The translations under genes were made by a program, and so were the position numbers. This document shows, piece by piece, positions 1 to 64,000 of a stretch of DNA of 64,000 bases. The notes beneath the pieces were generated by a model. The model did not search any database. It had not been told where the DNA came from and was given only the letters and a program-made list of their open reading frames with translations. How positions within the stretch are numbered: position 1 is the stretch's first letter; each line of letters begins with the position of its first letter. Origin of the DNA: Mustelus asterias (Eukaryota); assembly GCF_964213995.1 (NCBI RefSeq), contig NC_135824.1:52638001-52702000 (forward strand). Reading direction: 5' to 3'.

Positions 1-1881
1 CTCCGAACATGCATTCAACAGCGGGACCTCCAGAACAGAGACCAGTGCGTTTTTGGGACTCTCTGCGCCCTCCCCGACAACCCACAAGAGGCCCGACCAC
101 AGGACACTTTGAATTCAAACATGGACATTTGCGGCTATTACGGACTTGTTGAGGCTCCCGCAGTCTCATTGTATGTATGTTTTGCACCGCTTCCAACGCG
201 GGCCCCCACGACCACAAGGCCCGAAATCTTACCCTGTCCCTTGCAAAGCAGGGGACCGGAGGGAGGACTGGTGTTGTGGAACGAGGGGGAAATTGTGTAC
301 GACAACGTAAAACATGAGGTGGTACCTGTCCTGATCGACATTTCAGGAATCCAGGTACCCAGGCATTGCTCAGAACAGGTACAGAACTTGTATCAGATGT
401 TAGAGAGAGAGACCATAAAACGGGCCATTGACGCAATGGGGGCCACACACTACAGGGGAAACATAAACACCAACACGTACCGAAGCAAACGGGGTATTAT
501 CAATGATATGCTCACAGGGCTGAATACAGGAGACACAATGATTAACTCCATTGACATCCAGGGCCTCAACAGTAAAATTGAACAGCTGAAAGGGGTAATG
601 AAAAACATATTACAGCGGTCATTAGACCAGCAGGCGGAACAAGCATTCTTAGGGGAAGCGGGCGCCCATATCCAACTAGATGGGATTGCAGTGTTAGAAG
701 CACATGCCCGAACTATCAATCGCCTCATAGACAGGGAAAGGGAAGACACTGCCCGGGTACAACAGGGACAGTTATGCCATGCATATGGTCAGTGGATGGT
801 GGCACAAATACGACACAATTTGGACCAGGTACACAGGGGGGAAGTGCCCGATTGGATCGACAGCGCCCAACTAGCGCAACTCGCAGATCAGAAGGGGGTG
901 CTGGATGACCGGACCCTGAAGGGGATGACACGAGTATATCCAGTAATCCCCGACTGCGAGGTTAGTGAGGGCACCGGGATAGGAATGGTTCTGCTAATTC
1001 CAACGGTCACACAGGACGCTGGACCATTCCCCATCTTCCGAATTGAAAATATTGGTGTTGTTAGGGGCAATGCTTCCCTCCGCTACCACATAACCGAAAA
1101 CATGGCCATCTCCAAACATGGCATAATGTCCAGTGTTTCTCTCGCAGGGTGCAAGCAGAGGGGAGAGGTCACCATCTGTCCTCACCCACTGAGACAAGGA
1201 GAGGCAGCAGAATGTGGGTTTAACCGAACACAGGACTGCACCTTAGAGATTATACCCGTAGACCCACATTTCGCCCGGGCAGGATACGGGGGGCGGGGTA
1301 GATACTGTGTAGCCACCACACGTACATCATTCACATATAACGGATTAACATGCCCAATCCCCAACCCTAACTTCTGTTTTACCCCTCGCAAGCCAGTCAC
1401 TATAGGTCAAGCTCACATCACCAATATTCGAAATAGGCAGACCATAGCCTTTAATGCCACAGACCCCCTAAAAGACAACCTAAGAGACTACCAAGAACCC
1501 GAGCAAGCCCCCATCCCACACCTGACCGAAGTCCTAAGGGAGCTCCGACTTAAAGTAGGACACTCCGTCCGATTATACCACCGGTTACAGTCACACATCA
1601 AAACCTTGGAACAAGATACCGAGACGGCGTTACGAAGTCAAACATGGGTACAGAAGGTGTGGGACTGGGGTCTAAATGTAAACATCCACCCCTGGGTCCG
1701 AATTACATCGCACACACTGGTGGTCATCCAACTCATCTTAGCCCTTTCCTGGGGATTGGCTACATGTTATACCTACCGCCAGCGGAAGAGAATGAAAGCA
1801 CATAAGAACTTAGTTAGAACAATTGGTATGATGGGGCAGGTAGCCAAGCGGGATGATTACTCCCGCCTACACATGATTTGA
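1..1881 (+). CDS. env: Endogenous retrovirus envelope glycoprotein (class I fusion protein, lokiretrovirus/paramyxovirus-F-like); 5' end outside the window
   Basis: Frame is open from base 1 to TGA at 1879-1881. Furin site RSKR (481-492), then a fusion-peptide/heptad region, a Cys cluster Cx8Cx11Cx7C (1150-1239), a C-terminal TM (LVVIQLILALSWGLATCY), a basic stop-transfer RQRKR and a YSRL motif. PPT and LTR follow. Confidence 0.85.
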   Translation, partial: LRTCIQQRDLQNRDQCVFGTLCALPDNPQEARPQDTLNSNMDICGYYGLVEAPAVSLYVCFAPLPTRAPTTTRPEILPCPLQSRGPEGGLVLWNEGEIVYDNVKHEVVPVLIDISGIQVPRHCSEQVQNLYQMLERETIKRAIDAMGATHYRGNINTNTYRSKRGIINDMLTGLNTGDTMINSIDIQGLNSKIEQLKGVMKNILQRSLDQQAEQAFLGEAGAHIQLDGIAVLEAHARTINRLIDREREDTARVQQGQLCHAYGQWMVAQIRHNLDQVHRGEVPDWIDSAQLAQLADQKGVLDDRTLKGMTRVYPVIPDCEVSEGTGIGMVLLIPTVTQDAGPFPIFRIENIGVVRGNASLRYHITENMAISKHGIMSSVSLAGCKQRGEVTICPHPLRQGEAAECGFNRTQDCTLEIIPVDPHFARAGYGGRGRYCVATTRTSFTYNGLTCPIPNPNFCFTPRKPVTIGQAHITNIRNRQTIAFNATDPLKDNLRDYQEPEQAPIPHLTEVLRELRLKVGHSVRLYHRLQSHIKTLEQDTETALRSQTWVQKVWDWGLNVNIHPWVRITSHTLVVIQLILALSWGLATCYTYRQRKRMKAHKNLVRTIGMMGQVAKRDDYSRLHMI

Positions 1882-2020
1882 CAAACTCCGGGACTCCCCT
1901 AAACTGTACGACTGCAGCGTACGGAGGCAGGAAGCACCGGACACAAAATATAATAAAGGGGAGAAAGATCGGTTAGAAAAGTGAAAAGGAAATAAACAAC
2001 AAAAATTCACTTTTGACCGA

Positions 2021-2637
2021 CAGGGGGGACTGTAGGCGGGCATAAATTTTGTGGGTATTAGGATTAGAATATTTCTTAAACTATAACTCGATAAATGAAG
2101 CAAAACAGGACAGCATTCAGCCAGAAAGGTGTGAGTAAGGCAAACAGACATCTTTTAAACACAGAAACCAGGTTGACAAAGACTCAGGAACTCGCATCAA
2201 TATGCTATTCAGAAAATATCTTGAGACCTGGAAAACTTCCTGACATCCCATCAAACACCCATTGTCCAAAGGAATTCAGAGACATAAAGCAATTATCACA
2301 CTCTTAAACCAAACTTTACATATTAAAACTCTAGACCAGAAAACCCATTAACGGGATAACTATAAAAGAAAACCATTTACACATCAAACTCCACACCCAC
2401 AAACCTATTGAAACAGGATGATTATATCAGGAAACCACTCACAAACCATTTACATATCAAAACAGATCGTTACTATAACTATACTCCGTTTTGGCAGGCA
2501 GGCAGAGTACTTTGCGGGACTGTCTTGTCTGTGTCCTGATTGTACCTCCGTCGACGTAAAAAACTATAATAAACTGTGCTGTTATCGATCTTGGCTCTGG
2601 GTGCGAGTGGTGTGGTATCTGTTCACTCGCGCTAACA
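2021..2637 (+). mobile_element. Polypurine tract and 3' LTR of the ERV
   Basis: CAGGGGGGAC (2021-2030) is directly followed by TGTAG at 2031. AATAAA at 2568-2573, end CTAACA at 2637, then an unrelated CR1 remnant. Confidence 0.75.
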
Positions 2638-2994
2638 GTAACGCATTCCAGATCCTAAGCTCTCGCCACTTACGATGGGTTGTCCTCATATCATCCTTCG
2701 TATTTTTGCCATTCACCTTAAATCGGTGCCTTCTGGTTCTCGACTCTGCCGCCAATGGGACCAGTCTCTCCCTGACTGCTCCCTCCAGACACCTCATGAT
2801 TTTTAACACCAAGTATCATTTCAAGCTCACCTTCTCTAAGGAGCACAGTTCAGTTTCCCCAATGAATCCATATAACTGACGTCCTATATTTCCAGACTCT
2901 TTTTCGCAAATCTTTCACGCAACATTGCCTTTCATAGCTGAAGACGGGAATGGGTTAATTAACTTTGTAATACTTAGTGATTTGTAACAGGCAT

Positions 2995-3618
2995 TGTAGA
3001 ACTTGTTTTCATGTCTGTAGAACTTGTTTTCGTGTATCCAAGAACAGTTAAGAGAAGCAGCTGTCCTTGCTGCTGTACACAAGCTCATGATTTTTCCAGC
3101 TAATTGTGTTCAGGAATGTGGCTAACCCAGCTAGAATCCATTTTGTGTTCTTTTATATAATGTACCTTTGTTGAACAAGGTGGAGCTTACATGTATGCCT
3201 TCTGTGATAGTATAATAACAGATTCATATATATTATTTATATACTATTCATCCTTACCGATATAAATTGTTATATGGGCCCCTGTATTTCAGTTAACTTG
3301 TTTATGCAAACTTATATTCTTGTATGCTGGATAAACAAGCCACAGGTGTCCACATAGAGGCGACAAAACAGACAGCCTTGAGATGGCCACGATTACACGG
3401 ACTACATGAAGGACAGAATCGCTGAGGCAGCAATAATCGTGAGAAAATGCGGACGTGACCATGGGCGAAAATATATGTATAAATATTTGTTCTGAACCTG
3501 TATTCGGCGAGAAGTCTGGAGACCGCGTTAGGGATCGGACTTCTCCCACAAGCTTGTGAAAATAAACTACTGTACTTTGACTCACGACTAGTCTTAGAGG
3601 TATTATTTACCTACAACA
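2995..3618 (+). mobile_element. Possible solo LTR
   Basis: TGT...ACAACA ends and AATAAA at 3561, about 55 nt before the end. The 5' boundary is uncertain and no TSD was found. Confidence 0.35.
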
Positions 3619-4222
3619 ATATCCCTCCAAAGAAGTGCCGTCCTGAGTTGGACGCAGGACTCCAATTGAGACAGAAGTGATGTTTTGTTGTGGTTTAACA
3701 TGCTCTCCATGCTCTTGCACTCTACCTCTATTTGCAGAGCCCACGATTCCTTATGCCTTGTCAACTAGTTTTTCAAGCAGCCCTGACATGGTACACGGTT
3801 TTTTGTACAGATACCTCAGGTCACTCTACTCTTTATAATTTAGCATCCTTTATTTCGATTGCCTTGCCTTGCTCTTCCAACAAAATGCATCGATTCACAT
3901 CCCTTCTGATATGAAGAGCATCGGTAGATTAACCAGCAGTAAAATGTTTTCAACCGAATCCAGATGCCAGGGATTCGAAAACAAAATCATGATATCATCA
4001 AAACTGGTGGATTCAATCGTGAAGGCGCAATATTCCAAGATGATACAGTCCATCTAACATCTGTCTGTCTATCTCCGTGCTGCAAAACCATTTAATTATC
4101 TATTGAAGGCCAGAATATGAAAGGTGTTGATACAAGACACACAAACATGAAGAAAAAAATGTTGATCTCTGAGACAGAAAAAGGACGAACAGTACAAGCG
4201 AGCTCCAGAAATGACATCAGTT

Positions 4223-4261
4223 GCTTCTTGTCGCGGCACATAAAGGGTTTGAAGCACTGTG
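4223..4261 (-). other. 23-RSS of V segment 1
   Basis: Minus strand: CACAGTG (4261-4255), 23-nt spacer, ACAAGAAGC (4231-4223). Confidence 0.9.
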
Positions 4262-4567
4262 CTCCATCAGTTGCAGCGCAGTAATAAGTCGCTGTGTCAC
4301 CGGGGTCTACAGACAGAATTTTCAGAATGCACCTTTTCAGATCGACTCTAATCACCTCAAATCGCATCTCCAACCCTGCCTCGAAAGTCGGTTTGCTTCC
4401 AGATACGTCTATTACCACAAGCTGGAGGCCCTGCCCGGAGTACTGGCGGTACCAGAGCATCCTGATATAATCGGTGTCCTCCTGTTGACAGGTCAATGTT
4501 GCGTTGGTCCCTCGCCCCGCAGTTACTTTCCTGGGAATCTGAGACACTGAAGCACATCGACATTGAT
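4262..4567 (-). CDS. TRBV: TCR beta V exon, segment 1 (apparently functional, inverted relative to D-J-C)
   Basis: Acceptor ttcag, then QCRCASVSQIPRKVTAGRGTNATLTC...WYRQYSGQGLQL...DTATYYCAATDG. Canonical Ig V Cys/Trp/Cys, followed by a 23-RSS. Confidence 0.92.
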
Positions 4568-5012
4568 CTGAAGTGAGAAACCAGATACAGGATTCGGTTA
4601 ACGCAGCGACATCAGGGAAGCGTTTGGATAACAAGCACTCCCGTATATCTTAGTATGTTTTCTAATTATTAAGAGATTAAGGATCGTACAGGACACGAAG
4701 GGAACAATTGGCCCAAATGTGTTTGTGACAGTTCTTTGAAAGTACGATCCAATCAACCTAAATCTTCGATCGTTCTCGAGTAAATTTAGATTTAATCTTA
4801 ATGTATTAGTATTTAATTTCAGAAACTGGAAGAGGTGTCACCTCGTAGAATACGCGTTGGTTCCGTGAACAAACAACGGAATAAAATAACGAACGCCGTT
4901 CCAGATATGGAAGAAAATAAATGAGTTAGATTATATGTGTAGATGATTGTTTTAACTTGATAAGGAAATTAAATTTAAATACAACGGGAACAACGATTTG
5001 TTGTTAACTTAC

Positions 5013-5058
5013 ACGGCATGAGCAATACAGAGGCAAAGAGCAGGAGATTCAAGTCCAT
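5013..5058 (-). CDS. TRBV: Leader exon of V segment 1
   Basis: MDLNLLLFASVLLMP plus 1 nt, then GTAAGT. Phase 1, in frame with the V exon. Confidence 0.85.
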
Positions 5059-5162
5059 CGTCTCGGGGATAGAAGCTAAAGTCTAGCAGAGGAGCAGTGG
5101 AAGCAAAATATAGAGCCTATTATTGAAGCGATTCGGGTAAGGTGTAATATGCGAGCTTGAAA

Positions 5163-5172
5163 TGACGTCACG
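5163..5172 (-). promoter_or_regulatory. CRE / V-beta decamer-like promoter element
   Basis: CGTGACGTCA about 105 nt upstream of the leader ATG; the V-beta decamer consensus is AGTGAYRTCA. Confidence 0.65.
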
Positions 5173-5246
5173 GATATTACAGATCCCTCTATCTGAAAGC
5201 TACGAACGGAAGCAAATCATTCGGCTATGAATATCTGCTATGAATC

Positions 5247-5532
5247 GGCGGCACGGTGGCACAGTGGTTAGTACTGCTACCTCACAGCGCCAGGGGCCCG
5301 GGTTCGATTCCCGGCTTGGGCCACTGTTTGTGGAGTTTGCACGTTCTCCCCGTGTCTGCGGGGGTTTCCTCCCACAGTCCAAAGATGTGCAGGTTAGTTG
5401 AATTGGCTATGCTGAATTCTCCCTCAGTGTACCCGAACAGGCACCGGAGTGTGGCGACTGGGGGAATTTCACAGTAACTTCATTGCAGTGTGAATGGAAG
5501 CGTGCTTGTGACTAATAAATAAACTTTACTTC
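5247..5532 (+). mobile_element. tRNA-derived SINE
   Basis: Box A (TGGCACAGTGG) and box B (GGTTCGATTCC), the shared SINE body and an A-rich tail. Confidence 0.8.
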
Positions 5533-8277
5533 AAAGAGATTGATACAAAGGTTCTGAATTCTACCAGCTTCCGGTCCACGGTGGTCGAATAGTGAAGTGT
5601 TTCTTTTGCAGATCCGAAATGAAAGCAAAATACTGCATGCTGCAAATCTAAAAAAAAAACTTCGGTCTTTAAAGAGGATTCACATTATGCTCGAAACCTT
5701 AACTCTGCTTCTCTCTCCACGGGTGCTGGCTTCCCGAATTGTTTCTCCGAGAGCCCCGGAATGGAAGGAAGTTGCGAAGCAAAATTCCGCTCAAACTCAG
5801 AGCCATATTCACAACCGGATCCTACACAAATCTGTGGATAGTTGCGCCCTCAAATTTCCGAGGAGCGGCGATCACCACCGGATCGGCACTCCTCTCCTTT
5901 GGATCTATTGAGCACATTTATCTTCGAACACTGGCCACCTCAAAGCGATAAGCTTAAAGGTCCCTGTGTTTAAACGTTTCTTTGACAAGTCAGGGAGAAG
6001 GTAAATGTACGTACGCTGGATCGTGGACTGGGGTGGGCGGCACATCAGGATGGGTCGGTGGTGAGTCTGAGGTTGTGGGGGCGGGAGGTCAGTGAGACGG
6101 TGGGGTGTCCTCAAGTGATCGGCGGACAGGCACTCGTGAAGCTGGGGGGAGGGGGGGGTAGTCGAGCGGATGGGGGTATTTTTGGGGAGGGGAGGTGGGT
6201 GGTGGAGGTTCAAGTATCCAGGAGCTGAAAGTAGTTTTAGTCCCTGCAGGTCTTCCTAGGCAACCATTCTGCTGAGAAGCTCAGCGCAATCTCAAGTCTC
6301 CGGTTTATATCAGAGCATTAGATGATTCCAGGTGCAGGGTAATTGTCCATCGGGAATTCAAAGTTTCCGGGCATTTTCCATGCAGTCGATTCCGGGGGAG
6401 GTGGCGTCAGAGGACTAGAAAATTGCAAACTCTGCCCATGGAGTGGTGAGAATATGCAATCCATTACCTCAGAATGTTGGCTGTGCCGAATAGTATCCAT
6501 GGCGGAGAGCTTATTAAGGGTATGAGGGAGAAAGGATTAGAGGTGTCCTTGATAGGGTGAGAGAAAGCGAAATGGGAACGGGGTGATGTGAGAATAATAA
6601 ATAGATCTTTGAAAACGTCGGCCCCGGATCAATGAGGGAATTGACTTTGATCTGTGGTCTATGATTCTATGATGCTTTACGTCACGATAAATTGCTTTCC
6701 TGCTTCAACCAGAATTTCCCATCTGGGAACCGAGATTTGAAGGGTTAAATTCCTCACAGTGCTGGACACCTAGGTGTTTTGAAGGTTGTTCAAAGGACAC
6801 AGAGTGTCTGATAGAAAAGTGGTTTAACGGTTTTCAACAAATGTTTAAACGGTCTTCGGGAGCCAGGTGTGCAGTGAGATTGGTATCTGAATAGTTGTCG
6901 CCATTTTGGGCTCTGAATTACACTTGGCATGTTTAATGGTTCCAAGGTTAAGGATTCCCTGTTTGGGTGGATTTGTTCCTCTTAGAGCAGTGAAAATAAG
7001 GGGAAATTTGAAAGAGATTTTGGAAATCGTTGGGCGTTTTGATAACGTAGATAATGAGAAACAATGCAAGGACTTAATATCATTTGAAAGGATGGCAGTT
7101 AAACAGAGACCATTGCTTCATGTTGAATGGCAAAATAACCAGATTGGGAACATAGGAATGTATGAGCAGGAGTAGGCCATTCGGCCCCTCGAGCCCTCTT
7201 CCCCATCAACCTGTTCATGGTTGTTCTACTTTAACGCCATTTCCTTCCCAAATCTCTTGATCAGTAGATCAATAGGGGATCAGTAGCAAATCAGTGAGAG
7301 ATCAGTTGAACCTTTTATCGTAACGAAATATACCCTGTGGATTGGCAATGCCTGAAAGGCAGTGGAAGCAAATTCCATAGAAAATGTTAAAATGTAATTG
7401 GAGAAATATCCGAAGCAGAATATTTGGAACACGTCAGGAGAATATGCATTGATCAGATTCCTTAAATAAAATGCTGGCATTATGGACGGAATGCCCTTCC
7501 CTCGAGTTGCATCAGTTTCTGATTTCTCTCGTCACGACCGCAATAGCGTGAATACCTCGTGGCAAACCCCCATTTTTTTATTCATTCGTGGGACATGGGC
7601 GTCACTGGCTCGGCCAACATTTATTGCCCAACCCTCGTTGCCTGATGGCAGCTCAGAGCCAACCATATTGCTGTGGCTTGGAAGCCACATGTAGGCCATA
7701 CAAGGTAAGGATTATAGATTTCCCTCCCTAAAGGGCATTAGTAAAGAAGATGGGGTTTTTCCGACAATCGTTTCATGGTCAATATATTCTTAGTTCCAGA
7801 TGTTTTAAACTTAAATTCAGATTCCACCATCTAACGTGGTGCGAATCGAACCCGGGCCCACAGAGCATCAGCGGAGTTTTTGGATTAAGAATCTAGCGAT
7901 AGTAACATTAGGCCATCGCCTCCCCCTATTGGGCCGGCAAGCTTGGAAAATATCCAATGGCATAGTCGCGAGCTATGTGTAATGGCTTGTTCTTTATCTC
8001 CGCCCCTTCTTTCAGTAATAGAACTAACCAAGTTACCCCACCTCGAAAAGGGTTCGTAAAATGCAGAGACTGGCTTATCGGAAATTCCTGAATGGAATGC
8101 TAAAAAAAACCATGTATATTTTAATGTGAAGTAAAAGAGATGGTGATTCAATGTTAGTAAAATAAATCAAAAATCAGGATTATATTACATGTTTAAATAT
8201 TGAAACCTGATGAATGCAGTTAGTTAGGTAAATAAAGATGTTGAAAGTTCAGCAATTTATGACAGTTGGATACATCG

Positions 8278-8476
8278 NNNNNNNNNNNNNNNNNNNNNNN
8301 NNNNNNNNNNNNNNNNNNNNNNNNNNNNNNNNNNNNNNNNNNNNNNNNNNNNNNNNNNNNNNNNNNNNNNNNNNNNNNNNNNNNNNNNNNNNNNNNNNNN
8401 NNNNNNNNNNNNNNNNNNNNNNNNNNNNNNNNNNNNNNNNNNNNNNNNNNNNNNNNNNNNNNNNNNNNNNNNNNNN
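8278..8476. other. Assembly gap or masked run of N
   Basis: Run of n. Confidence 1.
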
Positions 8477-8498
8477 TTAGTTTTTCGGATCCACTTGG

Positions 8499-8537
8499 GG
8501 TTTTTGTCCAACTCATGCATCTTTATGATCCACTGTG
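8499..8537 (-). other. 23-RSS of V segment 2 (perfect consensus)
   Basis: CACAGTG, 23-nt spacer, ACAAAAACC on the minus strand. Confidence 0.95.
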
Positions 8538-8833
8538 TAAACTCCAGGCGCAGTAATACATGGCTGAGTGATTGGCCCGCAGGCTTGAAGACTCCAGGTA
8601 AAAGTGAGTGTCGTCCGGTTTTCTGGCGGTGAAACCGTCCACCTCCCCTTTGGGAGTGATCGCTGTGCCATAGGAGTAGAAAAGATTCTGAGGCGCACGG
8701 TCAGGATGCCATCGATACCAACTGAAAGAGGAGGTAGACATAGCTTTTACGCAAAGACATTCGATGCTGACTGCAGTGCCCGGAGAGCTGGATATGTAAG
8801 CTGGAGTTTGTTGGACCAGCACGGCCGCCACAT
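8538..8833 (-). CDS. TRBV: TCR beta V exon, segment 2 (CAWS family, inverted)
   Basis: Acceptor ttttacag, then DVAAVLVQQTP...SIEC...WYRWHP...NHSAMYYCAWSL, followed by a perfect RSS. Confidence 0.92.
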
Positions 8834-9352
8834 CTGTAAAACAGCGAGAAAAGATAGAGATATTAACCTTGACACCCCTTGAGGGGATACAAGAACAGAG
8901 AGCGAAAGAGGGCGGAGGCAAGAATGAGAGCGGGAGAGTAAGGCAGTAATATAGAGATAGAGAAAGACAGAAAAGCAGGCAAAGAGTTCGAGGCGAGAAT
9001 GAGAAGGAGGGGCAGGAACAGAGGGAGAACCAGGAACAATCGACAGGGCATGAAGGGATTGAAAGAAAGAGGGAAAAAGAGAGGAAACACACAGAGTCAC
9101 TGAGAGACAAGTGGACGAAGGTCGGGTCAAACTAGAGAAATACATAAGCAAAGAATTCTAAAGAAAGAAACAGAGTGGCAGGGAGAGAAAAACAGAGTGA
9201 CGAACAGAGACTACGGCAACAAAGAGAGACAGAGGGAACCTACACCTTCAAGCGATGTGACGAATCTCAGAACTGAGGTTAACCCCTAATTGCGACACGC
9301 AGCGCAAAAACAGTGAACCTCACTGACAACTCAGAGGCCAGTTCCACCTTAC

Positions 9353-9395
9353 CCGGTAACAGCAGCAACAGAACCCAGAGCCGAGAGCTGTACAT
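9353..9395 (-). CDS. TRBV: Leader exon of V segment 2
   Basis: MYSSRLWVLLLLLP plus G, then GTAAG. Confidence 0.88.
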
Positions 9396-10190
9396 CTTTG
9401 AAGGGTGTTTAACTGCAGGATTTCTCAAATTCTGGACAGTGAGAATCTCTCCTCCTCCAAGTTGTTCAACGTATAAGTGCAAGCGACTACCTTATACTGG
9501 GTTGACACACCCATGTCATTTCCGGGGTGGAGCTCATGCGAACCGGCACATTTACTTTTCGTCCTTCGCTAGCAGAGTCTAAAGTTAGTTTAAACCGGCG
9601 CCACCAGTGGTGGATTTAGTCTAAATCCGTCAATCAATTGTATCCATTTCTCTGTCTATCCCTGCTTTAACTCTCCGCAAACAGTGCTGCTTGTCACTCA
9701 AACATAGCATAGTAGAAATGTTGCTGGTCTATTAGTACAGAAGACGAGGCTAATTGATCCATGGACATCAGTTTCACACCATATCCTGGCAGCAATTGAA
9801 TCAAATCTGCAATAAAGACCCTGTTTTCAGTATTAGTGTGCATGACGCTACTGGATTTCCGTAAAAGCCTGTCTGCTTTACTCATATCCATTAGAGAAGC
9901 AAAGCTGCCATCCTTACTCGGTCTGGCCTCTGCATGATCCGCCACAGGCAAATGTGGTTGACTGACTGCCCCCTGACATGGTTTAGTAACCCAATCCGTT
10001 GGCCAGAAAATAACAGCACCAATTTCTCAAGGAGCGTTAAAGGACATAGTTGCTCGTGACGCCAGCTCTCCGTGAATGAGTGAAATAAAAATGTTTCCCT
10101 TCTTGCACTGCCCGTTTTTCTTTCTACCCTGAGTCACATTCTCTACTTCTTCGGTTTTGTTGCCTTGCCCCAACTTCTTTTGTCATTCTT

Positions 10191-10470
10191 CAATCGCCAG
10201 GCACAGTAAAACACCATCCAGTGCCTCCCCTGCAAGCTGGGCCGTGGCAGGTGGAAGGTCGAGCCATCGGATCTCGAGGCGCAGAAATGTTGCAATTCTC
10301 CCAAAAGGTCGATCCTGTCGCTGCTGTCAGAATGGAAAAGGAGCAAAAACTCTCGGTTTGAGAGCTGCCGATACCAAACGAATCTCCCCGAATATTTCTG
10401 CTCTTTTGGGGAAATCGAAGCTTTTCAGATGTTCCACAATCCGATACCAATCGCATGTACGTCATCCTAG
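10191..10470 (-). pseudogene. TRBV: TRBV pseudogene (CAW family)
   Basis: Reads *KASISPKEQKYSGRFVWYRQ...LLFHS...FCASRSDGSTFHL...VFYCAWRL. In-frame TGA at 10427-10425 and first Cys lost. Heptamer decayed (AAGAATG); nonamer ACAAAACCG still at 23-nt spacing (10160-10152). Confidence 0.8.
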
Positions 10471-11455
10471 AACATGAATATATTTAGTCATTGAGAGTGC
10501 CCACTTCCTCACAGAAGGGACGACAGAGAAGCGTGAGTCATCTTCTGAAGAGGAGAAATGGAGGGGAGGTTTACTTCAGGTTTCCAGTGATGAGTAGGTT
10601 CAACCATTTGGAGAGTCTGGAGAATCTCTTGGGGGAGGGAGGGTGCTGTTGGGAGAGGCTAACGTTCAATTCGGGAAAGGTTCAGCATCCGTCGATCAGA
10701 GTATAAGGTGCACAGGAAAATCCTCTTTCCATTTCTACACATTAGAACGAATCTAATGAAGTTATTTACAAAATCGTTGCTCACTTGAATTCTTGTAGAA
10801 CGTGAGGAATGTATGTCAGTCGCGGATAATCGAAACGCTTTGTCGCTTGAGATGCAGAGATTGCAAAATGTTCATTCTTAAATCCGGGTTAAATTTATTT
10901 GGTGGTGTGTCAGATGCTGCTTTCTTAATTTCCTTTTTTTTTCTCTGTGACCATTTCTCTTTTTGTCCCTTCCACTCTCTTATTTATCCGCCACTTTCTG
11001 CATTTCTTCATCACTTCTTTTATCCTGCTTTCGAAAGAATACTGTAATTATGTTCCAAATGTTGAGACACGAGGGACAATGGACGAGCAGTCAGATTGCA
11101 GTCGGGCAGGGTATACATCATTGCATTTTGTTGGACGTTTATAATGAATATTTTAAAAGTCCAATGCCCTGGTAGCCTTGAACTCAATGTGGTGGGAGTA
11201 CAAATAGTATCATGGAATCATAAAATCTGATAACGTAGAGGGAGGCCAGTCGGCCGATGTTGTCTGCACCGGCATCCGAAAGAGCTACTCAGCTACTCCC
11301 ATTCTCCAGCCCTTTCTCTCTATCCCACTAAATTCATCACTTTCAAATATGTATCCAGCTCTCTTTTGAAAGCGCCAAAAGAATTCGCTTCCACCACTCT
11401 CAGCAGACTCCAAATCCCAACAACTCTGAGTGCAGAAAATTCTCCTCATCTCACT

Positions 11456-11796
11456 CATAGAAATCATAGAAACCCTACAGTGCAGAAGGAGGCCATTCGG
11501 CCCATCGAGTCTGCACCGATCACAATCCCACCCAGGCCTTACCCCCACATATTTTACCTGCTAATCCCTCTAACCTACGCATCTCTGGACTCTAAGGGGC
11601 AATTTTTAACCTGGCCAATCAACATAACCCGCACATCTTTGGACTGTGGGAGGAAACCGGAGCACCCGGAGGAAACCCACGCAGACACGAGGAGAATGTG
11701 CAAACTCCACACAGACAGTGACCCGAGCCGGGAATCGAACCTGGGACCCTGGAGCTGTGAAGCAGCAGTGCTAACCACTGTGCTACCGGGCCGCCC
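11456..11796 (-). mobile_element. tRNA-derived SINE (HE1-like) inserted in a CR1 remnant
   Basis: Pol III boxes, CR1-type 3' tail with (TTCTATGA) repeats; flanks are antisense CR1 sequence. Confidence 0.8.
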
Positions 11797-13269
11797 AAAA
11801 TAGCTGGCCCTGGCCCTGGCCCTGGCCCTCTTGCTGGTCCTGGCCCTCTTGCTGAACAAGTTGAAATTGTGACCACCTATTCATTGACATACGAAACAGT
11901 GGAAGCAGAATATCCTTCCTTACACTGTCAAAATGGTTCATAATTTTGAACACCTCAATAAGGGAATCTCTTAAACTTCCCTGATCCATGGAGAATAAGC
12001 CCAATTTCTGAAATCTTAACTTGTATCATAAATTCGCCATTACCTGTAGAAATAGGGAGAATCTCTGATGAAGAGTTCAATAAATCACTGGTGAGATTCT
12101 GCCTGAGGTGTTGTGTTATGTTCTGGCTCTGTGCCCTAACTTCCCCCCTCCTATCCAGTCCTAAATACCTGCTTTACGACACCATCCCCAACACTCTGCC
12201 TCTATTTCTTCCCTTTCTATCCGTTTCAATTTCATATTCCTTCCTGCTCTCCATTTCTATTATTTCATCCTTTCCTTCTCTCCTATTATCCACACTTTAC
12301 TAGTTCCTCCCATCAGGTCTCATCCCCCATCCCTTCTACAATCCTTCCATCGATATTCCATTTACCAATCACCTCATCTTTGCTCCCACAACTCATTCCA
12401 CTCGCCACTGTCTCCTTCTTGCTGACCCTCCCCTCTCCTCCTTCTGTCTCTCTATTCCCTCCTAACTTCTCCTTCCTCTCAGTGCCACTGCTCTTTCCTA
12501 TCCTCCTATTCCTTCCTCTCAGCACAAACAACATTAAACTTAGGGACGGGTTGGTGAACCAGTGATGTCAGGCCCTAAGTTCGCATCCAAAAGGGAACCA
12601 ATCGGTGCACTATCGAAAATGTTTTCAGGACTGCATCAGAAGCTGTGAAGTAGCTGAGGCCAATAGAGTTGCATGGTCTGTGGGACGAGGTCACTTCAAT
12701 GTAACATAAGGAGCTTTTCCAGACATCACGGGTTGCAGCTGAGTGTAGTTGGCTTTCAGAAAGTGCGGGAGGAACAAAACTGGATAATGGGGAAGTAATC
12801 AGAATTTGTTATAATTTGTCCGTCCGTCCGTCCCTCCGTCCCTCCGTCCATCCGTCCATTCGTCCATCCATCCATCTATCTTCGTTCTGTAGTTTACAGT
12901 GGATGGTGATTTGTGATTTCATTGATTTCGATTAATCTACCTGACCTCTTTCATTTCAGATAATGATATTCTATTTTTAAGATTAGAACATTATCCATGA
13001 ATGTTCTTCTCGTTAAATTAGTTGCTATTTTTAATCATATATTCCGTGAAGGGTCGTTGAGGCTATTAGTGCCTCTGAGTATTTCCTGGATCTTCCAACG
13101 AATGCCCACTCATTTTTCAAAGTTTCCAAAGAATCTGCTGTACCATCGTTCAGTGTTTCCAAACTGATGAAACGCACAGAGGAGATGTCCAAAACTCTGC
13201 AATTATGAATCTTTTGCCAATATCCTAAAATCAGTGTCCACTGGTGATCGTTCCTTTACCTGTCCATAT

Positions 13270-13580
13270 TACGGTGGCATAGTGGTTAGCACAGCTGCCT
13301 CACAGCGCTGGGAGCCCGAGTTCGAATCCAGCATTGGATGACTGGATAAAGTTTGCACGATCTCTGTGTGCCTGCGTGGGTTTCCGCTGGGTGCTCTCGT
13401 TTCCTCTCATGGCCCAATCATGTGCAGGTTAGCTGGATTGGCCCCTTAATATGTGCAACATAAATGCGCGAGGTTAAGGGGATAGAGCTGTGGGTGGCCC
13501 TGGGTAAGCTGCTTTGTTGGAGGGCTGGTGTGGACGCGATGGGCCAAATAACCTCCTTCTGCACTGCAAGGATTCAATGA
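13270..13580 (+). mobile_element. tRNA-derived SINE (diverged)
   Basis: Similar to the other SINE copies. Confidence 0.7.
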
Positions 13581-13924
13581 TATTAGCTCCTGATATTTAA
13601 AGTGTATTCATCAAAACACGTCAGGGTTTTGTAGAGGTCTCTTAGATCATGCCTTAACCCATGAAGGAAGCCATTCCAGAGGCACATAAATTTTTAAACC
13701 CACGAATATATCACCCACGATTCAAATATTGCAAAAGTGAGACCTGTGTCTAGATACCCTCCTCAAGGGGCAGTTGCCGGACAGCCGTTTGAGCGCATGG
13801 CCATGAAAAGACTTCTCCAGCAATTTGAGAAATAAGATAACATGAGAAATAAAAATGCTATATTGTCCCCACACTTTGGATAAAGAGGTTGCTTCTGAAT
13901 TCCCTTCAGAATTTTAAATTAAGA

Positions 13925-14285
13925 ATAATCGAATCAAAGAATTCCTACATTGCAAAAGGAGGCATTTCAGCCCATCGAGTCACCATTGACTCTCTGAAGA
14001 CCATCTTCCTCAGGCCCATTCCCCGAATCCCAGTAACCCTTGATTACCAAAACTAACCCATCAAAACTACACAATTTTGGACACTAAGGGCAATTTAGCA
14101 TGGCCAATCAATCTAACCCCTGCATATCTTTGGAGTGTGGGAGGAAACTGGAGACTCGGATCAAACCCACGCAGACACGGTGGCAACGTGCAAACTCTAC
14201 ACAGACAGTCACCCAAGACTGGAATTGAACCTGGGTCTCTAGCGACATGAGCCAGCAGTGCTAACCACTGTGCCAACGTGCCGCC
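13925..14285 (-). mobile_element. tRNA-derived SINE
   Basis: Similar to the other SINE copies. Confidence 0.75.
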
Positions 14286-14893
14286 TAAGTAATTATCTAA
14301 TATTGATGAAGGTTGGTTAACGCATCCACTCTAACGATCCTCTCTGTTCACTCCTATATCCCTGCATTTAAGTTCACCCTCATGAATTTATGCAATTATT
14401 TTTTGAACTGATGATTGAATCTGCTTTGATCACACTTTCTGGCGGTTCATTCTCGCTTGCAGATCTGACTGATTTAAACAGATTCTCCGAGCAATCAGGT
14501 ACTTTTGAGTTCTGCTAATGAGTTCCCTGATGATAATTTACTAACTGACGAGTCGCGCACCGGAAATGGCGACTCATACAAAAGCAAAATACTACGGATG
14601 CTGGCAACATGATAAAAAAACCGAAGTCTGGAAATCATCAGCAGGTGTGGCAACAGGTGATGCCTAAACTGCTGAATGTTTCTCACATTTTCAATTTTTA
14701 CGCAGGAAATAACAAGTCGTGTTCTGGGAGCCAATTAAAAATAAAGAAAGATTTGCCCCTCCCATTTGTCTACTTAACATTCAGGACAAAGCGACAGCGA
14801 ATCCCACTCAGTGTTGAGAACTTTGAGATATGCTACAATAAAAGGGCTCAGTGGTTTCACGTTGTGAATAAGCAGATCTTTCAGCTTCCGAGG

Positions 14894-14936
14894 ATGTCTG
14901 TGTCTCGGCTCTACATTTCGCGACTGCTGATAGCTG
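14894..14936 (+). CDS. TRBV: Leader exon of V segment 4
   Basis: MSVSRLYISRLLIA plus G, then GTTAGG. Paralogous to the other leaders, but with Arg in the hydrophobic core and a weaker donor. Confidence 0.7.
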
Positions 14937-15507
14937 GTTAGGTGGAGTCGAACGGTGAGGTGTCAGTGATCCTCACTTTAATTGTTTCCGGAGTTGAGCT
15001 GCTTTGACGTTGATATTCCACTCCCCACTCCGCAGGGATAAATTCACCACTCACCAGGGGTTAATTCACAGTTAGGTTGCCAGGTTTTTCCATAACTCTT
15101 TCAATACCCGTGTCTTTTTCTGCCCTTCTCGGTCTTTCACAGTTTTCTCACTCTATACTGACCCTCCCTGTGTCCGTTTGTCTCTGTGCCTTTGCGTGTT
15201 TCCCTCGCTGTCATTATCTCACTCTCTCCATCTTATCCCAGCGATTGTTCTTGCTTTCCTTTTTGTAGTTCCCTTGCTCTGTGTCCGTGTCCCGCTCAGT
15301 GAGTCTCCTCCTGTCTGTTTGTATTTCTTCTATTTCCCACCTTTAGTTGTCATTCTGTGCAATGTTGCATCTCTCATACACGAACACACACACGCTCACT
15401 CACTCTCTCTCTTTCATTCACCCATATCTATCTTTCACGCTTATTTTATGTGCCCATCAAGGGATATCAAAGTTAACTTCCTTACTTTTCCATAGTCGGT
15501 TTTACAG

Positions 15508-15806
15508 ACATGGCGGCCGTGCTGATCCAACGGACTCCCTCTTCTATATCCAGTTCCCCGGGCACTAAATTCACTATCAAATGCATTTACACGGAACCAA
15601 CAGCTGGAACCTATGTCTACTGCTTCCGATGGCACCCTGACCGTGAGCCTCAAACCCCTTTCTATTCTAACTTCGCTGGAAGAGTCATTCTGCACGGTGA
15701 GGTGAACAGTTCCAACTTGAGTAGGCCCAACAACACCCACTTTTACCTGGAGTCCTCTGGTCTGTGGGCGAATCACTCGGCCGTGTATTATTGCGCCTGG
15801 AGTTTG
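15508..15806 (+). CDS. TRBV: TCR beta V exon, segment 4 (open frame, probably defective)
   Basis: DMAAVLIQRTP...TIKC...YVYCFRWHP...YYCAWSL. Conserved Trp replaced by Cys. RSS is CACAATA, 22-nt spacer, ACAAAAGCC (15807-15844). Confidence 0.85.
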
Positions 15807-16613
15807 CACAATAACTCCAGAGACCAAACCCCTCAACAAAAGCCCTAACAGGGGTCAAAATATAATTATAGCCGACAGGACTCTGCTGTCGGTCAGCCTG
15901 TGTGTCTCGCTGTGTCAATCAATCAATCCGCCCGCCGCGCTCCCGTCCGCCCGCCCGTCTGTCTATCTCTTACCTTTTTCCGCCCCTGTAGTTTACACCT
16001 GAAGGTGAATCAGAATTTTATTTCATTGATCGAGTAATCTTTTTGCTCTTTTTTTTTCAGATTATGACATTCCATTGTTAATAGTAAAACTTGATGCACG
16101 AATGCTGTTCACGTTACATTAATCGCTATGTTTGATAATCTATTCCGTGAAGAGATAGGCTATTGGTGGAATTGTGACTTTCCCGGCTCATCCTGTTTGG
16201 AAGTTTCTGTTGAGTTTGCTGTAGAGCGATGAACAGTCTTTTCCAGATGAGGAGGATATTAAACATCTGCAACTCTGAATCTTTTGCCAATTCACTGAAT
16301 TAGGTGTCCTCTGGTGAACGTTCCTTTACCCATCAATGTTAGCTCCTGATCTTTCATATTTATTTACTCATCAAAATACTGCAGATATTTGTACACCTTT
16401 CAGATATTTCCGTAGCCTCCATGCTCTAAAGGGAACAATTCCATAGAAAAAGAAATAATAAAGTCCATAAATGTAGTATCCATGATTCAAACAGTGCAAG
16501 TGCGATACATCTCTCCAGATACATTCCTCAATGGGGCACCTGCCCTGACAGCCGTTTGTGCATATGGTGAAGGCCGTTTACGGAATCTATGCTATTCGCC
16601 TTAACCCCTCCCG

Positions 16614-17438
16614 TGTGCTAAGGCCCAGGCCAGACACTCCAAGGTGTTTTGTGAAGTTGGCCTCGACCCTAAGTTTTACATTTGATTTTGTGATTGGTGA
16701 GTATAAGTTGTTTCACTCCAGGTATGATTCAAGTGACCCACTTGGAAGCTTTGCTCAAACAAAGTTTATTTAAGGACAGAGTTACGATATAACGAAAATA
16801 ATTAGCATAACATTTACCAATTTAAAGACTTAAACATGACGCAGTATAAACCTTCACAGCTAGCTATTTCTGTTGTTCCAATTTAACAGCAATACCCCAT
16901 TAACGTACAGCCTTATTAAGAATTAGTTATCACTAAAATAAGTATGGTCACATAATACTAGATTTCCTGGTTTTAACACCAATGGTTGGAAATCCAAACA
17001 GCAATTTTCAGGGAATGATATATCCTCAAGGCAGCAAAACAGAGAAGTAAACCTAGTCTCTCGCAGCTTCCAAAGCAGAAACACTTTGACAGCAGAAAAT
17101 CCAACTGGAGAGAGAGGGAAAAACACCGCTTTCTCTTTCGCAGCTCCAAGCAGCACCTGAACTTGAATATCTGTGTAAGCCCAGCTTCCACCATCACATT
17201 ACCACACCTGCCAATCATCCCAATTAAGCCCCACCCTGCAAAATCCCAGGAGAGAAGAGCACAACAGCATTAGTTCAGATTAAAACCAACATTCTGGCCA
17301 TTAGAAGCAATTATGCTGTTGCAGCAACAATACAGGATGCTGGTAGACAGGACGGCTCCGAGTGCATATAACTATTACAACAGACCTTGCACAAGAACAA
17401 AGCTCAAACACGTTTCTTCAAGGCACAGTATCCTCACA
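16614..17438 (-). mobile_element. LTR-like interspersed repeat (possible solo LTR)
   Basis: Interrupts the duplicated V cassette. TG...CA ends, minus-strand AATAAA, related to 50975-51796. Confidence 0.5.
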
Positions 17439-18141
17439 TGTGAAAGTCAGTTTTAAATTGTCCCCACGCTTTTGGTAAAGAGATTGTTTCCGAATTCCGT
17501 ACAGGATTTATAAGTAATTCTCTCATATTGATGATGGCTGGATAAATTGTCCCCTATTCAATTAGTCCCATTCTCTGTTCGCCCCCATATCACGGTATTT
17601 AGTTTCCCCGTCAATATTTTATCCAATTCAATTCAGAAATATATTATTGAATCCGTTCCGTTCTGACTTTCAGGCAGTTCATTTTCTTTTGTATAACTGA
17701 CAGATTCTGCCAAACATCTGGTACTTTTGCCAATGCTCTGAGTTATCTGATAACACTGTTCTTCCTGACTGGCCCCGCACCAGAATTGAGGACTACTAAA
17801 AAAGCAAAATATGCTGGCATTTTAATAAAAACCGAAAAGTTTGAAATGTTCAGCAGATCTGGCAACATCTGTGGACAGAATCAAATTTACCGTTTCAACT
17901 CTGCTGATAACTGTTTTGGTGAACGTTGCTAGTATTTTCGCTTGTTATTCAGGAAATGACGAATCCTATTCTGGGAGCCAATGAAAAAATAAAACATATT
18001 TGCCCCTCCCATCCGACTACTTAACATTCATAACATGGGAACAGCAAAGTCCACTCAGTTTCCGGAACGTCTGAGATATTCGACATTAACACGGCTCAGT
18101 GGTTTCACGTTGTGAACGCACGGGTCTTTCAGCCTCCGGGG

Positions 18142-18184
18142 ATGTCTCCGCCTCAGCTCTGGGCTCTGTTGCTGCTGTTGGCTG
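18142..18184 (+). CDS. TRBV: Leader exon of V segment 5
   Basis: MSPPQLWALLLLLA plus G, then GTAAG. Confidence 0.9.
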
Positions 18185-18762
18185 GTAAGGTGGAGTTGAA
18201 GGGCGAGGTGTCACTGATCCTCGTTGTTATTGCGTCCGAGTTGAGTTGCTTTGGAGTTGAGGTTCTTCTCCCGATCTCTGGGAATTCATAGTAGATACAG
18301 ATGATCTGCAACTGTTAGGATGCCGCTTCTTTCCGTCACTCTCTCAGTCCCTGTGCTCCTTTCTCTCTGTCTCACTCGTTCCCGAGTTGTTTTCTCTCAC
18401 TATGCCGACCCTCCCTTTTTCCGTGTGTCTCATGTGCTCTGCTTGTTTCCCTCACTGTCATAATCTCAGTTTGCTTCTACATATAACAACCATTGTTCTT
18501 CCTTTCCTATTTGTCGTTCCCTCGCTCCCTGTCTGTGCCCCGCTCATTATGCCTTTCTCTCTCTCTCACTCTCCCCCTCTGTCTGCATTTCTTCTGCTTC
18601 TCGACTTTTGCTCTCTATCTCTGCAACTTTTCATCTCTCTCTCTTTCTCACGCACACCTTATTTTCATTGATTCACCCCCATCTATCTTTCACTCTCATT
18701 TCTTCTGCCATTCAAGGGATATCAAATTTAACCCCCTTGTCTTTCCACAGTCGGTTTTACAG

Positions 18763-19061
18763 TTACGGCGGCCGTGCTGATTCAACAGAGTCCCTCTTCC
18801 ATATCCAGTTCCACGGGCACTACAATCACCATCGAATGCCTTTATGCAGAAGCAGCAGCTGGCAACTATTTCTACTGGTATGAATGGCATCCTGACCGTG
18901 AGCCTCGGAACCTCTTCTATTCCAGCACCGTTGGCAGCGTGTTTCCCACCGGTGAGGTGGGTGGTTTCACCGCGAGTAGGCCCAGCATGACCCACTTTTT
19001 CCTGAATTCCTCGGGCCTGTGGGCGAATCACTCGGCCGTGTATTATTGCGCCTGGAGTGTA
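18763..19061 (+). CDS. TRBV: TCR beta V exon, segment 5 (apparently functional)
   Basis: VTAAVLIQQSP...TIEC...WYEWHP...NHSAVYYCAWSV. RSS is CACAGTT, 23-nt spacer, ACAAAAACC (19062-19100). Confidence 0.93.
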
Positions 19062-20310
19062 CACAGTTACTCACATAGATGCAAACCCTCAACAAAAACC
19101 CGAACAGGAGTCAAAATATAATTGTAGCCAATTAAACCCTGTTGTCGGTCAGCCTCTGTGTCACACTGTCTGAATGTATACATGTATGCATGCATGTATG
19201 TATGCATGCATGTATGTATGTATGTATCTATATATTTATCTATCTATCTGTCTATTTATCTGTCTATCATCAATCTTCGTACCTGCAATTGACAGTGGTT
19301 GGTGAATCATGATTTATTCCATTGATATCAATTAACCTTTTGTTCTCTTTCATTTCAAATTATGGCATTCTATTATTGATATTTACAACATGATACATGA
19401 AAGTTCTGATGCTTTTCTCGTTAAAATAATCGCTATTTTTAAGTATCTATTCCAAGAAGGGATAGACGAGGCTAGTGGTTCTATTGTACCTTTACCCACT
19501 CTTCCAAAGAACACACTCCTCCGCTTTAAATCTGCTGCACCGCCATTCTGAGTGTTTTCCACGTGATGACAGTGCAATCAGGAGGATTCTAGACATCGGC
19601 AACTCTGAGTCTTTTGTCAATTCCCTTAAGTTGTCCTCTGGTGACCGGCCCTTTACCTAACGATGTTAGCACCTGATTTTTCATATTAACTCATCAAAGC
19701 ACTTCAGGATTTCGTCCGTTTTTCCGATCTTCCCCTAGCATCACTAATCTGAGAGGAACAGTTCCACAGAAAGGAAAAACCTTTAAATCCCTAAATCTGC
19801 CACCAAGGTTTCAAATAGTGCAAAGGCGAGACAATTCTCCAGATACGTTCCTCACTGGGGCACACCCTCAGGCAGTTCATTCTCTGTTGTATAATTGACT
19901 GATTTATACAGATTATCCTAAGCTTCTGGTACATTGACGAACGCTCCTGAATTTGAGTACTATGATGAAACCAGTGGTTCTGACTAGCCACACCCCAGAA
20001 GTCATGAGGCAACAAGATGCTCGGATGCTGCAAATCTGAAATAAAACTGAAAAAAAGCTGGGAAAACTCGGCGACATCTGTGGAGAGAATCAGAGTTACC
20101 TTCTGTGCTCAGATGGTGCCAGAACTGCTGAATATTTCTCGCATTTTCTATTTTTACTCAGAAAATGACACCCGTTCTGGGAGCCAATGAGAAAATGAAG
20201 AAAGATTTTCCCCTCCCATCCGACCATTCCGGACATGGCGATAGCAAATCCCACTCAATGTTCAGAACTTTGTGAGTGTTACGAACACAACGATCTTTCA
20301 GCCTCCGGAG

Positions 20311-20353
20311 ATGTCTCCATCTCAGCTGTGGGCTCTGTTGCTGCTGTTACCTG
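20311..20353 (+). CDS. TRBV: Leader exon of V segment 6
   Basis: MSPSQLWALLLLLP plus G, then GTAAG. Confidence 0.9.
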
Positions 20354-20796
20354 GTAAGGTAGAACGTCAGTGATCCTCGCTGTTATTGCTTTAGAGATGA
20401 GTTGCTTTGGATTCGAAGATCCCTTCCCAATTCCCCAGGAGTTCACTCACACCCATTGAAGCTACAGATTTTGTGCACCTGTTAGGATGCCAGTGTCTTC
20501 TTCCTTTCCCATCACATTTTTTTCTCTGTCTCACTCTGTTCTCATAGTTTTCTCTCTCTGTGCTGACCCTCCCTTTGTCCGTTTGCCTCTCTGTGCTCCT
20601 GCTTGTTTCCCTCGCTCTCAGTATCTCACCCTCTCCATTCATTTATCCCAGTGATGGTTCTTGCTTTTCCATTTTATTGTTCTTTCACTCCCTGTGTGTG
20701 TCCCGCTTATTATCCCTCTTTGTCTCTTGCTCTCCCGCTCTGTCTATGTTTCTTATGTTTCTCACCTTTAGTCATCTTTGTGTCTAAGGTGGCTGC

Positions 20797-20832
<36 letters not shown>

Positions 20833-20929
20833 ATGTTCATTCGCGCTATCTATCTTTTGCGATAATTTCTTGTGTCATTCGGGGGATATCAAAGTTAACT
20901 CTCCTGTCTTTTCACAGTCGGTTTTACAG

Positions 20930-21225
20930 ATACGGCGGCCGTGCTGATCCAACAGACTCCCTCTTCTATATCCAGTTCCCCGGGCACTAAGGTCACTATC
21001 AAATGCATTTACACGGAAGCAACAGCTGACACCTATTTCTACTGGTATCGATGGCGTCCTGACCGTGAGCCTCAGAACCTTTTCTATTCCATGGCTGGTA
21101 GAGTCAATCCGCCCGGTGAGGTGGACGGTTTCAGAGCGAGTAGACCCAACGGCACCCATTTTTACCTGGCCTCCTCCAGCCTTTGGGCAAATCAGTCGGC
21201 CGTGTATTACTGCGCCTGGAGTGAA
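20930..21225 (+). CDS. TRBV: TCR beta V exon, segment 6 (intact frame, abnormal RSS)
   Basis: DTAAVLIQQTP...TIKC...WYRWRP...YYCAWSE. RSS is CGCAGTG, 23-nt spacer, ACAAAAGCC (21226-21264). Confidence 0.9.
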
Positions 21226-23380
21226 CGCAGTGACTCACAGCGGTAAAAGAGTTCAACAAAAGCCCTCATCCGGGTCAAAATATAAATAGCCAATTGAACT
21301 CTCACGTCTGTCAGCCTCTATCTATCTTTGTGCCTGTAGTTTACAGTGGATGGTGAATCATGATTTATTTTAATTAATCTTTTTTTGTTCATTCGTAGGA
21401 CATGGGCGCAGCAAGCCGACCATCATTTATTCTAGTTGCCCGAGAGCAGTTGAGAGTCAACCACGTTGCTGTGGATCTGGAGTCACATGTAGGCCAGACC
21501 AGTTAAGGACGGCAGATGATTTCATAGTCATCAGTAGATTCTTAATTCCAAACATTTTTGATTGACTTTAAATTGCACCATTGACGTGGTGGGATTCGAA
21601 CCCGGGTCCCCAGAACATTAGCTGAGCTTTTGGATCAATAGTTTAGCGATAATACCACTCGGCCATCACCTCCTCTTCTTGCTCCCTTTTATTTCAGATA
21701 GTGACATTGCATTACTAGCATTGAATCATAATGCATGAATGTTCTGACGTTCTTCTCATTAAGTTGGTCGCTACTTTTAGCAATATATTCCGTCAACGGG
21801 CGGCACGGTAGCACAGTGGTTAGCACTGCTGCTTCACAGCTCCAGGGACCTGCTAAATCTTGTCTGTTGAAAGTTTCTATTGAATCTGCTTCCACCATCC
21901 ATTCAAGCACTACCTCCCAGATGATAACCATTAGCTGTGGAGAAAATTCTACTGATTTCAGTAGATATCAGTTTCAGTGTGCCCTCATTTCATCTTTCCA
22001 AACACTTCGCGGGTCGGAAGTCTTTCAAATGTTGCCTTATCCTGACTACTGCAAGGGTAACAATTCTGCACAATCAGCAAACTCAGATCTCCACAAATTT
22101 CTCAGCAATCATTACCACATTGCAAAGACCAGACATCTCTAGGAAACACTCTTGACGGCAGTTTGCACATCTGTTGAAAGTCATTAACCCAGCGTTTATC
22201 AGACATTCGGCTCCTGGTGGAGAGTTCGTAAATAATCTAATACTTCATTCCGGAAAAGACATAACCCTTTAACTTTCCGTCTGAACTCGATATATTTATC
22301 TTTTTCATATGAAAGAACAGGCCACGAGAACCATGAAATCATAGATGACACAACAAGACCATTCAGCCCTTCCAGCCGGGCCCGAAGGGCTTGAACGAGC
22401 TACCCATTTGGTCCCACGTGACCACAGGAGGCTCTGCCAACTCTCTTCAAGTCACCGTATCAGTATCCAGTTCTTTCTCCCGTATCTTCTTATTCGGCTT
22501 CTCATAAAATGCACATATAGCTACTCGCTTTTTGATCAGCAAGGGAGTCAAGGGTTATGGGGCAGGGTCGGGTGCAGTCAGGAACGTGGAGCCGAAGCCA
22601 CAACCAAATATGCCACTTTACTAAATTGGAGCAGGTTCGAGGAGCCGAATGGACCATTCCTGCTCCTAATTCGATCGTAAGAGTTTTAACAACAGGTTTC
22701 CAATCTGTGTGCCTGTGTTTCTGACTTTCATTAGATCGACCAGTTGCTCTAAGCCATCAACATAACTGGATTCTCTCTTCGCCTCTTTCCCTATATGTTA
22801 ACGCTTGATTATTTCTCCGAATCTGTTTTGAAACCTCCTGTTGCTGTCCCCTCTCTTAGGAAGAAGTGTTGTTGTCCTGTGAACGCCAATGTGCGTGCCT
22901 GAATAGTGATATTCCTTTATTCCAATCATGTTACTCAGGAGTGACCGCCCTGTACTTCACAGTGACTGGCGGATGCTCTCATACGGCAATGCGGTCGCTG
23001 ATTTATGCCGCAAGTATTTCTGTTGTGGCTGGGCTCCTTACTTTTTTTATCGGCTTTTTACTATTGACCGGTTTAAGCTTCAAGGTGACGCAATTTCCAA
23101 CCATGTGGCCGCATCCCGCATTTCAATGCCGAATGCATAAGGGCTGCTATCATTTCTGGCGAACATGCGTTTAGACCCTTTGTTGCTGGCTCCCTTATTA
23201 CTGATGCCCCGCAAGGGTCACGATTAAGAAACTACTCTCCGACTTACATCAACGAGTGACAAACAGACAAGCTTAGATATCAAGATCTGATTGTGTAATG
23301 CACATTCCCCTCATATGTTATTTAATTTACTGCCGTGAAAATTATGTCAGAAATTTAGTAGTGTAGGTTGGAAGAAGGAT

Positions 23381-23726
23381 GGGGCGGCACGGTAGCACAG
23401 TAGTTGGCATTGCTGCTTCACAACTCCAGGGACCTGGGTTCGATTCCCGGATTGGGTCACTATCTGTGTGGAGTTTGCACGCTCTCCCCGTGTCTGCGTG
23501 GGCTTCCTCCGGGTGCTCCGGTTTCCTCCCACTGTCCAAAGGTATGCGGGTTAGACTGATTGGCCAAGCTAAATTGCTTCTTAGTGTCCTGGGATGTATA
23601 GGTTAGAGGGAAGAGCGGGACAATGTATGGGGTTACGGGATCTGGCCTGGGTGGGATTGTTATCGTTGCAGACTTGATGGCTGAATTGGCCTCCTTCGGC
23701 ACTGTAGGGCTTCGATGATTTCTATG
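23381..23726 (+). mobile_element. tRNA-derived SINE (HE1-like)
   Basis: Full-length copy with Pol III boxes and CR1-like tail. Confidence 0.8.
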
Positions 23727-24377
23727 ACGTTGATTCCGCTATCAACATGGCCGCAGATTTAATAAACTTGGCAAAATAGTCAATTCGGGATATAAAGAGA
23801 TTTTATTTTTACGCAGCAAGATTTTTGATACCTGGAATACACAACCTTAAGTTGAGCAAGTTGAGTTCTGACTTTCAAAAAGGGAACTTGTCTCTACAAG
23901 TGCTAATGTTAAGCGATGGGGAAGGAGGGTGGTGGTGGGAGTTTCATTGTGATGCGTCACAGTTCAGATGTCTTCCTATTGTGCTGTATCATTCTGTCTG
24001 GATTTTCCGTGTGCTTTATTCAAACGGGTTGCCGACTAATTAACCAATAAAATCGACTTACTAAAATATCAATGCACTGCAAAATTAATCTAAGGGACCG
24101 TACTTGTTATCTACCGATTCCTTAGCAGCGCATGGTGCTCAGTGCCCACGTTCATCACTAGAAACCAGGCGGAAGCATGCAGCGGGGCTGTTTCTACAGT
24201 GCCTCTGTTATGATGGCCACGGGGAATCGTCAATACATCTTCCCGAAGACCTCATAGAATGAAAAAGAATGACCTCATAGAGGGATAAAACAACGAGGCG
24301 TTTAAAATCAGCTGGTTCCACTTGCGGAATGAAAATATTACAGCTAATGATATGTCAAACATTAGTAAGATCCATAA

Positions 24378-24578
24378 GAGCAAACTACTGCGGATGCTGG
24401 GATCCAAACACAAAAGAGAAAATGCTGGGAAATCTCAGCAGGTCTGACAGCATCTGTAAGGAGAGAAAAGGGCGGACGTTTCGAGTCCAGATGACCCTTT
24501 GTCAAAGGGTCATCTGGACTCGAAACGGCAGCTCTTTTCTCTCCTTACAGATACTGCCAGACCTGCTGAGATTATTAT
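24378..24578. mobile_element. Short palindromic Penelope-derived insertion with 9-bp TSD
   Basis: Imperfect inverted repeat 24431-24573 centred on 24502. GATCCATAA duplicated at 24369-24377 and 24579-24587. Confidence 0.75.
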
Positions 24579-26654
24579 GATCCATAATCAGAACAATGAA
24601 CAGTCCTGGACTGAAATACTCAAATGGGAAGCATTCCAAGCCAAGTTAGTTCAGAATTCATAATCGATGCATCTGTTAAACAGCACAATGGAAGCTGTCT
24701 ATTGTTGGCGTTATGAAATTAAATGACATTGCAGTGGAGAAAAAGTTAATAAACGGAAGCTTTCACAAGTGGAAGCAAATTGCGCAGCAAGTGACTGCTG
24801 TCCAGAGGGAAGCAGTCGAGAGAGAACAGAGGTCGAGAGTCAACTTGAGCCCAAGACCAAACCGGAAAGCAAGAACTGTGGTATACCGGTCAAGTCCCGC
24901 CCTGCATTAATAGGTATCCAGAATTCATTAAAGGTTTCTGGAGCACCTTCTCCAATCTGTCTCGTATTTTCGAAATGGTTAATGTTTCAAATGAACACAA
25001 TTAGAATACAAGTTCAAATCGTACGCAGAGTTTACATTAGATCCTATTTTAGTTATTATCACAAACGTTTGCCCTATGCTCACCATCTGATTAACCATTG
25101 AAAACGGTTTCGTTCTAGTTAACTTATCATCACTCTTCATAATCATGAAGACTTCTGGCTCATCGCGGGGAGAACTTTCCCTTCCTACTGATAAAGTACC
25201 AATTGCCCACTCTTTATAGAAATTATATTGCAATGTTCTTAGTCAGAATTTAGTTAATCCAGGCTAATGTTTCGTAACTGGCATCGCCTTTCTTGTACCA
25301 CTGAACTGTTAAACCAAAGAGATTAGGGTGTATTTAATTTACCATCTATATTCTTAGCGCAATGCTACAGCAATAATGGTGTTGTGAATTGATCATGGGC
25401 GATGGATCCTTATGTCGTCCTGGACCAGGAATCCAGAAGTCTGCAATAATGATTTGAAAAGAATCCACATCCCACCACAGCACAATGGGAATTTGAATTC
25501 AGTTCATTCAGTACTTAGGTTAAGAATTCTAGTGTCAGCAATGAGGACCATGAAACGACGAAACCGTTACAAAGAAACTCATCGTACACACATATCCTTT
25601 CGAGAAAGTACTCTGTCACCTTTATCCTGTTTGGCCTTCACTTGACTGCAAACTGGTCAGACATGTGAAACACAAATGACTCTTAACTGCCCGAGCTATG
25701 TGTCAGCAAGCCTCTCAGTTGTATTCAGGAAGACCATTTTCCATTAACTTCTCCGGAGCGATTAGCGAGAACCGATCAATAGTGGCCTCACGAGCCCAAA
25801 TCCCATGAACCAATCAAAGTAAAAGAAACAATCTCTATCAATTGCGCCTACAACAAATGGAGGCAGAAGATGATGAAAGCATCGAGCGGCAGAGATACCT
25901 GAGACCGGAGGTTCAACGTCACGCAAACTGCTGCACAATTTAATTGTCTGCTATGTCACAAAGTGCTCTTGTCTGAAATAGGTCTTGCAAGTTTGGCTCA
26001 ATATTATATACATTCATCGTCTCTCTCGGAATCTAGTGGAAATCATGATTAGCCTGTCCAAAGACAATGCGAATCATAGGCATCACTGACCTCTTAAGGT
26101 GATCATCAAGGGCAAATAACTCCTTTGTGTCTTGCAGGATTGCTTTTAAGTACAGAATCGTAAATCTTTCCACTAAGACAACCCATTCATTTCAGAAAGC
26201 AACCTAATAAATCGTATGTGACCAGTCTCCAATGAAAGTAGGTCCCTCCTTGAACAGTCAAAACCTGGACGTGGTACTCCAGATTCAGTCTCAGCTATAC
26301 ACTGTAGGATTATAGCACGACTTCCTATTATCACAGAAAATCAGTTGCTGTTGTCAAACTGTGAATGTTTCTTTATTACGTGATATGAGCTAGGCGGTCC
26401 ATAGCATTGACAAAACAAATGATTCGGCTTCCGTTCTATCGCCCTCAGATCCACCAGGGGGCCACTACATAATCATACTGACAAACGAGTATTTTCTTTC
26501 GGTCTGACAGAAGATATGGGCGCTATATGAGTATTATGCCATCTTTGCTGGTTGAGTATCAAAAAATAATTTTTATCGTCCTCCATTTAAGGAATATTTC
26601 TTTTAAAGCAGACCGTGTCTTATTTCTCTAAATTCCATTGCAATTTTAACTACC

Positions 26655-27380
26655 TTGGGGAGAGTTATAGAACAAAGAGATCTAGGAGTAAAGGTTCATA
26701 GCTCCTTGAAAGCAGAGTCACAGGTGGACAGAGTGGTGAAGAAGGCATTCGGCATGCTTGGTTTCATTGGTCAGAGCAGTGAATACAGGAGTTGGGATGT
26801 CTTGCTGAAGTTGTACAAGACATTGGTAAGGCCACACATGGAATATTGTGCACAGTTCTGGTCACCCTATTTTAGAAAGGATGCTATCCAACTAGAAAGG
26901 GTGCAGAAAAGATTTACTGGGATGCTACGGGAACTTGCTGGTTTGAGGTTTAAAGAGAGGCTAGATAGACTAGGACTTTTTTCCCTGGAGCGTAGGAGAC
27001 TTTCGGGTGATCTTATAGTGGTCTATAAAATAATGATGGCCATAGGTGAGGTAGATAGTCAGCATCTTTTCCCAAACGTTGGGGGATCTAAATCTAGAAG
27101 GCATAGGTTTAAAGTGAGAGGGGAGAGATACAAAAGGGTCCAAAGGGGCAATTGTTTCACACAGAGGGTGGTGAGTGTCTGGAATGAGTTTCCAGAGGCA
27201 GTAGTAGAGGCGGGTACAAATTTGTCTTTTAAAAAACATTAGACAGTTACATGAGCAAGTTGGTTAAAGAGGGTTATGGGCCAAACGCGGACAATTGGGA
27301 ATAGCATAATGGCAAAAACTGGGTGGCATGGACAAGTTGGGCCGAAGGGCCTGTTTCGTTGCTGTAAATCTCTATGACCC
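26655..27380 (+). mobile_element. CR1-type LINE 3' fragment (ORF2 C-terminus and tail)
   Basis: RDLGV..., LYKTLVRPHMEYCAQFWSP and LGLFSLERRRL motifs; GGGCCGAAGGGCC tail. Confidence 0.9.
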
Positions 27381-27403
27381 CTAAGATCCGTGTATCTCCC
27401 ATT

Positions 27404-27514
27404 GTTCCTTTTCGAAATTTAAGGTTTGATATTGCGATATGTTACCCCTTTTCGAAGTTTAAAGTCTGGTGTTGTGATGCTTTACCCCTTTTCGAAGTAT
27501 AAGGTCTGATGTAG
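27404..27514. repeat. Minisatellite, about 2.7 copies of a 40-nt unit
   Basis: CCTTTTCGAA recurs at 27407, 27447 and 27487. Confidence 0.8.
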
Positions 27515-28964
27515 TCTAGGACCAGACGGTACAATCTCAGAATAAGGGGTCACTCATTTACGACAGAAATGAGGAGGAATTTCTTCTCTCAGTGGGTAGT
27601 GAGTCTGTGGAATGCTTTACCACAGAGGGCTGTAGAGGCTGGGCTGTTATGTACGTTCAAGGTTGAGATCGCCAGTTTTAATCAGTAAGGAAATCGAGGG
27701 CTATAGGGTTGAGACCGGAAAAAGGGATTTGAGGATTAAAACATCAGATCAGTCACGATCGCATTGAATGTTGGAGCAGAGTCGATGGACCGAATGGCCT
27801 ACTCCTGCGCCTACGTGTTGTAGTAACTTTTGGCCTGCTTGGACCATCTCCACAGATAAAGAACCGATAATGAAATAATTTTTGAAGTGCAACCGTAATA
27901 GTCATTTTGAGAAACATAGCATCAGTACGGAAAGGTCCCACAAAGGACAAGGTGAAAAACACCAGACGATCAATTTTAGTGAACATTTATTCTCACTGGC
28001 ACCCGGACTGAATGCCCTTTCTCTTCCTCGGAATCACAGCCATGATGCATTTTCGGTCTGCAGTTGGAACTTTGGTTTATCATCTCAGCCACAAGAAAGT
28101 TCATGAATGCTGCCCCTTCCCACAGTGTGATATTTCCTCCGTACTGCGCTTGGAGTGTCAGCTTTGATTGTGTGCTCAAGTCTCTGCGGTAATATTTGAA
28201 CCTACATATCTCTTTCTCAGCTGTAAGGTGCTAGCCACTAAACCACTGCTGGCTGATAAAGGCAAATCGGAGGAAGTGATCAGTTACATAGGGGCGTTTG
28301 ATGTTCTCGATCAATCTCATTGTGAATACTACAACGCGCTTTGACACCGTCAGCACGCTATAGACTAACCAAGAAACCAGCAGTCGGAAATATGCTTTTC
28401 GCCTGAGGTATCAGAGGATAATGCGGTTGTAGTCGCAATGATTTGAATGAGGTCAGTACTCTTGTCGCTTCTCCATGTTTGGCGCGCTGGCGCTTATCTT
28501 TTCAGTTGCTCATTTCAGAGGACATTTTCAATTGTCTAAGATCCGTCTTGATCTAAAGTCTCATTCATTTAATCATCGACTTCATCATCATGGGTTCTTC
28601 AAGCTTGTTGCCTTTTTTGGTGATATTCACGAATGAGGTTCAGTGCTTTACCTGTCGAGAACTTCATCAGTGCTTCGCTACTCTCTCCAACTGACACTTC
28701 CATCCACACCTGGAACCACATTTCACAACTTTTAGTCTTTGGACTTCCGCTTTTCTCAAACTGCACATTTCAACTCCGTTCTGCAGGAGACCCGGGGTTT
28801 TCCGGCCCCGTTGTGGTGGGACCCGCTGCGGAGGTTTGGCGGCCCAGCCACAAGTCCATTGACTTTCGGCCTGAGCTGCAAATGCTGGCGAACGGGAAGC
28901 GGGGTGGGGGGGGGGGGGGGGGGGTGGGGATGCTTAAAATGCGATCCCATTTCACCATAGATTT

Positions 28965-29251
28965 AGTCATAGAATCCTACAGTGCAGAAGGATGCCACCC
29001 AGGTCCTATCCCCATTACCCCATGCTTTAACCTTAGCCAGCCCCCCTGACACTATCAGGCAATTTAGCATAGACAACCCACCTAACTCGCACACCTTTGG
29101 ACTGTGGGAGGAAACAGGAGTACCCGGGGGAAACCCACGCAGACACGGGGAGAGTGTACAAACTTCACACAGAGTGACCCAAGCCGGGAATCGAACCCGG
29201 CTCTCTGGCGCTGTCAGGCAGCGGGGCTAGCCATTGTGCCACCGTACCGCC
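28965..29251 (-). mobile_element. tRNA-derived SINE
   Basis: Similar to the other SINE copies. Confidence 0.75.
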
Positions 29252-32232
29252 CATTTATCCTGACCTCCACTGCCCAGCAATTATATATTCAAAACCTCAT
29301 AACGTAGGTATTTTAATTTCGTTCCATCAGCTTTGACCACTTCGTTCAGTTTCATCCATTAGTATTTGTGGATCATCTGCTAAGCTTGACACAATGGCCT
29401 GATTCTTGCACAACTCACTACCTTCAACAAACGTCTCCTTTTTGAATACTTTATAAACTTCCAAAAGACACTTGATGAAGCAACCTTCGACGCCAGAGAA
29501 TAATGAGAGTGGGGCCATTGCAGACCATGTAGGCAGAGTGACAGGGAAGAGGAAGGTGTGGCGAACAACTCAAAACAGTAAACGTTGGAAACTTTCAGCA
29601 ATGCCGGAGTTTTCTTTGGAGACAGAAATAAAGGTTAGCACAGTCCAAATTATCCGACCTTTCGTCAGAATCTTGGATTTGATTTCAAATCTTATCTATG
29701 CTTCTCTCTCCGCGGATGCTGTCAGATCTGTAGAATATTCCCAGCATTTTCTACTTTTAATTTCCAATTTCCCGCATCTGCGGTGGTTTGCTTTTGTTGT
29801 ATTGGGGCAGAAGGTGTTGGATGCCGCCATTTCACCACACATCCCTTTATTGTCTTATGTTCTGTGCCATTTATTTACAGTTAACCGCAAGCGTCATTGG
29901 CATCGTTTCGACAGCGTTCCCAGGCCCTTGTTGAATTTGTTTCGACCTTTCTTGTCGTAAACGCGGGAAAATAGCACTGATAGAATCCTCGCAGAGCTAA
30001 TCTCAAGTGTTATTCATGTTCACAAGTCTTTCAGGACTCCCATTCATATCCATACGATATTTCAATTAAATAGCCACAACTTGCATTGATATAGCTATTT
30101 GAAACTGCATGATCAAAACGTCGCAAGGAGCGTAATTCAGCCCATGTTTGGAGTAACATGAAGATATATTCGGGATGGGTGATCCGAATCTTGCTAGAGT
30201 TTGAGTAACATCTTTATGGAGGGTTGCAAGGTGGAGAGGTTTAGGGAAGGCGTGGCAGAAATCTGGCCACAGACAGAGAAATGCCAAGGTCAGAATTTGG
30301 TGGGTGGGAGTTCTGTCAGGTACCCTGAACCAGTTGCAAAGAAACAGACTGTTCAGAATGGTCCTCCCCTTCCCAGTTCAGCTCCCCCCTGCACCACGCC
30401 CCCTCACGACCTTTTCCAAATTTCCCTTAAAATGCATCGACGTTCTTCGCCCCAATCCACACTTTTTGAACATTCTTACCACTCTTGGGCAAAAGAAATT
30501 CTCAGGAATTATCGATGATGATCTTATACTTCCAAAACACGCTGGAAACTTTAACCTGTTTCTCTCCCTACAGATGCTACCAGACCTGCTGCGCTTTTCC
30601 AGAATCCTCTCGTTTTGTTCGTATTCCAGCATCCGGAATTACTGATATTTAGAGTTCTGTATCCCGTAAAAGCAGAACCATCTTCGATGCGTCTCCCTTT
30701 TTGGAAAACTGCATAATTTTAAATGATTCTATTCGTTCACTATCAACCCTTTGTTTCCCGAGAATAGAGTCCCAGATTGTTCTGTTTGCCGAGATAGGTA
30801 AAATGTCTCATTTTTAAATTTTTCAGCAAATTCTCCTTGCCTCCACATCCCTTTTGTAAACTCCATGCCATCATTGTCTACATTATTCTAAATGTCGATC
30901 CAAATAGTGGAGTTTTACCATAATGTTCTTGGGTCAGTGTTGCCCGGGTAACATTTGTAATTAACAATGGATTCACACCTTCATAGAACATAGAACATTA
31001 CAGCGCAGTACAGGCCCTTCGGCCCTCAATGTTGCACCGACCTGTGAAACCAATCTAAAGCCCATCTAACCTACACTATTCCAATATCATCCATATGTTT
31101 ATCCAATGACCCTTTAAATGCCCTTAATGTTGACGAGTTCACTACTGTTGCAGGCAGGGCAATGCACTTACTTTACTCACTTCAAAATCGCATTTATTGC
31201 CAATCGTTCCGTTCCGTTTCTTCATTCAACTTCTTCATTTTCTGTTAGGTACTTCTTGCAACCGATATAAACAGGAACAGCATCCGACGTTTATGTGTAC
31301 ATTAAGCAGCTAAGCAATAAAAACAAAATGGTGGATCTCAGAATGGTTTATTTTGGGGACAGGTGCGCTGTGACGCGGGACTATTTGCAGAGAAATGCAC
31401 AGGAATGCAAACAACGCCACACATCAAAATGACAGCTGGGCTGGAATAGAAATCTGAGTGACAGAGTGTGCATGATTTGCTGCATAAACGACTTGTGTCT
31501 CTTTGAGGGAAGGAGACGGGTAGTTCCTGACATCCAGTGCGTTGTAGATATAATGAAGATAATCCGGGAGGGCACAAGCAGAGGACGCAAGAATGGTAGG
31601 GGAAGGTCGGATGAATGGTGGAATCAAAAGAAGAGAAGAAGCCAGGAAGTGTAGTGGAAGTGAATGGAGGCAAGATTAATGGCCGGATGACTTCCTCCTA
31701 CTCCCATGTAACAAGTCAATGGATGAATGGCCGCCTAAACCTGTCCAAGAGGGTTAAAGTCTCAATGACCGCCACCTACCTATACAACAACGGGGATTGG
31801 TGCAATGGCCTGCCTCCGTCTTATACAACAAGCTCAAGTAAGGCTTAGTCTCCCTCCCGCCTCCCCCTTTTCCTGTGTAATAAGTGCAAGGGGGTGACTA
31901 GGCCTTGCTCTTCCTGTATAACAAATTGGATGGGCTGAATGACCTCTTCCAGTTCTTTTGTAAAAGACCTTTTCAGTTATTTTGTAAAAAGATTACTTGA
32001 CCTTAATAAGCCTCTTTCTGTTCCAACCTAACTGGCACATAAAGGTGAATAGTCTCCTCCTGTTCCTATCCAAGATGCTTCAGCGGATGAATGACCGCCA
32101 GTTGTTCCCACGGAAGAAAGCGCGAGGTGCTGAATAACATTCTCCCACTTTCCAAAAGTCTGAGCAGTTTTCGATATCTCAATCTCAAATCACACCACGA
32201 GATGAAGAGGCGGGGCCTTGCACCGCTCGAGC

Positions 32233-32260
32233 TCTTTTTGTATGAGCATAAATTACCGTG
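32233..32260 (+). other. 5' 12-RSS of D-beta
   Basis: TCTTTTTGT, 12-nt spacer, TACCGTG. Confidence 0.92.
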
Positions 32261-32273
32261 GGGACAGGGGGGA
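32261..32273 (+). CDS. TRBD: TCR beta D segment GGGACAGGGGGGA
   Basis: Near-identical to the conserved vertebrate D-beta1 GGGACAGGGGGC, flanked by 12- and 23-RSS, open in all three frames. Confidence 0.97.
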
Positions 32274-32312
32274 CACAGTGATAAAATGCAATGCAACCTC
32301 CGTACAAAAACC
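32274..32312 (+). other. 3' 23-RSS of D-beta (perfect consensus)
   Basis: CACAGTG, 23-nt spacer, ACAAAAACC. Confidence 0.97.
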
Positions 32313-32727
32313 TCGACGCACACGCCTATTGGCAGATCAGCAGAAGATCAGTGACAGTGGAGTCAAAGCGATCGACATCTCATGGTGATAATGGTAGGAG
32401 CATCGGAAAGGGCTTTGCACAATTGTCCGTCCAGTGCCTGTTTCTGTAAAATGAATCGTTTTTTGTTATTTGTGGAGACACACAAGGCACTCTACATCCT
32501 CAGATCTCTTCAGTGTCCTGGCCAACATTAATCGCTCTACTAACATAAAAATGACCTGATCACACACATCACTGCTATTTGATGTGATTTCTTGGCGAAA
32601 TCAGCTCCTGATCACTTGCTGAAATATATTTCATTGCTTCCAAAATGCATTGGTCTTCCTCGTGCATTGTTAAGCACTGCACTATTGCCTAACAGGCCAC
32701 GTTGATGTAAACCGACCTGCTGATGTG

Positions 32728-32775
32728 CTGGGACAACGGCCTATTTCGGGAGTGGCACCAAACTGACGGTACTAG
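32728..32775 (+). CDS. TRBJ: J-beta 1 GTTAYFGSGTKLTVL
   Basis: FGxG motif, donor GTAAG, RSS CGTTGATGT-12-TGATGTG. Confidence 0.93.
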
Positions 32776-33264
32776 GTAAGAAATTTGATTTCTTTCTCTC
32801 TAAATGCACGGCGGTGTGCATCCTACGCTCCGAGGGACGGAACTCAATATACCCCTTTATTTAGAAAAAGACCATACCTGTTCCATCCTCCAGCAACACT
32901 AAGTCGCTCGATGCCAAGCCAGTATACTTGGAGACGGCTGTACCGATTGGTTCAAACAGAAATGGCGAAGCGGCCATACTCTGAATACAGACACGACCTG
33001 TAACTAATTGCTAATTGGACCTCTAAAGGATGCTGTAGAACTAATAGATTAAAATTTGACCCATAGAGATCAGATTGCAGGGCAAGGTAGAATCCACAGA
33101 TTAAACTAAAATATACAGGTCAGTATAGCTTTCATATATTATCATGGAATCATCTGGGCTAGAATGGAATCCATGTAGTTCAACGGGATCATTCAGATTG
33201 GATATGGGCAGAATGGAAAGCAATACTGTTTTGAGGCTTTTTGAGAGGATGGGGTGTCACCGTG

Positions 33265-33312
33265 CGACAGATGTGAATTATTTTGGACAAGGAACCAAAT
33301 TAACAGTTTTGG
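33265..33312 (+). CDS. TRBJ: J-beta 2 TDVNYFGQGTKLTVL
   Basis: FGxG motif, donor GTGAG, heptamer CACCGTG, T-rich nonamer at 12-13 nt. Confidence 0.93.
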
Positions 33313-33504
33313 GTGAGTCGAATGTCGTTCTTAATTCTCGTTTATCCTCCAAGCGGTAATCAATAAGACGTTTAATTTTGCAAACCATGCAACATGAATC
33401 ATGTCCACCTGCCTCGTAAATGTTTATCTCTAAACGGAGCAAACTCTCTAAGTAGGGAAGGGACAGTTCAGGGACCTGTTCATGACTTAGAATTGAGCAT
33501 CGTG

Positions 33505-33552
33505 CAGGGAACACAGTTTACTTCGGCGACGGGACGAAGTTGACAGTTTTGG
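33505..33552 (+). CDS. TRBJ: J-beta 3 GNTVYFGDGTKLTVL
   Basis: FGxG motif, donor GTAAG, RSS TGTTCATGA-12-CATCGTG. Confidence 0.92.
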
Positions 33553-34134
33553 GTAAGGTGACTGCGTTCTTCCTATTGACTAATGTATATGTCTAGACGC
33601 ACCTAAATAATCGCGAGGGCCAATATTCAGTATTTGGATATAAAAAGCTCAGCACTGATTACATGGGCTAGGTTATCATTCTCATGAATACAGAACATGA
33701 AATGTTTATATAATCGAGGCGTTTAAAATGACTGAACGAATTGGTGGAGTAGATTGAGGGAAAAGATTTACTGTTGCCAAGGGAGACCAGAACATTTTCA
33801 GTTAGAACAGGCCGTTCTAGTTTGATGTCGGAAAGCTCCCATTGACTCAAAAGGTAGTGGGAATCAGGAAATTACTTCCCAAAAAGCTGTTGAGGATTTG
33901 AAAAATCCAAACTCCCTATAGATAGGCGGAGGTAAGCAATGGTGCCTAATGTGGCTGAACAAAAACTGGATGATGGGGTTAAGGCACATTGATGATGTGA
34001 CAGGCTCAAATGGCCGCCTCCTATCCCTATGTTCCTACGTTTCGTAATGGTTATTAACATAGCAAAAGCTCCAATAAAACTGAACTCACAACCCAGACTT
34101 GGAGGGGATTTTACTACAGCCCTGTACCTCTGTG

Positions 34135-34184
34135 TTCTGCTAGTGAAGCTTATTTCGGAAGTGGGACAAAACTGGTCGTTTTAG
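34135..34184 (+). CDS. TRBJ: J-beta 4 SASEAYFGSGTKLVVL
   Basis: FGxG motif, donor GTAAGT, RSS GATTTTACT-12-CTCTGTG. Confidence 0.93.
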
Positions 34185-35583
34185 GTAAGTGAATACATTC
34201 CTAATACTGGAGAAAGTTGGTTCAATTTACGAATTCATGCGGGAGGTGGAGGGAGTGAAAAAAATCGGAATTTGGTTCATTAATTTCAACTTTACAGCTT
34301 ACTATGGCAGACTGGCTGATGTTGAACTCGTTTCACTGTAGAAAATGAGTCAATATTAGGAAGAATCTCTCAACCAAACAGCAACAATGTAGATGCAAAC
34401 AAAATTATTTGGTCAATGAGGGTAGAACAGTAAACAGAGGACACATCTGTCAGACTAAAATCATCAGGCTCAATTGTTCTTTACTCTGTTTAGTCTAGGT
34501 TATATGAAGAATATGGTACAGGCATTAGATATGGTTTACAAATGAACAAGAATGGTAGTGAAACTAATGGCTATAATTATCAGGAGAGATTGAAGCGGCT
34601 TGAGCTGAAGGGTGACCTGATAGCGATTCAGATTATGGAAAGTGCTTCCAGAAGATAGACCTAGAAAAGGGCTTTCTCTGTAGTGGATCAGAAGTAGGGT
34701 AGGAGCCATCAATAGAAGAAAGTCACTCATAAATCCAATTAGAGAAACATCTTACCACAGAGAGTGGTGATAATTCGCTACCACAGGGCTAAGGTGAATA
34801 GCATAGATGTTTTTGAAGATGAAGCTGCATAAAGACATGAAGGAGAATGTAATCGAACCTGGTGGAAATTGAACGTTATCCCACGCAGTCCTCACTAATC
34901 TGTAACAGTAATAAATTCATGTATTTTAAAATTACTCTTTGAATAGTGCTGTTAAGCTATTTCGTATGTGCACAATTGGGGGAACAAAGAATTCATCCTT
35001 GAGCGTATGAAATCAAAGAGTTACATTTTTGTGAGAGGTTCCTTGAACTATGTCTGCAGTGTATTAAATATAAATGGTTAAGAGGTGTTCAAATTGATCT
35101 GTATGAGATTATTATAGGATTCAGATGTCTAACGAGCACTAAACTGTTCGCTCTGGTGTGGCGAGTGCTCACAAAGGGGGTGAACTTCTATAGTTAGAGC
35201 CAGACTGGCCATGAGCGATGTCAGAAAGAATTGTGTTGACATAAAGTCTAGTGGAATTCTTAAAATGTCTCCCCCAGGAAGTTGTTAGGACTGGAGGGAT
35301 TTAGTGGAGGGCATTGAACTGAGGAAGGGGCATTCTCAATTGAAAATTTCAAATGTCTGATTTACTGATTCCTAGATAAGCCATGATCTAATTTAATATT
35401 AGAACAAGCTCATTCAGCTATATGGCTTCAGGCCATATCAGGCCACGTTCCATTGTTATTATGTTTTTAGATCCTCGTGTTCCTTTGGTCCTACGTTCCT
35501 CTGTTTCCATTGTTATGTATAATCCTCTCGGGGCACAAATCACAGAAAGGTTAGATGTTTTATAACAGGCATGAACCTTTGTG

Positions 35584-35633
35584 CTCTGGCAGCACCTACT
35601 ATTTCGGAGCTGGGACAAAATTAACTGTTTTAG
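35584..35633 (+). CDS. TRBJ: J-beta 5 SGSTYYFGAGTKLTVL
   Basis: FGxG motif, donor GTAAGT, RSS TGTTTTATA-12-CTTTGTG. Confidence 0.93.
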
Positions 35634-35763
35634 GTAAGTGTATGTTTAGATAAACATACATTTATATGCATAGCTTTATCTACCTGCCAACCTAGTTATT
35701 TACCTATATGTCTGTATATCCGACCATCACTGATGTGTTTTAGTATTGTTATTTAGTATAGTG

Positions 35764-35817
35764 CAGGCGGGTATGACCCTCTGCACTTTGGGGAAGGAAC
35801 GAAATTAACGATTTTGG
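35764..35817 (+). CDS. TRBJ: J-beta 6 GGYDPLHFGEGTKLTIL
   Basis: FGxG motif, donor GTGAGT, RSS TGTTTTAGT-12-TATAGTG. Confidence 0.93.
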
Positions 35818-36071
35818 GTGAGTTCGATTTCTATTTTTATTAAAGCAAGAGTCGTGTGTTTTGAGCAGAGTTGAATGACTGATACTACGAAATTTTGCAG
35901 CACTGTCAGGACTGCAGAATTGAGAGCACATTTAATTTCAATTAGATACCGCCTCGTTAGTTCATAAAGTTGCATTAACTTATAGTTATCTCACGCTAAG
36001 TGAAGACCTCTATCAAATGTTTGGAGCAGTAAGTGTTGCGGAGCGTTTTTGTGAAGTGACATGATGATGTG

Positions 36072-36122
36072 TGAACAACCAACCCTTGTATTTTGGAGAT
36101 GGAACTAAACTGACTGTCTTAG
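36072..36122 (+). CDS. TRBJ: J-beta 7 NNQPLYFGDGTKLTVL
   Basis: FGxG motif, donor GTAAG, RSS CGTTTTTGT-12-TGATGTG. Confidence 0.93.
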
Positions 36123-36966
36123 GTAAGCGAGTTGTTCAAAATGTATCACTTAACACATGGTCATTCATCTCATTGAGGCACTTTACATATCGGTTTAAAG
36201 AAAGGGGACAATATGAAATGTGGAAAGACATTTGAAAGCGTATTATTAAAGAAGTAACAACTCAATAACTTACTGAATGGAAAGGAAAATGTGTGGGGTT
36301 GAAGGGCGAACGAGGGAGGAATTGAGAACCATATATTGAGAAAGATTGTTGAATAGAATAAACTAGAGCAGGAGGAGGACATTCTGACAGTCCAACTTTT
36401 TCTGACACTCAGAAAGATTATGGCTGATCTGAACATGACTCAATTCCACTTAACTCCCTGTTCTCCAGAACACCCAGACCCCTGTAGTTAAATATCCGTA
36501 TAACTATCTTGAATATATTCAATGACTCAGCCTCCCCAACTCTCTGAAGTAGATAATTACGAAGATATGTGACTGTGCAAGGGAAGAAATTCCTCCTCAT
36601 CTCCGTTTCAAATGGGTAACTATTTCTTCTGAAACGATTGTGCCAGAATTTTTGTTTCCCACGAGGAGGAAATTTCACTAAGCATTTCCCTTGAAAAGCC
36701 CCAGTCAAAATCGGATATTTTAAGCTAATATCTCTAGTCGGTTTTCAATCTCCAGATCGAGAGGAATGAATAGATAAAACTGGCAGAGGATAGTAAATTA
36801 TAGAGACATGACTGCAGGAAAGAATAAAATGTAATACAAAACCAATATGGCAAAAGAAAAGGTATGGTGGGATGTAACACAAAACAATATGATCCAGCTG
36901 TGTTCATTAACTGAGGTGTAGAGAACTAAAAGAATTCTAGTTTTATTACAACCTTGTAACATAGTG

Positions 36967-37018
36967 TCAGGAAGCTATGATTATACATTTGGTGCTGGTA
37001 CAAGACTCGTTGTTTTAG
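36967..37018 (+). CDS. TRBJ: J-beta 8 SGSYDYTFGAGTRLVVL
   Basis: FGxG motif, donor GTAAGT, RSS AGTTTTATT-12-CATAGTG. Confidence 0.93.
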
Positions 37019-38840
37019 GTAAGTTATATAGCGTTCAATTGCGGTATCAGAGAAAATCATTGCATGAAGACTGAGAAAATAATGTCAAATTGCAATGTAA
37101 AATTATTGAAAGCTTTCTATTGAACCGATTGTCTGATATATCAGCACAGCCTTAATCATATTCATGTTCAAGTTCCATCAATTTCTGCTGCACAACCCCA
37201 TATGGAATATCCAATATTTCCTGGCAGAAAAGAACAATTTTGTGTGCAGCAATCAGCATGTGATAACTGCCTTGAATGATGGAGGCAGAATGCTCTACCC
37301 CACTCCTAGTGCTCCTGTATCAATATAACGGTGGTTGATGGTGGACGTGAGATAGCAACAGAAATAAATGAAGAACATTAGAATGAAGAATTACTGATTA
37401 TGGAAAGCACATTCATTTATAAAGCACTTACAAGAGGTTGAGCAGGAAAACTATATTTAACATTCACGAGTCACTAGTTAGTCTCAGCTGGAGTAATGTA
37501 TCTTATTCTGCGTGCCGCTCGTTAGGAAGGATCTCAAAGCTTTGGATATGTTGCACAATCAGATTCAGTCGAATAGTTACAGAGATCATACCTGAATTCA
37601 AACGATATATTATTACAGGGAACGATGACACAAAATTGTATTTTATTCAATGGAACTTAAACGGTTAAACGGTGATTTCGGGATATTGTGGGGAATTGTT
37701 AGTGTAATAGAGAGAAACTATGTACGTTGTGTAATCAATGACTTGGGCATGATCTAAAAATCAGAGGCATATCTTTCGGAAGCGAAGTTGACAAATGCTT
37801 CTACAGACAAATGATGTCTGCACTGGAGAAGCGGGAATGGTTCTCCTCAGAACAGAATACGTTAAGGGAAATTTTGACTGAGGTCTCGGAAATAATAAAA
37901 CAAAATCAGAACAATACCCATTGGCTGAAGTATCTGTAGCCAAAGGGGGCATACTTAAGGCAATTGATTGCCTTGGAAATCTATCACCATTTGTCACTGG
38001 GTCAAATACTTGGAAAATCCCACCCTAAAAGCACCACAGGTGTGTCCATACCACATGGACTGCAGCTGTTCAAGAAGGCGGCTTCTTATCATATTATCAA
38101 AGGTAATTATCGATAGACAGCAAAGTTGGCCTAGCCAGCAAAACCTTCATCCTGTGTATGAAGAGAAATGCATGAACTGGCTAAATGCGTGAAAGGAAAG
38201 TATTTGCTCTATCGTACAGGGTAATGTCCAGTGACTATATACTTAAACATATTGGGAAATAATCTAACTCAGAATTGTAAGAATTTGGGGAGATTCATCT
38301 GAACGGTTGTTGATTATTGACTCTATCACTAGATTCAAATGGGATTTGTACGAATACAGAATCATAAGTACACGGAAACTAGATCAAACCATTTAACCTT
38401 TCCAGTCTCTTCCAGCATTCAATAGATAATGGCCGATGTTCTCTCCAAGTCCAAATGCACACCTTTGCCCCAGAACCAGGATATTTCTGTTTGCATAAAG
38501 TAAAATCGAACAGGGATTTAAAGGTTGTGAATAAATAAGGGATGATTTGCCATTTGCGGAAGACAGATGCAAATTTATAGCTACTTTTGTCCGTGGAATT
38601 GTTTCGCTCCTGAAAGATCTGGCCTTATTTTGTTTTTAATTGTGTCCCGGAGCGATAAGGTACCAGCCTGTGGGAAGTTTTCCTCTTCTCTTCTATCCTA
38701 TCAATTCCGCTAACAAAAAAGTTGAAAGACACCTCTCAACTTTCTAAACACCATTTCGTGTAATCCTTCCTCGTCTTGGTTCAATTAAATTTCTAATCTG
38801 ATTCTAGTAACTCAGCTTTATTCCCCAAAGGCCAACAAGC

Positions 38841-39510
38841 AGATTGATTTGATTTGATTTGATTTATTATTGTCGCATGTATTAGATACACTGAAAAGTA
38901 TTGTCCCTTGAGCGCTATACAGACAAAGCATACCGGTCATAGAGAAGGAAACGAGAGAGTGCAGAAAGTAGTGTTACAATCATAGCTAGTGTGCAGAGAA
39001 AGATCAACTTAATGCAAGGTGGGTCCATTCAAAAGTCTGATGACAGCAGGGATGAAGCTGTTCTTGGATCGGTTGGTACGGGGCCTCAGACTTTTGTATC
39101 TTTTTCCAGACGGAAGAATGTGGAATACGTATGTCCGGTGTGTGTGGGGTCCTTAATAATGCTGGCTGCTTTTCCGAGGCAGCGGGAAGTGTAGATAGAG
39201 TCATGGGATGGCAGGTTGGTATGCGTGATGGATTGGACTACATGCACGACATTTTGTAGTTTGTTGCGGTCTTCGGCAGAACAGGATCTGTACCAAGCTG
39301 TGATACAACCAGAAAGAATGCTTTCTATGGTGCATCTGTAAATGTTGGCAAGAGGCGTAGCTGACATGCCAAATTTCCTTAGTCTTGTGAGAAAGTAGAG
39401 GCGTTGGTGGGCTTTCTTAACCTAGTGTCGGCAAGGGGGGAACCAGGACAGGTTGTTGGTGATCTGGACACCTAAAAACTTGAAGCTCTCGACCATCCCT
39501 ACTTCGTTCC
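38841..39510 (-). mobile_element. Rex1/Babar-type LINE 3' fragment
   Basis: YRCTIESILSGCITAWY and AASIIKDPTH motifs; (ATCAA)n tail at 38841-38865. Confidence 0.8.
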
Positions 39511-39756
39511 TGTTCATATAGGGGGACAAAGTTGAAGATTGACGACTGAAAAGCAAGATTATTTTGAGTAAAATCGGGTACAGAAAGAATCATGATCAGA
39601 GGGAAATAAATATTATACAACGGGAGAGGAGAGAAGAGGGAGAGAAAGAAAGAGAGGGAGGGAGAGAGAGAGATCGAAAGGAATAGTAATGAAAATGTAA
39701 GTTTAATAAAATCACCGTTTTAACATTTGTAAGAACAACTTGCAACCTGTAAAAAT

Positions 39757-40074
39757 GGAACATGGAATCAGCAGTGCAGAAGGAGCCCATGTGGCCCATC
39801 GGCACCGACAACAATCCCACCTTGGTCCTGTCCCCGTAACCCCACATATTTACCCTCCCAATCCCCTTGACATTAAGAGGCAAATTAGCACGTCAATTAA
39901 CTTAATATGCACATATTTGGACTGTGGGAGGAATATGGAGCACCCGGAGGAAACCCCCAGAGGCACGGGGAGAACGTGCAAAACTTCGCACAGACAGTGA
40001 CCCAAGCCGGGAATTGAACCCGGATCCCTGGTGCTGTGAGGCAGCAGTGCTAACCAGTGTGCCATTGTGCCGCC
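39757..40074 (-). mobile_element. tRNA-derived SINE
   Basis: Similar to the other SINE copies. Confidence 0.75.
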
Positions 40075-43000
40075 AAATTATATTCCATAATTTCTGGGAC
40101 AGTGAGGTTTATCACCATGGTGTTAAGATTTATTACATCGTTAAAACAGCAATTACTTTGTTGATAACAAACTTAACTTTCTGTGTCAAGTGTGCCATCA
40201 GTGTTGATTTAAGCAATTTTGTTGTCTACTGCTGTATCCTACAATCGTCTTATGCCCCCCAATATTCCAATCTTCAGTGAAGAAATCATAAATCTCTATG
40301 CACCTTGGAAAGTATGTCGATAATAGCATTCCAAGCTAAATAAACAGGGAAATACACTGAGATGTCTGCGGTAGGCTACTATGATGCAAAGGGCCGGATG
40401 ACTTTGACTGATTTCCCTGCTAGTGGAGACACTCAGATTAAGAGGACAGTATTTTGAAATTAGCGTTCGAGTGAAATCAGGATTTCTGTTTTCGCAGAGA
40501 GGCAAATAGAAATGTGGCGCCGTCGTCCCCGCCACCCCACCACACCCGCCTCTTCCCCGCTGCCCCACATCCTAAAACCAACCCCACCAAAATAGGACAG
40601 TAGGTTCCGTATTTATTTTCACCGACGTGGCAAGAGAAAAGCAAGGTTCGACAAGTACCCATTATTTAAAAACAATGAACACAGCAATAAAGGGCTGCTG
40701 TAGAGTTGACAACAGATGCAAATCCTTGTCAACATTTTCAAAAAGGAAGTAGCATCCATGTTATCTGCTCTAATTAAACATAATAAGCTACAGAAGAGCA
40801 GGAGGGGACCATTCATCACTTGGCCCTATTTTGCCATTCAGTTAGATCGTAGATGATCTAAATTTTAGCTCCATCTAACCACGTTTATTTCTGTAGTCAT
40901 GAATACTCCTATGCAACAAAAATATTGTGTGTCATAATCAAAGATTGGTCAAGGGATTAAAAGATGAGACTTTAGATGGAAAATGGCCCTTGCCTTTCTT
41001 CATGAAAATAGTTCAGTTGCACAAATATTGAGGTTAAACGCATGGCGAAACATAATTTAAAGCCTTGATTTAAAACCAACATCAGTAGAAAGCACCAAGT
41101 AGTTTAACAATTGCACTCTGTATACTAAATGAACAAAGGGGGTCAGCTGGCTTCTTCAGATGTGAAGATCATCAGCACTCATTTCCCATCCTCTGTTTAC
41201 CTGAAGCAGGTGTTACTGGGTTTGCTCCTTAAACCATTGGTACTTGGCTTAGGTACAAGGGAATGGCTGCTTCAGTGAGTAGTTGAGCGGTAAGCGCGTT
41301 GAGTCGGATAGGACTCACATATAGGTGAGGACTGAGCGAGGACACCAGGTTTCCTCACTCAGGTTAGTGAACCAAATGGGTTTTCAATTACAATCGAACT
41401 GCTTCAGGATCACTTTTATTATGCAGCACAGTTCATTTGGCCCACCGTATCTCTGTAAGTTCACTGAGAGAGTTATTCCATTTGCATTACCTGCGATCTT
41501 CCAGCTTTGTTCTACAAGATTGTCCTTCACAGGATAGGTGCAATGCTTTTAAAAGTTACTATCGAACCTTCTTGTACCACTGATACAGATAAAACATTTC
41601 TGGTCATACCTATTCGCGCATTAAAATAAAAAAAGTCACCCCTCGCTTTGATAATGATAGTGTGTCCAGTGGTCATCAACTTACCTGCCAGAGAAACAAC
41701 TTATCCATTTTACCTCAATGAAAACCCATCATTGTTTTTGAACGCGTCTATCAAATCTCCCCTTAACCTTTTTTGTCCTGAGGAGAAAAATCCAAGCTTC
41801 TCCAGTCGATCCACAAGAACAGAAGCCCCCCTGGTTCTATTCCGATAGATTTGCTCTGAACCCTCTCGAAATGCCTTGGGATCCTATATCAGGTTCGCTA
41901 CCCAGATATGGAAATAATTCGGTTGCCATGTTATTTCCAATTAGTCAAGATATAAACCACAAGAAGCAACATTCCAGTATTTACCCCCCCCCCCCCACCT
42001 ATTTAGACATATTTGTGCTGCAACCAATAACTGGATTAATAGCTGTAATACAAAGATTATTAACTATGTTGTAATAACACAAACACTTTTATTGAGTTGA
42101 CGTTAAGCTTTCAGTGCCGAGTGAGTTATTATATAGTTACTATTATTTATTTGTTACTTTTCAAAGCTTCCATTTCTGGTGTTTAGCGATTAGTTAATTA
42201 TAGGGTTTTGTGCACACTTTAACATGTTTAAGGGTGTGAACAGGTGAGATGGGGCAATCAGGAATTAGGTTTGTAGTTTATCAGAGACGGAACATTATGC
42301 ATTTGCAAGGTTTGTGCACTTATCAAATTCTGGCCTATTTGTCTGATCCCCATTTCATTCTGTCGAACATTGACTGCTTTTCTGTTAGCTACCCGGACTC
42401 GGAACTGCGAAAACTCGCCGCCCCACCCCCCAATACCCGTTCTCCCTCTCTTCTTCTTTATAGCCTCCCAACACCACGCCCACTCCCGTCTCTTTACTCC
42501 GTTAATAACCATGTCATCACCCCCCCCTCTTTTATCTGTCACATTTAGGCCATCTGCACATAATACATGCTTATATCAGTCGTCATAATTTTTCTGCCCG
42601 ATTTCCCCTTCTACTGAGCACGTTGGAATATTTCTTTTGCACTACGACAACAGCGTTACATAAATTAAGCACTTCTTACACCTTGTCTGGAGCATTATGT
42701 CCAATTCTTGTCCATACATTAGGAAGGGTGTCAAAGCTTTCAAGAGGCTGAAGATGAGGTTCATGAGAATAGTAACAGAGCTGAGGGACTTCAGGTATGC
42801 AGACAAACTGGAGAAAGTACGTGTGTTCTCCATAAAGCTGCGAATCTGAAGGGGCGATAGGCGATGTTGTTCCATTTATAACATGATTACAATAAAGTTA
42901 TACCGACAACTAGCCAGAAAGGCAGACAGAATGAAAAAGAAAATAGAATTGAAGACGCACAAGGGAGTGGTACAAAACATGTTCCCAGTGAAAAAGTACT

Positions 43001-43079
43001 ATTATTCACACAAAAGTTAAACTTGGATTCAGGCTCTACTCAAACTGAAATCTTTTCAGAAACAATGCATCATGGGGTG

Positions 43080-43130
43080 CTTAAGTCTCTTTGCTCTATT
43101 TCGCCTATCTTCCAAAATCAATAGCTCCAG
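43080..43130 (+). pseudogene. TRBJ: Degenerate J-beta pseudogene
   Basis: TAT TTC plus 9 codons plus G, then GTAAAC: exact J spacing. CCA AAA TCA ATA GCT CCA G versus the J-like ACA AAA TTA ACA GTT CTA G. Upstream CTTTTCAGA-12-TGGGGTG. In-frame TAA, FGxG lost. Confidence 0.55.
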
Positions 43131-43845
43131 GTAAACATGCGACGTTGTCAACCCAGATCTGTCATCAGCAGCTCAACTGGTTGAGAAACAGATTATTGTT
43201 CAATATATCTACAACGCAGCACTCTTCCCTCCAAGTCAAGAAGTCATTGAATCAAAGTCCTTCTCGAGGTTTGTGTCCATAATTCAGGCCGATGCTGTGG
43301 GAGTTTAGTGCTGAAGGCACAATCCACTGTCGAATGGTCAGTACTGAGAGAGTACGTAACTGTTGGAGGTCAGTAGGTTACTACTGAGGGAGTTGGGGTG
43401 GGGGTGGGGGGCATCCTTCAGATGCGACATTAAGCTCAGGGTCCATTAGTTCTCCCGGGTGGGTGAAAAAGACCTGAGTGTCATATGAAGATGAGCAAAT
43501 TCCTTCCCAGTGTTCTGGGGCCAATAATTATCACTCAACCAACATCAGTAGAAAATATATGGCCGTTGTGGGAACTTAACTGTGCGAAATTAGACTCCAA
43601 TGCGTTATAATATTACAACCTTAGATACTGTTCAACACAGTGTACATTGTTTTCCTGTAAATTGGGGCTGGATGTCGTGAAAGTTGCTCACAAATTCTCT
43701 CTTTAAGTTACACTTGCCTCCCAAACCCAATCCCCACACTAATGGAGTGAATGCATTTGCACAGTACAGTTGTTAAATGCCACGCAGATGAATGGTTGCC
43801 ATATCTAGCCAAGCATCTTTCACTGTAGCATTGTTTTACTGACCT

Positions 43846-43897
43846 ATGAAAACTCAATATGTTATTTGGGGCAACGGGATTGTATTGACAGTTGTGG
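43846..43897 (+). pseudogene. Orphan J-like segment MKTQYVIWGNGIVLTVV
   Basis: WGxG-x-x-LTVV plus G, then a phase-1 donor GTAAAT. No correctly spaced RSS. Confidence 0.6.
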
Positions 43898-44002
43898 GTA
43901 AATCATGGTCAATCTTTGAACGCATTTTGAGTATGAGGAGCATAACAAACCTAAAAGAGAGAACATGCCCTTATGGTTCTGAAATATGTACAGGTGTTAA
44001 TT

Positions 44003-44342
44003 AGAATCGTAGAATCATAAAATCCCTATGGTAGAGAAGGAGGCCATTCAGCCCTTCGAGCCTGCACCAGCACCAATCCAATACAGGCCCTGATCCCGTA
44101 ACTCCATGTATTTACCCCGTTAGTCCACCTGACATTAAGATTCAATTCAGCATGGCCAACTAACCTAACCCGCACATTTTTGGATTGTGGAAGGAAACCG
44201 GAGTACCCAGAGGAAGCCCATGCAAACACAGGGAGGATATGCAAACTCCATACAGACAGACAGTCACCCAAGGCCCGGAATTGAGCCCGGCTCCCTGGCA
44301 CTGCGAGACAGCGGTGCTAACCACTGGACCACCCTGCTGCCC
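44003..44342 (-). mobile_element. tRNA-derived SINE
   Basis: Similar to the other SINE copies. Confidence 0.75.
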
Positions 44343-44737
44343 TACATAGAATTACATGGAACTCACAACGAACCACTTTTCATCCCACCTCATCTAATCC
44401 AAAAACATATTCTGCTATATTTCTTTCTAAATTATATCTTTATTCAGAATCATCCTCAAATGCATCGATGATATTTGTCTCAACCAGCACTTTGGTAGCA
44501 GGTTCCACATCCTCACCACTTCCTGGGTAACGTCACTTCTCCTGAAATTTTCAATGGATCTAGTGAGTTCATAATACCATCTAATTCTGCGTTCAACTTA
44601 AAAGAGCCATACTCAAATCACAAACAATACTCTTAAACGTAAGCAAAACCAATTAGGCATGTATGAGGAGAGAATTGGTTAAGGTGAATTGTATAAATAA
44701 ACGAAACTGTATGGAGGGAAATTAATAGTAAGCAAAA

Positions 44738-45066
44738 TTGGTTAGCACTGCTGTCTCAGAGCACCAGGGATCCAGGTTGAATTCCAATTTTGGGTGACTG
44801 TCTGTGTGGAGTTTGCAGGTTCTACCTATGTCTGCGTTGGTTTCCTCCAGGTGCTCTGGTTTCCTCCCACAGTCCAAAAGATGTGCAGATTAACTTATTG
44901 CCAATTCTAAATTGTATCCAAAGATGTGTCGGTTAAGGGGATTAATGGGGCAAATATGTGTTGTTACATGAATAGGACATGGGTGGGATGCTCTGTCAGA
45001 GAGTCAGTGCGTAATCGATGGGCCGAATGGCTTCGTTCTGCATTGTAGGGTTTCTATGTTTCTATG
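44738..45066 (+). mobile_element. tRNA-derived SINE (5' truncated)
   Basis: Similar to the other SINE copies. Confidence 0.7.
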
Positions 45067-45249
45067 AATTTTTAAAAATGCAAAATCTTTAACAAACATA
45101 TATTTGATTAAAAAATAAAATCTCATTCGGAAACACCTATCCGTGGCTCACTCAGAAGGTAAGAACGATGTTGGATTAAAAGAAGAGGTTACAATATTGC
45201 AAAAAGAAAAGTAGCAAGTCTGAGGATTGAAATTGGTTGGATAACAGCA

Positions 45250-46380
45250 AAGGATTAACCAAAGATGGAAAACAGGGAAAAGGTAGAATGCGAGAACAAA
45301 CTAGGCAGGAGTGTCAACAGAATCCAAGATCGTTTATAAGTATATAAATATTTAAAGTATATAAAGAGCAAGTGAATAACTAAATGAAATGGAGAGAGGA
45401 GAAATTATCATGGGGAATGATGAAATGGCAGATACGTTAAATATATATTTTATGACTGACTTAACAGTAGAAGACATGAGTTTCAGACAAGAAACACATG
45501 ACAACCTAGACTGAGAAGGTTAAGGAAATTAATACTACAGAATAAAGTATTGGCAAGATTAGAGAGACCAAAATCCGACAAATTCCAGGGACCAGAAGGC
45601 GTGCATCACAGTGTTCCAAAAGAGATAGCTGCAGAGATAATGGATGTGCTAGATATTATTTTCTTAAATTCCTTATATTTGGGAATTGTCGCATTGTATT
45701 AGAAGTTGGCAAATGTTACACCACTTGTCAAGAAAGAAGAGACAGGAAGCAATGATCTTCAATGCAGTTAACCTAAATCAGTTGTGGGGGAAGTGCTGCA
45801 ATTTATCATTAAGGAAGTCTTACTAACGCACTTACAAAAGCATAGTCTGATTAGAAGAAGCCAAGTTGTTTTGCTAATCCTATTGATCGTCAAAGAGACT
45901 TGAGTGTGCTTGTAGATTGAATTCAGAAAGCGGGCAAATGTGCAGCAAGCTAATAGGCAGGCAAATGACTTGCTGGCATCTATGGCAAACAACATTAGAG
46001 TACAACAATAAATAAAACTTGCTGGTGATAGCACATCCGAAATATTGAATGCAGTTGTGGAATCCACATTTAAGGAATGGTATACATGCATTGGAGGCAA
46101 TACAACGAAGGTTCACTAGATTGGTCCCTGGGATGAGAAGGTGATAAACTAACTTGCATTTTTATTTTCTGGGGTTTGAAAGTTGATAGGTGATCTCATG
46201 AAAACGTGTTAAACTCTGAAAGGGCTTGATGGAGCAGATATGGAGAGATTGTTTCCGCTGCTGAGGGAATCTTAAGTATAGAGACATAGTCTTTGGATGA
46301 AGGGGCAGATGATTGCAAACTGAGATGAGGATAGCTTTCTTCATTCAAAAAGTTGTGAAGTTTTGGAAGCTCCAGCCTTT
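45250..46380 (+). mobile_element. Old degenerate CR1 LINE fragment
   Basis: Decayed ORF2 motifs (K.PGP.G.H..V.KE; ANVTPL.KK). Confidence 0.65.
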
Positions 46381-46417
46381 TCAATCCAATTATTTTAATT
46401 TATAGTTTAAGAGAGTT

Positions 46418-46880
46418 ATTGGTGCAGAGAGTGCAGAGAAGGTTTACCAGGATATTGCCTGGTATGGAGGGTCTTAGCTATGAGGAGAGATTGGGTAAAC
46501 TGGGCTTGTTCTCCCTGGAAAGACGGAGAATGAGGGGAGACCTAATAGAGGTGTACAAAATTATGAAGGATATAGATAGGGTGAACAGTGGGAAGCTTTT
46601 TCCCAGGTCGTAGGTGACGATCACGAGGGGTCACGGGTTCAAGGTGAGAGGGGCGAGGTATAACTCAGATATCAGAGGGACGTTTTTTACACAGAGAGTG
46701 GTGGGGGCCTGGAATGCGCTGCCAAGTAGGGTGGTGGAGGCAGACACGCTGGCATCGTTTAAGGCCTGGATAGTCACACGAGCATTCTGGGAATGGAGGG
46801 ATACAAACGAATGGTCAAGTTGGACCAATGAGCGGCACGGGCTTGGAGGGCGCAAGGGCCTGTTTCCTGTGCTGTACTGT
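46418..46880 (+). mobile_element. CR1 LINE 3' fragment
   Basis: RVQRRFTRILPGMEGLSYEERL and FFTQRVVGAWNALP motifs. Confidence 0.88.
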
Positions 46881-47861
46881 TGTTTGTCCTTTGTTCTTTG
46901 GTAATCTTATTCAGACCAAACATTCTATGCATCATTTGCTGTGTTAGGAATTCGAATATTTATATTCTAATGAAATTGTAACATATTTAACAGTAAACCC
47001 AGATCTGTTTATACTCGATATTAAGTATCTTCCATTGAAAATGCAGCTCCCTGATTAAAATGATGGACAAAAAGGCAGAGGGGGAAATGAAGTCATTTTT
47101 AAAGAGTGGGTTATTTGATCCTGAATGCACTGCTGGACATGGCGATGGAAGTAGATCAAATCGTATTATTTTTGAAGGAAATGGATAACCAATCAGAGAG
47201 ACCAACTTACTGCACTATGAGAGGAGAGAGAAGGTGGATAAAATGGGGCAAACGTGATACCTCCACCAAAGTGCTTGCACTCGCATGATAGGCCGAATGG
47301 CCTAGTTAATCGCCATATAAGATGATGGCCACGTTGCTGATCACACGGGCTGAAATAGACATCGAATAGAACTCTACAGGGACAGAGTGAGTGGTAGTCC
47401 ATTAACCTGAAAACAAGAATCCAGATCACACCTTGAGATTGACGGGAAAAGATTTCCTGCCCCACGCAGAATTACACTTCATATAGTGATCTAATCTTTA
47501 ATATAGAAACATAGAAACTAGGAACGCAAGAAGGCCCTTCGACCCTTCGAATCTGCTCCACCATTCAATATGATCATGGTTGATCCTCTATCTCAATGCC
47601 ATATTCCCACTTTTTCCCGAAACTCGTTGATGCCTTTAAAATCTAAAACTAAAATACATTTAGATCTAATTAAACATTTTTCCCTAACTTGAGTTGTCCT
47701 TCAGAAAGCTGAGGTGAGCTGCATTTTTGAATGGCTGCAGTCCCCGTGATGTAGGTATGCCCACAGTTTCCTAACAAAAGCGTTCTATCACAAAAAAATC
47801 TTAGTCTGGTTTCATTCTCATCCGTGTTCTCACCATTTATTTCTGTTTAATTTGCACACAG

Positions 47862-48206
47862 AACATGATAGGAAGGATGCCACAGTTACGGTCTTTGAAC
47901 CCTCTCCCGACGAGATCAAAGAGAAGCACTGTGCGACTGTGGTTTGCCTTGTATCTGACTTCTACCCCGACAATATCGAGATCACCTGGTTCGTCGATGG
48001 CGACGAAAGGGAGGCCAATGACAAAAGCATTCAAACCGATCTCAAATCCATCTCAATGGATGGGAACAAGACCTTCAGTATCAGCAGTCGCCTGCGATTC
48101 AAGAAAGAAGACTGGGTCAAGACCAAGACGGTCAAGTGTGAAGTGAAACACTATACTAACGGCTCAACGCCAGACATCCACATGGACATGCTTAACGTCA
48201 AAGCTG
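47862..48206 (+). CDS. TRBC: TCR beta constant exon 1 (Ig C1 domain)
   Basis: Acceptor acacag, then (E)HDRKDATVTVFEPSPDEIKEKHCATVVCLVSDFYPDNIEITW...FSISSRLR...VKCEVKHY...NVKA, donor GTAGG. Confidence 0.96.
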
Positions 48207-48500
48207 GTAGGCTCACTAAAGCGATCCATGCCATTCTGCTTTAGCTTCGAAGAAAGCAGTATCTTGCATGGTTCCTGTGCTCCTCTCAGTGATCAAGTAG
48301 ATGAAGCTGTAGATCAATAAATAGCTAAATGAATAAGAACAGAGAACAAATGTAATGAGAAACAATGTTAAAAATTGTATTTAAGTGACTGTTGCAAGAT
48401 AACAAACTGAATATGACTTACAACTATTATGATATGCATCTACGCAGTAATTCCACAACGTGTCAGGTGCTAAAATGTTTTTTTCCTCCATTTCTTTCAG

Positions 48501-48521
48501 AAATCTGTGGTCTAAGTAAAG
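48501..48521 (+). CDS. TRBC: TCR beta constant exon 2 (hinge with interchain Cys)
   Basis: Acceptor tttcag, AA ATC TGT GGT CTA AGT AAA G, donor GTAAGT; reads EICGLSK. Confidence 0.92.
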
Positions 48522-49699
48522 GTAAGTCAACATATCCTCCTATCTGCTTCTGGGCACTACGCATTGGGAAGAGTGGGAGTTTCCTTCAGAGGATACAAAG
48601 GAGATTTACGAAAATGGCCCCAGAGATTGAGGGTTTAGATGCAAGGTTGGCTTGGAGAAGATGGGGTTGCTATCCTTCCAGGAAAGGAGATTGAATAAAG
48701 ATCTGATGGAGATGTAAAAATTGTACTAGATTTAGACAACGTAGACAAAGAAAAGCTAGTACGTTACGCGATGGTATAAGTACTAGGGGACATATATAAT
48801 ATCTTGGGCAAAAGCTGCAGGGGTAACTTGAGGAAGTATTTGTTTTATGCAGAAAATGGTAATGGAATGTTAATGGACTGCCCAGGAACGTTGTGGAAAC
48901 ACAGACATCAATGATTTTAGAAGGAAATTAGATGGACAAATGAGAAAAATAGAGTTGCAGAGCTACAGGGATGTAACAGGGGGATGGAAATGACTGAACA
49001 TTTCTACAAAGAAACATCACTGACTGGATGAGCCGAATGGCCTTCTTCTGTTCTATAGTGATACTCCGGCATTAAGTCGCTACAGCACATAAATTGCAAT
49101 ATTGAAATTATTATCGTCACAGTTATTTATTGCTATAACAAATGAATTAGCTTATCTTTTAAAAATTGAACAATACATGAACATGACAAGATACAATTCT
49201 TTAATGCTAATCTATTGCTCTCAGTTACAATTCAAACAATATTCCTCTTACAGACATAAACCTTTTTTAAAAATCGGTTAACAGAACACAGACATACATG
49301 CAGTGACTGAGGTTAGCAGGCTTTGAAGCTTTCATAAAGCCTTTGGAGAGAGAAACAGACACTGTTTTCTTCAGACAGATCAGGCAGCAAACTGTTTGTA
49401 TTTCTAAAATATGAAACAGAAGCAGTATTTCTTTCCTGTAAGCTTACCTCCTCCCATTAACAACATAACTATGTTCCTGCCAATCAAGCTGATCGAAACT
49501 CTTCTCTCAAACCCCAGGAGAACCTAAGTAAACACAAATGCATTAGCTCTGCTTAAACAAACACTCCATGTCTAAAATGAATACTTGTTCTCCCAGCTAC
49601 ATATTTAAGGTTGTCTTAGACAAATCAGCACCCTGCAAAACAGATCTGAATTCTAAACATAATTCTGGGAAAAAACATGATATAAATATATTTCTGAAA

Positions 49700-50790
49700 G
49701 GTGCCATATCACCACAGATCACATAATCGTTACGTCACAGATGGAGGCTATTCTGTCCATTGCGTCTGCACTGGCTCTCCAAATAAGTATCATGACCTAG
49801 TGCTTTCCCCGCCCCTTCCTGTACTCCTGCAGACTGTTTCTATTAAAATAATTTCACAAAGCCCTCCTGAATGCCTCGATTGAATTTGCCCTCGACACAA
49901 TTCCAGGTGGTGCATCCCGGACCGGAAGCACTTGCTTTGTGAAAAAGTTTCTTTCTTGCATCATATTTGCATCTTTTACAAATGTCTTTAAACTGTGCAT
50001 GCATATTCTTGATCCTTTTATGAGCGGGAGCAGTGTCCCTCTATTTAATCTGTCCAGACCCCTCATGATTTCGAACATTTTGATCAAATCTCTTATTAAT
50101 TTCTTTCTCTCCAAGGGGAACCTCTCCAATATATCCTCATAACTGAAGTTTATCATTCCTCTCCAATTCATTCAAGTTCTTCCCGTAGACTGTCGCCCAC
50201 TGTACACAATACTCCAGCTAAGATCTATCCAATCTCCGGTATAAGTTGGCATAACCCCCTTGCTTTTATACTCTGTATCAAATACTGTATGCTTTATTAA
50301 CTGCTCTCTCCACCTGTCCTGCCATCTTCAATGATCAATGTGCAGGTCCTTCTGCTCCTGCACCCCCCTAAGAATTTTACCACTTATTTTATGTTGTCTC
50401 TCCATGTTCTTCCATCCAAAGCTCATTACCTCACATATCCCCACATTGGACCTCATCTGCCTCATATCTGCACACTCCAGCAACTTGCCTTTGTAACTTT
50501 CAAGTTATACACATTGCTCCTGTCATATTTTAAAATACTTTCCAATTTTGGTTTATCCACAAACTTTGAAAGTGTCCCCCGCACAGCAAAATCTCGATCA
50601 TTGATATTGATCAGGAAAAGCAAGGGTCCCAATACTGAACACTGGGGAGAACAAGTACAAAGCTTCCCCCAGCCCAAACAAAATCCATTGACCATTAATA
50701 TCTCCTTCCTTTTATTCAATCCATTTGGGGTCCACGTTCCTGCTGGGTTTTTTTTCACAAGTCTATTGTTTGGCACTCTATCCAATGCCC
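49700..50790 (-). mobile_element. Degenerate CR1 LINE fragment
   Basis: PQCSVLGPLLFLININD (RT motif) and CR1 C-terminal motifs on the minus strand. Confidence 0.75.
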
Positions 50791-50974
50791 TTTAGCCTTT
50801 TATGATATCCAATGCCGTTTATGATAAAACTCTTGTAAAGTGGGAAATGTAATTGGACTTTCCAATGGAGGTCTCCTCGACTCAACTCAGCAGAATATAT
50901 GTTTCCTTGTGATAAGGGAAAAGAAAGGCTTGGCAGTGGGTGGATGGAGTTGACTGGAATTACATCTGTCTTGA

Positions 50975-51796
50975 AGCCGTTATAATCCAGGTCAGAAACT
51001 TCAAGGTGTTTTATGAAGTCAGCCCGGATCATAAGTTTTGCACTTCGAATTTTGTCATGGGTAGGCATAAAATATTTCACTCTAGGCATGCTTCAAATGT
51101 CCCTCTAGGGAGCTTTCATCAAACAAAATTTATTTAAGAATATAATTAACACATAGAAAATGAGCAAGAACTTTTACCAATTATAACGATGAAAGAAAAC
51201 AACCATGATATTGCATAAACCTTAACAGCCCAATGTACTGTTCGAACCAAATGAACCTTCTTACAAACATACGCCCATCCCAGATTCAGCACAGAAAATA
51301 AGAATGCGCACGTGATGCTGGATCTTGCAGCTTTCCAACCCCCTCTGTGGTTTACTCATTTGGAGGGTGAGTTGAAAACGCTGAGGCCTTCCAATCCTGA
51401 TACTTTGAGCACACTTCAAGAGACACAGGCACTCCTTGCCTCGAGGTACGAGCTAGCCTGCCTCCAAGAGCTGAATTTCCAATACAAGGGAGAGACACTG
51501 AAATACAGCTTGCAGTATGCAGTCCTAACAGCTTCAAACTAGCCAAACTGAAAGAGAGGTTCTCCACCTGAGCTGTCAATCATTCTTCCCCCATCAATTC
51601 AAAGGAGTCGTAAATTCCAGGAGAGTGCATTGGGCCAAATTAAAAGCTATCTAAAAGCCTATTACATGACACCAGCAACAATCAAAGAATATCGGCTCAG
51701 ACAGCTTGGGAACCAACACAAAAGCCCAGGCCCTCTTAAAAGACTTGCAGAGAAACATGATGGAAATACATTTCTTAAAGACACAGCAGCATGACA
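50975..51796 (-). mobile_element. LTR-like interspersed repeat
   Basis: Shares both ends with 16614-17438 (CCAGG.CAGA.ACT.CAAGGTGTTTT; AGCTTT..TCAAACAAA.TTTATTTAAG; TTTCTT.AAG.CACAG). Confidence 0.5.
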
Positions 51797-52520
51797 AAAA
51801 CTCATTCTGTGAGATCATCGTGCAGATGTGGCACAAAAAACCCAGGCGGAATTATGCTCTTTAGGGAAATAAAGTGTTCTAGGGCCACATAACATCCCCA
51901 AATTCATTGTAGCCAATGAAATCTATTGGAGGTTTAGTCACAGCTATAATGTGATGATCACAGAAACTAGTTTGCAGGTACTAACCTCCCCAAACAGAAA
52001 GAGATATATGATCAGATAATCTTCTTCTCGTGACATCGGTTAAGGGATAGGTTGAGGCCCAGGGCACAGTGGAGAACACAGTACTGCTGCTGGATCCATC
52101 TGAGGGGGCAGGCATGTCATATATTTAATGTCTCATATGAAAGAATGCTCGTCTAATGCTACTTATAGCGAACTGGAGTAGGCATAATGACATTGCTCCG
52201 AAGGGAGGAATCTCCTTACTGAGTAATGGATTACACAAACTCTCAATCCATGCACCTTTTAGTTACCAATTAAAATCTTGCTTCATATTTGGGGGAATGG
52301 TGGTACAAAAGATAGAAGTGCTCATAATTGGACAGATAATATTATTAGAGTAGACTTAATATAAGGAGATGGACCTCGATCAACTTCACGCTTCAATGGA
52401 TAATATTATATTTCTACAATTTAACTCATACACCAGGATCCTAAGATGATGATATGTTCTATTAGCTAAGAGTAGAAGAGAACAGAAATTCCAAAGTTGT
52501 TATTTATATTTACTTCACAG

Positions 52521-52627
52521 AGGCAAAAATGCAAAGCATGCAAACAGGAAAGCTGACGTACCTGATCTTGATCTGCAAAAGCATCTTTTATGGGATATTC
52601 ATCGCAATACTTGCTTGGAAAACGAAG
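52521..52627 (+). CDS. TRBC: TCR beta constant exon 3 (connecting peptide and TM)
   Basis: Acceptor cacag, (E)AKMQSMQTGKLTYLILICKSIFYGIFIAILAWKTK, donor GTAAG. Conserved TM Y..L..K...Y (CART) pattern with the CD3-binding Lys. Confidence 0.95.
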
Positions 52628-54142
52628 GTAAGATTAAACTAAGTATGGTAAAACTTACATTCTAAAACTGAAACTGCCTTCTTTTTGGTAGTCTAGCCAC
52701 GAACAAAAATGGTTATCATTCAATCGTTGAACACCTCTGCATACATGTAATGACAGTCTACAGATTTTCTGCAAAAAAAAATCCATTCTAGTTTCATTCC
52801 AACTGTTGCATTTTATATGACCTTAATGGAGAAACTCATTTATGCATTCATGGAAATACATGAAAAAATGATAGCACATAAATTACCCAGTCGGCCCAAA
52901 TGGATTCAGATATTCCATGGTGCCTATCTCAGTCTAAATGGTGCCCACCTCTGTTTAAACATCACAGTAGTCCCATTCCACTGTGACTAACCTGAGCGCA
53001 GTGACCCTCTGTTACCATGTACGTCTATTTATCTATCGTCTGTCATTAAATCATCTATGCTATTCGACTCAATAACTCCAATCAGTGGCAATTCTAGCTA
53101 GTTTTGGGGTTAAATACTTTCGATGTGCAACTGGCTGTCTTATATTAATGACATCTAGTTTCTGATCCTTGGTCTACAGAACTCAACTTCCTATTCAGTC
53201 CGATTACCCACGACACTAAGTAAAAAGAAAACATCAATTGAATACAGTTCGTTCCATTGCGACTATTCGGCCTGAAAACAATATATCAGGACAGCATGTA
53301 GGCTGGCTCTAGGGGAAATGCAAAATGGAGGAGAGAGTTTGTGGCCTCAGGTTGTTAAATTAAATTCAATGTTGAGTCGAGAAGGCTGCCAAGTGCTTAA
53401 TTAGAAGATGATTTTTCCAGCTTATGTTGGGATCCGCTGGAACATTGCAACAGGGCGAGCACAGAAATATGAGCAGGAGATCAAGATGGTGAATTGAAAT
53501 AGCAAGCAATCGGGGATCGGGTCATGCTAGCGGATTCAGTAGGAAAGTGATGAGGTGTTGCGCGTGACAGAAGAGTGGGCCAGGATGGTCGAAGAGAGAA
53601 CAGCCCCTTACGAATGCTTACAGGGGAGGGAGAAGAAAATGTGTTTGGTGGTGGCATCCATAGAGTTGGGTGAAAATAATCCTTTGAATGTGATGGCTGG
53701 TGGGGTGGAAGGGAACGCTATCATGGTTCTGAGAGAGGTGGGAACGGGTAATGTTAGGAGTGCAGAAAGTGGGTCGCAAATGGCTGAAATCCATGTGTAA
53801 GTAAGGAGAAGCTGTTCAAATAATATGTGAATCAGTAACTAAAGGACACAGATATAGAATAATAGATCAAATAACCAAAGGAGAAGATGAGGGAGTATTT
53901 TCATGCAAGGAGTTGTTATGATCTGGAATGCACTGCCAGAAAGGAAGTCGAAACACATTAAGTACCAACTTTTAAAATGTCGTTGGATTTATATTTGTGG
54001 GAAGCGGGATCACACAACAGGGAGCTAGCATGAATTGGATATTCTTTTGAAATGCCAGTGGGGTGACAGGATGGCCTCTTCCTCGGAAGTATGATTCTGA
54101 TTTAAAATGGTGGTAAGGCCGACTTTTTTTATTGTTTACTAG

Positions 54143-54169
54143 ACGTCTTACAGCAAAAGGTTTGATTGA
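54143..54169 (+). CDS. TRBC: TCR beta constant exon 4 (cytoplasmic tail TSYSKRFD*)
   Basis: T-rich tract and tag acceptor, phase 0, stop TGA at 54167-54169. Confidence 0.8.
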   Translation, partial: TSYSKRFD

Positions 54170-54628
54170 GCATCACACACATTGAATTGGCAAATAGTGG
54201 AACACACGAGAGAGGAAGAAGAGAGAATATGTGAAGATTGCGAAAACCTTGGAAGTGAATTTTGTTCTATCAACTCTCGCCACAATGATATGAAAATTGG
54301 TGCACCATTGCTGCCGGAGATGAATGGAGAAATCTATGTTCTGTTTTAGCTTTTCGGTTGAAATAACTTCTTTCATATTCTTGACATTGCTTTTATTAAA
54401 TTTTCCTGTGTCTGAATAGGTTAGGCTTTGAGGAATTTGCAACCTCTTTCCAGGTCATTTGTTAGTCCACGTTATTGCAATCTTTGTAAAGAATCATGGA
54501 ATCTAACAAAGGAGACCATTTGGTCCCTCGTGCAATGCCTACCTTTTGAAGAAGATCCATTTGATCCCAAATTGAACAATTCCAGCTTCTCAAACCTCCC
54601 CATGAAACTAAAGCTCTTGTGCCAGTCC

Positions 54629-54634
54629 AATAAA
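54629..54634 (+). terminator. Candidate polyadenylation signal of TRBC
   Basis: First AATAAA after the stop codon; a second one lies near 54873. Confidence 0.5.
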
Positions 54635-55987
54635 GCTGTGTATATTATTAAGTAGCAGAAAGCACATTATAACTGAAATCATGTTTAGTGCATCATAACA
54701 TATTTTGTTCTTATCTAGTAGTGCATAACTGTCAATGTTAGTTTTAGAATTCTCCTCATAGATTGTGGACGGAGACTGGGGTCACATTTGTTATAGGGTT
54801 CTCAGTGCGTCTGATAGTGACAGGTAGCTTATGATTCTTTATTCATCTGTTCTGCTTGTTCACTGTTTAAGAAATAAATAGAATATTCCTACCAAAAAAC
54901 CGTTTCTTCTCACAATTATTTCAGTCTTCTCTCATGCTTAGATTTTGCTAAACAACAATGTCCAGCTAACCATTTTTATACGTGTTTGCTGGGGGTGGAC
55001 ATCAAGGAATATCGAGTAAATGTGGGGAAATGTGGCTTAGATGCAGATCAGCCACAAGAATTGGAACAGGTACCGGGGATATAGTCACACCATCCTGTTC
55101 CTATGTAACATGCAGTGGAGGAATAATTTGCCTTCTCCTGTTACAATGCAACTGATTCCAGGGGTTTGAAAGATCTCTTTCAATGCAAACAGCCTCGTGG
55201 CTGAAGGGCTTTCTGCCAATTTTATCTAACAACCTTAAGTGGGTTCAAGAGCTTGTTTTATTTTCCTGTAACAGATCTGAAGCGGCTGAATAGGTGCCAA
55301 ATATTGGACTAATATCCCTGAGCGGGGAGGTGTTTGTTTTATTTAATATGGGGGAGGGGGTGTAATGGGCCACACTAGGGAAACCAGCACATTTTCCCAT
55401 TCCTAATTGCTTTTGAGAATGTGTTAATTAGCGACGTTCTTGGATACAATTTCATGGGGCAATTAATTGTCAGCCATATTTTTTTTAATTTCAAAAATAT
55501 ACTTTATTCACAAAACAAAACTCTCCAATAAAACATTGCAAAATGACAGATCCAAAAGTCATGAACAGTGCAAAAAAGAATCATTTTCACAGTACAACAC
55601 AGTGCTTATTTACAAAACATTACATTTCGTTACATTTCATTTCTTAAAACTATATACATACGTCAGAGTTTACTTTAATTGTCAGCCATATGGTTATGGG
55701 CCTGGTGTATCATAGAGGCCAGACTATATAAAGATGATATGTTTCCCTACCCGATTTTGCGAGTATCCAGTAGCTTCAAGGTCAACATTACTGATGATAG
55801 ATTTTTTGTTCCATATTTTCAGTAAATTCTCTTAATTTAAATTCTCCAGCTGCAGTAATGTGATTTGAGCTGACATTTCTGGACTATTTACCCAGGATGT
55901 GGAGATGCCGGCGTTGGACTGGGGTAAGCACAGTAAGAAGTCTCACAACACCAGGTTAAAGTCCAATAGGTTTATTTGGTAGCAAAT

Positions 55988-56025
55988 ACCATAAGCTTTC
56001 GGAGCGCTGCCCCTTCATCAGATGG
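55988..56025 (-). ncRNA. Minimal hammerhead ribozyme motif
   Basis: ccat-CTGATGA-a-ggggc agc gctcc-GAAA-gc-TTA-tgg. Confidence 0.7.
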
Positions 56026-56744
56026 AGTGGTTATCTGTTCTCAAACAGTGCAAACAGACACAGAAATCAAATTACAGAATACTGATTAGAATGCAAATCT
56101 CTACAGCCAGCCAGGTCTTAAATGTACAGACAATGTGGGTGGAGGGAGCATTCAACACAGGTTAAAGAGATGTGTATTGTCTCCAGACAGAACAGCCAGT
56201 GAAATTCTGCAAGCCAAGGAGGCAAGCTGTGGGGGTTACTGATAATGTGACATAAATCCAACATCCCGGTTTAGGCCGTCCTCATGTGTGCGGAACTTGG
56301 CTATCAGTTTCTGCTCAGTGACTCTGCGCTGTCGTGTGTCGTGAAGGCCGCCTTGGAGAACGCTTACCTGAAGATCCAAGGCTGAATGCCCGTGACTGCT
56401 GAAGTGCTCCCCCACAGGTGCTCCTTCACGACACACGACAGTGCAGAGTCGCTGAGCAGAAACTGATAGCCAAGTTCCGCACACATGAGGACGGCCTAAA
56501 CCGGGATGTTGGATTTATGTCACATTATCAGTAACCCCCACAGCTTGCCTCCTTGGCTTGCAGAATTTCACTGGCTGTTCTGTCTGGAGACAATACACAT
56601 CTCTTTAACCTGTGTTGAATGCTCCCTCCACCCACATTGTCTGTACATTTAAGACCTGGCTGGCTGTAGAGATTTGCATTCTAATCAGTATTCTGTAATT
56701 TGATTTCTGTGTCTGTTTGCACTGTTTGAGAACAGATAACCACT

Positions 56745-56782
56745 CCATCTGACGAAGGGGCAGCGCTCCGAAAGCTTATGGT
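56745..56782 (+). ncRNA. Minimal hammerhead ribozyme motif
   Basis: ccat-CTGACGA-a-ggggc agc gctcc-GAAA-gc-TTA-tgg. Confidence 0.7.
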
Positions 56783-58689
56783 ATTTGCTACCAAATAAAC
56801 CTGTTGGACTTTAACCTGGTGTTGTGAGACTTCTTACTCTATTTACCCAGGCCACTGTTACAAGTATGCTACGATCCGTCACAAGCAATTTCACTAAGGA
56901 TCCTTTCTGTCGACTCCTGGTTTAGACAACTTCACCCCCAGATTTGACAGAGAACAAAGCACCCCTTCTTTTATAAATGGTATCTCCACACGAGCAATTA
57001 TTCTCAGAGACAGTAAATAATTATGTAAGTCGGAGATTCGTAATGGTAGGCCAGTGTAGTTCCTCTTTTATCCTATGGGAGTGTTGAGCGCCAATGTTGG
57101 GGGAGGGACAGAGGCAGGTATCTCTGCGTTAAACGCCTCCATACCAAACCCCTCTACATAAGACCCTGGCAACATGTGAAGCCCCTCGAATCTGTTTAGA
57201 AGATTTAAAGAGTCCTGGGCTGGTCTGTGACGTAACTTAATAGAAATGTATAAAAATAGCAACATGAAAATAGGCAAAAGTCTCATGTTTTCCACACCAA
57301 TTGTTCTGTTCGTCCCAATCTCTTCTTGTCCCCTTCATTTTGGCACAAGAACAAATCCTTCGATTCTTTTCTTCATTACCACTATATCGGGATGCTCCTT
57401 AAATCTTTTTGGTTTCAAGAGTTTCCCTGCGATTGTGAAATCCACATTCTGACTGAATTCTCCAATTACTGACTACCTTGTAGAGTAATTCTTTCTGACC
57501 CCTTCCAAGAAATTGAAATATTTTCTCTTCATCTACTCTTTCGATCTCCTTTGCATGTTTACCGCTATACCTCTATAAAACTATCAGTCTGCTCTGTCTT
57601 TTCCACAGACATGAGTTACAGTTTGTTCAGTCTTTCCTGATGGCTAACAACACAAACTGTCCTGATTTCTAGGAATCAAACCACATTTCATTGGATACAG
57701 ACATTGGAAGGGACGTTTGTTATCATACTGAGTGATCAATACTGATATACATCAATTCAATCTCTAAAGCAGCTTTGGAAAGTTGCAGGTAGAACCTGTT
57801 TAGGGAATTCGGAACGTTCTGTGAGAGATGGTTTTCCTTTCCACTGTTTCTCTCGATCTGCCTCCTGTTCCAACACTCTACACCGTTTTCCCACCAGTAC
57901 TCTATCCCTATAAACCTCCGTCCTCTCTCTTCCTAAACCTTACTTCTTCCCATCTTTCTATTCTCCCCATTGTCACTTTTTCTTTCTGTTCATCTACTCT
58001 CTTTGTTTCCTCGCCCTCTGTCCCTTTTCTCTCTACCTATGTCTTCATAATCTACTGCAGTAACTCTCCCGTCATCTTTCCGGAGTCCCCTCTCCCCCCC
58101 TTCCCCCGACCCCCCGTTGCTTCCGTCCCATTTTGCTACCTGCTACCTCTTTCGTTCTTCCCTCTCCATGTTTCTTGGCAGTTCTGACCCTCACATTTTG
58201 TCTTTCACTCCATCTTTTCAAACCCTATTCCTAGCTGCTTATCTCTCCCTCTTTCACAGTTTCTGTCCGCCTCGCTCACTCTTGCTGTTTCTTTTTCTCT
58301 CTCCCTCTTTCCATTAACTGTCCTCTTGGTCGATTTATTTATCCCTCTATGATCTATCTAACCCCGCTCCTGCTTTCTCTCTCTCTCGGCCTCTGTCCAC
58401 TGGCTCTCTAATTTTCTCTGACTCTTTTTCACGCTTCCTCTCCATCTGACTTTGTTTCTTTCTCTTTTATTATCTCTGTCCCTCGCTTGGTCTTGCTCTC
58501 TATTACTCTCTCTCTCTCGCTAAATTCGCTTCCGATTCTTAACGTCAGCAACACACAGCTTACAAGAATGTCAGCAGTAACAATGGAAGCAATCAATGCG
58601 CGAAGGCAGACTTGATCAAAATTTTAAGTTAATGGCAGAAATGTAATTTTAGCTTTGTCAGAGAATCCAGCTGTAGGAGTGCAAAAGCT

Positions 58690-59065
58690 GACCACAAGGC
58701 AATAAAGAGTGATTCAACATTAAAATCCACGTCTATTGTTACTGCGTCAGTCACTCAGACATCTCTGGAAAATACTGACTCGAAACAAGACTCGAACTGT
58801 GGAGAAAAACATTGAGCAGCTGCACGGAAAAAAAGTCAAACGGAAGCGGTGGGATGTGAGCTTACAAACATTGTGGTGTAGCTTTGAGCTGACAGGCGCA
58901 TTTCACAGTTTCTAAAGTCGGTCGTGGGGCTACGTTTCACTTTGCGGTTTAACGGAATGTGCCAGGTGTCCTCACAGCGCTATCAGTTTGGAGGCCGGTT
59001 CACTGAGATGTTGTTCTCTCATTTCCTCCTTGGTGGAAAAACTGACTCTGAGCCTCTGCACCTGC
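58690..59065. promoter_or_regulatory. Candidate TCR beta 3' enhancer (E-beta-like)
   Basis: Cluster of RUNX, ETS, E-box, CRE/AP-1 and GATA motifs in non-repetitive DNA about 4.5 kb 3' of the C stop codon. Confidence 0.45.
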
Positions 59066-59648
59066 CATGTGGAGGCTGGGCGTATTTAACAAAACTGATC
59101 ATTTTATTTTCATTTAATTATTCTTCCAATCTTCAGTTCTTTTTCCATTCATCTTTTCATCTTTCATTGGCCACATTTTCGTTCTTGATTCTTTCAATAT
59201 TTATTGTTTCTTTAATGCAATCCAACTTTCTATTTGTCAGTCATTTTATTATTTGTTTCATTCTTATTATTCTTTCTTTCTCTCTCACTGCCTTTCATAA
59301 ACTCATAGAATATTACAGCAGGGAAGGAAGCCATTCGGCCCATCGTTCCTGCACTGGCTCCCGAAAGAGCTACCCATTCTCCAGCCCTATCTGCGTAACC
59401 CTTTAAATTCATCACTTTCAAGTATGTATCCAGCTCTCTTTTGAAACCTCCAGTGGAATCCGCCTCCACCCCTGTCTCAGGCAGCACATTCCAAATCCCA
59501 AGCACTCTCTGAGTAAAGACGTTTCTCCTCATCTCATTATAGCTCTCTTGCCGAGCATCTTAAAATTGTGATCCTTAGTCACTGACATACCAACTAGTCG
59601 AAACAGCATATCATTCTTTACCTTGGTAAATTGTTCATAGGGTTCATA

Positions 59649-59983
59649 GGGCGGCACCGTGGCGCAATGGTTAGCACTGCTGCCCACAGCTCTAAGGACC
59701 TGGGTTCAATTCCCGGCTCGGGTCACTGTCTGTGTGGAGTTTGCACATTCTCCCCGTGTCTGCGTGGGTTTTCTCCGGGTGCTCCGGTTTCCTCCCACAG
59801 ACCAACGATGTGCGGGCTAGGTTGATTGGCCATGCTAAATTGCACCTTAGTGTGCTGGGATGCTTAGGTTACAGGGAGTAGCAGGGTAAATATGTGGGGT
59901 TACATGGATAGGGCCTGAGTAGGATTGTTGTCGGTGCAGACTCGATGCGCCGAATGACCGTCATCTGCACTGTAGGGTTTATG
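59649..59983 (+). mobile_element. tRNA-derived SINE
   Basis: Similar to the other SINE copies; adjacent to an antisense CR1 fragment at 59300-59640. Confidence 0.78.
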
Positions 59984-60409
59984 ATAACTTTGAACACCAC
60001 TTTTCCTTTTTGTTTTCATTCCTACACGTTTTCGTTCCCCACTTACTACTTCCTTGTTAGATACTCCCTTAAATCTATTTCCCGATGGATTCATCGCCAC
60101 CTCTACATTCATCATGTTTCGCCAGTTTATTCTTTCATGTGATGCGGTTGGCACTGGCAGGACCAGCATTTATTTCCAATCACCAATTGCCCATGGCATG
60201 ATCACTCCACCACCGTCTCTCCCTGCATCCGAACAAGCTCGCTTTATTTCCAGCTACTTTTCATGCCTCCACCTCTTCTTTTTGAACGTAGCTCAAGATG
60301 AACAAACACGATTAACAGAGAAACAGAGTAAAGATTTGGAGAGCAGTATGAATTGTCCTCGAGTGTTCCAAAGACGAATCATATTTGACTTCGCACAATA
60401 CCTAATTTG

Positions 60410-60594
60410 ATCCAAAGATGTGCGGGTTAGGTTGATTGGCCATGCTAAATTGTCCCGGAATGTATAGGTTAGAGGGATTAGCGGGGTAAATATGTGGAGT
60501 TACGGGGATAGGGCCTGGGAGGGATTGTTGTCGGTGCAGACTCGATGGGCCGAATGGCCTCCTTCTGCACTGTAGGAATTCTATGATTCTATGA
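60410..60594 (+). mobile_element. SINE 3' half
   Basis: Body and (TTCTATGA) tail as in the other copies. Confidence 0.75.
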
Positions 60595-60780
60595 ATCTGT
60601 TTCTCTCTCCACAAATGTTGCCAAAACCGCTGAGTTTTTCAAGCACTTTTTCTGTTTTTTTATTTCGGATCTCCAGCATCCACAGTATTTTGTGATTAGG
60701 ATTAAATGTGATCTCTACTGCTCCCCACTCATCTTCATGCGGTGGGCGCAATTTTAAGGACATGTGGATAAATATTTGGA

Positions 60781-61156
60781 CAGATAGATAGGGAGACAGG
60801 CGGACAGACAGATAGACNNNNNNNNNNNNNNNNNNNNNNNNNNNNNNNNNNNNNNNNNNNNNNNNNNNNNNNNNNNNNNNNNNNNNNNNNNNNNNNNNNN
60901 NNNNNNNNNNNNNNNNNNNNNNNNNNNNNNNNNNNNNNNNNNNNNNNNNNNNNNNNNNNNACGGTCGGACAGACAGTCAGACAGACATTCAGACAGACAT
61001 ATGGACAGNNNNNNNNNNNNNNNNNNNNNNNNNNNNNNNNNNNNNNNNNNNNNNNNNNNNNNNNNNNNNNNNNNNNNNNNNNNNNNNNNNNNNNNNNNNN
61101 NNNNNNNNNNNNNNNNNNNNNNNNNNNNNNNNNNNNNNNNNNNNNNNNNNNNNNNN
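60781..61156. repeat. (GACA/GATA)n microsatellite with N runs (60818-60960, 61009-61156)
   Basis: Visible repeat flanking the N runs. Confidence 0.85.
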
Positions 61157-61567
61157 AATAGCCAGAGGTGACAGGCAGAAAGTAATTGCATAGTGAGCTG
61201 TGATAGATGCCGTTCCTGAAAATATAGATTTAAAATATCTAAAAAGAGAGTGTATTATTTACTTAAATGAAAACATTTGCTAGAATATGTGTTCACAGCG
61301 CGAGATGGGAGAGTGGCGCTAATGGAATAGCTCTATCCAATGGGAAAGACATGAGCACAAGGCTTAATTAGCCGCTTTAGTGCCATTGGAATCTGTGACA
61401 AGAGTTGGAAGGTTCAAGAAGAAACAAGAGTTGTGATGTGCTTGTTAGTCGCGCGGGACTTAATTCCTTCTGGTTGTTCAACCTGTGGCAGTTAGGGGAC
61501 CAGTCCATCACATGGATTGCTCCAATTCATGCACAAGCTTTCAACAACGAAACTTTACTCCTTCAAG

Positions 61568-62950
61568 GGGCAACACGGTGGCACTGTTGCTTCACTGCGC
61601 CAGGGATCCAGGTTCGATTCCCGGCTTGGGTCACTGTCTATGTGGAGTTTATACATTCTCCCTCTATCTGCGTGGGTTTCCTCCGGGTACTTCGGTTTCC
61701 TCCCACATTCCATTGTTGATGGAAGGGAGTCCCTGATTATTTTGCGTATGGAAAGTTGTTTCAAATGGTGTTCCACAGGACTCAGTATTGGGGCCCTCCC
61801 AGCTTGTGATGTATAGTAATGATTTGGACGTGAGTGTGGAAGGCTCGATTGGGGAATTTGCAGTTGACACAAATATTGGCTGAGTCGTGAATAGTGCAGA
61901 GGATAGCCGCAATCTCGAAAACGACAAAGATGATTTGGTGGAGTGGGCAGCAGATGGACTTTAACATAGAGAAGTGAGGTGGCACGGTGGCACAGTGGTT
62001 AGTAACCCAGGTTCAATTCTAGCCTTGGCTGGCTGTCTGCGTGAAGTTGGCACGTTTCCTAGTGTCTGTGTGGGTTTCCCCTGGGTGCTCCAGTTTTCTC
62101 CCACAGTCCAAAGATGTGCAGGTTAGGTGGACTGGCCATGATAAATTGCCCGATAGTGCCCCAAGTTGTGTAGGTCAGATTAATTAGCTGTAGGAAATGT
62201 ATGGCATTACGGGGGAATAGAGAGGGAGAGGGCCTGTGTACCCTGTCAGAGAGAGAGAGTCGGAGCAAGCACGATGGGCCGAATGGATTCTTCTGAACTG
62301 CAGAGAATCTATGATTCTCAGTGTGTGGTAATGCATTTAGGGAGCACAAACAGTTATAGAGAACAAACAATAAATGGGATTATACTAAGAGGGGTAGATG
62401 AAGTGAAAGAATTTAGTGTACAAATACATAGGTCCTTAAAGGCTGCAGTTGAAGACAAGATTGTAAAGAAGGCATGTGGAATGCTCTCCTTCACTGGCAG
62501 AGGTTAGAATATAAAAATAACGTTATAAATGTAGAAACTGTATAAAACACTGGTGAGGTCACAATTGGAGTTTTGCCCGCAGTTCTGGTCACCACATTAC
62601 AGGAAGGACGTCATTGCCCTGGAGAGTGCAGAGTAGGTTTACAACACTGTTGCCAAGGCTAGCAAAGTGCAGCTATGAGGAGAAATTGGATAGGTTGAGG
62701 TTATTTCCCTTGGAATAAAGAAGGCTGATGAGTCACTTCATCGAGGTGTACAAAGTTATGAGGGGAAGAACTAGAGTGGATAGTACAAAACCGTTTCCCT
62801 TAGCAGAGAAAATAGAATCAGGGGACATGGATTCAAGATAAGTGGCAGAATGTTCAGCTGGGACATGAGGAAGAACTTTTTCATGCAGATGCGAGTGGGT
62901 TTCTGGAATTTGCTGCCCGAATTGGTGGTGGAGACAAAGCCCCTAAAACA
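61568..62950 (+). mobile_element. Nested SINE fragments (61568-61707, 61980-62317) and a degenerate CR1 LINE
   Basis: SINE Pol III boxes interrupt CR1 ORF2 motifs (GVPQ.SVLGP; LYKTLVR.QLE). Confidence 0.75.
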
Positions 62951-62966
62951 CTATTTAAAAGGCCAT

Positions 62967-63661
62967 GATGTGGAGATGCCGGTGTTGGACTGGGGTGGGC
63001 TCAGTAAGAAGTCTCACAACACCAGGTTAAAGTCCAACACCTTTATTTGGAATCACGAGCTTTCGGAGCACTGCTCCTTCATCAGGTGAGTACTGGACGA
63101 CGAGTACCCTTCGTCATCCAATACTTCCCCGGAGTGAGGAAACTACGAAATCTTTTTCGGAGCCTTCAACATGTCATCGATGAAGATGAACATTTTGCCA
63201 AGGCCATCTCCACACCCCCACTACTTGCCTTCAAACAATCGCACAACCTCAAAAAGACCATTGTTCACAGCAAACTACCCAGCCTTCAGGTGGACAGCGA
63301 CCAGGACACCACACAACCCTACTATGGAAACCTCTGCAAGACATGCCGGAGAGTCGACATCACACGTGAGAACATCACTCACCAGGTACACGGTACATGC
63401 TCATGTGACTCGGCCAACGTTGTCTACCTCATACGCTACAGGAAAGGATGTCCCAAGGTGTGGTACATCCGCGAGACCATGCAGACTCTACGACAACAGA
63501 TGAGCGGACACCACGTGACTATCGCCAGGCAGAAACTGAAAGCCAAGTTCTGCACGCATGAGGATGGCCTCAACCGGGATCTTGGATTCATGTCACACTA
63601 CATGTAACCCCCACCATTTGGCCTCGGTTGCAAAATCCTACAAACTGTCTTGGCTTGAGAC
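62967..63661 (+). mobile_element. Penelope-like element 3' fragment with inverted 5' pseudo-LTR
   Basis: GIY-YIG-like NVVYLIRY...WYIRET and THEDGLNRD motifs. 62967-63091 is an inverted 3' end of the same family as 55897. Confidence 0.85.
63053..63089 (-). ncRNA. Minimal hammerhead ribozyme motif
   Basis: tcac-CTGATGA-a-ggagc agt gctcc-GAAA-g-CTC-gtga. Confidence 0.7.
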
Positions 63662-64000
63662 TGTTACTGTTCTTTAAAAAAATGCCTGGACCTGCACCTT
63701 AAGTGCTGTAAGTTGCACGGCATGGGCCCAGTATGGGAAGGTATGATTTGAAAGGGCAGTTGGGTGTCCTAGGGCTGGCATGGACAAGATGGGTCGAATG
63801 GCCTCCTTCTGTACTGCAACTTTCCTTCGGTTCTGCTACCACTGCCCTTTATACTGGGTGCATACTGACAGAATTTCTGATGGCCAACATCTAATTTTAC
63901 GGGTAAACCCCTACCAGAGAAAGAAGTTTTCTCCCTATATACCATATCAAAATGTTCAATCATCTTTAACACTTCGATTTCATCACTCCTAAGTCTTCTA

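Follow-up and report, generated by a model that had tools for sequence, protein, structure and literature searches.

TRBV30-related V segments on both sides of the D-J-C cluster in a TCR-beta locus of the shark Mustelus asterias

V segments and D-J-C cluster of the window

The window, i.e. the whole stretch of 64,000 nucleotides analysed, contains five V exons ending in YCAW(S/R), at 8.5 kb (8541-8816), 10.2 kb (10194-10427), 15.5 kb (15525-15803), 18.8 kb (18780-19058) and 20.9 kb (20947-21222), all of them singled out by the first-pass annotation and all confirmed as real V segments. They occur in both orientations, as had been stated, the 8.5 and 10.2 kb segments being inverted and those at 15.5, 18.8 and 20.9 kb forward; the longer motif ascribed to all five was overstated, LFYS being present in three, F.ASRP in two and F.L.SS.L in four of them. 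A six-frame scan of the window for YCAW[SR] gave six matches, whereas 100 mononucleotide shuffles gave a mean of 0.02 and a maximum of 1; one of the six, near 28145, lies outside any V.

The 8.5 kb V of the CAWS lineage (exon 8538..8833, minus strand) represents the window subfamily, of WYRW type, and is intact, with an open frame, a leader exon of 43 nt with a GTAAG donor (9353..9395, minus) and a perfect 23-RSS (8499..8537, minus; 0 mismatches in heptamer and nonamer). Its leader-V splice joint, from 9353 to 8833, is present in one public contig of run X4 (run type unrecorded) at a depth of 2, and no rearranged V-D-J junction was seen; runs X1 and X5 give almost no cover of this V and hence are uninformative. 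The 10.2 kb segment (10194..10427, minus), with a CAWR end, is a pseudogene with a stop codon and no RSS. It belongs to a different subfamily, clustering (100/100) with the segments C24:52717601 and C22:53105508—C24 being the window locus and C22 a second TCR-beta locus—and is akin to the second inverted V behind C.

Concerning the three forward segments, all on the plus strand, the 15.5 kb V (leader 14894..14936, with a non-consensus donor; exon 15508..15806) has an open frame and is of doubtful function, with WY changed to CF and a degenerate RSS (15807..15844; CACAATA, 22-nt spacer). The 18.8 kb V (leader 18142..18184; exon 18763..19061) is intact, with an open frame and a 23-RSS with one mismatch (19062..19100). 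The D-proximal 20.9 kb V (leader 20311..20353; exon 20930..21225) also has an open frame, and the heptamer of its 23-RSS (21226..21264) reads CGCAGTG, with the CAC broken; the heptamer CAC is required for RSS cutting, and this RSS, as read from the sequence, is likely to be poorly cut. A leader exon, both Cys and Trp, a 23-RSS and linkage to D(12/23), J and C-beta were thus all found for the two functional-looking segments, at 8.5 and 18.8 kb, the remaining three being the two with damaged recombination signals (15.5 and 20.9 kb) and the one pseudogene (10.2 kb). The three forward V are duplicates in tandem, resembling one another at 70-72% across 1.3-1.7 kb, and CDR1 and CDR2 vary from copy to copy among the window segments. 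By itself, the window shows nothing beyond the usual birth and death of V genes.

The surroundings comprise a V of another family with a CAAT end (4269..4547, minus) and, on the plus strand, a D-beta segment (32261..32273) with a 12-RSS before and a perfect 23-RSS after it, eight J-beta segments (32728..37018), and C-beta (47864..52627), consisting of the domain exon (47864-48208), a short second exon and the transmembrane exon.

Arrangement of the whole locus

The location 5' of D-J-C, as originally described, is correct for the window segments; it is not correct for the family, 18 further members of which lie 3' of C, every one of them inverted. A further copy, proposed to be sought 3' of the window, was found 14.5 kb beyond the window end. 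Altogether, the TRBV30 lineage accounts for 36 of the 49 V segments of the locus, i.e. 18 of the 21 V upstream of D-J-C and 18 of the 28 downstream of it; 15 of the 18 upstream members are forward, and inverted V segments of any family make up 5 of the 21 upstream. The 3' array of 28 V comprises several families; in C24 and C22 alike, the V next to C on this side is a member of the window subfamily (100/98). The order of the V in one arm is mirrored in the other (rho 0.94, with an exact one-sided p of 6/720, in a post hoc test with n=6 after collapsing and with 2 of 19 upstream V of <45% identity dropped); since the identities of the mirror pairs range from 47 to 91%, the order does not go back to a single duplication event.

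Further TCR-beta loci

The genome contains three TCR-beta loci—C24, C22 and C69—and an inverted member of the lineage lies behind C in all three of them, including the old paralogue C69 (66% nucleotide identity in C), whose lineage member in the inverted block is frameshifted. It should be pointed out that C22 as a second haplotype or a whole-genome duplicate was ruled out, its exons being only 88-91% identical, with 1 match for RAG2 and 17 for the Eph ligand-binding exons. In C22, the counterparts of the three forward window V carry one stop each; the 3' copy of the window subfamily is open in both C24 and C22. The C69 locus has a tail-to-tail arrangement, an inverted second D-J-C with a transmembrane exon standing ahead of the inverted V genes, and the second, divergent C is only 34-39% like ordinary C. 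In C24 and C22, no remnant of an inverted C or J was found between C and the 3' array by tblastn and a motif scan. Snake matches considered as TCR-epsilon chains were rejected, since they are fused IgH V models.

Relationship to mammalian TRBV30

The human TRBV30 wording given in the first-pass annotation agrees with the human protein P0135, and the clade of the window segments with TRBV30, on which that annotation had staked its proposal, was recovered with the human copy sampled. In trees of 92 columns, the window segments, human TRBV30 and eight other mammalian copies fall into one clade of 71 of the 148 rows, supported by 100/97, and by 98/92 with the motif columns removed (bootstrap unconverged in both runs); under the LG+C20 mixture model the support is 98/83 (25 of 73 rows). 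Forcing the mammalian TRBV30 together with other mammalian TRBV was rejected (p-AU 0.005). The top-ranked TCR-beta chains in the PDB were MEL5, which is TRBV30 (PMC5887915), and 5xov; with a natural V-J-C query, both are 9-12 bits ahead of the beta chain ranked next. When single V exons or C exons served as PDB queries, multi-domain antibodies dominated the result and no ranking was obtained.

A convergent CAWS ending in shark segments unrelated to TRBV30 is extremely improbable and already largely refuted. It draws on scores such as those of the 20.9 kb V, 135 against mammalian TRBV30 and 139 against the best other mammalian TRBV, a closeness that concerns the window copies alone, and on the sampling of the trees, outside which lie human TRBV20/29, mouse Trbv31 and the V families of chicken and Xenopus laevis/tropicalis (TRBV20/29, mouse Trbv31 and chicken TRBV were not recognised among 728 V domains from 451 proteins). 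The clade, however, survives both the removal of the motif and the mixture model, the AU test speaks against convergence, and intermediates form a chain through fishes, amphibians and reptiles. As the clade covers sharks, sturgeon, bichir, gar, eel, newt, lizard, turtles and mammals, the lineage is as old as jawed vertebrates, in agreement with what had been proposed.

Within the clade, the best shark match to mammalian TRBV30 is a 3'-inverted copy with 47% identity to the human one, followed by a forward upstream copy, whereas those of the window rank with the copies least similar to TRBV30, at 32-37%. Under C20, the window subfamily is nested among other shark copies; placing it with the bony TRBV30 (p-AU 0.46) or with the sturgeon/teleost branch (p-AU 0.33) was in neither case rejected. 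Judged from these comparisons, the subfamily of the window probably represents a derived branch within sharks and not the set of copies nearest TRBV30. A one-to-one orthologue of TRBV30 would be a single copy, inverted and 3' of the last C; the shark segments are multi-copy, and the five of the window lie 5' of D. The IMGT subgroup rule asks for at least 75% nucleotide identity (PMC10464911), and from the protein identity above it appears very unlikely that the window V would reach that threshold for TRBV30.

The picture of a small, specialised, D-proximal family lying upstream fails, given the share of the lineage in the locus, its presence on both sides of D-J-C and the damage to three of the five window copies. 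A narrower version, which gives the D-proximal subfamily a conserved specialised function, e.g. through rearranging early or preferentially or through an invariant ligand, is quite improbable: the subfamily is the one nearest to D-J-C on either side, at C24 as well as C22, has catshark and bamboo shark members (P0002, P0383, P0177) and keeps its 3' copy open at both loci, but that damage, the stops in all three forward C22 counterparts, the variation of CDR1 and CDR2 and the probably derived position of the subfamily argue against it.

Origin of the inverted 3' position

The TRBV30 lineage forms the main V pool of the locus, facing D-J-C from both sides. Based on the above results, it appears probable that its inverted 3' position antedates the divergence of sharks from bony vertebrates, and that mammalian TRBV30 is the last survivor of that 3' array. 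The window segments comprise one shark subfamily of the lineage together with one sister-subfamily pseudogene. The segments with their signals, orientations and counts and the membership of the clade are direct results; the modes of rearrangement, the history of duplication and the homology of the 3' position are inferred. The forward copies would join to D by RAG deletion, and the members of the 3' array as well as the inverted copy on the 5' side by inversion. The mirror order of the arms was likely built and kept by inverted duplications or exchanges across D-J-C, in addition to gene birth and death. The inverted position behind C likely predates the shark/bony vertebrate split, which would likely make TRBV30 the remainder of an old inverted array. 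The claim that the locus bears on the mammalian 3' position stands as far as its relevance is concerned; what the locus suggests is a pre-existing inverted 3' array, and not a move from upstream in tetrapods.

Since the lineage is present on both sides of D-J-C, the inverted 3' position could arise twice. An origin in the forward 5' array, with separate inversions behind C in sharks and in the tetrapod ancestor and a convergent shared position, is possible, albeit doubtful. In the model of PMC11754216, the V left the main array for the 3' side, and axolotl members of the clade that are not inverted are noted there; the mostly forward upstream members of the shark locus and the frequency of inversions among its upstream V point the same way. 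The inverted member behind C in all three loci of the genome, C69 included, weighs against it, as does the inversion in salmonids and some amphibians reported in the same paper.

According to a further, unlikely reading, the inverted V that jawed vertebrates in general have behind C-beta would be the relic of an ancestral tail-to-tail second V-D-J-C cassette, which C69 would retain. The other loci would have lost its D-J-C and kept its V, of which mammals have only TRBV30 left; the divergent C would then belong to an additional ancient chain of beta type, perhaps akin to the TCR-epsilon of squamates.

Whether the backwards V kept behind mammalian C-beta is a defect or an advantage has been raised as a question in the literature (PMC11264764). 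Should early jawed vertebrates have drawn most of their V from this lineage and already carried it inverted behind C, TRBV30 would be a leftover and a story of special function unneeded. Given that there are three TCR-beta loci and, in addition, a divergent second C, it also has to be asked how one shark T cell expresses a single beta chain. The interest lies in the layout of the whole locus rather than in the window alone.

Comparison with known systems

Human TRBV30, mouse Trbv31 and opossum TRBV28 (PMC2275272, PMC11264764) share with the shark segments the V clade (tested with the human copy), the 23-RSS and the CAWS ending, and the shark relatives inverted behind C would, like them, join by inversion. 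The mammalian gene is single, whereas the shark lineage is multi-copy on both sides of D-J-C, with the window copies as a probably derived subfamily. The 3'-inverted TRBV clade of amniotes and axolotl, with the squamate TRE V as its sister, is similarly, in the excerpts of PMC11754216, one old clade with some non-inverted members, and tuatara has five inverted V there; the bootstrap values in those excerpts are low, in contrast to the high support obtained here, and neither a shark member nor a map of a shark locus is named in them.

The TRB loci of newt and axolotl (PMC12698447, PMC12529555) also contain several inverted V genes, those of newt being expressed, but they have five or six tandem D-J-C units instead of the one standing between mirror-ordered V arms in the shark. 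The TRB of salmonids and pike, on two chromosomes, resembles the shark situation in its several loci, inverted V-D-J-C duplicates and divergent C genes, and its orphan inverted V have been interpreted as remnants of a lost locus (PMC10464911). The salmonid pairs, however, stand head-to-head around centrally placed V and go back to a genome duplication, whereas the shark C69 is tail-to-tail, in a genome with a single copy of RAG2.

Segments and signals in the window

The window, C24:52638001-52702000 of a 3.68 Gb genome, contains six V exons, one D (at 32261, flanked by 12- and 23-RSS), eight J and the C-beta exons; the closest named relatives come from bamboo shark, catshark and horn shark, which points to a cartilaginous fish as the source. 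Five of the V exons, two on the minus and three on the plus strand, end in YCAW(S/R) and belong to what is called here the CAWS lineage. This ending occurs six times in the window, one match lying outside any V, against a mean of 0.02 per shuffle in 100 shuffles; the longer motif ascribed to the five segments is incomplete among them (LFYS in 3/5, F.ASRP in 2/5 and F.L.SS.L in 4/5). The V at 8.5 kb (minus strand) has a leader, an open frame and a perfect RSS, and the one at 18.8 kb (plus) appears intact; those at 15.5 and 20.9 kb (both plus) have a damaged RSS, and the copy at 10.2 kb (minus) carries a stop codon and has no RSS. The 8.5 kb leader is joined to its V exon across a 519-nt intron in one contig from run X4 (depth 2), and this gene is therefore transcribed and spliced, the joint covering leader and V only.

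At 19062-19100 and 21226-21264 an extra heptamer-like word lies 10 nt into the 23-nt spacer and, paired with the same nonamer, makes a signal whose spacer is 13 nt; the word at 21236 reads CACAGCG, the proper heptamer of the 20.9 kb V being broken. The catshark gene model P0383 fuses a CAAT-type V (cf. 4269-4547 of the window) to a V of the window subfamily (cf. 8541-8816), an arrangement suggesting that these two V types also adjoin each other on a single strand in another shark order.

Relationship to TRBV30

Protein and representative searches gathered 451 proteins with 728 V domains, of which 101, hand-picked for taxon and family spread (TRBV20/29, mouse Trbv31 and chicken sequences not being among them), were combined with 47 of the 63 V from this genome, near-copies having been removed. 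In the resulting 148-row tree, 71 rows—the shark CAWS genes together with sturgeon, reedfish, gar, conger, newt, lizard, turtles and nine mammalian sequences including human TRBV30 (P0135)—form one clade with 100/97 support, and 98/92 after removal of the second Cys and everything beyond, the alignment having 92 columns and the bootstraps of these two trees being unsettled. The clade also appears in a 73-row tree under LG+C20 (98/83), and a tree in which mammalian TRBV30 is constrained to group with the remaining mammalian TRBV of the sample is rejected (p-AU 0.005). The assignment of the window V to the TRBV30 lineage, proposed in the first-pass annotation, holds. The sister group is a CACS-ending V family (98/87 in the 148-row and 84/89 in the 73-row LG+C20 tree); this family is common to shark, newt, turtle and alligator, and is found here at L051:6668-6934 and in pieces L091-L097 of contig C69.

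In PDB searches with profiles from this genome alone, the single TCR-beta chains within the top 60 were those of MEL5, a TRBV30 user (PMC5887915), and 5xov; with the natural V-J-C model P0282, the MEL5/5xov chains scored 130-132 bits, against 121 for the beta chain that follows them. Bichir and reedfish members of the clade are already labelled TRBV30 in databases, automated names that are weak evidence because the teleost CASS gene P0031 is wrongly given the same label.

Within the clade, a shark subfamily of 13 rows (100/98) unites the four window copies that have open frames with the V nearest to C on its 3' side, a further inverted V from upstream, and genes of catshark and bamboo shark; in the LG+C20 tree it is nested among other shark copies (97/84, 99/85). 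Its identity to human TRBV30 is 32-37%, and that of a 3'-inverted gene 46-47%. Placing the subfamily as sister of bony TRBV30 (AU test, p 0.46) or of the sturgeon/teleost branch (p 0.33) is rejected in neither case. The window subfamily is a co-orthologue of TRBV30 at the lineage level, not its one-to-one orthologue.

Organization of the whole locus

A profile search of 344 kb around the window on contig C24 yielded 49 V segments, of which 42 have open frames, broken copies being assigned to families from profile alignments. The CAWS lineage accounts for 18 of the 21 V upstream of D-J-C (15 forward, three inverted) and for 18 of the 28 downstream of C, all 18 inverted; an open frame with an RSS of at most two mismatches is retained by 12/18 and 13/18, respectively. 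With 36/49 V split over both sides of D-J-C, the family is neither small nor upstream-only. The specialised role suggested in the first-pass annotation is not supported. Behind C, the nearest V lies 14.5 kb beyond the window end (C24:52716471) and shares 61-73% identity with the four window copies that have open frames; the next V groups with the 10.2 kb pseudogene (100/100).

Two further observations concern other V types. Within the 3' array, short-CDR2 V genes with extra cysteines recur at C24:52731802-52781107 (L044-L049); the trees put them close to a tarpon V and to IgH V. An inverted V ending in CTAS (L039:3112-3390) groups with Ig light-chain V in 2/3 trees, with modest support and a long branch.

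The three forward window copies are tandem duplicates. Across C24:52550726-52837683, the V families on the 5' side of D and those on the 3' side of C mirror each other's order: the distance that separates an upstream V from D tracks the distance between C and its downstream partner (rho 0.94, with an exact one-sided p of 6/720; post hoc, the pattern having been noticed before testing). This correlation covers six groups, into which 17 of the 19 open upstream V were collapsed, those whose best match downstream reaches 45% identity or more. Pair identities span 47-91% and point to repeated exchange between the arms rather than one event. A distal 5' block of eight V copies shares 77-91% identity with a single distal 3' V; no 5' counterpart of this block was found within the stretch of contig C22 examined.

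Under the established RAG rules, RSS orientation decides between joining by deletion and by inversion. Forward V would thus join D by deletion, while inversion would be the route for the inverted V on the 5' side and for the 3' array.

Two further TCR-beta loci

A C-exon search of the genome, in which RAG2 is single copy, revealed two TCR-beta loci beyond that of the window. The one on another large contig (C22:52985000-53185000, L060-L080) is a collinear copy with exons 88-91% identical; a D, an open C and seven J were found there, 9/25 V are open, and the locus is likely a decaying segmental duplicate. The C69 locus (C69:30597300-30665512, L109-L116) is older than the C22 copy (C 66% at the nucleotide level) and sets a forward V-D-J-C tail-to-tail with an opposite-strand cassette in the order TM exon, divergent C, one J, D with 12/23 RSS and inverted V genes, including a frameshifted CAWS-lineage member. 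The inverted C is 34-39% identical to the other three C; remnants of an inverted C or J were looked for on C24 and C22, and none were found. In the protein model P0282, a V of the type seen in this cassette is fused to J and C of the matching types (C 72% identical), suggesting that the cassette is present in another species. A sturgeon C-beta is nearer the ordinary C (37-43% identity) than the inverted one (34%), a weak hint.

Comparison with known loci

No paper mapping a shark TCR-beta locus or placing a shark V in the TRBV30 clade was found, most subscription journals being outside the coverage of the search. In the literature, 3'-inverted TRBV fall into a single clade of low bootstrap support that includes non-inverted axolotl genes, nurse shark is present in the tree and a move out of the main array is proposed (PMC11754216); opossum TRBV28 is orthologous to TRBV30/31 (PMC2275272); salmonids have inverted duplicated loci (PMC10464911); duck has one inverted V (PMC5278385); mammals only are covered (PMC11264764); inverted V after C at beta and delta loci are mentioned as old (PMC12227049); and bamboo shark tables may contain these V genes (PMC10322711). 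What the present locus adds is its layout, with the TRBV30 lineage dominant on both sides of D-J-C; the genome adds an inverted 3' array at all three TCR-beta loci, and, at one of them, C69, a second D-J-C that is inverted. The multiple inverted V of the shark locus are shared with salamanders (PMC12698447, PMC12529555).
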